From Candidatus Anaeroferrophillus wilburensis (GTDB taxonomy: Bacteria; Desulfobacterota; Anaeroferrophillalia; Anaeroferrophillales; Anaeroferrophillaceae): 64,000 nucleotides of DNA. Where the stretch lies: contig JAFGSY010000039.1 of NCBI GenBank assembly GCA_016934315.1, positions 24,454 to 88,453 of the forward strand, read 5' to 3'. Positions within the stretch are counted from its first letter, which is position 1. The number at the start of each line of letters is the position of its first letter. Under the pieces are notes generated by a model. The model was not told where the DNA came from. It searched no databases and was given only the letters and a program-made list of their open reading frames with translations. Positions 1 to 64,000 of the stretch are shown one piece after another. The position numbers and the translations under genes are program-made.

Positions 1-267
1 CACCAGCGACTGTTCAATAATGCGGTCTCCCTGATCCGTCCCCTGGCATATCTTGATGAAACGGACGTGATCGCCTATTGTGTCCACCATAACCTGCCGG
101 CCAATCAGCCGCCCTGCCCACTGTCGGGAGACAATCAGAAAAGAATGCTGGTCAGAGACCTGCTGAAACGACTCCAGGCTGACAATCCCAGGGTGAAGGA
201 CAGTATTTTTCATGCCCTGGGGAATGTCCGTCGAGACTATCTGCTTGATGTTGGCCGCCACCGGTAG
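1..267 (+). CDS. ttcA: C-terminal part of a PP-loop ATPase of the TtcA (tRNA 2-thiocytidine synthase) family. The 5' end lies outside the window.
   Basis: Frame 1 is open from base 1. The translation HQRLFNNAVSLIRPLAYLDETDVIAYCVHHNLP...CPLSGDNQKRMLVRDLLKRLQADNPRVKDSIFHALGNV matches the conserved TtcA C-terminus from memory. Stop at 265-267. Confidence 0.6.
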   Translation, partial: HQRLFNNAVSLIRPLAYLDETDVIAYCVHHNLPANQPPCPLSGDNQKRMLVRDLLKRLQADNPRVKDSIFHALGNVRRDYLLDVGRHR

Positions 268-371
268 CCGGCCACGCAGTTTTTGAGCCAACTGCAAATC
301 GATACTTTCCCTCACCGCTAGGCGTCTTTGTCCCGGATACGTGATACTGTTATGCCGCTGCCATAATCTCT

Positions 372-2177
372 TTGCCATTTGTTGTTTTGTTGGCATATTT
401 TATGCTTAGATTGCTGGTAACTGCATCATCATTTTGCTTGTTGAGGACCGGCGTGAAACAGCTCCAGAAACATGATATCGCCTTAACGATTCCCAGTCCG
501 CCGCAGATTGTTACCAAACTGCTGACAATGATTGCCGAGGATTGCTGTTCATCGGCAGAACTGGGGGAGCTGATCCTCAATGATCCGTCGCTGACGGCCC
601 GAATTCTTAAGGTGGCAAATTCCCCTTTTTACCAATTCAGTAACAAAATTGAAACGGTCAGCCATGCCATTTCCCTCCTTGGCCAGGAGACCATCCGGAT
701 GATCTGTGTCAGCGAATCGTTCCTGGCTATTTTTCCGATGCATAAAAGACGGTTGCCGCATCTGTTCCAGCAGCATAATGACCACTCCCTGTTGACCGGC
801 ATTTTTCTCAAAGCCATCGTCACCCAGCTTGCATTAGCCATTGATCCTGAAAAGGCTTTTATTGCCGGGTTGCTGCACGATATCGGCAAACCTATTTTGT
901 GGTTTAATTTTCCCGATAAGGTTGCTGCCTATGAGCAGGCCTGCAAAACAGGACTTCGTGGGGAGGAAGCGGAACGGATGGTTTTTGGTTTCGACCATGT
1001 GATGGTGGCCGGCTGGTTGGCTGACGAATGGTTCCTTGATGATGAGCTGCTCAATGCGATGGTCAACCATCACCAGCAAGATGACTCTGATATGCAGCAG
1101 CCTGATCTGACGGCGCTGCTCTCAATTGCCAACCTGCTGGCAAAAAGCGTCAGTCTGGCAGATGATGAGATTACTGTCCTGTCCCATGCCAGGACATTTT
1201 TACATGCTGCCCTGCCGCAGTTGTGTCTGGAGGTCCTGCTGGCTGATGTCAATCGGGCGGTGAAGCCTTTTCACGGGAATCTGTTTCAGGGCTTGGGATT
1301 CAGGGATGGGCTGGTGGAGGTTGCCGCTGCTGCTGAAAACGAAGCTGCCGTAACAGATGATTCGGTGATCTCTCTGGGTGATACGTACCAGGAGATGGTG
1401 AAGAAGGCGCTGACCGTCTTTAATACCTATAACTATTTTCTGGGAAATTTTCAGCTGGGCGAGGCTTTTTACCGGATGCTGGAAAACATCCAGCTGTCGT
1501 TGGGCATGTCACAGATATTCATCCTGCTCTACAACCGGAAAGGCCGGCAGCTGGTGGTAAAGGGGGCCCCGGCAGCCTATCGTCAGTTGGTTGGTTGTGC
1601 CATGGCAATTACTGAACAGGAATATGCTGTTTTTGCTGGCAGAGAGCAGCAGGAAGTCTGGTTTACCAGCGGGCAGCAGTCAGCGATGCCGGAACTTGCC
1701 ACGAAGTTTTTACATCTGTTTCAGGCTGAGCTGAATGACCCGCAAGGAGTTTTTGTTCCGGTCCAGAGTTCCGCATCGCTGGTCGGTGGGTTTGTTGCTT
1801 TATGCCGGCCGGAGCAGCAGCAGGCCGCAATGATTATTGAATTCCTCCGTGGCTATGCCGTACAGCTGGCGTTGGCCATCAAAATTCACCGTCTGAATAA
1901 GAAAATGATGGCTGCCGAGCGCGACAAAACTGTTACGGAAATGGCCGGTTCGTTGGCGCACACCATCAACCAGCCGCTGCAGACCCTGGCCAGCTATATC
2001 TATCTGCTGGAAAAGGAGATGAAAATCGGTTCCTCCGGTAGTGCCCATCGCAATGCCTACTGCGACAAAATGAAAAAGGCGCTGGAGGAGATCAATAGCG
2101 GCATCAAACGTTTTCAAGCGGCCCGGGAATATGAAGCGGCAGACTATTACGGCCGGGAAAAAATTCTCAGTATTTAG
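372..2177 (+). CDS. HDOD-domain signalling protein with a central GAF-like region and a C-terminal HisKA-like dimerisation/phosphoacceptor segment. No HATPase_c domain.
   Basis: 601-aa ORF. HDOD signature (SPPQIVTKLLTMIAED...LILNDPSLTARILKVANSPFYQF...AISLLGQETI...GLLHDIGK). C-terminus has an H-box-like motif (EMAGSLAHTINQPLQTLASYIYLL), then the protein ends. Start codon uncertain (372 or 402). Confidence 0.7.
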   Translation: MPFVVLLAYFMLRLLVTASSFCLLRTGVKQLQKHDIALTIPSPPQIVTKLLTMIAEDCCSSAELGELILNDPSLTARILKVANSPFYQFSNKIETVSHAISLLGQETIRMICVSESFLAIFPMHKRRLPHLFQQHNDHSLLTGIFLKAIVTQLALAIDPEKAFIAGLLHDIGKPILWFNFPDKVAAYEQACKTGLRGEEAERMVFGFDHVMVAGWLADEWFLDDELLNAMVNHHQQDDSDMQQPDLTALLSIANLLAKSVSLADDEITVLSHARTFLHAALPQLCLEVLLADVNRAVKPFHGNLFQGLGFRDGLVEVAAAAENEAAVTDDSVISLGDTYQEMVKKALTVFNTYNYFLGNFQLGEAFYRMLENIQLSLGMSQIFILLYNRKGRQLVVKGAPAAYRQLVGCAMAITEQEYAVFAGREQQEVWFTSGQQSAMPELATKFLHLFQAELNDPQGVFVPVQSSASLVGGFVALCRPEQQQAAMIIEFLRGYAVQLALAIKIHRLNKKMMAAERDKTVTEMAGSLAHTINQPLQTLASYIYLLEKEMKIGSSGSAHRNAYCDKMKKALEEINSGIKRFQAAREYEAADYYGREKILSI

Positions 2178-2282
2178 TGCCCTGAAAACCGCTGTTTTCC
2201 AATCCTTCTCTGCAGTTTTGAGTAATTCACCTTGCGAGATGCCGGCCGCCAGACTATGTGTGGGCAGCATCCCGTCCCACGC

Positions 2283-2660
2283 TTAGTGCCATACTTTCCC
2301 CAATCCCAGACCTAATCCGGCCGCCCCCAGGCAGATAATCACATTCAGCAGAATATTAATCAGGGCTTTCTGCCAGTTGCCATGTTCAATAAAGTGCAGA
2401 GTGTCAACACTGAATGTTGAAAAGGTGGTGAAGGCCCCCAGGAAGCCTATGGTTATGGAGCTTTTCAGCTGGGGGGGAAGTTCGGGGAGGGCAGTGAAGC
2501 CTTGCAGCAGGAGGGCGAGCAGAAATGAGCCGGCAACGTTAACGGCCAGGGTGCCGTAAGGCATGGCGGTGCCAACCTGGTTGTGGACCCAGCCGGTGAT
2601 CAGAAAACGACCAATAGCACCAAAAAAACCACCGAGACCGATAAAAAGCAAATGAACCAT
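2283..2660 (-). CDS. crcB: Fluoride ion channel CrcB/FluC.
   Basis: Small 4-TM membrane protein (MVHLLFIGLGGFFGAIGRFL...GTLAVNVAGSFLLAL...GFLGAFTTFSTFS) typical of CrcB. Start moved to the ATG at 2660, which has a GAGGAA SD 4 nt upstream. The ORF track begins at 2684. Confidence 0.85.
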   Translation of the reverse strand: MVHLLFIGLGGFFGAIGRFLITGWVHNQVGTAMPYGTLAVNVAGSFLLALLLQGFTALPELPPQLKSSITIGFLGAFTTFSTFSVDTLHFIEHGNWQKALINILLNVIICLGAAGLGLGLGKVWH

Positions 2661-2963
2661 GGTTCCTCTGATTTCAAGGGGCATTCAGCCGCCGCCGTAA
2701 ACTGCACCTGTTCTCGCTGATACTCATCTCTTCATGAGCTGTTTATGGCTTTACTGCAGCCCTTTCCTGCCTGTCAAGTACTATTCAGGTATTATTCATG
2801 ATATATCTGTGATATCTCCTTGACCAGCAAGTCCATTTGTGTCAAAATTTCGCTGATTTACCCGTAATTTTCAGGCGTGCTCATCAACGGGATCATGTCG
2901 GTGTGCTTTCAGGAGGAAAACCGTAATGCGGCCGGCGATTGAGGGGGAAGTGTAGGAGGGGTC

Positions 2964-3971
2964 ATGTTAATTGTGATGGATAAAGAAGCTTCGCAGGAGG
3001 CCATCGACCGAACAGTAAAGGCGGTGGAATCAATGGGCTTTCACGGTCGGGTTATTCCCGGTGCCGGCCGGGTTGCCATTGGCGTGGTTGGCAATCAGGG
3101 GTATGTTGAAGATACGGCTATCTCCCGGCTTCCAGGAGTTTCCCATGTTATTCATGTGACTAAACCGTATAAGCTGGTCAGCCGTGATTTTCACCCTCAG
3201 GATACCATTGTCACGGTGGATGACTTACAGGTCGGCGAAGGCTATGACCCGGTTATCATTGCCGGACCCTGCTCGGTGGAGTCGGAAGAGCAGATGTTTG
3301 CCACTGCCGAGCAGGTGAAAAGATCCGGGGCGCATATGCTTCGTGGGGGAGCATTTAAACCTCGTACTGGGCCGCATAATTTTCAAGGTTTAGGTGAAGC
3401 TGGCCTGCGGTTGTTGAGTGAGGCCGGCAAGAGCAATGGTTTGCCGGTGGTGACCGAAGTCATGCGTATCGGCCAATTGGAGTTAGTAGCCCGTTACGCT
3501 GATGTGTTGCAGATCGGTGCCCGCAATATGCAGAATTTTGATTTGCTGAAAGAGGTTGGTAAAATCGACAAGCCGGTTCTCCTCAAACGAGGCATGTGTG
3601 CCACTCTTGATGAGTTTTTGGCCGCGGCGGAATATATTCTGGTGGGCGGCAATCCCCGAGTCATCCTGTGTGAGCGTGGCATCAGAACCTTTGAAACGGC
3701 GACCAGAAATACCATGGATCTGGCGATTGTGCCGCTGGTTAAGGAAAAATCCCACCTGCCAATTATTGTCGATCCTTCCCACGCGACGGGAAAGAGTTCC
3801 CTGGTTGCGCCGATGACTGTCGCCGGTCTTGTTGTCGGGGCTCACGGGGTGATGGTTGAGGTCCATCCACAGCCGGAATGTGCCCTTTCTGACGGTTTGC
3901 AGTCCCTCGATTTTGTCACTTTTGACCGGCTCATGCAGCGGGTGAAGCATTGTTTGCCTAAAGTTGAGTAG
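2964..3971 (+). CDS. aroF: 3-deoxy-7-phosphoheptulonate (DAHP) synthase, type I-beta, with an N-terminal regulatory domain.
   Basis: 335 aa. Core motifs (IIAGPCSVESEEQ, KPRTGPHNFQGLGEAGLRLL, VDPSHATGK) of the Thermotoga-type AroG/AroF/KDO8PS family, plus an N-terminal ferredoxin-like extension. Confidence 0.85.
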   Translation: MLIVMDKEASQEAIDRTVKAVESMGFHGRVIPGAGRVAIGVVGNQGYVEDTAISRLPGVSHVIHVTKPYKLVSRDFHPQDTIVTVDDLQVGEGYDPVIIAGPCSVESEEQMFATAEQVKRSGAHMLRGGAFKPRTGPHNFQGLGEAGLRLLSEAGKSNGLPVVTEVMRIGQLELVARYADVLQIGARNMQNFDLLKEVGKIDKPVLLKRGMCATLDEFLAAAEYILVGGNPRVILCERGIRTFETATRNTMDLAIVPLVKEKSHLPIIVDPSHATGKSSLVAPMTVAGLVVGAHGVMVEVHPQPECALSDGLQSLDFVTFDRLMQRVKHCLPKVE

Positions 3972-3980
3972 CTGTCTGTA

Positions 3981-5849
3981 ATGATAAAAAAAATATCTAT
4001 TTTGCTTTCATTCCTGCTGTTTTTTTATGTTGCTATGGCGGTACCGGCTGCCCGTGCCGATCGTTCAGAGGAGGAGATAGCCAAGGTAGCCATCGGGGCA
4101 TATCAAGACGGTTTCTATGATGTAGCCCGGGAAGAATTGGAAGATTTCCTCATTGCCTACCCCAACTCCTACCATGTTGCACAAATAAAACTGATTCTAT
4201 TAATGACCTATCTGCAGCTTGGTGAATGTCGGGAAGCATCAGTCATCTGGCCGGAGCTGGCAAAAGAAGGCCGCCTTGAAGCGCTTGGCTTTTCCCCACC
4301 CCAACTGTTGTTTCAGTTGGGGCTTTGCTTTTTTCAAGAACTTGACTTTCCGCATGCGGACCTTTTTTTTCAGGAAATTATCCAGTCATATCCAACCAGC
4401 GGGCTGGCTTCCCAGGCCCATTTTCTGCTGGCCAAGATGGCTTTTCACCAAGGAAAGTTCGCTGTTGCTGTCGACCATGCATTGCCTTTCGTGACCGGCG
4501 ATGACGGCCGCTTTTCACCGCCACAGCAGAAGGAACTGCTATCGATTGCCAGTCTGTCCTGTTATCGGATCGGCAAGTTTGCCGAGGCGTTGCCGTTGCT
4601 GCGTTCTTATTGCGATCGTTATGCTGATGGGATGGATCCACCTGCAAAACAGTATTACTTCAAGGTTCTGGTGGATGCATCCCTGAAGGGGAACCAGGTG
4701 TCCATTGCCAACCAGGTGATGGATCAGTGGCTGGCAGAATTTCCTCAGGTGAAGCAGGACGCCGATCTCCTCTTTGCTGTCGGTCAGGAGAATTATCGCC
4801 ATCAACAGTATGATGCGGCCCGGAAATATCTTTTGTTGCTGGTTGCCCAGGAAGGCATCAAGCTTGAACAGCATCGGTTGGCCTACGGTTACCTGGTAAA
4901 TGGCAATCTGGCAACCGGCCGGCAGCAGGATATGGTTTCCCTCTTGATCAAACTTATTCCGTTGGAAGAGGGGCTGCCGGAACAGTCCCAGCATTTGAAG
5001 CTCCTGGCAACGCTTTCCTACAATAGCAAAAACTATGTTCAGTGTGTTACTTCACTGGATCAGCTGCTGGAGCATTTTCCAGCGACTGTTCATGATGATG
5101 ATATCCTGTTAACCTATCTCATGGCCCAATCGGTGCTGGGGAAATATCAGCAGGCGCTTGCAAATCTGCCGCCCGCAGATCGTCTTTTTGCAGACCTTGG
5201 CGGTGAAAAAAGGCAGGAGGCAGCATATCTCTATGCCTTGTGCCTGGAACAAGCCAGCCGGCAGGATGATGCTTTTCTTCTGTTGCGGAAGCTCTATGGT
5301 CAGATCTCCCAGCGAGAGGAAAAAATCAAAGTACTATACGTCCTCGATCGGCTGTCGCAAAAAATGGGTGATGCCGAACGGGCTGCGTGGGTAGCGAAAC
5401 AGGTGCTGCAGGAATTTTCTTTGGATCGGCGGACCGATGAACAGTTGCTCAAAGAGTATCCTCACCTGGTGTTCAGTGTTGCACGGTATTTTTACCGGCA
5501 GCAGGAATACGGCCAAGCGGTCCCCTCCTTGCTGTGGCTTAAAGGTTTGCCGGTGCAACCTTCCCAGGATTTTTTTCATCAAGCTCTTTTTCTCCTGGGG
5601 GAGTGCTATGGCCACCTTGATAAGCCCCTTGACGCTCTTCCCCTGTATGAAGAGCTTGCCGCTGCCGGAGGACATTACCAGGAACTGGCAGCCTTGCGGT
5701 TGACGGTTTTTTATGAACGTCTGGGATACCAGGACAAAAAAACGGCGGTCTATGAGCTGCTGCAACGGCTTACCCATGATGCGGCCCTGAAGCGGGAGCT
5801 GCAGAAAAAAGACCGCCGTAAACTGCAGGATGAAGGCGGACAGCAATGA
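3981..5849 (+). CDS. Secreted tetratricopeptide-repeat (TPR) protein.
   Basis: N-terminal signal peptide (MIKKISILLSFLLFFYVAMAVPAARA) followed by repeated TPR-like helical hairpins (YYF/AL/G periodicity) along 622 aa. Confidence 0.7.
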   Translation: MIKKISILLSFLLFFYVAMAVPAARADRSEEEIAKVAIGAYQDGFYDVAREELEDFLIAYPNSYHVAQIKLILLMTYLQLGECREASVIWPELAKEGRLEALGFSPPQLLFQLGLCFFQELDFPHADLFFQEIIQSYPTSGLASQAHFLLAKMAFHQGKFAVAVDHALPFVTGDDGRFSPPQQKELLSIASLSCYRIGKFAEALPLLRSYCDRYADGMDPPAKQYYFKVLVDASLKGNQVSIANQVMDQWLAEFPQVKQDADLLFAVGQENYRHQQYDAARKYLLLLVAQEGIKLEQHRLAYGYLVNGNLATGRQQDMVSLLIKLIPLEEGLPEQSQHLKLLATLSYNSKNYVQCVTSLDQLLEHFPATVHDDDILLTYLMAQSVLGKYQQALANLPPADRLFADLGGEKRQEAAYLYALCLEQASRQDDAFLLLRKLYGQISQREEKIKVLYVLDRLSQKMGDAERAAWVAKQVLQEFSLDRRTDEQLLKEYPHLVFSVARYFYRQQEYGQAVPSLLWLKGLPVQPSQDFFHQALFLLGECYGHLDKPLDALPLYEELAAAGGHYQELAALRLTVFYERLGYQDKKTAVYELLQRLTHDAALKRELQKKDRRKLQDEGGQQ

Positions 5850-6034
5850 AACTTTTTTTCACGGCATGCGGTCTGGCTCTGGTCATTGAAGGGATGCCCT
5901 ATTTTCTCTTTCCCTCCGGGATAAAGCGTCTATTGGCATCGCTGCAGGAAATGCCGGCCCAGTCGCTGAGATTGTTCGGCCTGACAGCAATGCTGATCGG
6001 CGTAGCCATCATGTACCTTGCCAAAATGAGCTAG
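5846..6034 (+). CDS. Small two-TM membrane protein (DUF2065-like).
   Basis: 62-aa ORF overlapping the upstream stop (ATGA), with two hydrophobic helices. Only weak similarity to the DUF2065/YjeT-like family. Confidence 0.45.
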   Translation: MKLFFTACGLALVIEGMPYFLFPSGIKRLLASLQEMPAQSLRLFGLTAMLIGVAIMYLAKMS

Positions 6035-6212
6035 ACTGACCTTTTTACAGCGTTATGGCTGTTGATATGTGGCCGCTACTGCCATGGACGCTGCCGGCAA
6101 TTTTAGCCGGTCTGTGGGTGGTCCCCATGGCGTGCGCAGTTTAGAACTTGACTTAGCCGGTTACTTATGGTTTAAAACCCCTCTAAAATCAATCATTTTG
6201 GTCTTTGAAAAT

Positions 6213-7250
6213 ATGGATGTTGACCTTTTTTCCTATGACCTGCCACCAGGGCATATCGCCCAGCATCCTCTGCCGTCCCGCGATCAGTCCCGGATGCTGG
6301 TTCTCGGTCGTCAGCAGGAGGATGTTCATGACAGCCGGTTTTGCCAACTTGCTTCATGGCTGGAGGCTGGAGATCTTTTGGTCTACAATGATACCAGGGT
6401 GCTGCCAGCTCGCTTGCTGGGCCGCAAAATGACCGGTGGGCAAGTGGAAGTCTTTCTGCTTGACTATCAGCATGGCAGCCCCACCGAGGAAGTCTGGCAA
6501 TGTCTGTACAAGTCCTCCAAATCAGTTCGTTTGGGGCAGGAGATTTGTTTTGGTGAGGAGATGCGCGGGCGTGTTGTGGCTCCTTCGACTGCCAACCCAG
6601 GGGCTATCACGCTGCTGACGGATCAGGACAGGACAGTTCGGAAGGTTATTAATGCCATCGGCAAGGTACCTTTGCCTCCCTATATCAAACGAGATCCCGG
6701 GGATGATGATCGACACCGCTATCAGACTATTTTTGCCGAGGTGGGCAAGCAGGGAGCCGTTGCTGCTCCCACGGCAGGACTTCATTTTACGCCGGAGCTG
6801 CTCGCCAGCCTGAAGGCGGCCGGAGTCCTGTTTGCCCCGCTGACGCTCCATGTGGGGCTGGGTACCTTTTCACCGGTGAAAGCTGCCGTGGTGGAAGATC
6901 ACCAGATTCACCGGGAGTTGTTCGAGATTTCCACCACTACTCTGGAGCGCATTGCCGAAACAAAAAGCAAGGGCAAACGGGTCATAGCCATCGGCACCAC
7001 GGTTACCAGGGCGCTTGAGTATCAAGCCAGAACCGGCCACCAGCAAGGCTGGTGTGATCTGTTCATCTATCCAGGCTATATCTTTCAGGTCATTGATGGT
7101 TTAATTACCAATTTTCACCTTCCCCGTTCTACTTTGCTGATGCTGGTAGCCGCCTATGCCGGCCGCCAGCGCATGCTAGCAGCATACCGTCACGCGGTCA
7201 GGGAGGGATACCGTTTTTACAGCTATGGCGACGGAATGCTGATACTCTGA
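6213..7250 (+). CDS. queA: S-adenosylmethionine:tRNA ribosyltransferase-isomerase.
   Basis: Translation from the ATG at 6213 begins [31 protein letters not shown], the conserved QueA N-terminus. The ORF-track start at 6069 adds a non-conserved extension. ~346 aa. Confidence 0.9.
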
Positions 7251-8380
7251 TGAATTGTTTTTCTCTGACTGCCAATGATCAGGGCAGTGCCGCCCGTTTG
7301 GGACGATTGCGCACGGAGCATGGGGTTATTGAAACGCCTTGTTTTATGCCGGTGGGAACCAGGGCGACCGTTAAAGGGATAACTCCTTTGCAGCTGAAGG
7401 AGGAGATCGGTGCCCAGATCATTCTTGCCAATACCTACCATCTGTTTTTGCGTCCCGGCCATCAGCTGATTGCCGATCTTGGTGGGCTGCATTCATTTAT
7501 GGGGTGGGACGGGCCAATCCTCACCGACAGCGGTGGTTTCCAGGTGTTCAGCCTTTCATCCCTGCGTACGCTTGAAGAGCAGGGGGTGACGTTCCGCTCC
7601 CCGGTGGATGGCAGTCGGCATCTCCTGACTCCTGAACGGGCAATTGAGGTGCAGGAGGCCCTGGGTGCCGACATTATTATGGCCTTTGATGAATGCACCC
7701 CCTATCCGGTGGATTTTAAACGGGCCAGGGAATCTCTCCAGCTGACCGCCCGCTGGGCCCGGCGCTCCAAGGCAGCTCGCCGGCGGTCTGACAATCTGCT
7801 TTTTGGCATTGTTCAGGGGAGTATGTTTGAAGAGCTGCGTCGTGAAAGTGCGGATCTGACCCTGGAGGTTGATTTTGACGGCTATGCTGTCGGGGGGCTC
7901 AGTGTTGGCGAGGAGAAAGCCCTGATGCTGGACATGATCCGGGTGACGTCTCCCATGCTGCCGCCTGATCGTCCCCGCTATCTTATGGGCGTGGGCAAGC
8001 CGGAAGACCTGGTACAGGCGGTGGCGGCCGGCATCGATATGTTCGACTGCGTCCTGCCCACCAGAAACGCCCGTAATGGCATGTACTTTACCTGGCAGGG
8101 GCCGCTAAGTATTAAACAAGCACGTTATAAGGCGGATGCGTTGCCCGTTGACGAGCAGTGTTCCTGTTATGTCTGCCGCAACTTTTCACGTGCTTATCTG
8201 CGTCATCTGTTCATGGCATCTGAAATTCTGTCATCAGTACTGGCAACGATCCATAATCTTTATTTTTATCATCAATTGATGGCAAAGATCAGAGATCATC
8301 TCCAGGCCGGAACATTTACCGCGTTCATGGACGGCGTCCTGCCACTGTTGCTGTCCGGGGCCGGCGAGCGAAAAGCATAA
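7250..8380 (+). CDS. tgt: Queuine tRNA-ribosyltransferase.
   Basis: Hallmark motifs ([20 protein letters not shown], zinc site CxCxxC...H: [17 protein letters not shown]). Start overlaps the queA stop (TGATG). Confidence 0.92.
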
Positions 8381-8431
8381 CGCAATCAAGCATTAGTGAT
8401 TATTTATTAACATTAAGTAAGGAGAGATCGT

Positions 8432-8764
8432 ATGTTAGGAGTAGCATTTGCCATGGCACAGAATCCTGCCGGGGGTGGACCGGCCGGTGGTCTTGAAGGA
8501 TTAAAGGCTTTTTTCCCCCTTATCCTCATGTTCGCGATTTTTTATTTTCTGCTCATCCGACCGCAGCAGAAAAAGCAGAAGGAACATAAAAACATGCTGG
8601 CCAATCTCAAACGGGGAGATGAGATTGTGACTGCCGGTGGCTTAATGGGCAAGGTTACCGCCATCAGCGATCGGGTGGTTACGATAGAAGTGGCGGATAA
8701 AATCCGAGTGCGGATTCTCCGCAGTCAGGTAATGACCATTGTTCAGGGTGATCTGTCATCATAA
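8432..8764 (+). CDS. yajC: Preprotein translocase subunit YajC.
   Basis: 110 aa with a single TM, then the motif LKRGDEIVTAGGLMGKV. Canonical tgt-yajC-secD-secF synteny. Confidence 0.9.
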   Translation: MLGVAFAMAQNPAGGGPAGGLEGLKAFFPLILMFAIFYFLLIRPQQKKQKEHKNMLANLKRGDEIVTAGGLMGKVTAISDRVVTIEVADKIRVRILRSQVMTIVQGDLSS

Positions 8765-8797
8765 CCGTTACGCGTTTGCTGCAGGAGTTATCCGATT

Positions 8798-10390
8798 ATG
8801 ATTAAAAGTGTTAAGCTTCGCCTGCTGATTATCCTGGCCACCATTATCCTGGCAGGGGTTTACCTGATGCCGTCGGTGGTGTCCGACCTGCCTGACTGGT
8901 GGGGGAAGGTGCTGCCAACTGATAAGATCCATTTGGGTTTGGACCTTCAGGGTGGCATTCATCTGCTGATGGAGGTTGATGTTGAAAAAGCCCTCTCTGC
9001 TTCAACCGACCGGGTAGCCGGAGAAATGCAGCGCCTGCTGCGTGATAAAAAGATTGATTTTGAGCAGGTGAAGCAAGTTGATGCCGGAACGTTGTCCATT
9101 GTTCTTACCCATGCTGGGGATAGTTCGGTGATAAAAGATCTGCTGGGGAATGAAATGCCTCAATGGCAGATGATGTCTGCGGAGGAGCAGGTGGTCAGTT
9201 ATCGGGTTTCCAGTGATGAGCGCCGGCGGATTGAAAAGCTTGCCATTGACCAGGCCGTGGAAACCATGCGCAACCGCATCGATCAGTTCGGCGTTTCCGA
9301 GCCGGAAATCAGACCCCAGGCAGACAACCGGATTTTGGTGCAGTTGCCCGGCATCAAGGATACCAGGCGGGCCATTGATCTGATCGGTAAAACGGCACTG
9401 CTTGAGTTCAAGCTGGTGAGTGAATCGTTTGATCCCCGGAACCTGGAATCAGGTACTCTGCCTGATCACCTTGAGGTCTTGTACCAGCAGGAATATGATC
9501 CGGTGACCAAGAAAGTGGTCCGTCAGGTTCCTTTTGTGCTGGAGAAGGAGTCCCTGATGACCGGCGAATATATTGCCGATGCCAAGGTTCGCTTCAACTC
9601 CCAGTTCGGCGAACCCTATGTGGCGATGGACTTTAACTCCCAGGGGGCGAAGCTGTTTGATCGGATTACGGCTGAGAACGTTAAACGGCGGCTGGCGATT
9701 ATCCTCGATAATCATGTTTATTCTGCCCCGGTCATCCAGGAGCGGATTGCCGGTGGCAAGGCTCAGATCAGCGGCCGTTTTTCCGCCAAGGAAGCACGCG
9801 ACCTGGCCATCGTGCTGCGGGCCGGGGCCTTGCCGGCACCCATCAGAATTCTTGAAAAAAGAGCGGTGGGTCCCTCTTTGGGCCATGATTCGATCCGTAA
9901 GGGCCTGATATCCATGGTTGTTGGTGGTCTCCTGGTAGTTCTGTTCATGTTTGCCTTTTACCGTCTCAGCGGTTTGGTTGCCAACCTCGCGCTGGTACTC
10001 AATATGCTCTTCATTCTGAGCATTTTAGCATTGGCCAAGGCCACCCTGACCCTGCCGGGTATCGCCGGCATTGTTCTGACCATCGGTATGGCCGTTGATG
10101 CCAATGTCCTGATTTTTGAACGGATCAAGGAGGAACTGCGGCTGGGCAAGACCCCCCGGGCTGCCCTTGACAGCGGCTACGGCAAGGCATTTTTGACCAT
10201 TATGGATGCCAATATAACGACCTTGATTGCCGCCATTGTCCTCTATCAGTATGGTACCGGCCCCATCAAGGGGTTTGCCGTTACCTTGTCCGTCGGGATT
10301 ATTTCCAGCTTGTTTACCGCCATTTTTGTTACCCGGCTGGTGTATGATTTTATTCAGGAGCGGAAAGCCCTGAAACGGTTAAGTATTTAA
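8798..10390 (+). CDS. secD: Protein translocase subunit SecD.
   Basis: 530 aa with a large periplasmic domain and C-terminal 6-TM bundle. Motifs LGLDLQGG and TLPGIAGIVLTIGMAVDANVLIFERIKEE. Confidence 0.92.
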   Translation: MIKSVKLRLLIILATIILAGVYLMPSVVSDLPDWWGKVLPTDKIHLGLDLQGGIHLLMEVDVEKALSASTDRVAGEMQRLLRDKKIDFEQVKQVDAGTLSIVLTHAGDSSVIKDLLGNEMPQWQMMSAEEQVVSYRVSSDERRRIEKLAIDQAVETMRNRIDQFGVSEPEIRPQADNRILVQLPGIKDTRRAIDLIGKTALLEFKLVSESFDPRNLESGTLPDHLEVLYQQEYDPVTKKVVRQVPFVLEKESLMTGEYIADAKVRFNSQFGEPYVAMDFNSQGAKLFDRITAENVKRRLAIILDNHVYSAPVIQERIAGGKAQISGRFSAKEARDLAIVLRAGALPAPIRILEKRAVGPSLGHDSIRKGLISMVVGGLLVVLFMFAFYRLSGLVANLALVLNMLFILSILALAKATLTLPGIAGIVLTIGMAVDANVLIFERIKEELRLGKTPRAALDSGYGKAFLTIMDANITTLIAAIVLYQYGTGPIKGFAVTLSVGIISSLFTAIFVTRLVYDFIQERKALKRLSI

Positions 10391-10558
10391 GGTGAATCAG
10401 CAATACCGCATCGTTTTGGAACGACTGGACGTTGTCCTCCGGCCGGTGGAACTGTGAGGTTATACCCGGTTCCTATTGAGTGGTGATCGCTGAAAATTTC
10501 ATGATAATACGATCGTTGATGACCTGATGCACTACCTTATTTTTCAAGGAGCATGCCA

Positions 10559-11482
10559 ATGCAGTTTATTAAGCCTGGAACAACCATTGACTTTGTCAGT
10601 CGGAGATTCCTTTTCCTAAGCCTTTCAGCGGCCGTCATTGCGATTGGCCTCATATCCCTGATCTTCCATGGTGGCTTGAATTATGGCATCGATTTTGTCG
10701 GGGGTACCCTCGTGCAGGTGAAGTTCGGCCAGGCAACCACGCCTGATGCCATTCGCGATGCCCTTCAGGGTCTTGACCTGGGCAATAGTACCATCCAGCA
10801 GTTTGAAGAGGCGGAGGGGGGGGAATTTCTCATCAGGGTGGAGAAATCAAAAGCTGATCTGGTGGATCTCTCTGATGAGATCAAAGGGGCTCTGGATATA
10901 CGGTATGGTCCCGGACAGGTGGACATCCGCCGGGTTGAGATGGTTGGTCCCAAGGTTGGCGAGGATCTGCGCCGCAAAGGGATATTTGCCATTATCTACG
11001 CCATAATTGGTATTCTCGTATATGTTACTTTCCGGTTTGAATTCAAGTTTGCCGTCGGTGCGGTAGTCGCGCTGGTGCATGATGTGCTGATTACCGTGGG
11101 GCTCTTTTCACTGCTCAACATGGAGTTCAGCCTGCCGATTGTTGCCGCCCTGCTGGCCATCGTCGGGTATTCGCTCAACGATACGATCGTCGTCTATGAC
11201 CGGATCAGGGAAAACCTGCGTAAAGCGGGGCGCAAAACCTATGAGGACGTTATCAATGCGTCGATCAACGAAACCCTGAGCCGGACAATTCTGACCTCCC
11301 TGACAACGTTATTGGTTCTGATCAGTCTTTATTTCCTCGGCGGCGGTGTCATCCATGACTTTGCCTTTGCCTTGATTGTCGGTGTCGTGGTGGGGACCTA
11401 TTCTTCCATCTTTATTGCCAGTCCGGTGGTCATTGCCATGCGCAAGATGAAATTTCTGCAGCGCCAGAACCAAAAGGTCTAA
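10559..11482 (+). CDS. secF: Protein translocase subunit SecF.
   Basis: Motifs GIDFVGGT and LHDVLITVGLFSLL...YSLNDTIVVYDRIREN. The ATG at 10559 has a CAAGGAG SD 8 nt upstream and is preferred over 10553. Confidence 0.92.
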   Translation: MQFIKPGTTIDFVSRRFLFLSLSAAVIAIGLISLIFHGGLNYGIDFVGGTLVQVKFGQATTPDAIRDALQGLDLGNSTIQQFEEAEGGEFLIRVEKSKADLVDLSDEIKGALDIRYGPGQVDIRRVEMVGPKVGEDLRRKGIFAIIYAIIGILVYVTFRFEFKFAVGAVVALVHDVLITVGLFSLLNMEFSLPIVAALLAIVGYSLNDTIVVYDRIRENLRKAGRKTYEDVINASINETLSRTILTSLTTLLVLISLYFLGGGVIHDFAFALIVGVVVGTYSSIFIASPVVIAMRKMKFLQRQNQKV

Positions 11483-11499
11483 GTGGGGATGAACGACTG

Positions 11500-12141
11500 A
11501 TGATGCGCCTTGCAGAAATATTTACCAGCCTCCAAGGGGAGTCCACATTTGCCGGACTCCCCTGTGTTTTTGTGCGCTGCGCCGGCTGCAATCTTTGCTG
11601 CTCCTATTGTGATACCACCTATGCCCGGGAGTATGCAGCGGGCCGGGAAATGACGATTGATGAGGTTGTCGCGCTGGTTCTTGCCGAGGAGGTGCCAATG
11701 GTGGAGATCACCGGCGGGGAACCCCTGCTCCAACCTGAAACCCCCCGGTTGATCGATCGTCTGCTGGCGGCCGGTAGAAAAGTGTTGCTGGAAACCAATG
11801 GTTCCCAGGATATTTCCAGGATCGATCAGCGGGTGCAGATTATTCTCGATATTAAAACCCCGGGGAGCGGGATGGCTGAATGTAATCGTCTGGAGAACCT
11901 TTCCAGCCTGGGGGATAACTGCCAGGTGAAATTCGTCCTGACTGATGAAGATGATTTTTGGTGGAGCCGTGATTTTATCCGCTTACATCTGTCATCCGTC
12001 AGCGAAATTTTATTCAGTCCGGTGCACGGTCTGCTGGCTCCCCGGCGGCTGGCGGAGCTGATTCTCCAGGAACAGCTGCCGGTCAGGCTGCAGTTGCAGC
12101 TGCACCGGCTGTTATGGCCCGGAGAGGAGCGCGGAAGATAA
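11500..12141 (+). CDS. queE: 7-carboxy-7-deazaguanine synthase (radical SAM).
   Basis: N-terminus [34 protein letters not shown] is the QueE CxxxCxxC signature. 213 aa. Confidence 0.9.
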
Positions 12142-12851
12142 TGGCGGAAAAGAAAGCGGTAATCCTGCTCAGTGGTGGTCTTGATTCGGCCACGGTGACC
12201 GCCGTGGCTAGAGCTGAGGAGTATCATCTCTACTGCCTGAGTTTCGACTATGGCCAGCGCCATGCGTTTGAACTGCAGGCGGCGGAGCGGGTGGCCGCCT
12301 CTATGGGAGCGGTGGAACATCTGATTCTGCGGTTGGACTTGGGGAGAATCGGAGGGTCTTCACTGACCGATCATCGCTTGGCGGTACCGAAGGGAGGAGT
12401 GCATCTGCTGACCGGCGAGATTCCTTCCACCTATGTTCCAGCCCGCAACACCATCTTTATTGCCCATGCGGTTTCCTGGGCTGAAACCCTGGGAGCCCGT
12501 GATATTTTTCTAGGGGTTAATGCCCTTGACTACAGTGGCTACCCCGATTGTCGGCCGGAGTATGTGGCAGCCATGGAACGGGCGGTGAATCTGGGTACCA
12601 AACTGGGGGTACAGGAAAAAGCCCCCTATTTTCGCCTGCAAACTCCCCTTATATCACTTCGTAAACAGGAAATTATCGCCCTGGGGCTGCGTCTAGGAGT
12701 GGATTATTCACTGACCCACAGCTGCTATGAGCCTGATGGCCGGGGAAATCCCTGCGGTCTATGTGACAGTTGTCGTTTGCGGTTGGCAGGGTTCAAGAGC
12801 AACGGTTTGGCTGATCCGTTGCCCTATCAGGATCAAATGCGGGAAAGCTGA
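12141..12851 (+). CDS. queC: 7-cyano-7-deazaguanine (preQ0) synthase.
   Basis: Start [18 protein letters not shown] (PP-loop). C-terminal zinc cysteines [20 protein letters not shown]. The ATG overlaps the queE stop (TAATG). Confidence 0.9.
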
Positions 12852-13657
12852 ATAATATCCATCACTTTTTTCATGGTCTGCGGATTGCCGGCGGCGACGA
12901 TCGGGTGAGTTTTTTCCAGATCAAGGGTCAGCTCATTAAGGTTTTCCCCCAGCATGCCGGTGATAACTCCGCCAACCTCCTCAAGAATAATCTTGCCGGC
13001 AACATAATCGATCGTCCGTGAAGGGATGGGGTAGAAAAAGACATCAATGGTGCCGGCGGCCAGGTAGCAGATGTCGAGGGCGGTGGAGCCAAGGGAGCGG
13101 GCCCGTTCAAACATTTCCAGTAAGGGCTCAATTCTTTTGAGCCCGGCTTTGTTGTGGGCCGCTTCAAAAACAAAAGCCCGGGGAATATCAACCTGTTTGG
13201 CGTTTATGGCCTGCTGGTTGAAAAACGCCCCTGAGCCTTTGCTGGCATGGAATTCATCACCGTTTGCCAGATTCTTGACGTAGCCAAGGACCACATCCCC
13301 GACCGTACTGCCGGAGGCCACCGCCATGGCGGTGGCATAGTAGGGAATTCCCTGGCGGGCGTTGAAGCTGCCGTCAAGAGGATCAATGACGATACGCCAG
13401 TGAGGATCCTCGCCGAAGGTTCTGGTCCCCAGTTCTTCCGAAATCAGGACAAAATCAAAGCCGTAGTTGGTATGCAGAGTTTCCAGCTTGTCGAGGATGA
13501 TATCCTCGGCAAGCTTATCTATCTTGAGGGTCATATCGCCGCCGGCTCCCTTGCCCATGATCAGGGCACCTTCGCTGGTGCCGGCGTACCGCCCCATCGC
13601 ATTGCTGATTTTACTGCTCAGACTGCGAAAGGTTTCAAGCCAAAAATCAAGATCCAT
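12833..13657 (-). CDS. Inositol monophosphatase / fructose-1,6-bisphosphatase family protein (SuhB-like).
   Basis: Motifs [24 protein letters not shown] and metal-binding residues of the IMPase fold. The ATG at 13657 (MDLDFW...) has GAGGTAG 6 nt upstream. The longer track ORF from 13777 adds an AT-rich extension with no SD. Confidence 0.75.
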
Positions 13658-13969
13658 TACCGCTACCTCATCACTCTTATTTTCAAGCTGTCTACCATAT
13701 TCTCCTGGGGATGGCAAGATGGGGATATTTTCTCCTTGCCGTTCCTCTATCTTTACACTATTATTATTTACAACCATCGTTTGGCGGGGTGCATGTTGCC
13801 AACCTCGAGGCTGGAAAAGGCATTAACCAGACAACCTGGTTCCCGGCCGGCGGGCGGCATCATCAATGCTGTCCGGGCGATGGACTATGAGGATGCCCCA
13901 CTCATGGGGTGCTCCAGACTGCATTCGACCTTTGCTGTTTGCCAATGTCCCTGAGGTGGAAGAACACTG

Positions 13970-15607
13970 ATGATTCACCAGTTTGATTTTCTTGTTATCG
14001 GCAGCGGTATTGCTGGTCTTTTCTATGCCCAGCAGGTTGCTCCCCATGGGACGGTGGCGGTGATTACCAAAAAGAAGAAAAAGGATTCCAATACCAATCT
14101 GGCCCAGGGCGGCATTGCAGCGGTCGTCGGGCAGGGCGATTCCTATGATTCCCATATTGCGGATACCCTGCAGGCCGGGGCCGGTCTTTGTCATCGAGAT
14201 GTGGTTGAAATGGTGGTCCATGAAGGGCCCCAGCGCATCAATGATCTGATTCAACTGGGGGTTCAGTTTACAGAGTCGTCCTCTGGCTGTACGTATGATC
14301 TTACCAGAGAGGGGGGGCATTCAAACCGGAGGATTCTGCATGCGGCGGACTGGACCGGCAGGGAGATTGAGAAAGCCTTGATCAACCACTGCCAGGAACA
14401 TCCGCGGATTACCATTTTTGAGGACATGGCAGCCATCGACCTCCTGACTTCCAGCAAATATTTGGATGTTCCGCCCCAACATGACTGTTGTTGGGGGACG
14501 TATGCCCTGGAATGCAAGACCGGTATGGTTCATACTTTTCTTGCCCGACAGACGGTGATTACCACTGGTGGCGCCGGCAAGGTATACCTTTTTACCACCA
14601 ATCCTGATATTGCCACTGGTGATGGGGTGGCAATGGCCTCGCGGGCCGGCGCCCGGATTGCCAATATGGAGTTTTTTCAATTTCATCCCACCTGTCTTTA
14701 TCACCCGAAAACAAAAAACTTCCTTATTTCTGAAGCGGTCCGTGGTGAAGGTGGGATCCTGCGCCGCCGTGACGGCCAGCAGTTTATGGGACGCTACAGT
14801 GCGGCCAAAGAACTTGCTTCCCGCGATATTGTTGCCCGGGCAATTGATAATGAGATGAAGTCAACCGGTGACGATTGTGTCTTTCTCGATATTACCCACT
14901 TGTCCCGGGATTACATTCAGAAGCGTTTTCCCTTGATCCATTCAACCTGCCTCCAGCTGGGCATCGATATTACCCGTGAACCGATTCCGGTGGTTCCAGC
15001 CGCCCACTATCTGTGCGGCGGTATCGTTGTCGACCATGATGGCTGTAGCTCCCTGTCCCGGTTATTTGCCTGTGGCGAAGCAGCCTGTACGGGATTGCAC
15101 GGAGCTAACCGATTGGCAAGCAATTCGCTGCTGGAAGCGGTCGTCTATGCCAGTCGGGCCGCCCGGGCTTCCGTGAACGCCCTGGCTGCTGACCGCCAGT
15201 CGGTTCCCAGATTTCCCGACTGGGTGTATACGCAGCGAAGCGATGTCGATGAAAATGTTATTATTTCCCATAACTGGGATGAAATTCGCCGGCTGATGTG
15301 GAGCTATGTGGGGATAGTTCGTTCACAGAAACGATTGTTGCGGGCCAAACATCGTATTGATCTGCTTCATAATGAGATTCGTGAATTTTACTGGGATCAC
15401 GTGCTGTCCAGCGACCTGTTGGAACTGCGCAATATTGCCGTTGTTGCCGACCTGATTATCAGCGCGGCCATGTATCGCAAGGAAAGCCGAGGTCTGCACT
15501 ATAATATTGATTATCCCGAGAGGGACGATGCCGATTGGCTGGTTGATACAGTCCAGGTGGCCGGCCAATGCTTCAGCCTTCCTTTACATCCTGACCACCT
15601 TTCCTGA
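13970..15607 (+). CDS. nadB: L-aspartate oxidase.
   Basis: FAD-binding N-terminus (DFLVIGSGIAGL), succinate dehydrogenase/fumarate reductase flavoprotein-like core and NadB-specific C-terminus. 545 aa. Confidence 0.9.
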   Translation: MIHQFDFLVIGSGIAGLFYAQQVAPHGTVAVITKKKKKDSNTNLAQGGIAAVVGQGDSYDSHIADTLQAGAGLCHRDVVEMVVHEGPQRINDLIQLGVQFTESSSGCTYDLTREGGHSNRRILHAADWTGREIEKALINHCQEHPRITIFEDMAAIDLLTSSKYLDVPPQHDCCWGTYALECKTGMVHTFLARQTVITTGGAGKVYLFTTNPDIATGDGVAMASRAGARIANMEFFQFHPTCLYHPKTKNFLISEAVRGEGGILRRRDGQQFMGRYSAAKELASRDIVARAIDNEMKSTGDDCVFLDITHLSRDYIQKRFPLIHSTCLQLGIDITREPIPVVPAAHYLCGGIVVDHDGCSSLSRLFACGEAACTGLHGANRLASNSLLEAVVYASRAARASVNALAADRQSVPRFPDWVYTQRSDVDENVIISHNWDEIRRLMWSYVGIVRSQKRLLRAKHRIDLLHNEIREFYWDHVLSSDLLELRNIAVVADLIISAAMYRKESRGLHYNIDYPERDDADWLVDTVQVAGQCFSLPLHPDHLS

Positions 15608-15703
15608 TTATTTTTATGTGGGCGGTTGCCAACCCTGGCTGCCGCTTTCAGCCTTTTTCCCGGTTTTGATAGCGGCGTCCGGATGGCAAGGTGCTCAGCC
15701 CTT

Positions 15704-16492
15704 TCACTGTTGCCGCTGCCAGCGATTCCCGGGCGGCACCATCTTCGATGAAGAGTTAGTTCCTTTCTGCAGGAGGATTTCTCCCCGACAGACTGGCTCC
15801 ACAAGTTCCCTCTTGTAGAGATGGACAAGGGAGAGTGATGCTTTGGTCGCCAGTCGGAGCAGTTCACCATCGCTGATGGCTCCACCGATGTTCCATGACC
15901 AGTTGGTTACCTCATCGGCAAATCCGGCAGGCAGATCACCAACCAGGAGCAGATCATGAATCAGGAGATGGCCTCCCGGGACGAGCAGGCTGGCGATATC
16001 ATGGAAAAACGATGCTTTGTCAACGATAATATTGAAGGAGCCGTTCATAGAGATCAGATCAATGAAAGCGTGATGGTAGGGAAGGTGGCTGAAATCGGCA
16101 TGAACCAGCTGGATGGTGGTGGCAAGCTGCAGCAGCTCCCGGGCACGCCTGGCCAGGCTGAGCAGCTCCCAGCTCAGATCAAGGCCGAGAAGAGCGGGGT
16201 TCAGCTGGCGATCCCCAGCCAGGATGCAGAGGTCAAGCCCGCTGCCGCAGCCCAGGTCAAAAACAACGGATGGCTGCAGATTCCTGATGACCGGCAGGGG
16301 GTTGCCGCAGGGGAAACTGGTTCCGATCTGAAAATCAGGCAGGGGCTGGAGGTCTTCGGTGGCATAACCGAGTTCTTCTAAAAGGGCTATGCCGCGGGCC
16401 GGGCTGACCCCTCCCAGCAAACCGAGGGGCTGGCGGGCGGCGGCATCATACATCTGGCGTAGTGATTGGCGCAGTTTGAGCTTGAAATCCAT
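15704..16492 (-). CDS. Class I SAM-dependent methyltransferase (Methyltransf_11/31-like, ArsM/UbiE-like fold).
   Basis: SAM-binding motif VFDLGCGSGLDL and the downstream acidic loop. 262 aa. Divergent from the ParB-like operon. Confidence 0.65.
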   Translation of the reverse strand: MDFKLKLRQSLRQMYDAAARQPLGLLGGVSPARGIALLEELGYATEDLQPLPDFQIGTSFPCGNPLPVIRNLQPSVVFDLGCGSGLDLCILAGDRQLNPALLGLDLSWELLSLARRARELLQLATTIQLVHADFSHLPYHHAFIDLISMNGSFNIIVDKASFFHDIASLLVPGGHLLIHDLLLVGDLPAGFADEVTNWSWNIGGAISDGELLRLATKASLSLVHLYKRELVEPVCRGEILLQKGTNSSSKMVPPGNRWQRQQ

Positions 16493-16565
16493 TGGAAACG
16501 GCTTGTACTCGGTGTATGGCTGTGATATAGCCCCTGAAGATTAGCATGGTATATCAGCAGACTGT

Positions 16566-16587
16566 GCAGCCTGCAGGCTGCTATAAT
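16566..16587 (+). promoter_or_regulatory. Perfect 16-bp palindrome (GCAGCCTGCAGGCTGC) immediately followed by a consensus TATAAT hexamer. Putative operator overlapping the promoter of the ParB-like/rSAM/nucleosidase operon.
   Basis: Palindrome at 16566-16581 and TATAAT at 16582-16587, about 50 bp upstream of the 16637 start. The -35 region (AGACTG at 16559-16564) is weak. Confidence 0.4.
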
Positions 16588-16636
16588 CCGCAATGACCAC
16601 CAACAATCCCCGTGCGAACAACGTTGATGCCGTTAT

Positions 16637-17590
16637 ATGGTTTTTTCTTTCCCGAAACAAGAGCTAATTTCCTGTACTCTCTCCGACTTGGATTTTACTG
16701 ATCGCCGGTTCCCTTTTTCCTATGGGCCGTTGCCGGAAACGTTTCTTACTTCCGTTGAACAGATCGGCATTGCGGTGCCGCCCCTCTTGATCCATGGGCC
16801 GCGTGGACATGTCATTGTTTGTGGCCGGCGACGTCTGGAGGCAGCCTCGGCTGTTTTTCCGCCGGCGCAAACGATCGAAGCCAGAATGGTTGAGGCTGAT
16901 GATGAACAACGCCTGTTTTCCCTGGCCTTGTGGGATAATCTCGCTCATCGTTCCTTCAACCTGGTGGAGACTGCCGACATTGTCTGGCGCCTGGAAGAGC
17001 TGTACGATGAGCCGACGATCAGGGCTGATTTCCTGCCCCATCTTGGTGTTCCTTCCAAACGACGGTATCTGGAACGTTATCGCGCCATTGTCCAGCTGTC
17101 ACCCACCATCAGGCTACTGCTGGCCCGGGGGGCGATGGATGGGGAGACGGTTGACATCATAAAGAGCTGGCCGGCGGAAGATCATGAACTGCTGATGACG
17201 GTGGCCCATGAGTTGGTTCTGAACCGCAATAAATTGCGTCAGACGGTCCAGAATGTGGATGACCTTGCCCGTCGGGACGGCAAAAAACCCGCACAGGTGA
17301 TCCATGAGGTTGCCAACTCTCTGCCCGAAGGTTGCCATTCGGCTGCAGATTTCCGCCAGCAGCTGCAGGTCAGGCTGTTTCCCTGTCTCAGTGCGCAGGA
17401 AAACCGTTTCCGGGAGTTCTGCTCATCTCTGCAGCTGCCCCGCCATGTCCACTTGGTCGCGCCGCCCAATTTTGAGGGTGACGAATATACCCTGGAGATC
17501 CGTTTTCGTTCGCCAGCGGAGTGGAGATCTGCTTGTAAGTGGGTGTCAAATCTTGAGGGTAACAGGCTTGATGAGCTTTTTAATGACTGA
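16637..17590 (+). CDS. ParB/Srx-like N-terminal domain protein with a C-terminal region of unknown function.
   Basis: 317 aa. Residues ~40-120 carry ParB box motifs (PPLLIHGPRGHVIVCGRRRLEAA resembles the GERRxRAA motif of ParB N-terminal domains). C-terminal 190 aa unrecognised. Confidence 0.55.
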   Translation: MVFSFPKQELISCTLSDLDFTDRRFPFSYGPLPETFLTSVEQIGIAVPPLLIHGPRGHVIVCGRRRLEAASAVFPPAQTIEARMVEADDEQRLFSLALWDNLAHRSFNLVETADIVWRLEELYDEPTIRADFLPHLGVPSKRRYLERYRAIVQLSPTIRLLLARGAMDGETVDIIKSWPAEDHELLMTVAHELVLNRNKLRQTVQNVDDLARRDGKKPAQVIHEVANSLPEGCHSAADFRQQLQVRLFPCLSAQENRFREFCSSLQLPRHVHLVAPPNFEGDEYTLEIRFRSPAEWRSACKWVSNLEGNRLDELFND

Positions 17591-17593
17591 TGG

Positions 17594-17626
17594 CTTCGTA
17601 ACAATGATACCTTCTTTGTTGCGAAG
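17594..17626 (+). other. Stable intercistronic stem-loop (11-bp stem with one G-U pair) between the ParB-like gene and the radical SAM gene.
   Basis: CTTCGTAACAA-(11 nt)-TTGTTGCGAAG. No downstream U-run, so it looks more like a processing or attenuation element than an intrinsic terminator. Confidence 0.3.
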
Positions 17627-17697
17627 CGTCCTTTCAGGGTTGTACTGGATGGTTGCCGGTTTTTTACGGCGTTTTGCCCGTTGCTACGAGTCCATCA

Positions 17698-18807
17698 ATG
17701 ACTAAAAGCATGTTTCAGCCGACCCGGGTGCTGGTGGAGCAGGATGCCTTTTCCTACCCTTACACGGAAGAAATTCTCCAGCGGCTGCCAGCCGCGGAGG
17801 TCGTTACCATCGGCCATCCTGACCAGGAGTTGTTCCATGAACTGGACTTTTCGCCGGCCAAAACCCTGCTGTTGATGGTTCACCGGGGTAAATTTTTCAA
17901 ACCCTGTCCGGGGACGGCAGAGAACTACCGCTGCTGTCTTTACCAGATCCTCCATCTTGGCTTGGGCTGCAGCATCGGCTGCAGTTATTGTGTTTTGCAG
18001 GGGTATCTGAATAACCCCTTCATTACCCAGTTCGTCAATCTTGACGATGCTCTGCGTGAGCTTGATGAGGTGTTCAGCAGCCACCCTGACTCTTTTTTCC
18101 GCATCGGCACCGGTGAGTTCACCGATAGCCTGTTCATGGACCCCCTGACCCGGTTGTCGGCAAAGCTGGTACCCTATTTCGCCCGGCAGACACACGCCGT
18201 GCTGGAGTTGAAAACCAAAAGTGTAGCGGTGGACAACCTGTTGCAGCTTGAAGGGGAGGTTGGCGAAACGATCGTTTCCTGGAGTCTGAATGCACCGTCG
18301 GTGGTTGCCCGGGAGGAGCTGGGGGCGCCATCGCTTAAACAGCGACTGGCAGCCGCTGCCCGCTGCCGGCAGCGTGGGTATCGCATCGGTCTGCACTTCG
18401 ATCCGCTGGTATTTTTTCCTGGCTGGCAGCAGGAGTATCGTGAAACGGTACGGTTGATCTTTGATTATCTTGCTCCTGATGATATTATCTGGATCTCACT
18501 GGGGGCGTTTCGTTATCTGCCGCCGATGAAAGAGGCGATCAAAGAGCAGCACCCCGAGAGTAGCATTATCTATCAGGAATTTGTCCGTGGACTGGATGGT
18601 AAAATGCGTTACTTCTCCGGTATTCGCCGTGCCATGTATCGCCATCTGGTGGCCGAAATCAGGCAGCATGCCCCCGATGTGTTTCTCTATTTCTGCATGG
18701 AACATGAACGGCTCTGGCTGGATGTCTTCGGCTATGCGCCGACTGACAACCAGCAGCTCTCTCTCTGGCTTGACCGGTGCTGCCATCGCTATCCGGCACA
18801 AAAATAA
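17698..18807 (+). CDS. Radical SAM enzyme of the spore-photoproduct-lyase (SplB/COG1533) family.
   Basis: CxxxCxxC in GLGCSIGCSYCVLQGYLNNPFITQFVNLDDALREL aligns with B. subtilis SplB (ATGCMGHCHYCYLQTTMGSKPYIRTYVNVEEILDQ, recalled from memory). Further similarity along the length. Start ambiguous (TTG 17653, ATG 17698 or 17710). Confidence 0.75.
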   Translation: MTKSMFQPTRVLVEQDAFSYPYTEEILQRLPAAEVVTIGHPDQELFHELDFSPAKTLLLMVHRGKFFKPCPGTAENYRCCLYQILHLGLGCSIGCSYCVLQGYLNNPFITQFVNLDDALRELDEVFSSHPDSFFRIGTGEFTDSLFMDPLTRLSAKLVPYFARQTHAVLELKTKSVAVDNLLQLEGEVGETIVSWSLNAPSVVAREELGAPSLKQRLAAAARCRQRGYRIGLHFDPLVFFPGWQQEYRETVRLIFDYLAPDDIIWISLGAFRYLPPMKEAIKEQHPESSIIYQEFVRGLDGKMRYFSGIRRAMYRHLVAEIRQHAPDVFLYFCMEHERLWLDVFGYAPTDNQQLSLWLDRCCHRYPAQK

Positions 18808-18826
18808 CAACTCCGCTACTGGAAGG

Positions 18827-19513
18827 ATGATGATTGGCATTATCACTGCTTTTCGCCATGAACTTGCACCGCTGCTGGCTGCCCAGCCGTGGCGGCAGGA
18901 ATCTTATGACGGACGATCTTTTTACCGCCGTCAGTTACAAGGCTGCGGGGTGGTTGCCACCTCATCCGGACTAGGAAAGGTGATGGCCGCTTCCACCTCG
19001 CAACTGATGATCAGCCGTTTTCAGCCGCTTATACTGATCAATGTCGGTTCCTGTGGCGGGGTTGCCCCGCATCTGAAGATTGGCGACCAGGTTTTGGCCT
19101 CGTCGGTTGTTGAATATGATTTTGCCAGCCTGCATAAAGATGTTCCCCGCCTGCAGTGTGCGCCGTCGCTTGTTGAAATGCTGGCTGACCGGGTTGCCGG
19201 ACTCCATGTGGGCCCGGTGGCTTCGGCCGACCAAAATGCTGATACACCAGCAAAAAGGGCCTGGCTTCATGAACAGTTTCAGGCGTTGGCAGCTGATTGG
19301 GAGGGGGCGGCGGTGGTTCGGGTTGCCCGGCGCAATGGATTGCCGGCGCTGGTATTACGCGGTGTTACTGATGTGGGTTCGGATGAGCTGGAAAAGGAGT
19401 TCAGTGCCCATGTGGATGAGGTCTTGCCGTTGCTGGCCGATACCATGGAAGTGATGCTTGAGGTGCTGGCTGAGTTGATCCGCACCGGCGTCATTCCACG
19501 TAGCGAGGCTTAA
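18827..19513 (+). CDS. Purine nucleosidase of the MTA/SAH nucleosidase (Pfs/MtnN/MqnB) family.
   Basis: Aligns with E. coli Pfs through SGLGKVMAAS...LILINVGSCGGVAPHLKIGDQVLAS...VVRVAR...LRGVTD. Start moved to the ATG at 18827/18830 after GGAAGG. The longer track ORF from 18581 overlaps the upstream gene. Confidence 0.75.
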   Translation: MMIGIITAFRHELAPLLAAQPWRQESYDGRSFYRRQLQGCGVVATSSGLGKVMAASTSQLMISRFQPLILINVGSCGGVAPHLKIGDQVLASSVVEYDFASLHKDVPRLQCAPSLVEMLADRVAGLHVGPVASADQNADTPAKRAWLHEQFQALAADWEGAAVVRVARRNGLPALVLRGVTDVGSDELEKEFSAHVDEVLPLLADTMEVMLEVLAELIRTGVIPRSEA

Positions 19514-19516
19514 ACA

Positions 19517-20878
19517 ATGGCCGTCAAGCATTTCAATCCGCCGCAGCTTATTGTCATCAGTTTTATGGTGGCAATTATCTTCGGCAGCATGGTGCTCATG
19601 CTGCCGGCAGCGGTGAACGGACCGCCTTTGAGGTTTATTGATGCCCTCTTCACCTCAGCGTCGGCAGTGTGTGTCACCGGACTGGTGGTGGTTGATACCG
19701 GCACCCGGTTTACTCTGTTTGGTCAGTTGACGATTCTCGCCCTGATTCAGCTGGGCGGGCTGGGGATTATGACGTTTTCGGTGGTTTTTGTTCTGCTGCT
19801 GGGGCGCAAGCTGGCATTCCGGGAGAAGCTGCTGATCAGCGATGCCTTTTCTCACCTGCCCGTCAATGATATCCGCTACCTGGTGAGACAGATACTGCTT
19901 TTTACGGTTGCCATTGAGGGGTGTGGGGCGGTCATCCTTTTCTGCTGCTGGCTGCCTGATTTTTCCTGGCCCCATGCCGGCTACCTGGCTGTTTTCCATG
20001 CGATTTCAGCCTTTTGCAATGCCGGCTTTTCCCTTTTCAGTGACAGTCTGACAAGCTATCGCCATGATATTTTTGTCAACCTGACGGTCATGGTACTGAT
20101 TATCGCCGGCGGCCTGGGATTTCTGGTGATCATGGAAATCCCCTATGTTGTCCGTCAGCGGCTGCGGCATCAACGGGTGCGGCTGACCCTGCACAGCAAG
20201 CTGGTTCTGCTGGTGACAGTGCTCCTGATTGTTGGTGGAACATGCTTGCTTTTTCTCACTGAACAGGTGCATACCCTGAGTGAACTATCGCCGGGCAGGG
20301 GACTGCTGGCGGCAGCTTTTCAGGCGGTCAGTGCCCGCACTGCCGGCTTCAACACTCTGGATATCGGCTCTTTTGGCAATCCTTCCCTGTTGATCGTCAT
20401 CCTCTTGATGTTTGTCGGTGCTTCTCCGGGCTCCTGCGGCGGTGGAGTCAAGACAACAGCTTTCGGGGTTTTCCTGCTGATGTGCTGGAGCCGCTTTGCC
20501 GGTCGGGATACGGTCAACCTTTTTGGCCGTACTTTTCCCCCGAGCACGATTGTTGACGCGTTGACCATTATTATTACCGCCTCGCTTGTGCTGATAGTAT
20601 TTCTGTTGGCATTATCGATTTCAGAGGCTCAGCTGCATCTGCCTTTGGCGGTTGAGCATGGTCGTTTTCTCCATCTACTTTTTGAAGAGGTGTCGGCTTT
20701 TGCCACTGTGGGACTTTCAACTGGCGTGACCCCGACCCTGACCGACCCGGGAAAATTCCTGCTTGTGCTGTTGATGTTTACCGGCCGGGTGGGACCTTTG
20801 ACCGCCGTTCTGGTATGGGCCCGCCGCCGTCCCCATGGCAGGTATCAGTATGCCGAAGAACAGGTAATGATCGGCTGA
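19517..20878 (+). CDS. Trk/Ktr-type potassium transporter membrane subunit (TrkH/KtrB family).
   Basis: 453 aa, about 8-10 TM. Four M-P-M selectivity repeats with GLGIMT/GFNT-like motifs typical of TrkH/KtrB. Confidence 0.85.
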   Translation: MAVKHFNPPQLIVISFMVAIIFGSMVLMLPAAVNGPPLRFIDALFTSASAVCVTGLVVVDTGTRFTLFGQLTILALIQLGGLGIMTFSVVFVLLLGRKLAFREKLLISDAFSHLPVNDIRYLVRQILLFTVAIEGCGAVILFCCWLPDFSWPHAGYLAVFHAISAFCNAGFSLFSDSLTSYRHDIFVNLTVMVLIIAGGLGFLVIMEIPYVVRQRLRHQRVRLTLHSKLVLLVTVLLIVGGTCLLFLTEQVHTLSELSPGRGLLAAAFQAVSARTAGFNTLDIGSFGNPSLLIVILLMFVGASPGSCGGGVKTTAFGVFLLMCWSRFAGRDTVNLFGRTFPPSTIVDALTIIITASLVLIVFLLALSISEAQLHLPLAVEHGRFLHLLFEEVSAFATVGLSTGVTPTLTDPGKFLLVLLMFTGRVGPLTAVLVWARRRPHGRYQYAEEQVMIG

Positions 20879-20900
20879 TTGATCGGCTGGAGGTTTTTCC

Positions 20901-21563
20901 ATGAGACTGTTTGTGGTTATCGGTTTGGGCAGTTTTGGCTATTATGCCGCAAAACGGCTTTATGCTCTGGGGCAGGAGGTGATGGTTATTGACCATGACA
21001 AAGAACTGGTCCAGAGCATCAAGGATCAGGTTTCCCGGGCGGTGGTGGCAGATGCCACGGACCGGGAAAGTCTTGAACGGCTCGGACTTGCTGATGTTGA
21101 CGTGGCCCTGGTCAGTGTTGGTGACCGGCTTGATACCAGTATCCTGATTACCCTGTATCTCAAGGAGATGGGGGTGAAGGAGGTGGTGGTGAAGGCGGTT
21201 ACCGATGACCATGGTAAAATACTTGAGAAGATCGGCGCCAGCATGGTGATTTTCCCTGAGCGTGATTCCGGGGTACGGCTGGCAGATCGCCTCGGTTCGG
21301 AGAACGTCATTGAGCATTTGCCCCTCAGTGAGGGCTACGGCATCATGGAGATGGCGGCGGATAAAGGCATCATTGGTCAAACACTACGGACCCTCAAGCT
21401 GAGAAACCGCTACGGCATCCAGGTTATTGCCATCAAGGAGATGGTGCCCGAGCGGATGCACTTTCCCCCTGATCCTGATTTTGTTATTAAAGACAGTGAT
21501 ATGCTTATTGTCGTCGGTCCGGACGAGGGGCTTGAAGCTCTGAAGAGAAAACCGCTCATATAA
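20901..21563 (+). CDS. Trk/Ktr K+ uptake regulatory subunit (TrkA-N NAD-binding plus TrkA-C; KtrA-like).
   Basis: Rossmann motif VIGLGSFGYYAAKRL and a C-terminal RCK_C domain. 220 aa. Adjacent to the TrkH-family gene. Confidence 0.85.
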   Translation: MRLFVVIGLGSFGYYAAKRLYALGQEVMVIDHDKELVQSIKDQVSRAVVADATDRESLERLGLADVDVALVSVGDRLDTSILITLYLKEMGVKEVVVKAVTDDHGKILEKIGASMVIFPERDSGVRLADRLGSENVIEHLPLSEGYGIMEMAADKGIIGQTLRTLKLRNRYGIQVIAIKEMVPERMHFPPDPDFVIKDSDMLIVVGPDEGLEALKRKPLI

Positions 21564-21696
21564 GCTGTTCATCCGGCGGTTCGGACGCCGGCAAGGCTGG
21601 TCATCGGTTGCCGACCGGCTTGAGATGAGCAAAACTGGCTTGTCGGCCGGGAGTTGATGATTATTGTTCTAAAAATGTGCGAAAGGATAAAGTGAG

Positions 21697-22791
21697 ATGC
21701 AGTTTGTTGACCTGACGGCCCAGTACCGGGCTTATCAAAAGGAAATTGATGCGGCTGTGGCTGCGGTTCTGACCACGTCCCAGTTTATCGGCGGCCCTGC
21801 CATCAACGAACTTGAGATGAAACTGGCAGCCATGGTCGGGGTTGATCATGGTATTGCCTGTGCATCGGGAACTGATGCCCTGCTCTTATCTCTGATGGCC
21901 CTGGGGATCGGTCCCGGTGACGAGGTGGTTACCACTCCCTTTACCTTCATTGCCACGGCGGAGACCATTGCTCTGGTGGGGGCAACCCCGGTTTTCATCG
22001 ATATTGAGCCTGATACCTATATGATCAACCCTGATCTTCTCGAAGATGTTGTTTCGCCCCGGACCAAGGCGATTATTGCCGTCGATATTTTTGGTTTTTC
22101 GGCTGATTATGGACGTCTGCAGGCTTTTGCCGACTGCCATGGCGTCGCGCTCATTGAAGACGCCGCCCAGTCGCTCGGCGGCAGGTGGCAGGACAAGCAG
22201 TGTGGGTCATTCGGTACGCTGGCTGCAACTTCCTTTTTCCCCGCTAAACCTCTGGGCTGCTATGGTGACGGGGGGATGATTTTTACCCGGGATGCAGAGT
22301 GTGCCGAGCGGCTGAGTATGTTGCGTAATCATGGTCAAAATCAGCGTTATCACCACCAGTTGCTGGGTGTGAACAGTCGGCTCGATACCCTTCAAGCTGC
22401 TGTTTTGCTGGCCAAATTACCTTTTTTTGAGACGGAGATTGATCGTCGTCGAACCATAGCAGCCCGCTACTCTTCAGCCTTTGCCGCTTCTTTTCAGGTG
22501 CCGGTTGAAAAAATCGGCAGCCGTTCGGTCTATGCCCAGTACTCTCTTCGTTCGAAGTTCCGCGACCGGATACTGGAAACTCTCCGGAAGGCCGGAATCC
22601 CCACGGCAATTCATTATCCGATCCCCCTTCATCGTCAGGAGGTTTTTGCCCATCTTGGCTATCAGGAGGGCTGTCTGCCGATCGCCGAACAGGTTTGCAA
22701 AGAGATATTTTCGTTGCCGGTCCACCCCTTTCTCAGCGATGCAGAGGTGGAAATGATTATTGATTGCTCCATTGGTGCATTGAAATCGTAG
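21697..22791 (+). CDS. DegT/DnrJ/EryC1/StrS-family PLP-dependent sugar aminotransferase.
   Basis: Motifs GIACASGTDALLLSL, DEVVTTPFTFIATAE and the PLP lysine region SFFPAKPLGCYGDGG. 364 aa. Confidence 0.85.
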   Translation: MQFVDLTAQYRAYQKEIDAAVAAVLTTSQFIGGPAINELEMKLAAMVGVDHGIACASGTDALLLSLMALGIGPGDEVVTTPFTFIATAETIALVGATPVFIDIEPDTYMINPDLLEDVVSPRTKAIIAVDIFGFSADYGRLQAFADCHGVALIEDAAQSLGGRWQDKQCGSFGTLAATSFFPAKPLGCYGDGGMIFTRDAECAERLSMLRNHGQNQRYHHQLLGVNSRLDTLQAAVLLAKLPFFETEIDRRRTIAARYSSAFAASFQVPVEKIGSRSVYAQYSLRSKFRDRILETLRKAGIPTAIHYPIPLHRQEVFAHLGYQEGCLPIAEQVCKEIFSLPVHPFLSDAEVEMIIDCSIGALKS

Positions 22792-22958
22792 AGAAAGTGC
22801 GGTGGCAATCTGGCATTCGGCAAAAGACTTTATGCCGGTTCCCGATTGCTGAAAAAGAACAAGTCCTATGGAAAGCATCAATTGCAGAGCACCAATACCT
22901 GTGTAATTATCATAAGATAACATCTGTCTTGGAATGAAGTCCCTCTTTTTTAGCAGCT

Positions 22959-23909
22959 ATGGAAAAAATTGAGTTTGACAACACCGCAGCATTGCGGATT
23001 ATTCTTGGGGATCGGGATGAGCATATCCGGCTGCTTGAGGAGAAAAGCGGCCTTAAGATACAATGCCGAGGCAATACGGTGATGATCGACGGTGATCAAA
23101 TTCGGCTGGAGCTGGTTGCCGGATTGCTGCGGGAGTTGTATCAGCTGGTGCTATCCGGCTATCCTTTGTATGAAACAGACATTGATTATGCCTACCGGAT
23201 CAAGGCAGGAGATGCCGGCGCACGTTTACGTGATATTTTCCTGGACAAGGTGTATATCAGCCATAAAGGGAGTAAGCGTCAGCCCATTGCACCTAAAACT
23301 GTCGGCCAGAAGCGTTATATCGATGCCATCAGAAATCATGATATTGTCTTTGGCATTGGGCCGGCTGGCACCGGCAAAACCTACCTTGCCATGGCCATGG
23401 CCATTGCCGCGCTGACCAGTAAAGCGGTGGATCGCATCATTCTGACCCGTCCGGCAGTGGAGGCCGGCGAGCGGCTCGGTTTTCTTCCCGGCGATTTGCA
23501 GGAAAAAGTGAATCCATATCTGCGGCCGCTCTACGATGCTCTCCATGATATGCTGGATTTTAGCCGCTCAAGCATGTTATTGGATAAAGGGATTATTGAG
23601 GTGGCTCCTCTGGCTTTTATGCGCGGCAGGACCCTGAATAACGCCTTTGTCATCTTTGACGAAGCCCAGAATAGTTCTGCTGAGCAGATGAAGATGTTTC
23701 TTACCCGGCTCGGGTTTGGTTCTCAGGCAGTTGTTACCGGTGATATCACCCAGACTGACCTGCCGGAAAACAAGGAATCAGGACTGGTAAAGGTCCAGGG
23801 TATTCTGCAGGGAGTTGAAGGGATTTCCTTTTGTTACCTGTCGCAGGCTGATGTGGTGCGTCATCCGCTGGTTCAAAAAATCATTGCCGCCTATGAGCGA
23901 CATTCCTGA
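22959..23909 (+). CDS. ybeZ: PhoH-like ATPase (YbeZ).
   Basis: KH-like N-terminus then P-loop GPAGTGKTYLAMAMA and conserved C-terminus. Upstream of ybeY as in the conserved ybeZ-ybeY pair. Confidence 0.85.
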   Translation: MEKIEFDNTAALRIILGDRDEHIRLLEEKSGLKIQCRGNTVMIDGDQIRLELVAGLLRELYQLVLSGYPLYETDIDYAYRIKAGDAGARLRDIFLDKVYISHKGSKRQPIAPKTVGQKRYIDAIRNHDIVFGIGPAGTGKTYLAMAMAIAALTSKAVDRIILTRPAVEAGERLGFLPGDLQEKVNPYLRPLYDALHDMLDFSRSSMLLDKGIIEVAPLAFMRGRTLNNAFVIFDEAQNSSAEQMKMFLTRLGFGSQAVVTGDITQTDLPENKESGLVKVQGILQGVEGISFCYLSQADVVRHPLVQKIIAAYERHS

Positions 23910-24115
23910 CTTCAGGTGTCGCGACCCGGTTAAGCGGTTATGGCCAGGGTCGGCAGATGGATTGGTTGAAAGTAGTCTCAGGTCCGTGATCAGCCCAGCC
24001 ATCCACCGCCAGGGCACGTTTGCCGGGTGCGACCACTTCTCCGACGTGCCGGCAAACCAGCATGCTTTCGTGATAACATCCTGATATCTGATAACTTTCA
24101 TTGACCCTTCAGCCA

Positions 24116-24544
24116 ATGTCCGCTACACTGGTAAACTGTCAGAATATTGTTCAGATTGATGAATCCTGGCTGACTCAGCGGATTGCTGTTGTTTTGGCCG
24201 AACTGGATGCTGATGCTCCGGCTGTGGAAATAAGCATTGTTGACGACCGGCAAATTGCGCAGCTGCATGCTGACTATTTTGATAATCCTGAGCCCACGAC
24301 GGTAATTTCGTTTCCGCAGGAGAAAGAGTTCGGCTTGCTGGGCGAGGTGATTGTTTCCGTGGAAACCGTGGCCCGGCAGACGACTGATCTTGGTTACCGT
24401 CTGGAGGAGGGCTTGTTGTACTATATGATTCACGGGTTGCTCCATCTGTGTGGTTATGAGCATGTGGGGGTCCCGCTAGCCGTTGCCGAGCAGATGTACG
24501 CCAAGCAGGAAGAGCTTTTTGAGTTGGGGCTCATTACTGCATAA
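24116..24544 (+). CDS. ybeY: Endoribonuclease YbeY (rRNA maturation factor).
   Basis: Zinc motif HGLLHLCGYEH near the C-terminus. Alternative TTG start at 24101. Confidence 0.88.
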   Translation: MSATLVNCQNIVQIDESWLTQRIAVVLAELDADAPAVEISIVDDRQIAQLHADYFDNPEPTTVISFPQEKEFGLLGEVIVSVETVARQTTDLGYRLEEGLLYYMIHGLLHLCGYEHVGVPLAVAEQMYAKQEELFELGLITA

Positions 24545-24615
24545 TTGTCCTTAGCTTGAGTGATCGTGATATCTGAAAAACCTTTGATGAAGCAGGTCGT
24601 GAGGGGAGGTTGTCT

Positions 24616-25806
24616 GTGGCAAAAGTGCAGAAAACCATTGAGGAAATAAATCAGCGGATAAAAAAGGGCGAAGCGGTAGTGGTCACCGCCGAGGAGATGA
24701 TCGGTATTGTTGGCGAGCATGGTGCCGCAGAGGCAGCCCATCAGGTTGATGTGGTGACCACCGGAACCTTCAGCCCCATGTGTTCCTCGGGTGCTTTTTT
24801 TAATCTCGGCCATTGTACGCCGCGCATGCGCGCCAGCAAGGTATGGCTCAACAATGTTCCTGCTTATGGTGGGGTTGCCGCTGTCGATGCATATCTGGGG
24901 GCGACGGAACCATGTGTTGAAGATCCATTGAATAAAATCTATCCCGGAGAGTTTCGTTACGGTGGCGGGCACGTCATCCAGGATCTGGTGGCCGGGGAAA
25001 AGGTCCATGTCTATATGGAGGGCTACGGTACCTCCTGCTATCCCAGCAAGGTGGCGGAAAAACAGCTGACGCTGGCAGATATGCCCAACGCTATTCTCTG
25101 CAATCCCCGCAATGCCTACCAGAACTATAATTGTGCCATTAACCTTTCAGACAAGACGATCTATACTTATATGGGGGTTCTGCGTCCCCGGGGTGGCAAT
25201 GCCACCTACTGCAGTGCCGGTCAGCTGAGTCCCCTGCTTAATGATCCCTATTATCTGACCACCGGTCTGGGAACCAGAATTTTTCTCGGCGGCGGTATCG
25301 GCTATGTCACCTGGTATGGAACCCAGCATAATCCCGGGGTGAAACGGGGGGCAAACGGAGTGGTGCGGGGCGGTGCTGGAACGCTTTTTGTTACCGGTGA
25401 CCTGAAGCAGATGTCATCCAAGTGGCTGGTGGGGGTCAGCATGCTGGGCTACGGCTGCAGCCTGGCGGTGGGTATTGGCATTCCCATTCCGATTCTCAAT
25501 GAACAGATGGCGCGCTTTACCGCCGTCAGCGATGAGCAGATCTTCGCCCCGGTGGTTGACTACAGCTACGATTATCCCATGGGCACCGGCAAGGTTATTC
25601 AAGAGGTATCATATGCGGATCTCAAACGGGGCATGGTTGTCATCAACGGCAAGGAAACCAAGACCAGCCCATTGTCCAGTTATTTTCGGGCCAGGGAGAT
25701 AGCGGAAACATTGAAAAGCTGGATTCAGGCAGGTGATTTCACCCTTGGCGAGCCGCAGATGAAGCTCCCCGGGCATGAACTGGCAGATCTTGGTGTTGGA
25801 GTATAG
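24616..25806 (+). CDS. COG1900/DUF39 protein, homolog of the Methanosarcina MA1821-type homocysteine-biosynthesis sulfur-incorporation enzyme.
   Basis: N-terminus KTIEEINQRIKKGEAVVVTAEEMIGIV and overall architecture match the MA1821 family. GTG at 24616 preceded by GAGGGGAGG. The track gives a TTG start at 24610. Confidence 0.8.
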   Translation: MAKVQKTIEEINQRIKKGEAVVVTAEEMIGIVGEHGAAEAAHQVDVVTTGTFSPMCSSGAFFNLGHCTPRMRASKVWLNNVPAYGGVAAVDAYLGATEPCVEDPLNKIYPGEFRYGGGHVIQDLVAGEKVHVYMEGYGTSCYPSKVAEKQLTLADMPNAILCNPRNAYQNYNCAINLSDKTIYTYMGVLRPRGGNATYCSAGQLSPLLNDPYYLTTGLGTRIFLGGGIGYVTWYGTQHNPGVKRGANGVVRGGAGTLFVTGDLKQMSSKWLVGVSMLGYGCSLAVGIGIPIPILNEQMARFTAVSDEQIFAPVVDYSYDYPMGTGKVIQEVSYADLKRGMVVINGKETKTSPLSSYFRAREIAETLKSWIQAGDFTLGEPQMKLPGHELADLGVGV

Positions 25807-28800
25807 TGCAGATCATGAACAGGTCGGCAGTTGTAAAATGGTGGGTTGTTGCCTTTAGCTTTGCGGTACTAACGCTGAGTTGGTCCCCAGGGCTGAAATC
25901 AGATCAGGCCGGCAAAGGACTGACGCTGCCCGAGGTGGTGGTGGTGGGCCGTGACAGTGTCAAGTTGGAAGGATTTCGCGATTTTACCCTGATGCCGCTC
26001 CTTGATCCCGGGACCAAACTGGAACCGGCTGATGACCAGCTTGCCTTTGATACGGGCGGCAATGAAACCTCACCGGTGTGGACAACTCCTGAGCTGCAAT
26101 CACCCGGATGTACCTATCGCCATTCGGTGACTGCGTACCTGGCCCGTGGATTTACCGGTGCTGAGGGATATTATTACAGTGGCAAGCAGCAGTATGTGGA
26201 TGGAGTGTATCAGGAGGCCCGCTACTATTTTTCGACTGGCATTGAAAAGTTTCCCCGCAGCCCTTTTGTTTCTTCATCACTGTACTGGCTTGGGGAGATT
26301 GCCTATGGAGAACATCGTTATGCTGAAGCCCGGAATTTTTTTTCCCGGGCAGCAGCCTATCCCGATTGCCAATATGCCGGTTATGCTTCTTATTCCCTTG
26401 GCTGGCTGGCACATCAGGAGGGCGCATTTCTTGCCGCTGCCAATCATTTTTCCGCTGTTGGCCAACTTCCCGGAACAGAGGCATTACAGCCAACTGCCTT
26501 GTTCTGGCAGGGAGAATCATTGCACAGGGCACAACAGCTGGAGCAGAGCTGGACGGTGCTTACACGTCTTCTGGAGCGCTACCCGGGTTCTTCGTATGAA
26601 CTTCAGGCCAGGTATTTGCTGGCCTCCATGGCAATTAACAACAAGGCCTATGAAACGGCTCTTGCATTTTTTGATGATATCTTCACTGCTGAGCAGCCAT
26701 TGACCCTGGATGTCGTGCTGGTTCGCCAATCGCTGCTGGCCGCAGGATGGTGTCACTACTATCTCAAAGAGGATCAGCAGGCTGTCCAGCGCTTCCGGCA
26801 GTTGCTGGTTCCTGGTGCTCCCCACGATACCATGCCTTTGGCTTTTCTCGGCTACGGGTTGTCACTCATCCGCCAGGAGCTGATCAGTGATGCCCTGGAA
26901 GCGGTGGAAAACCGACCAGAACCGGTTCGCAGCAATAAGGTTGCGGTTGTGGTTTTGCGGAAAATCATTGCCTGGTATGATGATCATGGGATGATCTCTG
27001 AAGCCATTATGGCCTCGCAGCTGCTGGTGGAGGAATTTCCCCCAACGGTGTTGTCCGGAGAGGACTTCCGCCGGCTGTCCCTGATGTACGGTACAGTCAA
27101 CACCTTTGTTCCGGCTCTGGAAATAGTGGAAAATGGCTTGTCGGTGGTTGCTGATCAGGGTGAATCCCCTGTGCCGTTGCTCATTGAAAAAACCAGGATT
27201 CTCCAGCAGATTGGCAGGTTTGACGAAGCCGAAAGCATCCTGCAGGAGCTTCTCGAACGCAGCTCCGGGCTGTCTTCTGCGGAGAAGTACCGGTGTCGTT
27301 TGCTGCTGGCCAGGGGATATAATACGGTTGGCAACATTGACCAGGCTCTTACTATCCTGCAGGTAATCCCCCGTAATTCAGCAATCCCCGAATCGGTTCT
27401 GGCAGCCTATGAGCAAGGATGGGCCTTTATGAAAGGGGAGGCCTATGCTGAGGCACTGACTGCACTGGATTTCTTTCTGAGCAATGAACCGCAGGTGTCA
27501 GATCTTATTGATCAGCAGACGGTGCAGAATGCCCTGCTTAATAAGGGGGAGTGCCTCTTCAACCTGCATCAGGATGCCGCAGCTTTTGAACTGTTTGCCG
27601 ATTTTGGCAAGCGTTTCCCATCAAGCATGTTCAATGACCGGGCCTGCTATTATCAGGGGTGGATTTTGTTGCGACAGGGAAAAGCCAGTGAGGCTTTGGC
27701 TGTCTTCCTTGATCTTCTGCATACCTATCCTGAAACCAGCCTGCAGGATGCGGTGTTTTTTCAGCGTGGTCAGAGTTATTTCAGCCTCGGGATGTTTCCC
27801 CAGGCAATTCATGAATATGAATATCTCATCAACCATTTCCCCCAATCATCCTATGCCGGTACGGCGTTGCTGAAAATTGGCGAAAGCTATTTTAATGCTC
27901 AGGACTACCTTCGTGCCAAGTTGACCTATCTGCGTACCGCCCAAACCTACACAGGCCTGCCTTTGGAAGAACAGGCTCGTTACGGTCTGCTGCTGCTGGC
28001 TTATAAACAGCGTCACGACGATTATCTGGAGGCGGAATTCAAGCCGTTTCTTGAGCGTTTCCCGGAATCCACCTACCTTTCCCCGCTGATGCTGATGATT
28101 GCAGAGATTTACCAGCAGGATGAACGATGGCAGGAACTCAAGACCCTGCTCCAGGAGATTCTTGCCGGGCACCATCCAGATAATGTCAAAATGGATGCCC
28201 TTTTTCAGCTGATCAATATTGCCAGACGACAGCAGGATGAGGCGCAGATGCAATCATTGTGTCGCCAGATGATTGAAATGTTCCCCGGAGGGAAGTATCA
28301 GTATGACTGCAATCTGGTCTTGGCTGAAGTGTACTCTGCGCAGGGTGCCTATGATCAGGCGCTTGAGTCTCTGGCGCCCAATCTGACCGGCTGTGACGAC
28401 CTGCATTTGCAGCGTCAGTCTCTGTTGTCCAGTGCCCGTATCAATGAAAAGAGTGACCGTTGGGATGAGGCTGAACAGCTTTATCGGCGCCTGGTCTCCC
28501 AAGATAGCCGGGATTCCATTACCTTTGCCGCCTATGATAGTCTTGGGGCATTATATCGCCGGCAGAAAAAATATGATCAGGCAATTTTTTTCTATCAGCA
28601 GGGAGCAGGAAATCCCAAGCCTTCCCTGGCTGCCAAGTCGCACTATTTCCAGGCGGTCGTCATGCTGGAGGCTGGTAATGAGAGTGAAGCGATAAAACAA
28701 TTTCTCCGGTTACCCTACCTGTTTGCTGACCAGCAGGAGTGGATTGTCAAGTCGCTTCTGGTTGTTGCGGACTATTATGACCGTCAACAAAATCGCGAAG

Positions 28801-28901
28801 CTGCCGTTAAAACATACCGCAAGTTGCTGCAGTACCCGTTGACTGCCCAGCAGCAGGAGCAGGTGAAAAAAAGGCTTGCAGGCCTTGATAAAGAAGGTTA
28901 G
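25806..28901 (+). CDS. Very large secreted TPR-repeat protein (1031 aa).
   Basis: Signal peptide (MNRSAVVKWWVVAFSFAVLTLSWS) then more than 15 TPR-like repeats. Start is either GTG 25806, overlapping the upstream stop, or ATG 25815. Confidence 0.7.
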   Translation: MQIMNRSAVVKWWVVAFSFAVLTLSWSPGLKSDQAGKGLTLPEVVVVGRDSVKLEGFRDFTLMPLLDPGTKLEPADDQLAFDTGGNETSPVWTTPELQSPGCTYRHSVTAYLARGFTGAEGYYYSGKQQYVDGVYQEARYYFSTGIEKFPRSPFVSSSLYWLGEIAYGEHRYAEARNFFSRAAAYPDCQYAGYASYSLGWLAHQEGAFLAAANHFSAVGQLPGTEALQPTALFWQGESLHRAQQLEQSWTVLTRLLERYPGSSYELQARYLLASMAINNKAYETALAFFDDIFTAEQPLTLDVVLVRQSLLAAGWCHYYLKEDQQAVQRFRQLLVPGAPHDTMPLAFLGYGLSLIRQELISDALEAVENRPEPVRSNKVAVVVLRKIIAWYDDHGMISEAIMASQLLVEEFPPTVLSGEDFRRLSLMYGTVNTFVPALEIVENGLSVVADQGESPVPLLIEKTRILQQIGRFDEAESILQELLERSSGLSSAEKYRCRLLLARGYNTVGNIDQALTILQVIPRNSAIPESVLAAYEQGWAFMKGEAYAEALTALDFFLSNEPQVSDLIDQQTVQNALLNKGECLFNLHQDAAAFELFADFGKRFPSSMFNDRACYYQGWILLRQGKASEALAVFLDLLHTYPETSLQDAVFFQRGQSYFSLGMFPQAIHEYEYLINHFPQSSYAGTALLKIGESYFNAQDYLRAKLTYLRTAQTYTGLPLEEQARYGLLLLAYKQRHDDYLEAEFKPFLERFPESTYLSPLMLMIAEIYQQDERWQELKTLLQEILAGHHPDNVKMDALFQLINIARRQQDEAQMQSLCRQMIEMFPGGKYQYDCNLVLAEVYSAQGAYDQALESLAPNLTGCDDLHLQRQSLLSSARINEKSDRWDEAEQLYRRLVSQDSRDSITFAAYDSLGALYRRQKKYDQAIFFYQQGAGNPKPSLAAKSHYFQAVVMLEAGNESEAIKQFLRLPYLFADQQEWIVKSLLVVADYYDRQQNREAAVKTYRKLLQYPLTAQQQEQVKKRLAGLDKEG

Positions 28902-29050
28902 TATTTGTGCCGCATCGATTTGATGTATAAGTTCTGAGGGCCGCTTTTAGGTGCCCAGGGCATTTATTGCAGCATCGTTATGCGGACGTTTTTTCGCCCG
29001 GGAATCGCTCAACCTTGGCGTTGCCAATTAACCACAGGGAGGTTAGCTTA

Positions 29051-29662
29051 ATGTATCAGTTTGTGATTAAAGGCGGGGTTCTCATGTATCCCATTTTGAT
29101 TTGTTCCGTGCTCTCGGTGGCGATTCTCCTGGAGCGGATATGGGCTCTGAGACGTAGCAAGATTATTCCCAATGGTTTTATCATTGAGATCGGCGACCTC
29201 CTCAAACGGCAGAAGCTTGAAGAATCAATGACCTTGTGCAGGTTGAGCAACACGCCCATCTCCCGCATTCTCTTGACCGGCATTAAAAATTTTGGCAAGC
29301 AGCGTGAACTGGTAAAAGAGGCGGTGGAAGAGGTTGGCAGGATGGAAGCTGCGGCATTGGAGCGGTTTCTGACGACCCTGGGAACCATTGCCGGCATTGC
29401 CCCGCTTCTTGGGTTGCTGGGGACCGTAACCGGGATGATTAAAGCCTTTACGGTGATCTCTCAGTCAGGGGTTGGCAATCCTCAACTGCTTGCCGGAGGA
29501 ATTTCTGAAGCACTGATTACCACCGCCGCCGGTCTGACCGTCGCCATCCCTTCCTTCGTCTTTTATAAATACCTTCGTTCGCGTGTAGATAAGATGATTC
29601 TCCGGATGGAGCGGATATCTATCGATATCCTTGATCTCTTTGAAAATCAACGAGAGGTGTGA
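29051..29662 (+). CDS. MotA/TolQ/ExbB proton-channel protein.
   Basis: 3-TM protein with the conserved C-terminal LTTLGTIAGIAPLLGLLGTVTGMIKAF motif. AGGGAGG SD before the ATG at 29051. Confidence 0.85.
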   Translation: MYQFVIKGGVLMYPILICSVLSVAILLERIWALRRSKIIPNGFIIEIGDLLKRQKLEESMTLCRLSNTPISRILLTGIKNFGKQRELVKEAVEEVGRMEAAALERFLTTLGTIAGIAPLLGLLGTVTGMIKAFTVISQSGVGNPQLLAGGISEALITTAAGLTVAIPSFVFYKYLRSRVDKMILRMERISIDILDLFENQREV

Positions 29663-29663
29663 G

Positions 29664-30071
29664 ATGCGTTTTCAACCCCGCAGAAGGGAAGAAGTGCAGC
29701 TGGATGTAACCCCTTTGGTTGATGTTGTTTTTCTTCTGCTTATTTTTTTCATGCTGTCAACAACGCTTTCCATCAACCCTGGAATTAAGGTTGATCTGCC
29801 TAAATCGTCAGCTGAGCAGGTGAAAAGCAAAAAATCTTCAATCAGGGTGGCTCTCGAGGCTAATGGCAGCATGTATGCCGATGGGAAAAAGGTTTCGCTT
29901 GCCAGACTTGATGCGATCTTCAATGGTTTGGCAAAGAAGGATGCTGAAACACTGGTTATTATTGAAGCCGATAAAAAAGTGTACCACGGCATCGTCGTCA
30001 CGGTAATGGATGCTGCCAAAAACGCCGGCCTGAACAAATTGGCAATCGCTACCGAACCAAAGGAAAAATAA
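29664..30071 (+). CDS. ExbD/TolR biopolymer transport protein.
   Basis: N-terminal TM with LDVTPLVDVVFLLLIFFM and a periplasmic domain. The ATG at 29664 follows the exbB stop with a GAGAGG SD. Confidence 0.85.
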   Translation: MRFQPRRREEVQLDVTPLVDVVFLLLIFFMLSTTLSINPGIKVDLPKSSAEQVKSKKSSIRVALEANGSMYADGKKVSLARLDAIFNGLAKKDAETLVIIEADKKVYHGIVVTVMDAAKNAGLNKLAIATEPKEK

Positions 30072-30076
30072 CGTAG

Positions 30077-30916
30077 ATGTCGGTTACTTCCCGAATAATC
30101 GTATTTTCTTTTATTTCCATTCTCCTTCATCTCTCGTTTCTCTTTGTTCTGCCGGACATTTCCCATTTTTTTGCCATCCATTTGCAGCAGATGCAGCTGC
30201 TGCCGGAGACTAAAATCGAGGTTATGCTTCTGCCGCCTGAGCCTGAACCCGTATCTGCGCCACCGGCCGGACCGAACGCCCCTGATGGACCCAGGGTGGA
30301 TAGCAGAATCATCTCATTGGTAGAAGAAAGGATTAATGCTATTCTGGCGTTGGGTGATGTGCCGGTGCCGGCCCCCAAAGAGTTGGAATTGCCGTCAAGC
30401 AGTTTCCGGCCCGCTGAGGAGAACCGGATCATCGCCATGACGCCTTCAGCAACCGATACCACTGCTGATTTTTTTGCTGAGCTTGGTTCCCGAACACCAG
30501 GCGATATGAGCGGTGTGACGCTCCAGGCGTTGCTGCCAGCCGGCTATCTGGAGTCGCAGGACAGTGAACAGCGATTGCTGGCGGCACTACAGCAGGATGT
30601 GGATCAGCAGGAAAACTTCACGGCGGTGAAAAATCGTATTCTTGGTCTTGAAGGGCCGGTTGCCGAATCGCGGACGGTTGTTTCCCAGCCGGCGCTTCCC
30701 CAGGTTTCCCTGCAACAGGAGACGGAAGTCAAACTTAAATTCTGGCTGCGTCCCGATGGCACTGTTGGTCGGGTTGAACCGTTGGTAATAGGTGATCTGG
30801 CATTGGTTAAAGTTGCTGAAATATATCTGAAAGCGTGGCGTTTCAACACCCTGTCGCCCGATGACCCCCATAGCGATCAGTGGGGGACCATAACCATTCG
30901 TTTTGCCATTAAGTAG
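30077..30916 (+). CDS. TonB/TolA-like energy-transducer protein.
   Basis: N-terminal TM anchor, Pro-rich spacer (PPEPEPVSAPPAGPNAPDGP) and a C-terminal TonB-C-like domain (LKFWLRPDGTVGRVEPL). Confidence 0.65.
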   Translation: MSVTSRIIVFSFISILLHLSFLFVLPDISHFFAIHLQQMQLLPETKIEVMLLPPEPEPVSAPPAGPNAPDGPRVDSRIISLVEERINAILALGDVPVPAPKELELPSSSFRPAEENRIIAMTPSATDTTADFFAELGSRTPGDMSGVTLQALLPAGYLESQDSEQRLLAALQQDVDQQENFTAVKNRILGLEGPVAESRTVVSQPALPQVSLQQETEVKLKFWLRPDGTVGRVEPLVIGDLALVKVAEIYLKAWRFNTLSPDDPHSDQWGTITIRFAIK

Positions 30917-31186
30917 ATGAAACAGCTCATACCGTTACTGCTACTGAGCCTGTGCTGTGCGTTTCTAGGTTTTGCCGTATTCGGAGACAATGGCTTTTTG
31001 CATTTGTCAATGATGAAGCGTGAAATCGCCAGCATTGAGTTGTCTGCCAAAGAGTTGAAGGCAGAGAATGAACGTCTGAAACGTACGGTTCTGTTGCTGC
31101 AGGACGATGTCAGATATCAGGAGCTGGCCGCTAGAACAGAACTGGGGATGGTTCGGGAGAATGAACAGGTCTTTATATTCAGGTAG
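30917..31186 (+). CDS. ftsB: Septum-formation initiator family protein (FtsB/DivIC-like).
   Basis: 89 aa with an N-terminal TM, a coiled coil (ELKAENERLKRTV) and the C-terminal motif YQEELARTELGMVRENE typical of FtsB. Confidence 0.65.
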   Translation: MKQLIPLLLLSLCCAFLGFAVFGDNGFLHLSMMKREIASIELSAKELKAENERLKRTVLLLQDDVRYQELAARTELGMVRENEQVFIFR

Positions 31187-31257
31187 TTTCAGGGCGTTCT
31201 GGTTTTTCCAGATGGGGGCGATGTGGTGATGATTGGTGCCTGCAGATGCAAAAAACC

Positions 31258-31286
31258 TTGACATATTCTTTACCGGTAGATACACT
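31258..31286 (+). promoter_or_regulatory. Sigma-70-like promoter (TTGACA-17 nt-TACACT).
   Basis: Consensus -35 TTGACA at 31258-31263, 17-nt spacer, -10 TACACT at 31281-31286. The predicted transcription start lies about 15 nt upstream of a strong intrinsic terminator. Confidence 0.4.
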
Positions 31287-31305
31287 TTCAGATTATTATA
31301 GGTAT

Positions 31306-31334
31306 CCCCCCACCAGCGGTATGGGGGGTTTTTT
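31306..31334 (+). terminator. Rho-independent terminator (CCCCCCA-9 nt loop-TGGGGGG followed by TTTTTT).
   Basis: 7-bp G/C stem at 31306-31312 / 31322-31328 and T-run at 31329-31334. Oriented for the + strand only. Confidence 0.75.
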
Positions 31335-31406
31335 ATGGCTGCCAAGACCATGCTGAACTGGCATTTACCATAGAGTGCCGGCGATGGCAAAAACAAGGGT
31401 ATTACC

Positions 31407-31583
31407 GTGACTGTCGATGAGAAAACTCTCTGCGTCGTCTGTGCCTGGCGGGAGGATTGCCGGAAGAAATTCAGGGTTTCGGCCGGCGATGCCCATTGTC
31501 CTGATTTCTGTCGTGATGTGCGGGTTGCCCATGACCTGCCGGCAGAGTCGGAAAAATCCGCCGGCGAAAAACAGCGTCACTAG
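31407..31583 (+). CDS. Candidate small Cys-rich protein (58 aa, GTG start) with a CxxC-x5-C...CxxxC pattern.
   Basis: ORF VTVDEKTLCVVCAWREDCRKKFRVSAGDAHCPDFCRDVRVAHDLPAESEKSAGEKQRH with an AAGGGT SD 7 nt upstream of the GTG. Not in the ORF track because it lacks an ATG. Competes with an unrecognisable antisense ORF at 31365..31721. Confidence 0.3.
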   Translation: MTVDEKTLCVVCAWREDCRKKFRVSAGDAHCPDFCRDVRVAHDLPAESEKSAGEKQRH

Positions 31584-31744
31584 TTGATGAGCATTTTTTG
31601 AGCACTCAATGGTGCAGTCTGTTTGGCGTTTGTCGGTGAAGAGGGTTTCCGGTTCAATGAAGGTCAGCAGAGGAGATACCCCCTTATCAGTGGTGTCTTG
31701 GTGTTTCTGCTGGTGAAACATTTTTTTTGCAATGACAGGATGTT

Positions 31745-33412
31745 ATGAAGGAACAGTTGATAAATTTGCTTGGCGATGCCGTCAGAACAGTGGCAGAATC
31801 ATGGGGTGTGCCACAGGATTTTTTGCCGGAAGTGGTTGTTGAGCAGCCCAAGGAGAAAAAGTTTGGTGATTTCGCCAGCAATATTGCCATGCAGATGGCC
31901 AGCGTGCTGAAACGAAATCCCCGTGATATAGCTGCGGCGATTCAGTTGCAGCTCGCTGATACACCGGATATTGAGCAGGCTTCCATTGCCGGCCCCGGTT
32001 TTATCAATGTGACCTTGAGCAAGACCTGCTGGCAGCAGTGCCTTGCCCGCATGTGCATGCAGGGCAAGCATTTTGGTGACCTGGAAATGGGTGCCGGCCG
32101 GCGGGTGATGGTTGAATTCGTCAGTGCCAATCCCACCGGTCCGCTCCATATTGGCCATGGGCGCGGGGCGGCGGTGGGAGATAGCCTGGCCCGTATTCTC
32201 CGCAAAGCCGGCTATACGACCATCAGTGAATACTACATCAATGATGCGGGCAACCAGATGGAAACCCTTGGCCGTTCCCTGCAGTGGCGTTACCTTGAAC
32301 TCCTGGGACGTTCCCGGGGCGAGTATCCTGAGTCCTATTATCAGGGTGATTATCTCACGGGCATGGCCAGGAAACTGCGGGGTGAACAGGGTGATGAGCT
32401 GGTCGGGAAAGAGGGAGAAGAAACCTCCCTTCCCTTCTTTATTGACTACGCCAGCGAGGCAATTCTGGCCGGTATCCGTGATGATTTAATCAGTTTCGGC
32501 ATCAGTTTTGACAACTGGACCAGCGAAAAACAGTTTTTTCAGGATGGTAAGGTTGATGCCGTTATTGAAGATCTGAAAACCCGGGGGGTTCTGTATGAAA
32601 AAGATGATGCCCTCTGGTTTGCTTCCAGCAGGCTTGGTGATGAAAAAGACCGGGTGGTGGTAAGAAGCAATGGTGTGAAAACCTATTTTGCTTCAGATAT
32701 TGCCTATCATCAGGATAAGCATGAGCGTGGTTTTGACCTGATGATTGATGTCTGGGGAGCTGATCACCACGGCTATGTGCCCAGACTTACCGCTGCTCTC
32801 GATGCTTTGGGGATTGCTGAGGATGCCTTCAGGGTGGTGCTGGTGCAGCTGGTGAATTTGATGCGCAGTGGCCAGCCGGTAGCCATGTCCACCCGGGCCG
32901 GGCAGTTTGTTACCCTGGATGAGGTGGTCCAGGAGGTAGGCAAAGACGCAGCCCGGTTCTTTTTCCTTCTCCGTCGCCCTGACAGTCACCTGGATTTTGA
33001 TCTGGAGCTGGCCAAGGCCCAGAATAATGAGAATCCTGTCTATTATGTGCAGTATGCCCATGCCCGTCTCTGCAGCATCCTCAGAAAAGCCAGGGAAGCT
33101 GGCATCAATCTCCCCGAAGTGGCAACCGCTGATCTGTCACGGCTGATTCTAGATGAGGAAATGGACTTGATCAAAAAGCTGGATTCTTTTCCTGCTGTTA
33201 TTGAATCGGCCGCCCGTTACCTTGAACCTCATCGGGTAACCTATTTTGTTTCTGAGTTGGCGGCGCTTTTTCATTCCTATTACAATAAGAACCGGGTGAT
33301 ATCGGATGACCGGATATTGACGGGCGCTCGCCTGCTGCTGGTTGCCGAGCTTCAACTGGTGTTACAGATGGGATTGGGGCTCCTTGGGATTGATGCTCCT
33401 ACGTCCATGTAG
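31745..33412 (+). CDS. argS: Arginine--tRNA ligase.
   Basis: 555 aa. HIGH-type motif PTGPLHIGHGRGA, DALR anticodon-binding C-terminus ending in M. Confidence 0.93.
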   Translation: MKEQLINLLGDAVRTVAESWGVPQDFLPEVVVEQPKEKKFGDFASNIAMQMASVLKRNPRDIAAAIQLQLADTPDIEQASIAGPGFINVTLSKTCWQQCLARMCMQGKHFGDLEMGAGRRVMVEFVSANPTGPLHIGHGRGAAVGDSLARILRKAGYTTISEYYINDAGNQMETLGRSLQWRYLELLGRSRGEYPESYYQGDYLTGMARKLRGEQGDELVGKEGEETSLPFFIDYASEAILAGIRDDLISFGISFDNWTSEKQFFQDGKVDAVIEDLKTRGVLYEKDDALWFASSRLGDEKDRVVVRSNGVKTYFASDIAYHQDKHERGFDLMIDVWGADHHGYVPRLTAALDALGIAEDAFRVVLVQLVNLMRSGQPVAMSTRAGQFVTLDEVVQEVGKDAARFFFLLRRPDSHLDFDLELAKAQNNENPVYYVQYAHARLCSILRKAREAGINLPEVATADLSRLILDEEMDLIKKLDSFPAVIESAARYLEPHRVTYFVSELAALFHSYYNKNRVISDDRILTGARLLLVAELQLVLQMGLGLLGIDAPTSM

Positions 33413-33419
33413 GTAAACA

Positions 33420-34124
33420 ATGAATACCCTGCGAAATTTTGTTGTTATTTTTTTTCTTGGCATTATTGTTTTTTTGGCTGGCGTACTGGTGGGTAAGAGC
33501 CTGAGCGATCTGTCTCACCGTAAAATGGCTCAGGCAGTTGCAGAAATGCCGGCTACGCTGCCGGTACAACAGGTGGTTCCGGTTGCTGATCGGGAAAAAA
33601 CTGCTTTAGGCGAAAGCGCCAGAGTAGCACCGGCACCGTTGCCGTTGTCTTTGCAGCCGGTTGCCGGATCGACAGATAGTGCCCAACAGGCGTCACCAAC
33701 CACAGGGCTGCCGCTTCCGGGGGATGGTGCCCAGGAGATTCACTATACGTTCTACAAAACGTTGACCAGTGAGAAGGAAACACCGGTGGGTGCCGCTGAA
33801 TCTGATCGGCGGTTGCCGGTGAAAAAGCCGGACACTGGAGTGGGAAAAAAGGATGCGATTTTGCTGCCCCGCACCCCGACTGTTCAGCCTGGAGGTATTG
33901 TTTTGCAGGTTGCGTCCTATGACCAGGAGGGGAAGGCCCGCTTGTTTCGCAACCATCTGGTTCAGGAGGGCTATGGTAAAGCTGTGGTGGTGGCCGCCGC
34001 CATTGCCGGGAAAGGCACCTGGTATCGGGTGCGGATTGTTGATATTCCTAATCCCCAGACTGCGATTCGTTTGCAGAAACGTCTGCAGGAACAGGAAGGC
34101 ATTACCTCTTTTGTGGTAAAATAA
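33420..34124 (+). CDS. SPOR-domain protein (cell-division-associated peptidoglycan binding).
   Basis: N-terminal TM, low-complexity linker and a C-terminal SPOR domain (IVLQVASYDQEGKARLFRNHLVQEGYGKAVVVAAA...WYRVRIV). Confidence 0.7.
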   Translation: MNTLRNFVVIFFLGIIVFLAGVLVGKSLSDLSHRKMAQAVAEMPATLPVQQVVPVADREKTALGESARVAPAPLPLSLQPVAGSTDSAQQASPTTGLPLPGDGAQEIHYTFYKTLTSEKETPVGAAESDRRLPVKKPDTGVGKKDAILLPRTPTVQPGGIVLQVASYDQEGKARLFRNHLVQEGYGKAVVVAAAIAGKGTWYRVRIVDIPNPQTAIRLQKRLQEQEGITSFVVK

Positions 34125-34282
34125 AGCATGTTTTTCTGCTACGGGAAGATCTTCTGGTGTTTTATTTTTTTGTTAGCTAACGGCTTATTGTTTCCGAGGC
34201 ATTTTGGCAAGGTTGCCAGACTGAAGCGCTCATGATAACTCCTGCGGCATCGATTTCTATAGATGGATAGTATAAACATTTT

Positions 34283-36088
34283 ATGCAGATTACCCAGAAA
34301 CAGATAAGAAATTTTTCCATCATTGCCCATATCGACCACGGTAAATCCACCCTTGCTGATCGTCTGTTGGAGATCACCGGCGCGGTAAGCTCCCGGGAGA
34401 TGAGAGAACAGCTGCTGGATAGTATGGACCTTGAACGTGAACGGGGGATAACTATCAAGGCCCAGACCGTTCGTCTCCTCTATAAAGCCAAGGATGGCCT
34501 GCTCTATTCCCTGAATCTCATTGATACCCCCGGACATGTCGATTTTTCCTATGAAGTGTCCCGCAGTCTTGCGGCAACTGAAGGTGCAATTCTGGTGGTT
34601 GACGCGGTTCAGGGGGTCGAAGCCCAGACATTGGCCAATGTCTATCTGGCCATCGACGGCAATCTGGAAATTATTCCTGTTTTGAACAAGATTGATCTCC
34701 CCGTTGCTGATCCCGAACGGATTATCCATCAGATTGAAGAGGTGGTTGGTCTGCCGGCTGATGATGCCATATTGGTCAGCGCCAAAACCGGGGTTGGGGT
34801 AGGGGATTTACTGGAGGCTATTGTCCACCGTGTCCCGGCCCCAACCGGTGACCGGACAGCGCCGTTGAAAGCGATGATTTTTGATTCCTGGTTTGACTCC
34901 TACCAGGGTGTGGTGGCTATGATCAGGGTTTTTGAAGGTGAAATTACACCGGGAATGAAGATCAAAATGGTTTCCACCGGCAAGGAGTTTGAAGTATTGA
35001 AAATCGGCGTGCACACTCCGGTGGATATTCTGGTTACCAGCCTGGCTGCGGGTGAAGTAGGCTTCCTGGTTGCCGGGATTAAAGATGTCGCGGACTGCAA
35101 AATCGGCGATACGGTAACGACGGCTGCCAATAAAACGCCGGTTTCCCTGCCGGGTTTTCAGGAGATTAAGCCGATGGTGTTCAGCGGCCTGTATCCTGTC
35201 GATTCGGTCCAGTATGAGCCGTTGCGAGACGCTTTGGCAAAACTGCGCCTTAATGATGCCTCCTTTTTTTACCAGCCGGAAACGTCGGTTGCCTTGGGGT
35301 TTGGTTTTCGCTGTGGTTTTCTCGGCTTGCTGCATATGGAAATCATCCAGGAGCGGCTCGAGCGGGAGTACAATCTCGATCTGATTTCCACCGCGCCGAC
35401 AGTTGTCTATCAGGTCAATATGCAAGACGGTTCTGTGGTGTATATTGATAATCCGAGCAAGCTGCCGCCACCCCAGGAATTCAGCTCCATAGAAGAGCCG
35501 GTGGTGCGGGCGACCATCCATGTCCCCAATGAGTATATTGGCAATATCATGAAGCTTTGTGAAGATAAGAGGGGCAAGCAGCAGGAGATAAAATATCTGG
35601 ATGAAACCCGGGTGATGATAAGCTATGAATTGCCGCTTAATGAAATAGTTCTCGATTTCTACGACAAGCTGAAATCATTGTCCCGCGGCTATGCTTCCCT
35701 TGATTACGAGCCGGCCGGCTACCGACCGGCAAAACTGGTGAAGCTTGATATTCTCATCAACGGCGAGCTGGTCGATGCCCTGTCACTTATTGTTCATGAA
35801 TCACGTTCTTTTGAGCGGGGGCGCGATCTGACGGTAAAAATGAAGCAGCTGATTCATTCGCAGATGTTTGAAGTTGCCATTCAGGCGGCGATTGGCAATA
35901 AGATCATTGCCCGGACAACTGTCAGAGCTTTGCGAAAAAATGTTACGGCTAAATGCTATGGTGGAGATATTACCCGCAAGCGCAAGTTGCTGGAGAAGCA
36001 GAAAGCCGGTAAAAAGAGGATGAAACGGGTGGGGAAGGTGGAGTTGCCCCAGGATGCCTTTCTGGCAATGCTTAATATCGATAACTGA
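34283..36088 (+). CDS. lepA: Elongation factor 4 (LepA).
   Basis: GTP-binding motifs ([21 protein letters not shown]) and the LepA-specific C-terminal domain. 601 aa. Confidence 0.93.
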
Positions 36089-36280
36089 TGTTTGCGCGAT
36101 GATATTCTGGTTGCTGAGACGCCGTCATTGGTGCCTCCCGGACTGTTCCATGCAGTTCGGCTGTGGTAGGTACGTGCATGCTCGTGCTCTGCTGCCGTGC
36201 AAGCTGTCCTTGATTTATCGGGTACCGCAGGCCACTGATCTGTCCTTGGGAATAACGTAGCTTTACACTGGAGATAACCT

Positions 36281-36904
36281 ATGAGTTCTAATCGTTCAAT
36301 AGGGGTAGTCCGGGAATACGCCGAATCGATAATTATTGCGGTAATTATCGCCCTGATCATCCGAGCCTTTATTGTTCAGGCGTTCAAAATTCCTTCGGGA
36401 TCCATGGAGCCGACGCTGCTGATCGGCGACCATCTGTTGGTCAATAAATTCAGCTATGGCTTCCATATCCCTTTTACCGAGAAAAAACTCCTTGTCCGTA
36501 ACGAACCGGAACGTGGTGATATTATAGTTTTTACCTATCCGGTAGACAATAAAAAAGATTTTATCAAGCGGGTTATCGGTTTGCCGGGTGAAACGGTTGA
36601 GATTCTCCAGAAAAAAATTTATATAGATGGCAAGCTTCTGGATGATCCTTATGGTACTTTTCGTGATCCCCTGACTGTTTCTCAGGTACCCCGGGATAAT
36701 TTCGGCCCGGTGGTGGTGCCTGCGAATAATGTTTTTGTCATGGGAGATAATAGGGATCGAAGTTATGACAGCCGTTTCTGGGGTTTTGTCGATTACGGCA
36801 AGATAAAGGGCAAGGCAATGATTATCTACTGGTCATGGGACAAGCAGGCCAAAAAAATCTGGTATAAGGTGCGCGTTAGTCGTTTGGCTCAGTTAATCAG
36901 ATAG
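36281..36904 (+). CDS. lepB: Signal peptidase I.
   Basis: Catalytic Ser motif IPSGSMEPTL and Lys box KRVIGLPGE...GDNRDRSYDSRFWG. Immediately downstream of lepA. Confidence 0.9.
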   Translation: MSSNRSIGVVREYAESIIIAVIIALIIRAFIVQAFKIPSGSMEPTLLIGDHLLVNKFSYGFHIPFTEKKLLVRNEPERGDIIVFTYPVDNKKDFIKRVIGLPGETVEILQKKIYIDGKLLDDPYGTFRDPLTVSQVPRDNFGPVVVPANNVFVMGDNRDRSYDSRFWGFVDYGKIKGKAMIIYWSWDKQAKKIWYKVRVSRLAQLIR

Positions 36905-36995
36905 TTGCTAAATTAGCGCAACGGCGGTAATTGTTCGTGCCGAAGGTGGGGAACGGCAGCATGGATGCGGTTAGCCGCATTGATGGAGGGAAAAC

Positions 36996-37343
36996 ATGGA
37001 CCAACAACTGGACATCCGGTTTATAGTGGAAAAACAGCGCCTGGTTGCCTGTCCTCAAGGGGCACTTTCCGTTGCTGTTCGGGATCAGTTCTATGCCGGA
37101 ATTGTTGATCGGTTGGCTGTTGAAGGACTGAAACATCTGGTCGTTGATCTGGGTGATGTTCCAAACATTGACTCATCCGCTCTGGGCGTCCTTTTTTCCC
37201 TCTACAAACACCTTGTCCAGAAAAACGGCAGCCTTGTTCTCCTGCGGCCAACCGGTATGGTTGCGGAAGTGGTTCATATAACCCATATGGAAAAGATTGT
37301 GCAGATCAAACAGAGTCTCGATGAACTGCCGCCCATTGAATAG
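36996..37343 (+). CDS. STAS-domain protein (anti-sigma-factor antagonist-like).
   Basis: 115 aa with the SpoIIAA-like pattern (VVDLGDVPNIDSSALGVL). No cognate anti-sigma kinase nearby. Confidence 0.65.
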   Translation: MDQQLDIRFIVEKQRLVACPQGALSVAVRDQFYAGIVDRLAVEGLKHLVVDLGDVPNIDSSALGVLFSLYKHLVQKNGSLVLLRPTGMVAEVVHITHMEKIVQIKQSLDELPPIE

Positions 37344-37384
37344 CCTGTCGGTGAGGATGAGTCGATGCCTGTGAAGGGGAAGCC

Positions 37385-37939
37385 ATGACACATGATACCT
37401 TTGTGCTTGATGATCGCGGGATGGCCATGGTGTTGTCACGAATGGCCTATGAAGTTCTGGAGCGTAACCCCCGTCAGCACGACCTGGTGCTGGTGGGAAT
37501 TAGAACCAGGGGGGTGTATCTGGCCCAGCGGCTACAGGCCCTCTTTGTCCGGATTGCCGATCTTGATGTCCCACTTGGGGTTCTTGATATCACCCTTTAC
37601 CGGGATGATTTAAGCCGCGGCATCCATCATCCGGTCCTGGAGAAAACGGATATTCCTTTTTCTCTTGACGATAAGGTGGTCATTCTTGTTGATGATGTTC
37701 TCTATACCGGCAGGACGGTTCGTGCAGCCATGGACGGTTTGATGGATTTCGGCCGGCCGCAAGCCATACAGCTGCTCGTTCTGGTGGACCGCGGTCTCAG
37801 GGAGCTGCCGATAATGCCCAACTTTGTCGGCAAGCATGTACCTTCATCACCTGCCGACCTTGTCAAGGTAAGGATGCAGGAAGGTGATGGCTACGATTCC
37901 GTAACGGTGAGCGTTGATTCACGTCAGTTGAAGGGATAG
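37385..37939 (+). CDS. pyrR: Bifunctional pyrimidine operon regulator / uracil phosphoribosyltransferase PyrR.
   Basis: PRTase motif VVILVDDVLYTGRTVRAAMD and the PyrR N-terminus. Directly upstream of pyrB. Confidence 0.9.
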   Translation: MTHDTFVLDDRGMAMVLSRMAYEVLERNPRQHDLVLVGIRTRGVYLAQRLQALFVRIADLDVPLGVLDITLYRDDLSRGIHHPVLEKTDIPFSLDDKVVILVDDVLYTGRTVRAAMDGLMDFGRPQAIQLLVLVDRGLRELPIMPNFVGKHVPSSPADLVKVRMQEGDGYDSVTVSVDSRQLKG

Positions 37940-37944
37940 GGTAG

Positions 37945-38880
37945 ATGGAAAAGAAGATTTTCCCCCATAAGGATCTCCTGGCTATTGAAGGGATGACCGC
38001 CCAGGAATTGATGACGATTTTGGAAACAGCGGAATCGTTCAAAGAGATATCTCGCCGACCGATCAAAAAAGTGCCGACTTTGCGAGGACAGACGGTCATC
38101 AACCTGTTTTATGAACCCAGTACCCGTACCCGTACCTCATTTGAAATTGCCGCCAAACGGCTCAGTGCTGACGCCGTCAATATTTCTGCTTCCACCAGCA
38201 GCGTTGTCAAGGGCGAGACCTTGTCGGATACGGTCAAAAATCTGCAGGCTATGGTTCCTGATATCATTGTCGTCAGGCATTCCTGTGTGGGGGCACCACA
38301 TTTTATTGCCAGTCGGGTAGGAGCCAGCGTGGTGAATGCCGGTGACGGCGCAAACGAACATCCGACTCAGGCACTTCTTGATCTGTTGACCATCAAAGAG
38401 CATAAAAAAACGTTTGCGGATCTACAGGTGGCGATTATCGGCGATATCGTTCACAGTCGGGTGGCCCGTTCCAACATGCGTGCCTTTGCTCTTCTGGGGA
38501 TACATACCCGGTTGTGTGGTCCACCGACGATGATGCCCCGGGTGATGGCCGGTTTTCCTGGGGTCAGGGTGTATAGCCGTCCCGAGGAAGCCATCGATGG
38601 AGCTGATGTGGTTATGATGCTGCGCATTCAGCTGGAGCGTCAGGAGGAAAGCCTGTTCCCTTCGGGAAATGAATATGCCAGGCTCTACGGTCTGAACCGG
38701 CAGCGTCTTGCTTATGCTAAGGACGATGTTATTATCATGCATCCGGGACCAATGAACCGTGGGGTGGAAATCACCTCGGAAATCGCCGATGGCAGCCGTT
38801 CGGTTATTCTTGATCAGGTGGAAAACGGTGTGGCGGTTCGGATGGCTGTTTTATACCTTTTAGGAGGGCATACAGAATGA
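37945..38880 (+). CDS. pyrB: Aspartate carbamoyltransferase catalytic subunit.
   Basis: Motifs [18 protein letters not shown] and HPGP. 311 aa. Confidence 0.92.
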
Positions 38881-40220
38881 ATCGGCTGCTGCTGAAAGGG
38901 GGACGAGTCATTGATCCGTTGAATTCGCGTGATGAGAAGCTGGATCTTCTCATCGCCGCCGGCACCATTGTTGACGTTGGTAATAATTTGCAGTTGGCTC
39001 CTGAGGCTGGCCATACAATTGAGCTGGACAACCGATGGGTTATGCCGGGTGCGATTGACATGCATACCCACTTGCGGGAGCCGGGACAGGAATATAAGGA
39101 AACCATAGTCAGCGGTGCACAGGCGGCAGCCGCCGGTGGATTTACCGGCATAGCTTGCATGGCCAATACCCGACCGGTGAATGATTGTGCAGCCGTCACC
39201 CGTTTTATCTGTGAACAGGCCCGTGAAGCTGTTGTCAATGTCTATCCCATCGGCTCCGTCACCGTAGGCATGCAGGGGCGCCAGATGGTGGAAATGGCGG
39301 AAATGGCAGCCGCCGGAGTGGTTGCTTTTTCTGAAGATGGGAAGACGGTCGAAAATTCACGTTTGTATCGCCATGCCATGGAGTATGCCGGCAGCCTGGG
39401 GAAAATAATCATTTGTCACTGTCAGGACAGCTTCCTTTTCGGCAGCGGAGTGGTCCATGAAGGGGAGATTTCCGCCCTCTACGGACTGCCGGCCATACCT
39501 TCGCTGGCGGAGGAGATTGACACCGCTCGCTGCATCATGTTGGCTGAGTACCTTCAACTGCCGGTTCATATTGCCCATGTCAGTACCCGGGGTTCGGTGC
39601 GTCTGATTGCCGAGGCCAAGGAACGGGGGGTGAAGGTGACCGCGGAGGTGACCCCGCACCATTTTACGCTTGATCATCGGGCGGTGGTTGACCTCTACTA
39701 TCGTCAGGATGTAGTTTATGGCCAGAGGCGGCAGTCTGCCAGGTTTAATCCCCTCACTAAAATGAGTCCACCCTTGAGGGAACCGGATGACGTAACGGCG
39801 ATGGGACAGGCACTGGCGACCGGTGTTATTGATGTGATTGCCTCCGATCATGCGCCCCATGAAGCGACCGAGAAGGATGTTGAATATCAGCTGGCGCCAT
39901 TCGGGGTGATCGGTCTTGAAACAACCCTGCCCCTTACATTGCGTCTGGTTGAGAATGGCTTGTTCAGCCCCTCGGTCATGGTTGAACGCTTGAGTGTGGC
40001 GCCGGCAAGGATTCTTGGTCTGGAGCAAAAGGGAGGTCTGGGGATCGGTATGGATGCCGATATTACTGTTATTGACCCAACGATTTCATGGACCATCGAC
40101 GCAGAGCACTTTGCTTCAAAAAGTCGCAATACGCCTTTCAACGGCTGGCAGGTCCGCGGCAAGGCCGTGCTGACCATCGTTGGCGGGACCGTAGTCTATC
40201 AGGATGATCAATTCAGGTAA
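38877..40220 (+). CDS. pyrC: Dihydroorotase (multifunctional-complex type).
   Basis: Metal-binding motifs [10 protein letters not shown] and IASDHAPH. 4-nt overlap with pyrB. Confidence 0.88.
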
Positions 40221-40262
40221 TCGTCATAATTCACCGCAATAAGGTTTGGAGTACAAAGACAC

Positions 40263-41396
40263 ATGGCATTTTCGGCAACCAAGGCAGTCCTTGTATTGGC
40301 TGATGGAACGACATTTTCCGGACGTTCTTTCGGCGCCGCCGGCGAGGCGATCGGCGAAGTTGTTTTTAACACCAGCCTGACGGGATATCAGGAGGTGTTG
40401 ACCGACCCATCATATCGCGGGCAGATGGTAACCATGACCTATCCTCAAATAGGCAACTATGGCGTCAATGCTGAGGATGTTGAGTCGCGAAAACTCTTTC
40501 TATCAGGATTTATCGTCAAGGAATATTGCCGCTATCCCAGCAACTGGCGGCAGAATGCCACCCTTGGCCGCTATCTTGAGCAGGCCGGTGTGGTAGGTAT
40601 TGAGGGAATTGATACCCGCTTCCTGACCCGCCGTATCCGTTTAGCCGGGGCGATGCCGGGGATTATTTCCACCGTCGATGATGATCAGCAGAGTTTGCTG
40701 CGGAAGCTGAGTTCCTGGGCGGGTATTGAAGGAGTCAACTTGGTGGACGGGGCCAGTTGCAGCAGCAAATATGAGTGGCACCAGGGGCAGTGGACCATTG
40801 CCGGCGGTTATCAGCAGTCAAACGAGGCTGCGGCTTTCCATGTGGTTGCTTACGATTTTGGCATCAAATATAATATCCTGCGGCTGCTGGTCAATGCCGG
40901 CTGCAAGGTTACCGTTGTGCCCGCAGACACCTCTGCGCAGGAGGTGCTGGGCCTGAATCCCGATGGCGTTTTTCTTTCCAATGGCCCCGGTGATCCGGCC
41001 GCTTTACCTAATATCGTCCAACAGGTGCAGCAATTAATCCGCCGCAAGCCGATGTTTGGTATCTGTCTTGGGCATCAAATTATCGGGCTGGCCCTTGGCG
41101 GCAGAACCTATAAATTGAAATTCGGCCACCACGGCAGTAATCAGCCGGTAAAGGAGCTGGCTTCTGGAAAAGTTGAAATTACGTCCCAGAACCATGGTTT
41201 TTGCGTTGATACGGAGTCCCTGGGAGATGAGGTGGAAGTTACCCATATCAACCTTAATGATCATACGGTGGAGGGATTGCGTCATCGCCGCTATCCGCTT
41301 TTTTCAGTCCAGTATCATCCCGAAAGCTCCCCCGGCCCCCATGATTCAGCCTATCTGTTCAAGCAGTTTGTTCAGTTGATGGCCGCCAACAAGTAA
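40263..41396 (+). CDS. carA: Carbamoyl-phosphate synthase small (glutaminase) subunit.
   Basis: Class-I glutamine amidotransferase triad region (GICLGHQ...HHGSNQPV...QYHPE) and CarA N-domain. Confidence 0.92.
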
Positions 41397-41447
41397 TGCT
41401 GCGCCGGTTGTGAGCAGCCTTGTCCAGCATGCGGAAGTGCTTGCTGG

Positions 41448-42167
41448 TCAGGAGGCGGTTTTAAGCTCAAAGGTGCCGTTTTCAAGCAGTAGATAGGAGT
41501 AGTCGGTCAGCCAGTCACCAAGGAAAAAAATCGGGCATTGCCGACCATTGACGGTCGTCCGTTGTTCTAGTGGTTGGTGGTAGTGGGCAATAATGGCAGC
41601 GTCATAGCCAACCTGGAGAATCTTTTGGAGTTTGGCCGTCAGGGTGGCGGGGATGCCATGTGCCTGCCGGCCGCGTTTGCGACTGCCGGCTGAAAGGCGG
41701 CGGGCCAGGCGGCGGGTGACAGAAGGCGGTATGAGATGAATAATCCTGGTGATCAGCTGGCTTTTTAACAGTTTATGCCATTTCAGGTAGAGCCATTGAT
41801 CATCATTGAGTAGATCACCATGGGCCAGGTAGAGTCGCTGTCCGTCGATGGAAAGTGAAAGTTGGCGGGGATTGCTATGGGTCCGCAGATGATTGCAAAA
41901 ATAGGGCCCCAGGTTGATTTCATGGTTTCCCTCTACAAAGTAGAGTCTGATTCCCCGCTCTACCAGTGTTTCTAGGGTTGCCAGGATGGGAACATAGTCT
42001 GCATAGACCACATCATGGTAGCCGAACCAGAAATCAAAGAAATCACCAAGGATGATAAGATTGTCCACATCGTGGGGCAGGTTGCTGAGAAAAGCAACCA
42101 TTTTCCGGTAATTTTTATCGGCTGGGTGCTTTAAATGGGCATCGGCAATAAAAATTGATTTCATCAA
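41448..42167 (-). CDS. lpxH: UDP-2,3-diacylglucosamine pyrophosphatase LpxH-like calcineurin-type metallophosphoesterase.
   Basis: Motifs FIADAHL, GDFFDFW and GNHE. 239 aa. Opposite strand, inserted between carA and carB. Confidence 0.7.
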   Translation of the reverse strand: MMKSIFIADAHLKHPADKNYRKMVAFLSNLPHDVDNLIILGDFFDFWFGYHDVVYADYVPILATLETLVERGIRLYFVEGNHEINLGPYFCNHLRTHSNPRQLSLSIDGQRLYLAHGDLLNDDQWLYLKWHKLLKSQLITRIIHLIPPSVTRRLARRLSAGSRKRGRQAHGIPATLTAKLQKILQVGYDAAIIAHYHQPLEQRTTVNGRQCPIFFLGDWLTDYSYLLLENGTFELKTAS

Positions 42168-42419
42168 ATCCGGTGGCGGGTCATCTGTAGGGTTGCTGAC
42201 GTCCCAGCTTGCTTGGGGCTGTCAGTGATTGGTTTTATAGACTCAGAGTCAAGTTCATGTCAAGCAATCAGTGGCCGATGTGTCTGACTCCTTAGGAAAA
42301 CACCGGTTGGGACCCAGCCGCAGAGTGGTCTACATGATCGGTAAACAGAGAGAAGAGTGCTTTTTGAAACAAGTGGATCAGGAAGCCAAACCATAAGCTA
42401 GAGACATAAGGATAAGAGC

Positions 42420-45400
42420 GTGCCTAAACGTACGGACATTAAAAAAATCATGCTCATTGGTTCAGGGCCAATCGTTATCGGTCAGGCCTGTGAATTTGAT
42501 TATTCCGGGACCCAGGCCTGTAAGGCATTGAAGGAGGAAGGCTTTGAGGTGGTGCTGGTGAACAGTAATCCAGCAACCATTATGACCGATCCGGAGTTTG
42601 CCCATCGTACCTATGTGGAGCCCATAACCACGGCAACGGTTGCCAAAATACTGGCAGCAGAACGTCCCGATGCGCTTCTGCCGACCCTGGGGGGGCAGAC
42701 CGCCCTTAATGTGGGGGTGGAACTGGCCGAAAGCGGGGTGCTAGAAAAATATAATGTTGAGTTGATCGGTGCCAGTCTTGAAGCCATAAAAAAAGCCGAA
42801 GACCGTCAGCTGTTTAAAGAGGCAATGGTGAAAATCGGTCTGGGGCTGCCCATGAGTGGTTATGCCCATTCGATGGCTGATGCCTGGGAAATCATTGCTG
42901 AAGTGGGGTACCCTGCGATTATCAGACCCTCCTTTACCCTTGGTGGGACCGGCGGTAATATTGCCTACAATGTCGCCGACTTTGAACGTTATGTGAAATG
43001 GGGCCTGGAGCTGAGCCCAACCCATGAAATTCTCATCGAAGAATCGATTATCGGCTGGAAAGAATACGAGCTGGAGGTTATGCGTGACCACCAAGATAAT
43101 GTGGTGATTATCTGCTCCATTGAAAATGTTGATGCCATGGGGATCCATACCGGTGACAGCATTACCGTGGCCCCGGCCCAGACGCTTACGGATAAAGAGT
43201 ATCAGATCATGCGTGATGCGGCGATCAGGGTAATCAGGGAGATCGGAGTGGATACCGGCGGATCGAACGTTCAGTTTGCTGTTAATCCGCAGGATGGCCG
43301 GCTGGTGATCATCGAAATGAATCCAAGGGTTTCGAGAAGTTCCGCCCTGGCTTCCAAGGCAACCGGTTTTCCCATTGCCAAAATTGCCGCCAAACTGGCA
43401 GTGGGATATACCCTTGATGAAATTCCCAATGATATTACCAGGGAAACGCCAGCCTCTTTTGAACCGACGATTGATTATGTGGTGACCAAGATCCCCCGGT
43501 TTACCTTTGAGAAGTTTCCCCAAGCTGACGCGACGCTTACCGTACAGATGAAATCAGTGGGTGAAGTCATGGCCATCGGGAGAACCTTCAAGGAATCTCT
43601 CCAGAAAGCTATGCGTTCCCTGGAAATTGACTCTTGTGGTTTTGATGAGCAGTTGCCTGCCCAGGCCTACGATGCTGCTGATGAGCACATTATCGATCTG
43701 GTGGAGGAGAAACTGAGGATTCCGGGGCCGGATCGCCTCTGGTATATTGGTGATGCCCTGCGGCTCGATTTTTCCCTTGAACGGGTTGCGGTCTTGACCG
43801 GTATCGATCCCTGGTTTATCTATCACATCAAGGAAATTATCGATTTTGAAAAAGAGCTGTTGCATACCACCGCCATACCTCTTGATGCCGATACCCTGCA
43901 ACGGGCTAAAGAGATGGGGTTTGCCGACGGGCGGCTTGCGGCGCTGCTCCGGGTCCGGGAAGAAGATATTTTCAAGCTGCGCAACCGGTATGGGATTATG
44001 CCGGTTTACAAACGGGTCGATACCTGCGCGGCGGAATTTGAGGCCCATACGCCCTATCTTTACTCAACCTATGAGTGTGAAGATGAGGCCTTGCCCACCG
44101 ACAGGCGGAAAGTTATTATCCTTGGTGGAGGACCGAACCGCATCGGTCAGGGAATTGAGTTTGATTATTGTTGCGTGCACTGTTCTTTTGCTCTTGCGCT
44201 TGAAGACTATGAGACCATTATGGTCAACTGCAATCCGGAAACTGTCAGTACCGATTATGATACCTCTGACCGGCTTTATTTTGAGCCCCTTACCCACGAG
44301 GATGTTCTGCAGATTGTCAAAATCGAGCAACCAGTAGGCGTTATTGTCCAGTTCGGTGGCCAGACGCCGCTCAAACTGGCCGGTTCCCTGGAACAGGCCG
44401 GCGTACCGATTCTCGGGACTTCACCGGACAGCATTGACCGGGCTGAGGACCGGCAGCGGTTCAAGGAGCTGCTGGAACTCCTCAACCTGCGACAGCCGGA
44501 AAATGGCACCGCTGTCTCGGTTGACGGGGCAATAAAAATTGCCACGGGAATCGGCTATCCGGTGCTGGTCCGTCCCTCCTATGTCCTTGGCGGCCGAGGG
44601 ATGGAAATTGTTTATGATCAGACAAACCTTGAGCGTTATATGAAGGAGGCGGTGAAGGTTTCCTTCGATCATCCGGTGTTGATTGACAGATTCCTTGACG
44701 ATGCAGTGGAGGTTGATGTTGATGCCGTCTGTGATGGGGAACAGGTCATCATTGGTGGTATTATGGAGCATATTGAGCGGGCCGGGGTTCATTCGGGTGA
44801 TTCGGCCTGTTCTTTGCCGCCGTACACCCTTGCAGATGATATTATACAGGAAATTGCCCGTCAAACGCGCGCTATGGCGCTGGAGCTGCAGGTCAGGGGC
44901 TTGATGAATGTCCAGTTTGCCGTCCAGGGTGACCAGATATATATCATTGAAGTCAATCCACGGGCTTCTCGGACCGTCCCTTTTGTTAGCAAGGCGGTGG
45001 GCCTGCCGTTGGCTGATCTGGCTGCCAGGATCATGGTGGGCAGGACTTTGGCTGAAATGAAGGTGGTGGAGCGGCTGAGGCCACCGTGGGTGTCGGTGAA
45101 AGAGGCGGTATTTCCCTTTCTGAAATTTCCCGGGGTTGATACCATGCTGGGTCCGGAGATGAAGTCCACCGGTGAGGTGATGGGTATCGATGAGCACTTT
45201 GCCGCAGCATTTGCCAAGGCCCAGGATGCCGCCGGGGCCCCGTTGCCGTTGACCGGCTGCGCTTTTGTCAGTGTCCATCAAAAACCGGGTATTGAAAAAG
45301 TGGTTCGGGATCTTCTTGAATGCGGTTATATAATCAGGGCAACAGCAGGGACATCAGCCTATCTCGATGACCATGGCCTTGCCAATATCCGGATCAATAA

Positions 45401-45638
45401 AAAGAAAGAAGGCCGGCCAAACGTGGTTGATTCACTGGTTAATGGCGAGATAGATCTGGTTATTAATACTCCCGGGGACAGCCGGTCCCGGGAAGATTCA
45501 TTATATATCCGCAGGACTGCCCTTGACCGTGGTGTTGCATATTTCACCACTCTGTCCGGCGCTACAGCCGCTGCCCAGGCGATTAAGGCAATCCGCACTG
45601 GTGGCTTGTCCATTAAAGCTCTTCAGGACTATCGTTAA
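42420..45638 (+). CDS. carB: Carbamoyl-phosphate synthase large subunit.
   Basis: 1072 aa with duplicated ATP-grasp halves, oligomerisation and MGS-like C-terminal domains. Confidence 0.95.
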
Positions 45639-45847
45639 TGATCTACTCATTCAGCAGGCATGCTTAGTTTATGGCTCGTTTACCATTATGTTCGCTGGCT
45701 GTTTCTATTCTGCGCCACTAAGCGGCATCGTCTATCACCATCGGGGTGGATTGCCGTGGGGAGGTGCTGGAAAGTTAAATGGTGCCAGCGGCTTAATTTA
45801 TGTGCTGCCCTATGGCGGCATCCCCCTATGATCTGGAGAAACATTGT

Positions 45848-46333
45848 ATGACCACGTTTGATGCAGTACCCATGACCGCGGCAGGTTTTAAAAAGGTGAA
45901 AGATGAACTGCGTCGGCTCAAAACCGTTGCCCGTCCTGAAGTTATAAGGGACATCGAGGAGGCAAGGGCGCATGGCGATTTAAGCGAAAATGCCGAATAT
46001 GAGGCAGCCAAGGAAAAACAGGCTTTTATTGAAGGTCGCATTAATATGCTTGATGACCGCTTAAGTCGTGCGGAAGTTATAGATGCTGCCAAGATCGCCG
46101 GTACGGATCGGGTGGTTTTCGGGGTGACTGTAACTCTTTCCGATGAAGAAACCGGTGATGAAATGTCCTACCAGATTGTTGGTGAGGATGAGGCGGATAT
46201 TGATCAGGGGAAAATATCAATTTCCGCCCCCATCGCCCGGGCGCTGATCGGCAAAAAACTTGATGAGGAGGTTTTGGTTAAAACGCCGGGCGGCCTTAAA
46301 ACCTTTGTGCTTATGGACATTAACGTAAAGTAG
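45848..46333 (+). CDS. greA: Transcription elongation factor GreA.
   Basis: Coiled-coil N-domain with the acidic tip (DLSENAEYEAAKE) and FKBP-like C-domain. Start at ATG 45848 (MTTFDAVPMT). The track ORF from 45800 adds an unsupported extension. Confidence 0.9.
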   Translation: MTTFDAVPMTAAGFKKVKDELRRLKTVARPEVIRDIEEARAHGDLSENAEYEAAKEKQAFIEGRINMLDDRLSRAEVIDAAKIAGTDRVVFGVTVTLSDEETGDEMSYQIVGEDEADIDQGKISISAPIARALIGKKLDEEVLVKTPGGLKTFVLMDINVK

Positions 46334-46342
46334 ATTCTTGTC

Positions 46343-47089
46343 GTGCAATCGCAGGTACGTACACTTAAACTGGTCATTGCTTATGATGGCAGCCGTTATC
46401 ATGGTTGGCAGATTCAGCCCAACGGGATAACAATCCAAGAGGAGCTGCAACATGCCCTGGCCGCGATGACGGGCGAAAATCTGACTGTTTTTGGCTCTGG
46501 GCGGACTGATGCCGGGGTGCATGCCTGGGGGCAGGTTGCCCATGTTGCCACAACCACATCCATTCCTGAACAGGGGTTGTGGCGTGGTCTGAATGCCCTT
46601 CTTCCTGACGATATCGTCATTCGCTCCCTTTCGTCGGTGTCCGCCGGCTTCCACGCCCGTAAATCAGCGACCGGGAAAACCTATTGCTACTGCATTGATA
46701 ACCAGCCGCTGGCCAATCCCTTGAGCCGCTTCTATTCTTGGCATGTGAGAAAAACACTCGATATGGCCGCGATCCGCCAGGCAACCAGGCAGCTGCTGGG
46801 AACCCATGATTTCGCATCCTTCAAAGCTGCCGATGGTGAAACAGCTACCTCCGTCCGCACGATCAGCAGGGCAAGGGTCTGGCGCCGGAGTTCCTATCTC
46901 CTGATTATGATTCATGCCAATGGTTTCCTGAAAAATATGGTGCGCAACATCGTTGGTACCCTCTACGAAATAGGCCTGGGAAAACGAGGCGCCGAAGAGA
47001 TGGCTGCCATTGTTGCCGCTGTCGACCGGCGCTCTGCCGGAATTACTGCTCCGGCCAAAGGCCTGGTGCTGCGCTCCGTTTCCTACTAG
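46343..47089 (+). CDS. truA: tRNA pseudouridine(38-40) synthase.
   Basis: Motifs IAYDGSRYHGWQ and catalytic GSGRTDAGVHA. 248 aa. Confidence 0.9.
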   Translation: MQSQVRTLKLVIAYDGSRYHGWQIQPNGITIQEELQHALAAMTGENLTVFGSGRTDAGVHAWGQVAHVATTTSIPEQGLWRGLNALLPDDIVIRSLSSVSAGFHARKSATGKTYCYCIDNQPLANPLSRFYSWHVRKTLDMAAIRQATRQLLGTHDFASFKAADGETATSVRTISRARVWRRSSYLLIMIHANGFLKNMVRNIVGTLYEIGLGKRGAEEMAAIVAAVDRRSAGITAPAKGLVLRSVSY

Positions 47090-47305
47090 TACCATGGTGA
47101 TTACTGCTTTTCTCCCTCCTTTTATTTCTTTCTGTACCAAGCCCAGCTAAAACCATGATCTATTTAGACAATATTATATTGTATCCAAGTGCTTAATGGT
47201 GGATTTTTGTTGATAATGGTGCTATATGCGTTTGCTCTATGAACGCCTGTAAAGGTTGGTTAATGTTTACATTATACAGAATAATCATGTTGCTTATGGT
47301 GGAGG

Positions 47306-50300
47306 ATGAACGTGGTTCTAAAGAGGAGAGTTAAAAATTTCAGTGAGGATTTTGACCATCAGTTTAATGGTGCCCGGCTGTTTGATGCTGAAAAGTTTAT
47401 CGATGATATTATTGCTGCCGGAGGTCCGGAAACCTATGCCAAAATGCAGGAAAGGCATGACTTTATCGGTGATGGCAATGCGGTTGTTGTTGAAGTGCTC
47501 AAACGCATTGTTACCGGCCTGGTCGGCTATCCCATAACCCCTTCGACTCCTATTGCCGAAGGCATGGCAAAGGCTTATGCCGATGGCTTCAGCAATGTGT
47601 TTGGTGAAAAAATTTTTTATTTCCAGCCCGAAAGTGAATTGGGTGCGATGGCCTTCCTGGAGGGTGCCGCCTCCCAGGGCGGCCGCTTTGCCGACAACAC
47701 CTCATCTCAGGGCCTAACCTATAAAATCAAGAACATGTACTCGGTTGCCGGCAAAAGGCTGCCGGTTTTAATGACCGTGCAGACCAGGGAACTCAACAAG
47801 GGCAGCCTCAGCATTCATAATGGTCATGGAGATCTCTATGCGGCCCGGGGTGCCGGCTGGATTCAGTTGATGAGCTGCAACAATCAGGAGCTTCATCATT
47901 TGGTTCCTCTGACCTTTAAAGCCATAGAACAGCGCCAGGTCATGCTGCCGGCCATCGTCGCCGGTGAAGGTTTTCTTAAGAGCCATTCCATCGAGAACAT
48001 CAAAACGGTCTCTGACGAATTTCTGAAACATTATCTTGGTGAGCCCAACCGCTTCTATCAACCGGATTTTGACCATCCGGTACTGATGGGCACGTTTACG
48101 GACATCGGTGTTACCATGCCGGTCCAGATGAAACAGGATCAGGCATTGCTTAACAGCAAAAAGTATATCCAGGCGGCCATGAATATCATGAATGTCATAC
48201 TTGGCACTGACCTGCAGGTTGTAGAACGGTATCATGCGGATACGGCCGAGTATGTGGTGGTCTGTATGGGGTCCGTCGCAGAAACCATGAAGGAGGCAAT
48301 CGACTACTATCGCAGCAAGGGGATTGCCGTCGGTCTCGTTCGGCCGGTACTTTTCTATCCTGTCTGCAGTGAAGAGATTGCCGCCGGGGTGCAGAATGCC
48401 CGGGTGATCAGCGTTTTGGAAAAGGTTGCCGAGGGTAATGAACAGTACCTGCTCAAAGATGTCAAAGAGGCGGTGTATCTTTTGAATGACCGGCAGGACT
48501 GCCACTGCCATCCCCGGATTACTGCCGGCACCTATGGTCTTGGCAATCAGGATATCAGCCTGGATGACTGCTGTGCAGTTATTGAAAATATGCTCAGTGA
48601 TCACCCACAGACAAAGTTTAAATGTGGCATTCGCGGTCCCCAGACCCTGGCGCCGGTAGTGAAAGAGGATCTGGTGGAAAAAGAGGTTGGCGTCACCTTT
48701 ATCGGCATCGGTGCCGAAGGGGTGAAAACGGCACAGGAGACCCTGGCTAAAATCATTGCCAAAAGCGGCAAGTATGTGCAGACCAGCGCCAAATACGGCG
48801 CCTCACGAAAAGGCGGCATGGTGGTGATGAATGCCCGGGTTTCGGACAGCCATATCCGCAACTGCTCCAATGTCACCAAGGTTGAAACCCTGTCCATTTT
48901 TAATGATAAATATCTCCAGGACAACTGCCTACTGCATTTTATCCTCGGGATTAAGAAGGGCGGCCATCTGATCATCAACACGGTAAAAGATTTTGATGAA
49001 CTGTTGGCGAAAACAACCCCGGAGATTCAACAAAGCCTTGAAAAAGCCTCTTTCAATGTGGTGTTGCTGGATGCCACCAGTGCGGCGCTGGAGAAGTTGA
49101 AGCGCAACCTGCCGGGTACGCCGATTTTGGGGGTCATTAATAAAATCACCGGTCTGCTGCCGGAAAAGCAGTTTAAGGAGGCCTTTAAGGCTGAGTTGAG
49201 CGCCAAATTTGGTACCAAAAAACCGGAGATGATCGATGTCAACCTGGAACTTCTGGATGTTGCCTATAGCATCAGAAGCAGGACCGACAGCGGCCTGCCC
49301 AATGCCGGCGCAAGCAAGAAAAAAGTTGCCGCCAAGGAGGTTGGGGTTAAAGACCTGCCGGGCTTTTTTACGCCGCATGTGGCTGGCTACACGGAGGATG
49401 ATGAGTATGCCACACCGATTTTTCCGGCGGTCTATGGTGCCCGCTACCATGAAAAGTTTATTGCCGATGTCCTGCGTCCCCTTCAGCAGGGTGAAGACAT
49501 CCCCTGGGATCGCTTTCACAATATTGTGCCGGCAAGGACTTCGGAATATCACAATGCCAGCCTGATTGGTACCGCCCTGCCCGTCTATGAAGCGGGGCAA
49601 TGTGTTACCTGCGGCATGTGTGTCACCAGTTGTCCGGATTATGCCCTGCGGGTTACGGTTATTTATGATGATGATTATAATGCATTGCCCGCCGCCAGCC
49701 AGCGGCTGTTCAAGTCGGTTAACCTGAATCGTTTCACCGGTTATGGGGATGCCTCCTTCAAAGATAGTTATCTTAATATCAATGTGGTGCCATCCTATTG
49801 CAAAGGCTGTGGCGCTTGTGTCGCCGTTTGTAAAGCCGGTGCTTTAAAGATGATTGATAAGGCACTTATAACGCCTGATGCACAGAAACAGTTTCTCGAT
49901 GAAGGGATTTATGACCTAGATCAGAGTGCGAAGGTTCTTCCCTATGTCAAAGAGAGCAAGCCTCTCCAGCAGCTCATGCTTGGTTATTCCGGTCAGAAAT
50001 TCCTTCCCGGAGGCCACAGCTTATGTCCGGGATGCGGTGAAGGGGTGATTGAAAATCTGGTTTTTACGGCGGCGGAGATGGTCCGCAAAAAACCAAAAAT
50101 TATTGAAGAGACCTATCAGTCAATTCCTGAACTGATGAAGAAGCACCATGGCAAGGGGCTGCAGCATATGGTTGACCACGGTTTTCATCTCTATACCATC
50201 AATGCCACCGGCTGTGCTCAAGTGTCCTGCTTGGGCAATCCCTACAATGCGAGAATTTACCAGTCGGGCCATTATGGTTTTGGTACCGCCAGTGCGGCGG

Positions 50301-51091
50301 CCCTGGGTTCCCGGATATCACTGTTCAGCGCTTTTAGGAATTTCTACCTTGAGAAGCTGACCAAAGTTCTTGTCTTCGGCGGTGATGGAGCGTTTTACGA
50401 TATTGGTAATCAGGGTCTTAATTTTGCGTTGGGGGAAAACCAGGATGTTACCTGGATTATCTACAATAATGAAGCCTATATGAATACCGGTTTCCAGAAA
50501 TCCGGTGCCAGCCGCTATGGTTCCAACCGTACGACCTCTCCCTATGGGTTGGAGCTGCAGGGAAAAGAGGATTTTCATCGTGAGATTGCCATGCAGGCAA
50601 CGGTTATTCCCGGAGTGTATGTGGCTCGCCTCTCCCTTGCCAACCCCGCCTATGCCCTGAAAATTCTCAAGGAGGCCATAGCCTACAAGGGTCCTTCGTT
50701 GATCGAATTTTTCTCCCCCTGTCCCACCGGCCAGGGACTGGCACAGGATGATATGTCAATGGCTGTCTCCCGCATGATGATGGAATCGCGTGCGTGGACG
50801 GTCTTTGTCAGGAAGCCATACGCCAAAATTGATATCTCAGGCAACCCTGATGCCGAGGAACTCTTCCCGCGACCGAAGAAGATCAAGGGTCAGGAAGTTC
50901 CGCCGGCGACCTTCAGGGATATTGTCGAGCTGATGGGGCAGTTTGTCGGGGATAAGAAAACTATCGACACCATTGTTAAGGTCAATGAACGGCAGAATTT
51001 GTTCATGTGGAGTGTTCTGCAGTTTCGTGCCGGGTTGCGGGAGAAAGTGCTTGACGCTGATGAGGTGGCAACATTGATCGCCAACCGTTAG
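47306..51091 (+). CDS. Single-chain 2-oxoacid:ferredoxin oxidoreductase of the PFOR/NifJ family (1261 aa) with an N-terminal extension. Substrate unknown.
   Basis: Domain I (YPITPST), a ferredoxin domain with two CxxCxxCxxxCP motifs (CVTCGMCVTSCPDY, CKGCGACVAVCKAG), TPP domain GGDGAFYDIGNQGLN and extra cysteines CPGCGEG. A ~60-aa N-terminal extension relative to canonical NifJ. Start ambiguous within about 6 nt. Confidence 0.85.
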   Translation: MNVVLKRRVKNFSEDFDHQFNGARLFDAEKFIDDIIAAGGPETYAKMQERHDFIGDGNAVVVEVLKRIVTGLVGYPITPSTPIAEGMAKAYADGFSNVFGEKIFYFQPESELGAMAFLEGAASQGGRFADNTSSQGLTYKIKNMYSVAGKRLPVLMTVQTRELNKGSLSIHNGHGDLYAARGAGWIQLMSCNNQELHHLVPLTFKAIEQRQVMLPAIVAGEGFLKSHSIENIKTVSDEFLKHYLGEPNRFYQPDFDHPVLMGTFTDIGVTMPVQMKQDQALLNSKKYIQAAMNIMNVILGTDLQVVERYHADTAEYVVVCMGSVAETMKEAIDYYRSKGIAVGLVRPVLFYPVCSEEIAAGVQNARVISVLEKVAEGNEQYLLKDVKEAVYLLNDRQDCHCHPRITAGTYGLGNQDISLDDCCAVIENMLSDHPQTKFKCGIRGPQTLAPVVKEDLVEKEVGVTFIGIGAEGVKTAQETLAKIIAKSGKYVQTSAKYGASRKGGMVVMNARVSDSHIRNCSNVTKVETLSIFNDKYLQDNCLLHFILGIKKGGHLIINTVKDFDELLAKTTPEIQQSLEKASFNVVLLDATSAALEKLKRNLPGTPILGVINKITGLLPEKQFKEAFKAELSAKFGTKKPEMIDVNLELLDVAYSIRSRTDSGLPNAGASKKKVAAKEVGVKDLPGFFTPHVAGYTEDDEYATPIFPAVYGARYHEKFIADVLRPLQQGEDIPWDRFHNIVPARTSEYHNASLIGTALPVYEAGQCVTCGMCVTSCPDYALRVTVIYDDDYNALPAASQRLFKSVNLNRFTGYGDASFKDSYLNINVVPSYCKGCGACVAVCKAGALKMIDKALITPDAQKQFLDEGIYDLDQSAKVLPYVKESKPLQQLMLGYSGQKFLPGGHSLCPGCGEGVIENLVFTAAEMVRKKPKIIEETYQSIPELMKKHHGKGLQHMVDHGFHLYTINATGCAQVSCLGNPYNARIYQSGHYGFGTASAAALGSRISLFSAFRNFYLEKLTKVLVFGGDGAFYDIGNQGLNFALGENQDVTWIIYNNEAYMNTGFQKSGASRYGSNRTTSPYGLELQGKEDFHREIAMQATVIPGVYVARLSLANPAYALKILKEAIAYKGPSLIEFFSPCPTGQGLAQDDMSMAVSRMMMESRAWTVFVRKPYAKIDISGNPDAEELFPRPKKIKGQEVPPATFRDIVELMGQFVGDKKTIDTIVKVNERQNLFMWSVLQFRAGLREKVLDADEVATLIANR

Positions 51092-51115
51092 GATTTTTTG
51101 CGTGCAGCAAAAAAA

Positions 51116-51140
51116 CAGCCTCACATGAGGCTGTTTTTTT
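51116..51140. terminator. Intrinsic terminator hairpin (CAGCCTC-ACAT-GAGGCTG) flanked by A7 upstream and T7 downstream, so potentially bidirectional.
   Basis: Perfect 7-bp GC-rich stem 25 nt after the PFOR-like stop. T-run at 51134-51140, A-run at 51109-51115. Confidence 0.75.
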
Positions 51141-51216
51141 AAGCATATACTTGACAATCTCATGTGGGTATGGCAGAAGGCAGATTCGGCTTACAATCTC
51201 TTGCTGAGACGGCTGC

Positions 51217-51993
51217 ATGGAAAACAACCTGGCTTCTCCTTCTTCCTATGGCCGGCGCTGGTATCGCCAGCTGGACGGGCCTGGTTCCTTGGCATCCTTT
51301 ACCGTCGCCATGGGGGAAACCGACCTGCTGGTGCGGGCAGCTGATGCCGGTTTGCAGCGGCTGGTCAGTGAACGGGTCATTGTCTATCGGCGGCAGATTG
51401 AAGCCTTTCTGGCTGATTATCCTGAAGTCCGGATGCAGCTGCACCCCTTTGTTCCCTCTACTGAACTGCTCTTGCCGCCGGTAGTGAAAGAGATGCTTGC
51501 CGCAGGTCATCAGGCCGGGGTGGGGCCGATGGCTGCGGTTGCCGGGGCAATCGCTGAAAGGGTTGGCCGTGACCTTCTGCCGTATTCACCGACGGTGATG
51601 GTGGAAAATGGCGGCGATATCTTTCTGGCTGGTAAAAGCAGTTACACGCTGGGAATTTTTGCCGGTGCTTCGCCCTTTGCCGGCAAGCTGGCGATCCGTT
51701 TGAGCCGGCCGCTACCATTTGCTGCCGGGGTTTGCTCCTCCTCGGCAACCATAGGGCATTCTTTGAGTTTCGGTTCTGCTGATCTGGTCACCATCTATGC
51801 CGACTCAACGGCGGCAGCCGATGCCTTGGCTACCGCAATGGGCAACCGGGTGCACCATAAAGACGATCTCCAGCCGGTTGTTAATGAAGCCTTGCGTCAT
51901 GCTGGTGTCCATGGTGTTGTCATTATTAAAGGCGAGGACCTGGCTGCCGGGGGGGCGCTTGAGCTGATACCGGTGGCCGGCAGTCGTCGTTGA
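51217..51993 (+). CDS. UPF0280/COG2122 ApbE-superfamily protein (homolog of archaeal MA1715-type proteins linked to sulfide-dependent homocysteine/cysteine biosynthesis).
   Basis: 258 aa. The GG-D core (MVENGGDIFLAG) and overall size match COG2122. Family assignment from memory. Confidence 0.55.
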   Translation: MENNLASPSSYGRRWYRQLDGPGSLASFTVAMGETDLLVRAADAGLQRLVSERVIVYRRQIEAFLADYPEVRMQLHPFVPSTELLLPPVVKEMLAAGHQAGVGPMAAVAGAIAERVGRDLLPYSPTVMVENGGDIFLAGKSSYTLGIFAGASPFAGKLAIRLSRPLPFAAGVCSSSATIGHSLSFGSADLVTIYADSTAAADALATAMGNRVHHKDDLQPVVNEALRHAGVHGVVIIKGEDLAAGGALELIPVAGSRR

Positions 51994-52003
51994 AAGGATA
52001 CGT

Positions 52004-52408
52004 ATGAAACATACCTATGTACTCCACTTTGATCAGAGTAATTATGATAAGCCCATCGTCTACCGCCTTATTAAAGACTATGATCTAGTTTTTAATATCG
52101 TGCGCGCCGTGTTGCTGCCCAAACAGGAGAGTTATCTGGTGATGGAAATCAGCGGTAGTGATTTCCAGTTGGAGCAGGGCCTTGCATATCTGCGGGATAA
52201 GGGTGTTGATGTCAATCCTGTTAACAAAAATGTTAAAAGAAACGAGGAAAAATGTATTCATTGTGGTGCCTGTACAGCCATTTGCCCCACCGGTGCCCTG
52301 GCTGTTGACTGGCCATCCATGGAAGTGCATTTTTTCGCTGAACAATGTAGTGCCTGTGGATTGTGCGTCACTGCCTGTCCCCCACGGGCGATGGAGGTGA
52401 GCTTTTGA
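52004..52408 (+). CDS. NIL-domain / 2x[4Fe-4S] ferredoxin-domain protein (MA1822-like).
   Basis: N-terminal NIL-like domain then CIHCGACTAICPTG and CSACGLCVTACPP motifs. AAAGGA SD 6 nt before the ATG. Confidence 0.75.
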   Translation: MKHTYVLHFDQSNYDKPIVYRLIKDYDLVFNIVRAVLLPKQESYLVMEISGSDFQLEQGLAYLRDKGVDVNPVNKNVKRNEEKCIHCGACTAICPTGALAVDWPSMEVHFFAEQCSACGLCVTACPPRAMEVSF

Positions 52409-52836
52409 AATTATCTACCAAAGGAAGGTATTCCGTCCGGGCGCTGATGGCCTTGGCCACCATTGCCAATCATCAGCATAAGCCGGTATCCCTGAAGCAG
52501 ATAAGCGTCCACGAGGGGATTTCCGTCAGTTATCTTGAACAGCTGTTTGTCCATTTGCGACGTGCCGGACTGGTGCAGAGCGTCAGGGGTCCGGGCGGCG
52601 GCTACCTGCTGGCCAGAAGCCTCAATGATATCAGCGTTGCCGAGATTATGAGTGTCGTGCAGGAATCAGTCCAGCCGGTTAACTGTGCTGATTGCACGAT
52701 GCAGCAACCGGGGTGCAATCTTAAAAAAGACAGCACCGAATGCATGACCAGGCCGGTCTGGGAAAAACTTGAACAGGTAATCGGCGATTTTCTCAGCTCG
52801 GTGACCTTGCAGGATATTATTGCCGGCCAGGTATGA
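52405..52836 (+). CDS. Rrf2-family transcriptional regulator (IscR-like).
   Basis: KLSTKGRYSVRALMALA...ISVSYLEQLFVHLRRAGLVQSVRGPGGGYLLAR is the Rrf2 wHTH. Three Cys downstream (CADC...C) are possible cluster ligands. TTG start overlapping the upstream stop by 4 nt, with a GGAGGTGA SD. Confidence 0.8.
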   Translation: MKLSTKGRYSVRALMALATIANHQHKPVSLKQISVHEGISVSYLEQLFVHLRRAGLVQSVRGPGGGYLLARSLNDISVAEIMSVVQESVQPVNCADCTMQQPGCNLKKDSTECMTRPVWEKLEQVIGDFLSSVTLQDIIAGQV

Positions 52837-53993
52837 CCGTCTATTTGGACTATAACGGTACAACGCCGGTTGATCAGGCGGTCCGCGAAAGTATGCTGCC
52901 CTACCTGGGGGAGCATTACGGCAATCCCTCCAGCAGTCATTGGGCTGGTAAAGAGGCTCGTGAAGCCGTAGAACACAGCCGCCGGCAGGTGGCAGCGTTG
53001 CTTGGCGGCTCCCCCGAGGAGATTGTTTTTACCAGCGGCGGCTCCGAAAGTGATAACCTGGCGTTGCAGGGGATAGTGTTCGCCAACTGGCGGCCCGGCC
53101 AGCCGTCACCTCATATCGTCACTTCAATGGTGGAACATCCAGCGGTCGACAACTGTTGTTCCTTCCTGGAGTCCCTGGGTGTTCGCATTACCCGACTTGC
53201 GGTTGACCGGCATGGACGGCTTACGCCAGAACAGGTGGCGGCAGCGATGACCGACGAGACGTTGCTGGTTTCGTTGATGTTGGCAAATAATGAAACGGGA
53301 GTCGTCTTTCCATTGGCGGAAATTGCCGAGGTTACCAGGGCACGTGGGGTATTGCTGCATACGGATGCGGTGCAGGCAGTGGGAAAAATGCCAGTTGATG
53401 TGCAATCTCTGGGGGTGGATCTGCTGTCGATTTCCGGTCATAAATTTTATGCCCCCAAAGGGATTGGTGCCCTATGGATCAGGTCCGGGGTTTCTGTTGC
53501 ACCCCTCATCCATGGGGGAGGGCAGGAACAGGGCCGGCGAAGTGGTACCGAGGCGGTTGCCGGCATTGTCGGCTTGGGTAAAGCCGCATCCTTGCTGACT
53601 GATAGGCAGCCAGAGGAGATGCAGCGGTTGGCGAAGTTGCGCCATTATTGTGAAGCATCTTTGACCAGTGAACTGCAAGGGGTAACGATTCACGGTGCCG
53701 TGGCCGAGCGGCTGACCAATACAACCAGTTTTTCAGTCCCTGGAGTTGATGGTGAATCATTGCGGGTCCATCTTGAGCTGCAGGGTATTGCCGTGTCCGC
53801 TGGTTCCGCCTGTTCATCAGGCAATGGCAAGGGTTCACGGGTGCTTGGTGCCATGGGCATTCCCTACGCCATTGCCCAGAGTTCTTTGCGGATCAGCCTT
53901 GGTCGCTGGACAACCATTGATGAGATTGACACCTTTGTTGAGATATTGAAAAACGTCAGTACATCTTTACAAGCCATCTCCCCCCTGTATTGA
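52833..53993 (+). CDS. iscS: Cysteine desulfurase (NifS/IscS family).
   Basis: PLP lysine motif SGHKFYAPKGIGAL and active-site Cys loop SAGSACSSG. 386 aa. Confidence 0.88.
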   Translation: MTVYLDYNGTTPVDQAVRESMLPYLGEHYGNPSSSHWAGKEAREAVEHSRRQVAALLGGSPEEIVFTSGGSESDNLALQGIVFANWRPGQPSPHIVTSMVEHPAVDNCCSFLESLGVRITRLAVDRHGRLTPEQVAAAMTDETLLVSLMLANNETGVVFPLAEIAEVTRARGVLLHTDAVQAVGKMPVDVQSLGVDLLSISGHKFYAPKGIGALWIRSGVSVAPLIHGGGQEQGRRSGTEAVAGIVGLGKAASLLTDRQPEEMQRLAKLRHYCEASLTSELQGVTIHGAVAERLTNTTSFSVPGVDGESLRVHLELQGIAVSAGSACSSGNGKGSRVLGAMGIPYAIAQSSLRISLGRWTTIDEIDTFVEILKNVSTSLQAISPLY

Positions 53994-54172
53994 GATGTTT
54001 ACCGCACTGCTTCTTCAGCGGCCGGCCAATGGCTGCGGCAGCAGCATGTATGGATTTTGACCGCCCGCAGTTTATGTTCCACGGACAATAATCGAGACGA
54101 TAATAATGGTGGCTGAGATTTTCTCCCCTCTGCCAGTGGCAGTTTTTTTGTTTTTGTCGCAGACGGCAGATC

Positions 54173-55210
54173 ATGGCTGATACGGTAGTTGTCGGGTTCA
54201 GCGGTGGCGTTGACAGCGTTGCTGCGGCCATTCTGCTCCAAACTGAAGGATATGCTGTGCAGCTGGTTGCCCTTGATATGGGTACAGCAACGGCGGCTCT
54301 CTTCCGTCATCGGGTGGAGAGTGCGGCAGCACTTCTCGATCTGCCTCTCAAAATTGTCATGGTTGGTGATGCGTTCCAACGTCATGTGATCGATTACCTG
54401 GCGACATCCTACCTCAAGGCTTTAACTCCCAATCCATGCATCAGATGCAACAGCCTGGTGAAATTCAGTTTTCTTGCCCGGGCACAGAAGCAATGTGGCG
54501 CCCGCTGGCTGGCCACCGGCCACTATGTAACCAAGAGGTCATGGCGGGGCGGTGAGCTGGTTCCCGGCCAGGGCAGGGACGACGGCAAGGACCAAAGCTA
54601 TTTTTTGCAGGCGGTTGATCGTGAGCTTTTTACTGACTGCCGGTTCCCTCTGGGCAGTCTGCAGAAAACGGAAGCGGTTGCCCTTGCCGCTGCCGCTGGT
54701 TTCCAGATAGATTCCTATCAGGAAAGTCAGGAACTATGTTTTGTCGGCCAGGGGTCCTACGTTGATGTGCTCCGCCGCCATCCTGGGATGACTGACGGCC
54801 AGCCTGGATTGATTGTCAATCGCGCCGGTGATGTTGTTGCCCGCCATCAGGGCATTCATCATTTTACCATCGGCCAGCGGCGTGGATTGGGGATTGCCCA
54901 TCCCAGCCCGCTCTATGTCTGTGCTCTTGTTCCCGAACGCAATGAGGTGGTGGTGGGTGAGCGGGATGACCTCTATGGCAGAACCGCAGTCATTAAAGGG
55001 ATGAACTGGTTTATCAAACCGGAACGCTGTCCGGCCAGCCTATGGTGTCAGATCCGCTATCGTCATCAGCCGGCTGCAGCGGCGGTTGAGTTTCTTGATA
55101 ACGGCCATCTCAAGGTGAATTTTGCCGAGCCGCAGTTCGCCATAACGCCAGGGCAGGGAGCGGCTCTCTATGATGATGGTTGCCTTCTGGGTGGCGGCTG
55201 GATCTGCTGA
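54173..55210 (+). CDS. mnmA: tRNA-specific 2-thiouridylase.
   Basis: PP-loop VVGFSGGVDSV and catalytic cysteines (CIRCN, ...C). 345 aa. Confidence 0.9.
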   Translation: MADTVVVGFSGGVDSVAAAILLQTEGYAVQLVALDMGTATAALFRHRVESAAALLDLPLKIVMVGDAFQRHVIDYLATSYLKALTPNPCIRCNSLVKFSFLARAQKQCGARWLATGHYVTKRSWRGGELVPGQGRDDGKDQSYFLQAVDRELFTDCRFPLGSLQKTEAVALAAAAGFQIDSYQESQELCFVGQGSYVDVLRRHPGMTDGQPGLIVNRAGDVVARHQGIHHFTIGQRRGLGIAHPSPLYVCALVPERNEVVVGERDDLYGRTAVIKGMNWFIKPERCPASLWCQIRYRHQPAAAAVEFLDNGHLKVNFAEPQFAITPGQGAALYDDGCLLGGGWIC

Positions 55211-56526
55211 TGAACGTGAAAATCATTACCCTGGGATGTAAGCTGAACTTCTATGAATCGTGTGCTTTAAGCGAGGCGTGTGCGCATCTGGGGATGCAGG
55301 TGGTCAGCAACGGTGCTGCTGATGTCATCATTATCAACAGCTGCGCAGTGACCGGCAAAGCGGGAATGCAAAGCCGCCAGGCAGTGCGCCGGGAGATAAG
55401 GAATAACCCGAATGCCCGGGTGATTATGACCGGTTGCTATGCCCAGTATGAGCCTGATATTGCTGCCGCCATTGATGGACTTAGGGCGGTTGTTGGTAAT
55501 GCCGGCAAAGCTGAAATTCCCCAATGGTTATCCGGGGATGGCCGCATGGGCAGTCAGTTTCCGGTCCGGTTCGGCTTTGCTGGTGAGATGCCGGTGGCGG
55601 CGTTGCGGGCTCGCCATTCACTTGGCCGGACACGGGCCTTCATGAAAATCCAGGATGGCTGCAGTGCTTTTTGCAGCTATTGCATTATTCCCTATCTTCG
55701 CGGGCGCCCCCGCAGTCTGCCGATGGATGATGTTGTGGCTGAAGCGGTCCAGCTGGAAGATAATGGCTACCGTGAACTGGTGCTCACCGGCATTCATCTT
55801 GGTCAATACGGAATTGATGGCGGCACGAAAGACGGTTTGGTCGATTTGCTCAGGTTGCTGTGTATGCATACGACAATGCGTGTTCGTCTGGGTTCTCTTC
55901 AGCCGCCGGAGATTTCCCCGGCCCTTCTGGAGCTGTTGTGTGACGAAGACAATAATCTTTGCGAGCATCTTCACCTGTCGTTGCAGTCGGCCAATGATGA
56001 GGTGCTTGCGGCAATGGGCCGCCCCTATGGTCAGCGTGATATTGTTTCGCTGGTGGAAATAATCCGGAACCGGAACAGCCGGGTAACCATGGGGGCCGAT
56101 ATTATCGTTGGTTTTCCCACCGAATCAAGAGCTGCTTTTGCCGATACCAGCCAGGTACTTGCTGATCTTCCCCTGGCTTATCTCCATGTTTTTCCATACT
56201 CCCCGAGGCCGGGAACGGCAGCGGCTGGTTTGCCCGACAAGATCTCAGCGGCTGAAAAGAAAGACCGGTCAGCCATGCTGCTGGCCATGGCTGCGAACAA
56301 GAAGCGTGATCATTACCGCCACTGCCTCAACCAGCCTCTCAAGGTTCTGGCTGAAGAGAAGGCAGTAATGGATAATCGCGGCAGCGGTTTAGTGGGATAT
56401 TCGAGAAACTATCTTTCCGTTTTCATTGTGGTGCCGGCCACCCAAATTGCCTCCTGCCTTAACCATGAACACCAGGTAATTCCCCGTCATTATGATGACA
56501 CCATGCTGTTGGCAGATTTAAGCTGA
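55210..56526 (+). CDS. MiaB/RimO-family radical SAM methylthiotransferase (MtaB-like).
   Basis: N-terminal MTTase domain (ITLGCKLNFYES...NSCAV), radical SAM CSAFCSYC and C-terminal TRAM-like region. Start overlaps the mnmA stop (TGATG). Confidence 0.8.
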   Translation: MNVKIITLGCKLNFYESCALSEACAHLGMQVVSNGAADVIIINSCAVTGKAGMQSRQAVRREIRNNPNARVIMTGCYAQYEPDIAAAIDGLRAVVGNAGKAEIPQWLSGDGRMGSQFPVRFGFAGEMPVAALRARHSLGRTRAFMKIQDGCSAFCSYCIIPYLRGRPRSLPMDDVVAEAVQLEDNGYRELVLTGIHLGQYGIDGGTKDGLVDLLRLLCMHTTMRVRLGSLQPPEISPALLELLCDEDNNLCEHLHLSLQSANDEVLAAMGRPYGQRDIVSLVEIIRNRNSRVTMGADIIVGFPTESRAAFADTSQVLADLPLAYLHVFPYSPRPGTAAAGLPDKISAAEKKDRSAMLLAMAANKKRDHYRHCLNQPLKVLAEEKAVMDNRGSGLVGYSRNYLSVFIVVPATQIASCLNHEHQVIPRHYDDTMLLADLS

Positions 56527-56605
56527 CATGGTTATCAGGATATGATATAAAGAGCATTAAATTAGTTAACATAAAGCTGCAATGATGTGATCGGAGGAAA
56601 CGCAT

Positions 56606-56800
56606 ATGATTGGTAAATCTACCCCCATTCGTGATCTGTTGACCAAATATCCTAAAGCTGCTCAGGTGTTTGCCGACAAGGGCATGGGCTGTCTGGGCTG
56701 TTCTGCCTCAATGTTTGAAACGGTTGAGGAGGGAGCTTTGGCTCATGGGCTTGATCCAGAGAAGCTGGTTGATGAGATGAACGCCGCCCTTAAGGGGTGA
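56606..56800 (+). CDS. DUF1858-type small redox-disulfide protein (hybrid-cluster-protein-associated family).
   Basis: 64 aa with the CLGC dithiol motif (KGMGCLGCSASMFETVEEGA). Family recalled from memory. Confidence 0.55.
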   Translation: MIGKSTPIRDLLTKYPKAAQVFADKGMGCLGCSASMFETVEEGALAHGLDPEKLVDEMNAALKG

Positions 56801-56801
56801 G

Positions 56802-57542
56802 ATGAGCGGTCATCGGGAACGGCTTGATATGCTCCTGGTTTCCAGGGGTTTGGCCGCCAGTCGTGAGCGTGCCCGGTCCCTCATTCTGGCCGGCAAGGTT
56901 ATCTGCAACAATCAGACGGTTGACAAGGCCGGACATAAAGTGCCTGGCGATGCTCAAATCCGCTTGAAGGGGAATGATATCCCCTATGTCGGTCGCGGTG
57001 GGGTTAAACTGGCAGCCGCGCTGGAAACGTTTACCATTGATCCGACCGGTTGCGTAGCGCTTGATGTGGGAGCATCAACCGGCGGCTTTACCCACTGCCT
57101 GCTGCTCCATGGCGCCCGGCAGGTGGTTGCCGTTGACGTGGGTTATGGCCAGCTGGCTTGGGAGCTGCAGCAGGATCCACGGGTGGTGGTGAAGGATAGA
57201 ACCAATATCCGTTCACTTGTCCCGGGTGATTTTCCCCAGTTGTTTACTTTTACGGTTGTCGATGTGTCGTTTATTTCATTGACCAAGGTGCTGCCGGTTG
57301 TTGCCAACCTGGTGGCTCCGGGTTCGCCGTTGGTTGCCCTGGTGAAGCCACAATTTGAGGTAGGCCGCTCTGATATTGGTAAAGGTGGTATTGTCAGGGA
57401 TGAAAAAAAGCAGCTGGAGGCCGTGGAAAACGTTATTGCCGTGGCCAGTGATCGAGGGCTGCGTTGTGATGGGCGGATGGATTCCCCCATTCTTGGCCAG
57501 AAGGGAAATCGGGAGTTTTTGATTCTTCTCCGGCGGCAGTAG
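56802..57542 (+). CDS. tlyA: TlyA-family rRNA 2'-O-methyltransferase / haemolysin.
   Basis: S4-like N-terminus (RLDMLLVSRGLAASRERARSLI) and FtsJ-like MTase motif LDVGASTGGFT. Confidence 0.85.
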   Translation: MSGHRERLDMLLVSRGLAASRERARSLILAGKVICNNQTVDKAGHKVPGDAQIRLKGNDIPYVGRGGVKLAAALETFTIDPTGCVALDVGASTGGFTHCLLLHGARQVVAVDVGYGQLAWELQQDPRVVVKDRTNIRSLVPGDFPQLFTFTVVDVSFISLTKVLPVVANLVAPGSPLVALVKPQFEVGRSDIGKGGIVRDEKKQLEAVENVIAVASDRGLRCDGRMDSPILGQKGNREFLILLRRQ

Positions 57543-57575
57543 GCCGCTGTTCAATGACTGCAGAATGTTGCTGGA

Positions 57576-57609
57576 CCGGGGCCATGAAGTATATGGCCCC
57601 GGTTTTTTT
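57576..57609 (+). terminator. Strong intrinsic terminator (CCGGGGCCAT-7 nt loop-ATGGCCCCGG followed by TTTTTTT) between convergent genes.
   Basis: Perfect 10-bp stem and T7 run at 57603-57609. The T-run overlaps the stop codon of the minus-strand lipocalin-like gene. Confidence 0.85.
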
Positions 57610-58735
57610 ATTTCAGAGTGGTGAGTGGCTGGCCGTAGCCCACCAGTTCCAGGTAGCCGTAGCCCAGCAGTGGTTCATTGACAGCCGATGTGCCGCTAAT
57701 TTTGATCGCGCCCTCCCAGTAGTTGGCCAGCGTGGTATCCGTAGCTCTGATTTCCTGGTCAAGCTGTAGAGGGGAGAGCTGCAGCAGCATTTTTTCCGGT
57801 CGTACAATGTTCAACTTCCAGAACAGCGGATAGTTGTTGTGTGTGTGCGGGCTTTGCCAGTCGTCCATCGGAGTTGCCGTGAAATCGCTGCTGGTCAGAT
57901 GTGTAGCCGTCCCATCGGCAGCAATCATGGTGCCACTGGAGGCTGGATCCTGAGAGCCGTCTTTGTTGCGCATCCGGTAGAGCATCAGGGACCGGCCATC
58001 ATTAAAATGAATAGCCAACCAGTCCCAGCCAGCCTGGTTGGCGCCCAGCTGATTGGTGGCAAATTCCCGGTCGAGCCAGCTGAGGCCGCTTACCGTCATC
58101 TGCTGGTCGTGGAGCGTAATGGTTCCACGGCTTTCCAGCCGAGGCCAGGAATAATAATAGGATGCCTGTCCCGGACCGGAACCTTTATGGCTGAGGCCAT
58201 TGGTACCGTTCAGGATCGGGGCGTAGGACGGCTGAAGTTGAAGGCTGATGCCATACTCCGGCGTTTTAACCGTCAACTCCATGCCCTTGCCATCCGGCTT
58301 CATGGTGATCCGGCTGCCCTTGAGCCAGGTATTCATGGTAGTGATCGCCGCCCCTGCCAATCCGGGACCCGCTCGGCTAATATCCTGATGGGAAAAAAAA
58401 CGCTGGTTTTCGACGTCACTCAAACCGCTATGGAGGATAAAGAGGTCCCGGATTTTCCAGACGTTATCTTTGTCCGTGGTCTTTTCCAACCGCAGTCCCT
58501 GGCGAAAGATGGTGAACTGGTAGCCGAACTGCCTGCCGGTTTCGGTTTCCAGATGGCCGGTGACGTACCACCATTCCGTTTTGAAATCCGGGTGGCTGCC
58601 GTGATCCCTGGGAAATTGGAAGGGTCGGGGAGCGACGGCCTGCTGCCAGGCAAGGGCGGGATGAAAAGCGGAGAAACTCTGGGCCAGCAGGAGGAAAAAA
58701 AGCCAGCCAATGGTTTTTTTACCGATGGTGGTCAT
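57608..58735 (-). CDS. Secreted lipocalin-like / CrtC (hydroxyneurosporene synthase)-like domain protein, the usual partner of MacB-type ABC permeases.
   Basis: Signal peptide (MTTIGKKTIGWLFFLLLAQSFSA) after moving the start to ATG 58735. Motifs HPDFKTEWWYVTGHL and YYYSWPRLESRG typical of the CrtC/lipocalin-like family. Track start 58786 would overlap the upstream gene. Confidence 0.6.
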   Translation of the reverse strand: MTTIGKKTIGWLFFLLLAQSFSAFHPALAWQQAVAPRPFQFPRDHGSHPDFKTEWWYVTGHLETETGRQFGYQFTIFRQGLRLEKTTDKDNVWKIRDLFILHSGLSDVENQRFFSHQDISRAGPGLAGAAITTMNTWLKGSRITMKPDGKGMELTVKTPEYGISLQLQPSYAPILNGTNGLSHKGSGPGQASYYYSWPRLESRGTITLHDQQMTVSGLSWLDREFATNQLGANQAGWDWLAIHFNDGRSLMLYRMRNKDGSQDPASSGTMIAADGTATHLTSSDFTATPMDDWQSPHTHNNYPLFWKLNIVRPEKMLLQLSPLQLDQEIRATDTTLANYWEGAIKISGTSAVNEPLLGYGYLELVGYGQPLTTLK

Positions 58736-58737
58736 GG

Positions 58738-61242
58738 CTACCGCTCCCGCATCTGGAATGATGGCTGGCTGTTGGCTATCCGCCAAGCGGGATAAAGACC
58801 GGCGGCCATCGATGCAAGGGCGGTGACGGCCGCCATGCCAGGATAGAGGCTTACATCAAATCTGAAATCGATCGTCCAGCCGAACGATTTCAGATTAATA
58901 ACCTTGATCAGAACCCAGGCGAGGAGGGGGCCGCAGAATGCCGCACCAGCAATCGCCAGCATTCCCAGGGTCAAAGAGTGGCCGAGGGCCAGGGAAAAGA
59001 CCTCTCCCCGGCTCAGCCCCAGGGCCCGAAGAATGCCGTATTCCCGCTCATTTTCTATATAGATGGCCAGCAGGGCGCTGATAATGCCGAAAAAAGCCAC
59101 CAGAATGGCAATCATCCTGGTGCTGAGGGTAATGGCAAAGCTGCGATCAAAAATCTCCATGATCCGCTGCCGCAGTTCATGGTTGGCATAGACAAAGCAG
59201 GGCAGGGATTTGAGCTGTTGCTGCAAGGTGGCAGCAAATGCTTTCCGATCCACACCCGGAGATAGAAAAAGCGCCATGGAATTAATTCCCTGATCATTGA
59301 GCAAACTGGCCAGGTTGTCGTAATCCAGCAGAATAACGCCATGTTCGGTGATATAATCGCGAAAAACCGCAGCAATGGTATACGCCCGGCGGCCCGCATA
59401 ACCATCCAGACTGATAGTGTCGCCGGCGGTCAGCTGGTTTTTTCGTGCCAGGCTTTCGGAAATGAACACTTCGTCGCCGGTGGCCATTCTCTCCCAGGGA
59501 TCTCCCGGCAGGGATGCGGTAAAGAGATAGCTGGAGTGGTGCTGCAGGGTTCTGGCATCAACCCCGGAAAGCCTCACCAGGCGATGATTGAACTGATAGC
59601 GGATGTTGCGATAGCGGTTGATGGCTGCTACGTGGTCAAGCTGTCGGACAGCGGTGATCAGCTGTGGATCAAGGAGACTGGCGTCATAATCCCGGTCGCT
59701 GTCGGTAATGAAAAAATCACCTTGGATACTGTTGAGAAACCAGTGGTCGACCGTTTGACGAAAGGAGCCGATCATCAACGAGATGGCCATCGACATCGCC
59801 AAAGCAACCATCAGGGCGGCAATGGCCGGTGCACTCCGGCTCAGTGAGCGTTTGACGGCGCCGACCGCCAGCCGCCACTTGATGAGGGGCATGGTGCTGG
59901 CGGTAAGGAATGAGATGCAGCGTTCGGTGGCCAATGGAACCATCAGGGAGGAACCAAGACAAATGCCGAAGGCGGCGGCGAAGCCGAAGTAGGGGGTAGG
60001 TGAAGGAAGGTAGGCAATGATCAGAGAAAGAAGAATGGTTCCGAGCCCGGCAAGGAAATTTCGCCGGCGGTGGGTAAAGGTCCGATCCTCTCCCTGACGG
60101 CGGGAGAGCAGGGAAACAATGGTGGCGTGACGAATCTCCAAGAGAGGGAAAAAAGCCGCTACCCAAGCGGCGGCAACTCCCACCAGCAATCCCTGAACAA
60201 GGAAAACAACTGTGATTCTAGGTGGTTGTGAGCGAAGAAAAAAGTAGAGATCGGAGATGGTCTGGTTGATGATCACCAGCGAGTAGCGGGCCAGGCCATA
60301 TCCGAGCAACAGGCCGACCAAGGATCCGATGATGGCGACCAGAGTGATTTCCGTGAGCAGCGCCCAGGAAATCTGGGTTGGGGAAAAGCCCATGGTCAGC
60401 AGGATGCCGATCTCCCGGCGGCGCTGGAGCAGAGAGAAGAGAACGGTATTGTAAACCAGGTAAAACCCCACAAAAAGCGATAGCAGGCTCAAGGCAGTGA
60501 GGTTGAGATTGAATGAGTCCAGCATGGAGGTGTAAAGGTCGGTGCGGCTGGCGGTTTTTACCAGTTGGAGATGTTCGGGCAATAGCTGCTCGACCTCCGT
60601 TACCGTCTTTTGATTATCAATAAGAAGCAAGATGCTTTTCAGCTTGCCACGTCCCTGCAGCATCTCCTGGACCCAGGAAATATCACCATAGACAACCGGT
60701 CGGTCACTGCTTTCGGGAACCGCGATGGTTGTCAGAATGCCTAAAGTGCGAATCCTGCTGTCCCGGCCGCCGTTGTCAAGGTGCAGCTGCTGGTGTCCGT
60801 TGGCCAGCTTGAGCGCTGCAGGGGTGGCGGCAACGGTGCCGGGTTCGGTCAGGAAACGGCTCAGAGTGTCCGGTGCCAGGGACTGGTCAAACAGCGGGTT
60901 GAGTTTCCTGGCCGCCAGCGGGTCGAGACCAACCATGGTTATTTCCCGGCCGCTAACCGGCAGGGTGCCACGCACTTCCGGTGCTGCCTGCAGGCCTGGG
61001 ATGGCAGTCATCAGCAGGCCGTAGATGCTTTCATCAATGATGCCGCTGGCAGAGGAAATTTCATGGGTTGCCCGGCTGGTGATGGCCGTGGTGGCTTGGG
61101 AAAAGGATTGCAGTGCGGAGCGGTTGGCCAGGTGGATACCGGAGACCATGCTCACCCCCAGGGCAACGCCGAAAATCCAGATGGCCGTCGACAGCGGCTG
61201 CCGCCGGTGGTGCAGCATGAAGGCTTTTAGAAGTCTAAACAT
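58738..61242 (-). CDS. ABC transporter permease with two FtsX/MacB-like domains (834 aa).
   Basis: Two repeats of periplasmic domain plus 4 TM with FtsX motifs. Overlaps the ATPase gene by 8 nt. Confidence 0.85.
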   Translation of the reverse strand: MFRLLKAFMLHHRRQPLSTAIWIFGVALGVSMVSGIHLANRSALQSFSQATTAITSRATHEISSASGIIDESIYGLLMTAIPGLQAAPEVRGTLPVSGREITMVGLDPLAARKLNPLFDQSLAPDTLSRFLTEPGTVAATPAALKLANGHQQLHLDNGGRDSRIRTLGILTTIAVPESSDRPVVYGDISWVQEMLQGRGKLKSILLLIDNQKTVTEVEQLLPEHLQLVKTASRTDLYTSMLDSFNLNLTALSLLSLFVGFYLVYNTVLFSLLQRRREIGILLTMGFSPTQISWALLTEITLVAIIGSLVGLLLGYGLARYSLVIINQTISDLYFFLRSQPPRITVVFLVQGLLVGVAAAWVAAFFPLLEIRHATIVSLLSRRQGEDRTFTHRRRNFLAGLGTILLSLIIAYLPSPTPYFGFAAAFGICLGSSLMVPLATERCISFLTASTMPLIKWRLAVGAVKRSLSRSAPAIAALMVALAMSMAISLMIGSFRQTVDHWFLNSIQGDFFITDSDRDYDASLLDPQLITAVRQLDHVAAINRYRNIRYQFNHRLVRLSGVDARTLQHHSSYLFTASLPGDPWERMATGDEVFISESLARKNQLTAGDTISLDGYAGRRAYTIAAVFRDYITEHGVILLDYDNLASLLNDQGINSMALFLSPGVDRKAFAATLQQQLKSLPCFVYANHELRQRIMEIFDRSFAITLSTRMIAILVAFFGIISALLAIYIENEREYGILRALGLSRGEVFSLALGHSLTLGMLAIAGAAFCGPLLAWVLIKVINLKSFGWTIDFRFDVSLYPGMAAVTALASMAAGLYPAWRIANSQPSFQMRER

Positions 61243-61924
61243 CGTTTTGCAGGTGTCCGTCGATAATATGCAGACGGCGGGAGCAAACCGCCGCTGCTTC
61301 GCTGCTATGTGTGACCATAATCAGGGTGGTGCCGAAGGTCTTGCAGATATGGTTCATGAGAGCGACGATATTCAGTCCGGTTTCCAGATCAAGATTGCCG
61401 GTCGGCTCGTCGGCCAGGATCAGCCGGGGTTTTTTCACCAGGGCCCTGATCACTGCCGCCCGCTGCTGCTCTCCACCCGAGACCTCCTCAGGGTAGCGGT
61501 GAAGCTTGTCACTGATGCCGGCTGCCTGACAGAGATCGGCAAGGAGCTGACCTTCTCTGCGGCCCAGCAGGGCCAGCGGCAGACTGATGTTCTCCGCCAA
61601 CGTCAGGGTGGGCAACAGGTTGAAGAACTGGAAGATGAAGCCGATGTCATGGCGGCGGTAAAGGGTGGCATTTTTTTCCGAGAATGAAGATGCTTCCTGG
61701 CTGTCGATCAACAGGCGGCCGCTGCTTGGTTTATCAATCAGGGCCAGGAGGTTCAGCAGGGTAGATTTCCCTGAGCCGCTTTTGCCCAGCAGGGCCAGGC
61801 GATCGCCGGCCATAATCTGTAGGTCTATGCCTTTGAGGGCCTCAACCGGCACGGCACCGGCATAGGTTTTTGTCAGCTTTTCCAGCTGGATAAAGCATGG
61901 AGATGCCGGTTGCGGCTGGTTCAT
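61235..61924 (-). CDS. ABC transporter ATP-binding protein (LolD/MacB-type).
   Basis: Walker A GKSGSGKST, ABC signature VSGGEQQR, Walker B LILADEPT. 229 aa. Confidence 0.9.
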   Translation of the reverse strand: MNQPQPASPCFIQLEKLTKTYAGAVPVEALKGIDLQIMAGDRLALLGKSGSGKSTLLNLLALIDKPSSGRLLIDSQEASSFSEKNATLYRRHDIGFIFQFFNLLPTLTLAENISLPLALLGRREGQLLADLCQAAGISDKLHRYPEEVSGGEQQRAAVIRALVKKPRLILADEPTGNLDLETGLNIVALMNHICKTFGTTLIMVTHSSEAAAVCSRRLHIIDGHLQNDV

Positions 61925-62040
61925 GAAGATAGTCTTTCAGGTGTTATGAGTTTTTATTGCGGTTGTCAATTTTTACCATTAAGGGTATATAACTGTCAAA
62001 CTAGTGATCTGGTAGAGTAAAGTCAAGAGGCTCCAGAGCA

Positions 62041-63102
62041 ATGCGGCGACCTACAAAAAAGATCGTTTTCGACAATCTGCCGGTTGGCGGTGATGCGCCG
62101 ATCGCGGTTCAATCGATGACCAACACCGACACCCGGGATGTCGCAGCAACGATTGGCCAGATTAAGCGGCTGGAGTCGGTGGGCTGCGAACTAGTCCGGG
62201 TGGCGGTGCCGGATATGGCGGCAGCAAAAGCCTTGGGGGCGATTAAAGCAGGGATTGCCATTCCCTTGATTGCCGATATTCACTTCCATCACCGACTGGC
62301 CATTGAGGCGGTGGAACAGGGGGTGGATGGCCTGCGGCTGAATCCCGGCAATATCGGTTCGGCTGCCCGGGTGCGGGAAGTGGTTCAGGCCTGTCGGGAC
62401 CACTCGATTCCCATCCGCATCGGGGTAAACGCCGGCTCTCTGGAAAAAGAGGTGGTGGCAGCCCATGGTCATACCCCCCGGGCTATGGTTGCCAGTGCAC
62501 TGGGCCATATTCGTTTGTTGGAAGATGAACAGTTTGATCTGATCAAGGTGTCGCTGAAATCCTCCAACGTTCCCCATACGGTTGAAGCCTATCGCCTGCT
62601 GGCTCAGGAGGTGGATTATCCCTTTCACATCGGGATCACCGAAGCGGGGACTCCCCTGCGGGGCGCTATCAAGTCGGCGGTGGGCATTGGTATTTTGCTT
62701 TATCTTGGTTTCGGGGATACCCTTAGGGTTTCATTGACTGGCGATCCGGTGGAAGAGATCTTCGTCGCCTACCAGATACTCCAGAGCCTTGGAGTGCGGC
62801 ATCGTGGAATTGAGCTGATCTCCTGCCCCACTTGCGGTCGAACCGAGATTGATCTCATCGGCTTGGCGCAGGCGGTGGAACACCGCCTGCAGCATATTCG
62901 CAAACCGCTGAAGGTGGCGGTGATGGGCTGCGTGGTCAACGGTCCCGGTGAGGCCCGGGAGGCAGATGTGGGCATTGCCGGCGGTCGAGGGAACGGTCTG
63001 CTGTTCAAGCAGGGTGAAGTGGTCTGCAAGGTGGCGGAAGACCGGCTGCTGGATGTCCTGGTGGCGGAGGTCGAAGCGCTGGCCGGCGAAAATTCCTGTT
63101 GA
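62041..63102 (+). CDS. ispG: 4-hydroxy-3-methylbut-2-en-1-yl diphosphate synthase.
   Basis: GcpE TIM-barrel N-domain and C-terminal Fe-S cysteines (CPTCGR...C). 353 aa. Confidence 0.93.
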   Translation: MRRPTKKIVFDNLPVGGDAPIAVQSMTNTDTRDVAATIGQIKRLESVGCELVRVAVPDMAAAKALGAIKAGIAIPLIADIHFHHRLAIEAVEQGVDGLRLNPGNIGSAARVREVVQACRDHSIPIRIGVNAGSLEKEVVAAHGHTPRAMVASALGHIRLLEDEQFDLIKVSLKSSNVPHTVEAYRLLAQEVDYPFHIGITEAGTPLRGAIKSAVGIGILLYLGFGDTLRVSLTGDPVEEIFVAYQILQSLGVRHRGIELISCPTCGRTEIDLIGLAQAVEHRLQHIRKPLKVAVMGCVVNGPGEAREADVGIAGGRGNGLLFKQGEVVCKVAEDRLLDVLVAEVEALAGENSC

Positions 63103-63157
63103 GATAGTCATGGGTTGTTCAACCAGGTTGACTGCCGGCTGCAGGCTGGATAAAATC

Positions 63158-63460
63158 ATGAGTAAGAATTTTCAGTCCCGAAATCTGTGGCAGCTGGGTA
63201 ATGTGTTGCATCAGTTGCTCTTCATGGTACGATTGTGCTGGCGACTGCTGCTGGATTCCCGGGTTTCGCTGCCGGTTAAAATGATTCCGGTGGCGGCAGT
63301 TTTTTACTTGCTGTCACCGTATGATCTGCTGCCCGATTTTATGCTGCCGGTGGTTGGCCAGCTTGATGACCTAGTCGTTATCGTTCTTGCCTGCCGCCTC
63401 TTTCTTTCCTTGGTGCCGCCGGAAATTGTCAATGAGCATCGGCGGAGGTTGTCCGCATGA
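63158..63460 (+). CDS. DUF1232 (YkvA-like) small membrane protein.
   Basis: Motif YLLSPYDLLPDFMLPVVGQLDDLVVI characteristic of DUF1232. ATG at 63158; the longer track ORF from 62948 overlaps ispG. Stop overlaps the mutL start (ATGA). Confidence 0.6.
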   Translation: MSKNFQSRNLWQLGNVLHQLLFMVRLCWRLLLDSRVSLPVKMIPVAAVFYLLSPYDLLPDFMLPVVGQLDDLVVIVLACRLFLSLVPPEIVNEHRRRLSA

Positions 63461-64000
63461 GTGCTGTGTCCAGAATTCATATCCTGCCTCCCCAGGTTCA
63501 TAATAAGATTGCCGCCGGTGAAGTGGTTGAGCGGCCTTCTTCAGCGGTCAAAGAGCTGGTGGAGAACGCCCTTGATGCCGGTGCCGATCAGATTACCGTC
63601 ATCATTGAAGAGGGCGGCAAACAACTGATCAAGGTTATCGACAACGGTTGCGGTATGGGGCGGGAAGATGCCCTCCTGGCTCTGGAACGGCATGCCACCA
63701 GCAAAATCATCAGCGATGCCGATCTTTTTGCTCTGCAGACCTTTGGCTTCCGTGGCGAGGCATTGCCCAGTATTGCCGCTGTTTCCCGTTTTATTCTTGA
63801 GACCAGGGAGGAAGGGGCATCAGAAGCGGTACGTATCGTATGTGATGGCAATGCTCACCTGGTGACGGCGGCAGGTGCGCCCATCGGGACAACGGTGACG
63901 GTACGGGATCTTTTTTATAATATTCCCGCCCGGCGAAAATTTCTCAAAGCCACCTCTACCGAGCGGGGGGGGGTGGTCGATTGTCTGAACCGCTTTTCCC
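63457..64000 (+). CDS. mutL: DNA mismatch repair protein MutL, N-terminal GHKL ATPase region. The 3' end lies outside the window.
   Basis: Translation MSAVSRIHILPPQVHNKIAAGEVVERPSSAVKELVENALDAGADQITV...GFRGEAL has the MutL ATP-binding motifs. Open to the window end. GGCGGAGG SD 8 nt upstream. Confidence 0.9.
   Translation, partial: MSAVSRIHILPPQVHNKIAAGEVVERPSSAVKELVENALDAGADQITVIIEEGGKQLIKVIDNGCGMGREDALLALERHATSKIISDADLFALQTFGFRGEALPSIAAVSRFILETREEGASEAVRIVCDGNAHLVTAAGAPIGTTVTVRDLFYNIPARRKFLKATSTERGGVVDCLNRFS

Follow-up and report, generated by a model that had tools for sequence, protein, structure and literature searches.

Gene organization of the locus

The 64-kb stretch of DNA analyzed here (the window), which comes from an anaerobic bacterium of sediments, carries three consecutive open reading frames on the + strand: a gene for a ParB-like protein of 317 aa (16637..17590; hereafter the partner), a gene for a radical SAM (rSAM) enzyme of the spore photoproduct lyase (SPL) family of 369 aa (17698..18807), and a gene for a nucleosidase of the MTA/SAH/5'-deoxyadenosine (5'-dAdo) type of 228 aa (PNP_UDP_1; 18827..19513). 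The gap between the first two is 107 nt long and the one between the last two 19 nt. An earlier note on this DNA had proposed this layout, with a shared orientation and gaps of about 107 and 19 nt, and its coordinates are borne out by the positions of the open reading frames and by the public annotation of GCA_016938755.1 (JAFGTY010000076.1), in which the gene calls are identical. Its family assignments also stand: the first product has the ParB fold, the second is a radical SAM enzyme of the Pfam family SPL, and the third is a nucleosidase resembling MTAN.

Right after the stop codon of the ParB-like gene, and inside the 107-nt gap, an inverted repeat on the + strand forms a stable hairpin with 15-nt arms and a 5-nt loop (17593..17627). 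The RNA fold of the region 17585-17700 has an energy of -40.8 kcal/mol (z -3.5). There is no U-tract at the hairpin, and a scan of the gap for consensus terminators gave a single weak terminator-like site at 17644-17660. The hairpin may be an intra-operon stabilizer or attenuator. In the relatives of the locus, the gap between the ParB-like and SPL-like genes is mostly of 0-45 nt, against 107 nt and a hairpin here. The clade of the window's close relatives keeps the whole gene order NadB-ParB-like-SPL-MTAN-DegT-PhoH-YbeY. The comparison across related loci also showed that two further features, the divergent methyltransferase and the palindrome upstream, are confined to the window's lineage. 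A search of viral contigs gave zero matches, and PADLOC gave none for either the ParB-like protein or the SPL-like enzyme. Hence, nothing suggests a mobile or defense origin of the pair.

Conservation of the gene pair

The three genes had been described in the earlier note as a candidate module in one operon. Among 73 related loci for which the downstream neighbor was counted, the nucleosidase gene follows the SPL-like gene in just four, all of them close relatives with long housekeeping synteny, and it is absent from two loci of this same clade (L005 and L009). The family of the protein was correctly named: it matches PF01048 with 126.5 bits and aligns over its full length with the MTAN of Vibrio and E. 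coli, keeping the equivalents of Glu12, Glu174, and Asp197, with a Trp at the equivalent of Met173. With NF004079 (MTA/SAH nucleosidase) it scores 126 bits, below the equivalog cut-off of 169, and its weaker NCBIfam matches include futalosine hydrolase and HpnG. It was its role as a dedicated third component that did not survive the comparison. One may still read the trio as a single pathway, in which the nucleosidase would be a dedicated scavenger of 5'-dAdo, or would remove adenine from an adenosylated product of the rSAM enzyme, in the manner of HpnH/HpnG and MqnE/MqnB. The short distance between the rSAM stop codon and the nucleosidase start, which becomes a 4-nt overlap in L002, and the matches to futalosine hydrolase and HpnG would fit this. 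Such pairs require a co-conservation that four of 73 loci, all from one clade, do not provide, and the best matches and catalytic residues are those of an ordinary MTA/SAH nucleosidase, so that we regard a dedicated pathway of the three genes as highly improbable. Judging from its sequence and neighbors, the nucleosidase is most likely a housekeeping MTAN that is co-transcribed here and lies outside the conserved module. Its clearing of 5'-deoxyadenosine may help the rSAM enzyme without being specific to the module.

The conserved unit is the ParB-like/SPL-like pair, and not the trio. The pairing proposed in the earlier note holds whether one starts from the SPL-like or from the ParB-like gene, and it spans several phyla. 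We counted neighbors at the 78 SPL-like loci whose upstream DNA extends over 1 kb or more; in 22 of them, the gene immediately upstream is ParB-like and has the same orientation. Judging from the titles of their records, the lineages concerned include Thermodesulfobacteriota (with Syntrophobacteraceae and Desulfoferrobacter), candidate division KSB1, Deferribacteres, and Ca. Tharpella, and the pair is present in the cultured Desulfoferrobacter suflitae DRH4. A GT2 glycosyltransferase is found immediately upstream in 42 of the 78 loci, and the upstream gene is neither GT2 nor ParB-like in 17. Since many SPL-like loci have a GT2 gene or neither gene upstream, the enzyme does not require an adjacent ParB-like partner. 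In the reverse direction, a profile of the ParB-like family retrieved 37 metagenome loci, and the SPL-like gene lies immediately downstream in 25 of them, i.e., in all 25 that have enough downstream DNA; in the remaining 12 the DNA ends at most 266 nt past the ParB-like gene. An additional GT2-ParB_N-SPL locus was reached independently, starting from a GT2 query. In Desulfobulbales, ssb comes after the SPL-like gene. Both families are large: the SPL-like clade has at least 582 confirmed matches in a species-level genome collection, with non-sporulating anaerobes as hosts, and the ParB-type partner family comprises at least 1555 clusters at 50% identity.

The radical SAM enzyme

The rSAM enzyme of the window is a member of the SPL family. 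It matches the Pfam SPL family (PF20903) with 101.1 bits, against a gathering threshold of 27, over residues 6-297, which confirms the placement made earlier. In a Foldseek search, the solved SP lyase structures were its nearest matches by far (TM 0.72-0.78, E 3e-18), the next match having an E value of 1.6e-5. It scores 51.4 bits with TIGR03886, the SPL-family clade of non-sporulators, below the equivalog cut-off of 437.55. With the SplB equivalog TIGR04070 it scores 115.5 bits, below the cut-off of 400, and we therefore rejected its identification as a SplB orthologue.

To analyze the residues of the active site, we counted their conservation over 102 unique SPL-like relatives and aligned the enzyme with the SP lyase of Geobacillus thermodenitrificans in the PDB (4rh0, S76C) twice, by phmmer and with a profile, taking the roles of the Geobacillus residues from PMC3467042. 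The cluster motif C91-x3-C95-x2-C98 is aligned with that of SplB, as had been claimed, and is invariant, as are C70, Y97, R272, K302, R304, Y305, and R310. Where the Geobacillus enzyme reads EAA(C)TSD, the aligned motif is TGEFTD, so that Glu140, also invariant, occupies the position of Cys141 in Bacillus subtilis (Bs) and Cys140 in G. thermodenitrificans (Gt). The earlier note was thus right that a cysteine is lacking at this position. A candidate for the H-atom donor cysteine is nevertheless present, since in both alignments C70 falls on Geobacillus Ser76, the residue changed in 4rh0, and this is the position of the donor cysteine in the SP lyases of Clostridium (PMC3467042). The presence of this Clostridium-type cysteine weakens the argument drawn from a missing donor. 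Only one of the two tyrosines sought in the mapping on SplB has an equivalent: Bs Tyr97 (Gt Tyr96) corresponds to Y97, and the position of Gt Tyr98 is Val99 here and Ile or Val in all 102 relatives.

The lesion-contacting residues of SP lyase have equivalents in part. Arg273, which contacts the lesion phosphate, corresponds to R272 in both alignments. Among the contacts of the 5'-dihydrothymine, Arg193 is replaced by Ser or Ala at position 194, Glu268 by Ser267 or by an insertion, and Tyr339 lies outside the aligned region. The hairpin region G298-x-D-G-K302-x-R304-Y305 is conserved, with equivalences that differ between alignments (R304, Y305, and R310 in one, K302 with Lys309 in the other) and with low confidence of the AF2 model across residues 272-305. 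In SP lyase, Lys309 is a second contact of the lesion phosphate, and Arg304 and Tyr305 form the tip of the hairpin. Four conserved cysteines, C79, C80, C223, and C333, are specific to the clade. With Arg193 and Glu268 absent and Cys140 replaced by an invariant Glu, the chemistry could differ from simple lyase repair.

The enzyme thus resembles SplB (Bacillus, Clostridium; G. thermodenitrificans 4FHC and 4RH0) in its Pfam family, its fold, its CxxxCxxC motif, the tyrosine and arginine just mentioned, a cysteine at the Clostridium donor position, and a hairpin that bears basic and aromatic residues, with equivalences that vary between the alignments. It differs by a sequence identity of only 23-24%, by the exchange of Cys140 and Tyr98 and the loss of Arg193 and Glu268, and by a 6-residue insert with a Cys-Cys pair, in addition to C223 and C333. 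Its hosts are non-sporulating anaerobes, and its gene is paired with a ParB-like or GT2 gene, whereas we know of no such pairing for SplB.

The ParB-like partner

The partner has a ParB-N domain at about residues 8-105, with an arginine patch at G63-R-R-R66, followed by a helical region resembling the ParB HTH (about 106-205) and by a C-terminal domain specific to the family (about 210-317), in which P249, F279, E280, and F290 are invariant. Among 52 partner proteins, G63, R66, and E111 are invariant. The ParB-type N-terminal domain had been recognized in the earlier note, which called the rest an unrecognizable C-terminal region of 190 aa. This description was too broad: the alignment with H. 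pylori Spo0J continues past the N-terminal domain to about residue 202, and relatives of the partner give weak HTH_ParB matches. It is the last 110 residues or so that lack a Pfam match and form the family-specific domain. The protein of the window is itself without any Pfam match, and some of its relatives pass PF02195. Its best structural matches are true proteins with a ParB-N and a helical domain, over 160 aligned residues. At the level of the fold, the partner belongs to the ParB superfamily, having the ParB-N/Srx fold with a GxxR patch. In two loci (L050 and L083), the gene beside the SPL-like one codes for just the C-terminal half of the partner, without the ParB-N domain, which suggests that this half is the constant interacting part.

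Compared with the CTP-switch proteins (chromosomal ParB/Spo0J, Noc, KorB, and PadC), the partner shares the ParB-N fold, box I (S39, G44, P48), the G-x-[KR]-R patch, and a box III-like [DE]-N...E motif, followed by the helical region that aligns with Spo0J. It differs by its score with TIGR00180 (ParB/RepB/Spo0J), which at 21.2 bits is below the cut-off of 58.45, and by its GERR motif, in which the Glu is replaced by Tyr, Phe, Arg, or His in the 52 partners, with G-x-[KR]-R and [DE]-N kept. Because this Glu is absent, NTP hydrolysis by the partner is uncertain. In addition, a novel C-terminal domain replaces the dimerization domain of ParB, and the neighboring gene is that of the rSAM enzyme, at every metagenome locus with enough downstream DNA. 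No ParA-type family occurs among the annotated neighbors at loci for which a gene table exists, and no repeated parS-like palindrome was found, nor one conserved upstream of the ParB-like gene among 18 relatives. For these reasons, and given a C-terminal domain unlike known ones, we rejected the identification of the partner as a ParB partition protein.

Comparison with DNA modification and repair systems

DpdB is the ParB-like protein of a DNA-modification system. The 7-deazaguanine system DpdA-DpdB and phosphorothioation, where DndB is a ParB-superfamily protein (PMC10853773), resemble the pair in that such a protein is encoded alongside a DNA-modifying enzyme. They differ in that Dnd proteins are lacking in the window, the pair does not lie in an island or defense locus, and the enzyme is a radical SAM protein of a lyase family. 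No TGT-like DpdA paralogue occurs in the window or beside the ParB-like gene, and the Dpd system was rejected for this reason. The only TGT of the window (7250-8380) is the canonical tRNA enzyme (PF01702, 542 bits) and adjoins QueA, in agreement with the earlier statement that there is no second tgt paralogue. Comparative genomics has placed other SplB-like rSAM proteins with DUF4130 and UDG, or with ImuB-C (PMC3765255). These are also SPL-related rSAM proteins in DNA-repair neighborhoods of non-sporulating bacteria, but with other partners, and ParB is not mentioned there. In the literature searched, the ParB-like/SPL-family pairing, i.e., a ParB-type DNA-binding protein and an SP-lyase-related rSAM enzyme as a conserved two-gene unit, is not described.

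Proposed function and alternative explanations

The placement of the enzyme in the SPL family and its conserved, reciprocal pairing with a ParB-like protein in several phyla favor a DNA-directed activity, which is the most economical reading of the pair and the one that the earlier note had suggested. More specifically, we propose that the SPL-like enzyme would be a DNA-directed radical lyase whose lesion differs from the spore photoproduct or extends beyond it, and that a DNA-binding ParB-like protein dedicated to it would recruit or position it, a proposal that we consider to have about an even chance of being right.

The main alternative within DNA-directed activities is modification instead of repair. 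In this view, a normal pyrimidine would be turned into a radical by the SPL-like enzyme, perhaps at the C5-methyl of thymine, and then functionalized, with Glu140 as the base, the GT2 enzyme glycosylating the product where present, and the ParB-like protein picking the sites. This would be an oxygen-independent route to hydroxymethyl-uracil or to a base-J-like mark. The frequent GT2 gene upstream argues for it: the gene belongs to one orthogroup, with 40-56% identity between lineages, forms GT2-ParB-SPL triads in seven loci (L003, L014, L015, L106, L117, L118, and L126), and overlaps the SPL gene by 4 nt in L001. The invariant Glu in place of the Bacillus-type donor cysteine, the loss of the residues recognizing dihydrothymine, and the occurrence of ParB-like proteins in modification systems, such as DndB, point the same way. 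However, the invariant Clostridium-type cysteine fits the return of an H atom and thus repair. The GT2 orthogroup stands alone in three of four sampled distant members and once beside a GH57 glucan enzyme, and L003 is flanked by GH57 genes, so that GT2 may belong to carbohydrate metabolism; it has no homologue in the 64-kb window. The setting is one of housekeeping genes with stable synteny, there is no restriction partner, and the pair is not in viruses. On balance, modification seems unlikely. Its most far-reaching form, in which the pair and GT2 would in many lineages constitute a pathway by which strict anaerobes hypermodify their DNA without oxygen, comparable to base J but bacterial and anaerobic, with a ParB-like clamp targeting chromosomal sites, is a distinctly improbable one.

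Two other explanations would change the role of the partner. It might be a mere transcription regulator of the rSAM gene (a KorB-like repressor or clamp), with no part in the action of the enzyme. We find this doubtful, because the regions upstream of the ParB-like gene share no conserved palindrome among 18 relatives, the usual gap of 0-45 nt suggests stoichiometric co-expression, and the reverse co-occurrence is strict (25/25). A large and highly conserved family-specific C-terminal domain, together with variants reduced to the C-terminal half, would also be unexpected for a simple repressor. Finally, the substrate might not be DNA: the ParB/Srx-fold protein would be an NTP-dependent enzyme acting on small molecules or proteins, in the manner of SerK, SbnI, or sulfiredoxin, and a metabolite, RNA, or glycan would be the target of the rSAM enzyme. 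The GT2 and GH57 neighbors would fit this explanation, which is nevertheless quite improbable, given that the closest structures to the partner are true ParB-N proteins with a helical domain, that its similarity to Spo0J and, in its relatives, to HTH_ParB extends beyond the N-terminal domain, and that the rSAM enzyme retains the equivalent of Arg273 of SP lyase and has a basic/aromatic hairpin. DNA is also the substrate of the sole characterized members of this rSAM family.

For the DNA-directed lyase that we favor, the following mechanism can be proposed. The partner is a ParB/Noc-type protein, made of a ParB-N domain that is a putative nucleotide switch, a ParB-like helical region that probably binds DNA, and the family-specific C-terminal domain. 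It would bind DNA, possibly as an NTP-gated clamp, and its C-terminal half would recruit or position the lyase. The latter would flip out a damaged dinucleotide, with R272 as the arginine holding the phosphate between the two flipped-out nucleotides; the enzyme also keeps the SAM cluster, one relay tyrosine, and a basic/aromatic hairpin. The 5'-dAdo radical would then abstract an H atom, the carbon-carbon cross-link between the adjacent bases would break, and C70 would return the H atom. The classical spore photoproduct is probably not the lesion, or not the only one, because the residues reading the 5'-dihydrothymine are replaced and the hosts are non-sporulating strict anaerobes. A reasonable candidate would be a methylene-bridged intrastrand cross-link, produced by radical damage under anoxic conditions.

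Significance

SP lyase is, to our knowledge, the only characterized radical SAM enzyme of DNA repair, and it is tied to spores. The clade described here keeps the core that handles the dinucleotide, changes the residues that read the base, and has its own ParB-type partner in many lineages. Cultured carriers make the pair testable, namely D. suflitae DRH4 and, for GT2-SPL, Desulfobulbus elongatus DSM 2908 and D. rhabdoformis DSM 8777. If our proposal is true, anoxic habitats would come within the range of direct, radical-based reversal of DNA damage, and the enzyme would draw attention to lesions arising in the absence of oxygen. The pair would also be the first case in which a radical SAM enzyme of repair or modification is served by a DNA clamp of the ParB type.

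Association of ParB-like and SPL-like genes

The window encodes, on the forward strand, a ParB-like protein (16637-17590, 317 aa), a radical SAM enzyme of the spore photoproduct lyase (SPL) family (17698-18807, 369 aa), and a nucleosidase (MTAN; 18827-19513, 228 aa), with gaps of 107 nt and 19 nt. These three co-oriented ORFs are exactly as described in the earlier note, and identical gene calls are present in the public annotation of contig JAFGTY010000076.1 (GCA_016938755.1, a Candidatus Anaeroferrophillus MAG). The note had also proposed that the three genes form one module, which our census refutes: 4 of 73 loci have the nucleosidase gene after the SPL-like gene. They all belong to the close clade of the window, with the order NadB-ParB-like-SPL-MTAN-DegT-PhoH-YbeY, and two loci of that same clade (L005 and L009) are devoid of it. 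We thus rejected the trio as a unit. The nucleosidase aligns over its full length with ordinary MTA/SAH nucleosidases, with the catalytic acidic residues in place.

To study the neighbors of the SPL-like gene, we used 80 genome loci retrieved with an SPL-like profile and three loci from contig look-ups, and searched for partner genes using tblastn. In 78 loci, the DNA extends for at least 1 kb upstream of the SPL-like gene; of these, 19 have only a ParB-like gene directly upstream, 39 have only a GT2 glycosyltransferase gene there, three have both in the order GT2-ParB-SPL, and 17 have neither. Judging by their record titles, the ParB-bearing lineages include Thermodesulfobacteriota (Syntrophobacteraceae, Desulfoferrobacter, Desulfofervidaceae), candidate division KSB1, Deferribacteres, and Ca. 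Tharpella. For the reverse test, a ParB-like alignment was used as a profile against metagenome contigs and gave 37 loci. An SPL-like gene is directly downstream of the ParB-like gene in 25 of these; in the other 12, the DNA ends at most 266 nt past the ParB-like gene. One more GT2-ParB_N-SPL locus was reached starting from a GT2 homologue. This supports the idea that the ParB-like and SPL-like genes are a dedicated pair.

The GT2 is a soluble, TuaG-like protein of a single orthogroup. Its gene directly precedes the SPL-like gene in around half of the loci, including L001, where the two genes overlap by 4 nt, and Desulfobulbales loci (L013-L078). Across all loci, we found seven GT2-ParB-SPL triads (L003, L014, L015, L106, L117, L118, and L126). 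Yet, the link of the GT2 to the SPL-like gene is not obligate, since only one of four distant orthologues used in a reverse test is in such a triad and the other three are alone, with a GH57 gene beside one of the lone copies (L124) and GH57 genes also flanking the L003 triad.

In the L126 triad, a Lactamase_B gene (8008-9192, metallo-beta-lactamase fold) overlaps the end of the SPL-like gene. In around 20 Desulfobulbales loci (e.g., L021, L039, and L055, at 9.1-10.6 kb), ssb comes next after the SPL-like gene on the same strand, with a DnaJ/CbpA-like gene behind it. The Desulfobulbales loci also have a divergent RNase G gene upstream of the GT2 gene. In three Electrothrix-related loci (L034, L048, and L080, at ~5.5-8 kb), the SPL-like gene is directly preceded by QueD, QueE, and a UDP-sugar dehydrogenase-like gene, and the window has QueE-QueC at ~5 kb and QueA-Tgt at ~10 kb upstream. 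The proximity of Que genes is probably a coincidental housekeeping synteny.

Surroundings of the genes in the window

The genes flanking the three ORFs are housekeeping. Upstream are QueA-Tgt, SecD-SecF, QueE-QueC, a gene of the inositol-monophosphatase family, NadB, and a divergent ArsM-like methyltransferase, and downstream are TrkH, TrkA, a DegT-type aminotransferase, PhoH, YbeY, and HcyBio. Relative to the synteny of the relatives, these include two lineage-specific insertions: the ArsM-like SAM methyltransferase (15704-16492, reverse strand), which scores best in NCBIfam with arsenite methyltransferase selenoprotein families, though far below each cut-off, and TrkH/TrkA (19517-21563, forward strand). 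As both are missing from the syntenic loci of relatives, we excluded them as components of the system, including the methyltransferase that the note had singled out as adjacent. The palindromic operator that it had proposed fared no better. The perfect 16-bp palindrome GCAGCCTGCAGGCTGC (16566-16581), located 55 nt before the ParB-like gene, is the sole perfect copy within the window, and no conserved palindrome was found upstream of the ParB-like genes across 18 relatives, on which grounds we rejected it as a conserved operator or parS.

A hairpin with 15-nt arms (17593-17627, forward strand) lies directly after the stop codon of the ParB-like gene, in the 107-nt gap. The RNA fold of 17585-17700 is stable (z -3.5), the hairpin lacks a U-tract, and a consensus scan of the gap found one weak terminator-like site and no other. 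Since the gap between the two genes is 0-45 nt in most loci, the hairpin appears to be a lineage-specific intra-operon element. Nothing speaks against the predicted co-transcription of the ParB-like and SPL-like genes in the window.

The ParB-like protein

The ParB-like protein of the window has no Pfam match and a weak TIGR00180 match. Helicobacter pylori Spo0J aligned with it over residues 27-202, across the N-terminal domain and the stretch after it. Sulfiredoxin, SbnI, and serine kinase are lower-ranked matches. Its relatives match PF02195 and, weakly, PF17762 (HTH_ParB). Among 52 unique ParB-like partners, G63, R66, and E111 are invariant, 50 have Lys or Arg at position 65, and 43 have N101. 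At the Glu position of the canonical GERR motif, they have Tyr, Phe, Arg, or His instead.

The last ~110 residues have no match to a known domain. They comprise two helices, a beta-hairpin, and two further helices, and the C-terminal region has four invariant residues (P249, F279, E280, and F290). In two loci, the partner upstream of the SPL-like gene consists of the C-terminal half only (~172-175 aa, profile positions 163-320), and no ParB-N domain was detected in either locus: L050 (7508-8035), from a Desulfofervidaceae MAG, and L083 (2084-2602), from a Syntrophobacter MAG. An exhaustive profile search at E <= 1e-30 recovered at least 1555 cluster representatives of the family. The first 150 are all single proteins of ~245-356 aa in which the match spans most of the sequence or all of it, and none is a fusion protein.

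The SPL-family radical SAM enzyme

The assignment of the radical SAM enzyme to the SPL family, made in the earlier note, is confirmed by a Pfam SPL score of 101 bits (cut-off 27). The scores for TIGR04070 (SplB) and TIGR03886, another curated clade of the family, are 115.5 and 51.4 bits against cut-offs of 400 and 437.55. Hence, the enzyme is a member of Pfam SPL and neither a SplB nor a TIGR03886 equivalog. Its sole PDB match is the SP lyase of Geobacillus thermodenitrificans (E 1e-21 for the sequence alone, 3e-38 for a profile of 25 sequences). The AF2 model (mean pLDDT 82, low confidence at residues 272-305) matches this structure with a TM of 0.72-0.78, and the next match, MgmA, is far weaker.

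We mapped the residue roles known in the G. thermodenitrificans enzyme from its structure (PMC3467042). The cluster cysteines are retained (C91, C95, and C98), as is Tyr96 (Y97). The position of Cys140 (Cys141 in Bacillus subtilis) is occupied by Glu140, which confirms the absence of the SplB cysteine suspected in the note. A candidate donor cysteine is nevertheless not lacking: C70 aligns with Ser76 of SP lyase, the position of the donor cysteine in Clostridium SP lyases (PMC3467042) and the site of the S76C substitution in structure 4RH0 (C140A/S76C). Tyr98 is replaced by Val99. In SP lyase, Arg193 and Glu268 form hydrogen bonds with the 5'-dihydrothymine (PMC3467042), and neither has an equivalent here (Ser194 and Ser267). 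Of the two residues that bind the phosphate (PMC3467042), Arg273 is matched by R272. The hairpin region has invariant K302, R304, Y305, and R310, but which of them are equivalent to Lys309, Arg304, and Tyr305 of SP lyase differs between two alignments.

Among 102 unique relatives from the fetched loci, C70, Y97, E140, R272, and these four hairpin residues are invariant, whereas position 99 is occupied by Ile or Val and position 194 by Ala or Ser in every sequence. A further set of conserved cysteines is particular to the clade: C79 (100/102), C80, C223 (95/102), and C333, of which C79 and C80 form a Cys-Cys pair within a 6-residue insert relative to SP lyase. These could ligate an auxiliary cluster, bind a metal, or act as a thiol relay. 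Judging from the sequences, the enzyme would retain the SAM chemistry of SP lyase, a plausible cysteine for hydrogen return, and the grip on the dinucleotide phosphate, and it differs in the base-reading residues and in one relay tyrosine.

A putative DNA-directed radical lyase

We found no description of ParB paired with SPL, SplB, or radical SAM enzymes in the literature searched. The other SplB-like contexts listed in one comparative-genomics study are with DUF4130 and UDG, or with ImuB-C (PMC3765255), and ParB is absent from that account. Public annotations call the radical SAM enzyme "DNA photolyase" or "SPL family radical SAM protein", and the ParB-like protein "ParB/RepB/Spo0J family partition protein" or "hypothetical protein". 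The SPL family was already known, as was the concept of a ParB-superfamily protein assisting a DNA enzyme; the ParB-SPL pairing, the C-terminal domain of the partner, and the altered active site are new with respect to the literature searched.

The central idea of the earlier note, a DNA-directed unit of ParB plus SPL, is supported by the conservation of the pair in both directions. In such a unit, a ParB/Noc-type protein, with its C-terminal half as the constant feature, would bind DNA and recruit or position a radical lyase, the SPL-family enzyme, which would hold a flipped-out dinucleotide. It is less likely that the ParB-like protein is purely a regulator, or that the substrate of the SPL-like enzyme is not DNA. 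We rejected a phage or defense origin of the pair: a scan of viral contigs gave no match for the module, and PADLOC gave none for either protein, which makes it unlike a defense or mobile system. The alternative that we keep alive is that the SPL-like enzyme modifies DNA instead of repairing it. The recurrent GT2 neighbor, the Glu that invariably takes the place of Cys140, and the additional cysteines of the clade would fit such an activity, although the GT2-SPL link is not obligate.

If the pair acts in repair, as a DNA-directed radical lyase, its lesion likely differs from, or extends beyond, the classical spore photoproduct, given the altered recognition residues and the fact that the hosts are non-sporulating strict anaerobes. 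By analogy with established SP-lyase chemistry, a methylene-bridged intrastrand cross-link arising from oxygen-free radical damage would be a chemically sensible candidate.

What the first reader, a model, noticed from the sequence alone, without database searches (positions are those of the whole stretch)
51217..56800. Sulfur-trafficking neighbourhood: COG2122 ApbE-like protein, NIL-ferredoxin, Rrf2 regulator, cysteine desulfurase, MnmA, MtaB-like methylthiotransferase and DUF1858 dithiol protein
Seven consecutive + strand genes all relate to sulfur mobilisation. COG2122 and the NIL-ferredoxin are the accessory proteins that co-occur with COG1900 (MA1821) in the sulfide-dependent homocysteine pathway of anaerobes. 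Here they sit with translationally coupled spacing next to an IscR-like Rrf2 gene (4-nt overlap, TTG start) and a NifS/IscS desulfurase. These are followed by the tRNA 2-thiouridylase MnmA, a MiaB-family methylthiotransferase (1-nt overlap) and a CLGC redox protein. The COG1900 partner itself lies 26 kb upstream at 24616, and the window begins with a TtcA-like tRNA thiolation gene. This arrangement suggests that COG2122/NIL-Fd may work with the cysteine desulfurase, as a persulfide or sulfide relay, for both homocysteine synthesis and tRNA thiolation in this organism. That link is not established.
Basis: partly seen in the sequence, partly recalled or inferred. Interest (0 to 1): 0.55.

Follow-up and report, generated by a model that had tools for sequence, protein, structure and literature searches.

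The report
Desulfurase operon joined to homocysteine helpers
An uncultured anaerobe keeps a cysteine desulfurase, its own iron-sulfur-type regulator and two helper proteins of the sulfide-dependent homocysteine pathway in one conserved operon, followed by tRNA and rRNA modification genes; this gives a testable idea of where that pathway gets its sulfur, but every gene family in it is already known.

Summary
Window 51217-57542 carries eight co-directional genes: COG2122/UPF0280, NIL-ferredoxin, Rrf2, class-I cysteine desulfurase, MnmA, MtaB, DUF1858 and TlyA. Two strong terminators bracket them. A COG1900 gene lies at 24610 and a TtcA-like fragment at the window start.

The conserved unit is the first four genes. 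COG2122-NIL-Fd-Rrf2-NifS recurs in all ten distinct related loci examined, with changing flanks. All ten have a conserved 29-nt IscR-type-1-like site overlapping a TTGACA hexamer just upstream of COG2122.

The closest NifS homologs (55% identity or more) share contigs with the closest COG2122 homologs (19 exact contig-length matches). Two NifS at 50-53% identity sit in other contexts, one of them beside NifU.

A second lineage has COG2122-NIL-Fd-NifS(-MtaB). One Chloroflexi genome has COG1900-NIL-Fd-COG2122-NifS. MnmA, MtaB, DUF1858 and TlyA are attached only in the Anaeroferrophillalia subclade. NifS-MnmA adjacency is common and already known (YrvO-MnmA).

Most likely this is an autoregulated operon in which a dedicated desulfurase feeds cysteine sulfur, through the invariant Cys173 of COG2122, to the homocysteine enzyme, and also to MnmA. 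The relay is inferred from gene context only. It is a new variant of known kinds, of moderate interest.

The parts
51109..51140 (+). Intrinsic-terminator hairpin (A-run, 14-bp stem, U-run) that ends the upstream PFOR-like gene and insulates the operon
   Evidence: RNA fold: -22.8 kcal/mol, z -5.65, 0 of 200 shuffles fold as well. Sequence read.
51147..51175 (+). Candidate Rrf2/IscR-type operator overlapping a TTGACA -35-like hexamer (ATACTTGACAA-N8-GGNTATGNCA)
   Evidence: Unique in the window at 0 mismatches. It is the best match in the whole window to the IscR type-1 consensus, 20 of 25. It is present just upstream of COG2122 in all 10 distinct loci with the four-gene core, and in none of the other 160 loci held. 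Binding was not tested.
51217..51993 (+). COG2122 / UPF0280 ApbE-fold protein (MA1715 / DVU1097 family); the single invariant cysteine is Cys173
52004..52408 (+). NIL domain plus 2x[4Fe-4S] ferredoxin (MA1822 / DvMF_0262 type); AAGGA ribosome-binding site, 10-nt gap after COG2122
52405..52836 (+). Rrf2-family regulator with four conserved cysteines; TTG start overlaps the NIL-Fd stop by 4 nt and has a GGAGGTG Shine-Dalgarno
52833..53993 (+). Class-I (NifS/IscS-like) cysteine desulfurase, 386 aa, no NifU/IscU nearby; ATGA overlap with Rrf2
54173..55210 (+). MnmA tRNA 2-thiouridine(34) synthase, C-type (CxxC ... C)
   Evidence: 319 bits, above the 284 cut-off. Motifs NPCIRCN and ESQELCF are read in the translation. 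Classification per PMC11784392.
55210..56526 (+). MtaB radical-SAM methylthiotransferase (ms2t6A37); 1-nt overlap with MnmA
56606..56800 (+). DUF1858 / hybrid-cluster-protein-associated redox-disulfide domain protein (C-L-G-C)
56802..57542 (+). TlyA rRNA 2'-O-methyltransferase; last gene of the unit, 1-nt gap after DUF1858
57573..57605 (+). Strong intrinsic terminator that closes the eight-gene unit
   Evidence: -26.6 kcal/mol, z -4.4.
24610..25806 (+). Remote partner: COG1900/DUF39 homocysteine-biosynthesis sulfurtransferase (L-ASST catalytic subunit). It has no ferredoxin or COG2122 gene next to it.
   Evidence: PF01837, 501 bits. One search shows single copies of COG2122, NIL and COG1900 in the window.

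Best explanation
This is one terminator-bounded operon of Candidatus Anaeroferrophillus wilburensis that joins two known modules behind one operator.

The core is four genes: COG2122, NIL-ferredoxin, Rrf2 and NifS. It is conserved across a clade of uncultured Desulfobacterota. In this subclade it is followed by mnmA, mtaB, DUF1858 and tlyA.

Proposed working:
- The four-cysteine Rrf2 protein, probably carrying an Fe-S cluster, binds the IscR-type-1-like site that overlaps the TTGACA hexamer and autoregulates the operon according to Fe-S or sulfur status.
- The desulfurase belongs to a subfamily dedicated to this module and is not the NifU-partnered one. It takes sulfur from cysteine as an enzyme persulfide.
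- That sulfur passes to the invariant Cys173 of COG2122 and on to the COG1900 enzyme encoded 26 kb away.
- COG1900, with electrons from the NIL-ferredoxin, converts aspartate semialdehyde to homocysteine.
- The same desulfurase also serves MnmA, as YrvO does in Bacillus subtilis.

Shown here: gene families, operon boundaries, conservation of the four-gene core and of its upstream site, and the separate NifS subfamily.

Known from the literature: COG1900, NIL-Fd and COG2122 are all needed for homocysteine in Desulfovibrio. COG2122 is thought to help persulfide formation on COG1900. YrvO passes sulfur directly to MnmA.

Inferred only: the NifS-to-COG2122 transfer, Rrf2 binding to the site, and what signal it senses.
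For: Families.

Operon limits: terminators with z -5.65 and -4.4, and nothing significant inside the block. Overlapping or closely spaced genes with ribosome-binding sites.

Four-gene core: present in 10 of 10 distinct related loci, at 48-62% COG2122 identity. The flanks differ: trp operon, integrases, carB, DUF805/MCP, hyp genes, eutBC.

Reciprocity: 19 of the top 63 NifS homologs (55% identity or more) have the same longest-contig length as top COG2122 homologs. Four of these were checked directly. A NifS at 53% identity from the same phylum sits with NifU, and one at 50% with a hexapeptide transferase; neither has COG2122.

Other lineages: COG2122-NIL-NifS(-MtaB) in L011, L015, L037 and L040, tightly spaced. 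Their NifS is sister to this clade's NifS. COG1900-NIL-COG2122-NifS occurs in a Chloroflexi MAG (L031).

Enrichment: NifS 8 observed against 0.63 expected in the flanks of 80 genomes.

Operator.

Cysteines: one invariant Cys in COG2122. The Rrf2 has four conserved Cys, the last aligning with IscR C104.

Literature: PMC5764234 (all three proteins required for homocysteine; cofitness r = 0.98; persulfide role proposed for COG2122), PMC12068725 (MA1715 as sulfur-trafficking protein for L-ASST), PMC5372745 (YrvO-MnmA).
Against: - No experiment or interaction test links NifS to COG2122. Operon membership can reflect shared regulation only.
- In about 45 of 80 genomes COG2122 has no sulfur-related neighbour. 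In Desulfovibrio vulgaris the three pathway genes are dispersed, so a desulfurase is not a general requirement of the pathway.
- In methanogens the sulfur source is sulfide, not cysteine (as cited in PMC5764234).
- 0 of 80 NifS relatives from metagenomes (45-53% identity) had COG2122 or NIL nearby.
- The sister position of clade A and clade B NifS could partly reflect organismal phylogeny. The NJ trees are crude and have no support values.
- The Rrf2 scores below the IscR equivalog cut-off, and the His107 ligand is Arg.
- The motif matches the E. coli IscR consensus well in only some loci.
- I could not see the rest of the genome, so other desulfurases, NifU/Suf genes or COG2122 paralogs may exist.
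Confidence: 0.5

Rival explanations
1. Co-regulation only. The operon pools genes whose products consume reduced sulfur or Fe-S clusters (homocysteine helpers, a desulfurase for tRNA thiolation, MnmA, MtaB) under one Rrf2 sensor. The desulfurase serves MnmA and perhaps Fe-S or thio-cofactors. COG2122 and NIL-Fd work with free sulfide, as in methanogens and Desulfovibrio, and there is no sulfur hand-over between them and NifS.
For: Rrf2-headed mixed sulfur clusters occur elsewhere:
- L031: Rrf2-CysK-like-Thi4-CysE-like-COG1900-NIL-COG2122-NifS-YHS.
- L033: Rrf2-CysK-like-COG1900-NIL-COG2122-hexapeptide.
- L074: Rrf2-COG1900-NIL-COG2122.

NifS-MnmA is the commonest NifS context (43 of 80) and needs no relay (PMC5372745). 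The pathway runs without an adjacent desulfurase in most genomes.
Against: The four-gene core persists without MnmA or MtaB in six loci (L006, L087, L169-L172), so NifS stays with COG2122/NIL-Fd rather than with MnmA. Clade B has NIL-Fd and NifS tightly coupled with no regulator at all. The NifS subfamily is specific to this context.
Confidence: 0.3
2. COG2122 and NIL-Fd have a broader or different job here. With the desulfurase they form a sulfur (or Fe-S) supply line for Fe-S-dependent thiolation enzymes: the MtaB auxiliary cluster, C-type MnmA and TtcA. Homocysteine synthesis would be only one client, or not a client of this copy.
For: COG2122 lies directly next to MtaB in L032 and L050, in COG2122-NIL-NifS-MtaB in L011, L015 and L040, and next to MnmA in L008. 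MtaB is found 6 times against 0.31 expected. The MnmA here is the CxxC type proposed to use a [4Fe-4S] cluster. No NifU/IscU lies next to this NifS.
Against: In D. vulgaris, COG2122 and NIL-Fd mutants are rescued by methionine, and COG2122 cofitness with DUF39 is 0.98 (PMC5764234). That argues for a homocysteine-specific role. The core lacks MtaB and MnmA in most of the clade. COG1900 is present in this genome, with no other NIL-Fd or COG2122 in the window.
Confidence: 0.13
3. The neighbourhood is a chance juxtaposition of housekeeping genes in a region rich in translation-related genes, with no functional meaning.
For: The window is full of housekeeping and tRNA-modification genes. TlyA and DUF1858 show no association with COG2122 outside the immediate subclade.
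Against: Conservation of the core with changing flanks, overlapping start and stop codons, a conserved upstream site, and recurrence in at least three lineages.
Confidence: 0.03

Closest known systems
DUF39/COG1900 - NIL-ferredoxin - COG2122 homocysteine pathway (L-aspartate semialdehyde sulfurtransferase; M. acetivorans MA1821/MA1822/MA1715; D. vulgaris DvMF_1464/0262/0044)
   Same: All three families are present in the window as single copies. The COG2122 has the family's motifs and fold. The NIL-Fd has the same NIL plus 2x[4Fe-4S] architecture.
   Different: The classic cluster is COG1900-NIL-Fd-COG2122 (16 of 80 genomes here), or the genes are dispersed. Here NIL-Fd and COG2122 have left COG1900 (26 kb away) and sit in an operon with an Rrf2 regulator and a cysteine desulfurase, neither of which is part of the described pathway. 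I found no paper describing this link.
Bacillus subtilis (cymR-)yrvO-mnmA abbreviated 2-thiouridine pathway
   Same: Rrf2 gene, class-I desulfurase of about 380 aa without a scaffold partner, then mnmA, in that order.
   Different: The regulator here has four cysteines, whereas the CymR sequence used (recalled from memory) has none. MnmA is C-type (CxxC); my recollection that B. subtilis MnmA is D-type was not checked. In the NJ tree the desulfurase falls outside the MnmA-linked NifS group. MnmA is missing from most loci that keep the core. The position of cymR next to yrvO is from my own knowledge; the yrvO-mnmA adjacency is from PMC5372745.
E. coli iscRSUA operon (IscR autoregulation through type-1 sites)
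   Same: An Rrf2 regulator with cluster-type cysteines is encoded next to a class-I desulfurase. A 25-bp site matching ATASYYGACTRwwwYAGTCRRSTAT at 20 of 25 positions overlaps the promoter region.
   Different: No IscU, IscA, HscBA or Fdx genes. The regulator is the third gene, not the first. It scores 147 bits against a 207.5-bit IscR cut-off. The cysteine spacing is C-x2-C-x6-C-x8-C and His107 is Arg. The right half-site core (AGTC) is not conserved.
ApbE/Ftp/FmnB flavin transferases
   Same: Same overall fold (Foldseek TM about 0.5).
   Different: 11-16% identity and no Pfam ApbE match. [quoted passage not shown] The family has a conserved cysteine instead.

Membership tests
UPF0280 / COG2122 (MA1715, DVU1097) | Profile-level sequence match over the full length | tested here: met
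   NCBIfam PRK04334.1-3, E 3.2e-73, residues 10-253 against model positions 6-249 of 250. The 246-bit score is below the 271-bit equivalog cut-off. Precomputed PF27030. PDB 2o34 (DVU1097), E 3.9e-61.
UPF0280 / COG2122 (MA1715, DVU1097) | ApbE-like fold | tested here: met
   AlphaFold2 model, pLDDT 88. Foldseek: 2o34 TM 0.77-0.85, then ApbE/Ftp at TM about 0.5.
UPF0280 / COG2122 (MA1715, DVU1097) | Genome also encodes COG1900 and a NIL-ferredoxin | tested here: met
   COG1900 at 24610-25806 and NIL-Fd at 52004-52408.
UPF0280 / COG2122 (MA1715, DVU1097) | Required for homocysteine synthesis or sulfur trafficking | not testable with these tools
   Genetic evidence exists only for D. vulgaris and M. 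acetivorans (PMC5764234, PMC12068725).
L-ASST NIL-ferredoxin subunit (MA1822 type) | N-terminal NIL domain followed by two CxxCxxCxxxCP motifs in about 130 aa | tested here: met
   PF09383 at residues 5-70. Fer4 families at residues 77-132. CIHCGACTAICP and CSACGLCVTACP are read in the translation.
L-ASST NIL-ferredoxin subunit (MA1822 type) | Adjacent to or fused with COG1900 | tested here: not met
   COG1900 is 26 kb upstream. Adjacency is common (15 of 80 genomes have both COG1900 and NIL beside COG2122) but not universal: the genes are dispersed in D. vulgaris.
IscR (Rrf2 family Fe-S regulator) | Rrf2 winged-helix domain | tested here: met
   PF02082, 125.5 bits. TIGR00738, 128.5 bits, above the 73.3 cut-off.
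IscR (Rrf2 family Fe-S regulator) | Reaches the IscR equivalog score | tested here: not met
   TIGR02010, 147.5 bits, below 207.55. NF008110, 122 bits, below 275.
IscR (Rrf2 family Fe-S regulator) | Cluster ligands Cys92, Cys98, Cys104, His107 | tested here: inconclusive
   Four cysteines are conserved in all six clade members aligned. The last aligns with C104. His107 is Arg and the spacing differs.
IscR (Rrf2 family Fe-S regulator) | Type-1 binding site at its own promoter | tested here: inconclusive
   20 of 25 match, the best site in the window. A clade-specific motif is conserved in 10 of 10 loci. Binding was not tested.
YrvO-MnmA type direct s2U34 pathway | Class-I desulfurase gene directly upstream of mnmA | tested here: met
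   NifS ends at 53993 and MnmA starts at 54173, a 179-nt gap with no significant terminator. The same order is seen in 43 of 80 NifS loci.
YrvO-MnmA type direct s2U34 pathway | Absence of the TusA-E relay | not testable with these tools
   Only 64 kb of the genome is visible.
NifS / IscS equivalogs | Reaches the curated equivalog score | tested here: not met
   TIGR03402 NifS, 468 bits, below 530.75. TIGR02006 IscS, 376 bits, below 643. It is a class-I desulfurase of its own subfamily.
MtaB | Reaches the equivalog score; UPF0004 plus radical-SAM domains | tested here: met
   TIGR01579, 382.8 bits, above 357.05. PF00919 and PF04055. No separate TRAM domain hit.
MnmA | Reaches the equivalog score; three domains | tested here: met
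   NF001138, 319 bits, above 284. PF03054, PF20259 and PF20258.

The most novel reading that the evidence does not exclude
COG2122, NIL-ferredoxin and this NifS subfamily form a previously unrecognised desulfurase-acceptor system of strict anaerobes, comparable to IscS-IscU/TusA, SufS-SufE/SufU and NifS-NifU. COG2122 would be the persulfide acceptor. The NIL-ferredoxin would supply the electrons that turn persulfide into deliverable sulfide. Clients would include the COG1900 homocysteine enzyme and, in some lineages, MtaB and Fe-S-type MnmA. The system would be controlled by its own Fe-S-sensing Rrf2 repressor.
Probability: 0.25. Interest if true: 0.7.

Novelty: new variant of a known kind. 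Interest (0 to 1): 0.48.

Why it matters
The DUF39/COG1900 route is how many anaerobes, including sulfate reducers, Dehalococcoides and methanogens, make homocysteine. The role of COG2122 in it is still unknown, and so is the immediate sulfur donor.

A conserved operon ties COG2122 and the NIL-ferredoxin to a dedicated cysteine desulfurase and an Fe-S-type regulator. This points to cysteine-derived persulfide as the donor in these bacteria. It also names a specific residue (Cys173) and a specific DNA site to test.

If the model holds, it adds a sulfur-acceptor family to the short list of desulfurase partners. It would also link methionine supply to Fe-S or sulfur status. If it fails, the operon is still a clean example of co-regulated sulfur-consuming genes.

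Tried and rejected
- Rfam scans of the whole window (gathering thresholds) and of 50900-57800 (E up to 1) found no riboswitch or other RNA family. SAM or T-box control is therefore not supported.
- My first motif pattern had a wrong spacer (N9) and found nothing. It was corrected to N8.
- The motif does not recur elsewhere in the window. In particular it is absent upstream of COG1900 and of mnmA.
- A box upstream of 52833 is impossible, because Rrf2 and NifS overlap.
- The terminator-like hairpin in the NifS-MnmA gap (54130-54142) is not better than shuffles (z -1.8). I therefore do not split the operon there.
- The metagenome scan from the NifS side returned only 45-53% relatives, mostly soil organisms, with no COG2122. 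It shows that NifS-MnmA is common but is a poor test of reciprocity. The protein search with contig matching was more informative.
- Local Pfam gave no hit for COG2122 or for the TtcA fragment. A PDB sequence search of the fragment gave only spurious repeat proteins. NCBIfam settled both.
- The primary paper on MA1715 (Rauch and Perona 2016, PMC4936107) is not held. I relied on how PMC5764234 and PMC12068725 describe it.
- An unbiased Pfam count of unlabelled COG2122 neighbours found HD/dGTPase-like, HIT, DnaE and DnaJ, and no further sulfur partners.
- No complex prediction was possible with the tools.

Full report
**What is in the sequence**

The window is part of contig JAFGTY010000076.1 of a MAG named Candidatus Anaeroferrophillus wilburensis. 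This is a strictly anaerobic, uncultured Desulfobacterota class with genomes of about 2.8 Mb (bioRxiv 10.1101/2021.03.22.436540).

Between 51217 and 57542 there are eight + strand genes.
- COG2122/UPF0280, 51217-51993.
- NIL plus 2x[4Fe-4S] ferredoxin, 52004-52408.
- Rrf2, 52405-52836.
- A class-I NifS/IscS-like cysteine desulfurase, 52833-53993.
- MnmA, 54173-55210.
- MtaB, 55210-56526.
- A 64-aa DUF1858 protein with the motif C-L-G-C, 56606-56800.

The COG2122 call rests on several results. NCBIfam gives E 3e-73, slightly below the equivalog cut-off. The profile matches PDB 2o34 (DVU1097 of Desulfovibrio vulgaris) at E 4e-61. An AlphaFold2 model (pLDDT 88) has best structural matches to 2o34 and then to ApbE/Ftp flavin transferases at TM about 0.5.

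The junctions are as described:
- GGAGGTG, then a TTG start overlapping the NIL-Fd stop (TTGA).
- An ATGA overlap between Rrf2 and NifS.
- A TGATG overlap between MnmA and MtaB.

COG1900 (PF01837, 501 bits) is at 24610-25806 with no ferredoxin or COG2122 beside it. The first 264 bases encode a TtcA-like C-terminus.

**Operon boundaries and a regulatory site**

The upstream 1261-aa PFOR-like gene ends at 51091. A strong hairpin with a U-run follows it at 51109-51140 (-22.8 kcal/mol, z -5.65). A second strong terminator follows TlyA at 57573-57605 (z -4.4). The small hairpin in the 179-nt NifS-MnmA gap is not better than shuffled sequence. The eight genes therefore look like one transcription unit. 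Rfam finds no RNA element.

Between the first terminator and COG2122 lies ATACTTGACAATCTCATGTGGGTATGGCA (51147-51175).
- Its first 25 bases match the published E. coli IscR type-1 consensus at 20 of 25 positions. The consensus string ATASYYGACTRwwwYAGTCRRSTAT was confirmed in PMC3899308.
- It is the best such match in the whole 64-kb window.
- The pattern CTTGACAA-N8-GGNTATGNCA is unique in the window.
- With at most two substitutions in the full 29-nt motif, it occurs once, just upstream of COG2122, in each of the ten distinct loci that share the four-gene core.
- It overlaps a perfect TTGACA hexamer.

Binding is untested.

The Rrf2 proteins of these loci carry four conserved cysteines, the last aligning with IscR Cys104. 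The His107 position is Arg, and the protein scores below the IscR equivalog cut-off. It is therefore an Fe-S-type Rrf2 regulator, but I do not file it as IscR proper.

**Is the adjacency conserved?**

A scan of one genome per species with a COG2122 profile gave 80 loci. I searched them with the window's proteins and built a neighbour-joining tree of COG2122. Four patterns appear.

1. The window's own clade. All ten distinct loci examined have COG2122-NIL-Fd-Rrf2-NifS with the same overlaps.
   - The loci are the window, L004, L006, L084, L086, L087 and L169-L172, at 48-62% COG2122 identity.
   - Their flanks differ: trp operon, integrases, carB, DUF805, hyp genes, eutBC, an MCP gene.
   - Only the Anaeroferrophillalia-like subclade continues with MnmA-MtaB-DUF1858-TlyA (window, L084, L086; L004 as far as its contig reaches).
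2. A separate clade (L011, L015, L037, L040) has COG2122-NIL-Fd-NifS, mostly followed by MtaB, and no regulator. Syntrophaceae (L032, L050) have COG2122-MtaB. L008 has MnmA-COG2122-COG1900.
3. The classic COG1900-NIL-Fd-COG2122 cluster occurs in Dehalococcoidia, Clostridia and Omnitrophota, among others.
   - It is sometimes headed by a three-cysteine Rrf2 and mixed with CysK-like, CysE-like and Thi4 genes.
   - Once it is followed directly by NifS (L031).
4. In about 45 genomes COG2122 stands among housekeeping genes (HD/dGTPase-like, HIT, DnaE, DnaJ).

Counted against a simple random-placement expectation, several families are enriched near COG2122:

| Family | Observed | Expected |
|---|---|---|
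| NifS | 8 | 0.63 |
| MtaB | 6 | 0.31 |
| MnmA | 4 | 0.31 |
| Rrf2 | 6 | 0.94 |
| TlyA | 0 | 0.31 |
| DUF1858 | 0 | 0.31 |

These figures ignore shared ancestry. At least three lineages are involved.

**The view from the desulfurase**

A metagenome scan with the NifS found only 45-53% relatives. Of these, 43 of 80 have MnmA beside them, 8 have an Rrf2 upstream, and none has COG2122 or NIL. So NifS-MnmA is the common, known arrangement (YrvO-MnmA; PMC5372745).

The protein-database search was more telling. Among the 63 closest NifS homologs (55% identity or more), 19 have exactly the same longest-contig length as one of the closest COG2122 homologs. I verified four such pairs directly.

Below that identity level the context changes. 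A 53% relative from the same phylum is a NifU-NifS pair. A 50% relative sits with a hexapeptide transferase. Neither has COG2122.

In an NJ tree, the NifS of the window clade and of the COG2122-NIL-NifS-MtaB clade are sisters. They are separate from the MnmA-linked metagenome NifS and from L031.

The desulfurase is thus a subfamily of its own that travels with COG2122 and NIL-Fd. It is not the scaffold-partnered Fe-S assembly enzyme. No NifU, IscU or Suf gene is in the window.

**What it most likely does**

Established knowledge:
- DUF39/COG1900, NIL-ferredoxin and COG2122 are each required for homocysteine synthesis in D. vulgaris. COG2122 has near-identical fitness to DUF39, and mutants are rescued by methionine.
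- A conserved cysteine of the COG1900 protein carries a persulfide in vivo, and COG2122 was proposed to help form it (PMC5764234).
- MA1715 is described as a sulfur-trafficking protein for L-ASST (PMC12068725).

The bacterial COG2122 alignment has one invariant cysteine, Cys173, in the motif GVC(S/T)SS...GHSLSFG.

Putting this together with the comparative data, my best-supported model has three parts:
- The operon's desulfurase makes a persulfide from cysteine and passes it to COG2122 Cys173, and from there to COG1900. The NIL-ferredoxin supplies electrons.
- The same desulfurase serves MnmA.
- The four-cysteine Rrf2 represses the operon at the conserved site.

I put this at about 0.5. The gene families, boundaries, conservation and separate NifS subfamily are shown. 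The sulfur hand-over and the regulation are inferred.

**Rivals**

- Co-regulation without hand-over (about 0.3). This fits the mixed Rrf2-headed sulfur clusters in other phyla, and the fact that most genomes run the pathway without an adjacent desulfurase. It explains less well why NifS stays with COG2122/NIL-Fd when MnmA and MtaB are absent, and why NIL-Fd and NifS are directly coupled without a regulator in the second clade.
- A broader sulfur or Fe-S supply role towards MtaB and the CxxC-type MnmA (about 0.13). The recurrent COG2122-MtaB adjacency suggests it. The methionine rescue in Desulfovibrio, and the absence of MtaB and MnmA from most core loci, weaken it.
- Chance (about 0.03). This is excluded for the core. 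It remains possible for the TlyA and DUF1858 tail.

**Comparison with known systems and novelty**

Every gene belongs to a known family, and two sub-modules are known: the homocysteine helpers, and Rrf2-desulfurase-MnmA.

What I did not find described in the accessible literature:
- The conserved four-gene operon that ties COG2122 and NIL-Fd to a dedicated desulfurase subfamily and an Fe-S-type Rrf2.
- Its conserved upstream site.

I rate it a new variant of a known kind. It is of moderate interest because it turns an open question into specific experiments: the sulfur donor of the pathway and the role of COG2122.

**Limits**

- The trees are neighbour-joining without support values.
- The enrichment figures are not phylogeny-corrected.
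- Contig matching is indirect except for the four verified cases.
- Only 64 kb of the genome was visible.

Noticed in passing
window 47306-51091: A fused 1261-aa 2-oxoacid:ferredoxin oxidoreductase lies directly upstream of the operon. It scores only 374 bits against the 911-bit PFOR equivalog cut-off, so it is a divergent member of unknown substrate. A 1281-aa PFOR-type protein with the same Pfam domains lies about 5 kb upstream of the cluster in L086.
   Followed up: partly
L008 2390-2414: In a MAG with the order MnmA-COG2122-COG1900-CysK-like, an IscR-type-1-like site lies between COG2122 and COG1900. It matches 20 of 25 positions (the best in that locus) and differs at 3 positions from the clade motif. 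No Rrf2 gene was seen in that locus.
   Followed up: partly
L031 5367-12159; L033 6894-11459: Rrf2-headed sulfur-assimilation clusters occur in other phyla. L031 has Rrf2-CysK-like-Thi4-hexapeptide (CysE-like)-COG1900-NIL-COG2122-NifS-YHS (Chloroflexi MAG). L033 has Rrf2-CysK-like-COG1900-NIL-COG2122-hexapeptide. Their Rrf2 proteins have three cysteines.
   Followed up: partly
window 1-264, 6069-8380, 11500-12851, 46343-47089: The window is unusually rich in tRNA-modification genes besides MnmA and MtaB: a TtcA-like fragment, QueA-Tgt, QueE-QueC and TruA.
   Followed up: no
window 57608-61924 (- strand): An AttH-like gene, an FtsX-type permease and an ABC ATPase sit between TlyA and GcpE (62041-63102). 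In the relatives L084 and L086, TlyA is followed directly by GcpE and MutL. This looks like an insertion into conserved synteny.
   Followed up: no
window 54173-55210: The MnmA has the CxxC ... C pattern (NPCIRCN, ESQELCF) of C-type enzymes proposed to bind a [4Fe-4S] cluster, but it lacks the N-terminal CC pair. This resembles the Campylobacter/Helicobacter variant described in PMC11784392.
   Followed up: partly
window 16637-17590 and 30077-30916: Two sizeable ORFs (317 and 279 aa) have no match in NCBIfam or Pfam at the thresholds used.
   Followed up: no
window 17653-19513: A spore-photoproduct-lyase-like radical SAM ORF (115 bits, far below its 400-bit cut-off) overlaps the start of an MTA/SAH-nucleosidase or futalosine-hydrolase-like ORF. 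The start codons and functions are unclear.
   Followed up: no
L006, L087, L169-L172 (motif at the annotated COG2122 start): In six loci the annotated ATG of COG2122 lies inside the conserved upstream motif (GGTTATGNCA). In the window the motif ends 41 nt before the start codon. Either the starts are mis-called in those loci or the leader length differs.
   Followed up: no
L173 5266-8203: A NifS at 50% identity sits between a hexapeptide transferase gene and a convergent aspartate-semialdehyde dehydrogenase gene. That enzyme makes the substrate of the COG1900 pathway. This may be coincidence.
   Followed up: no
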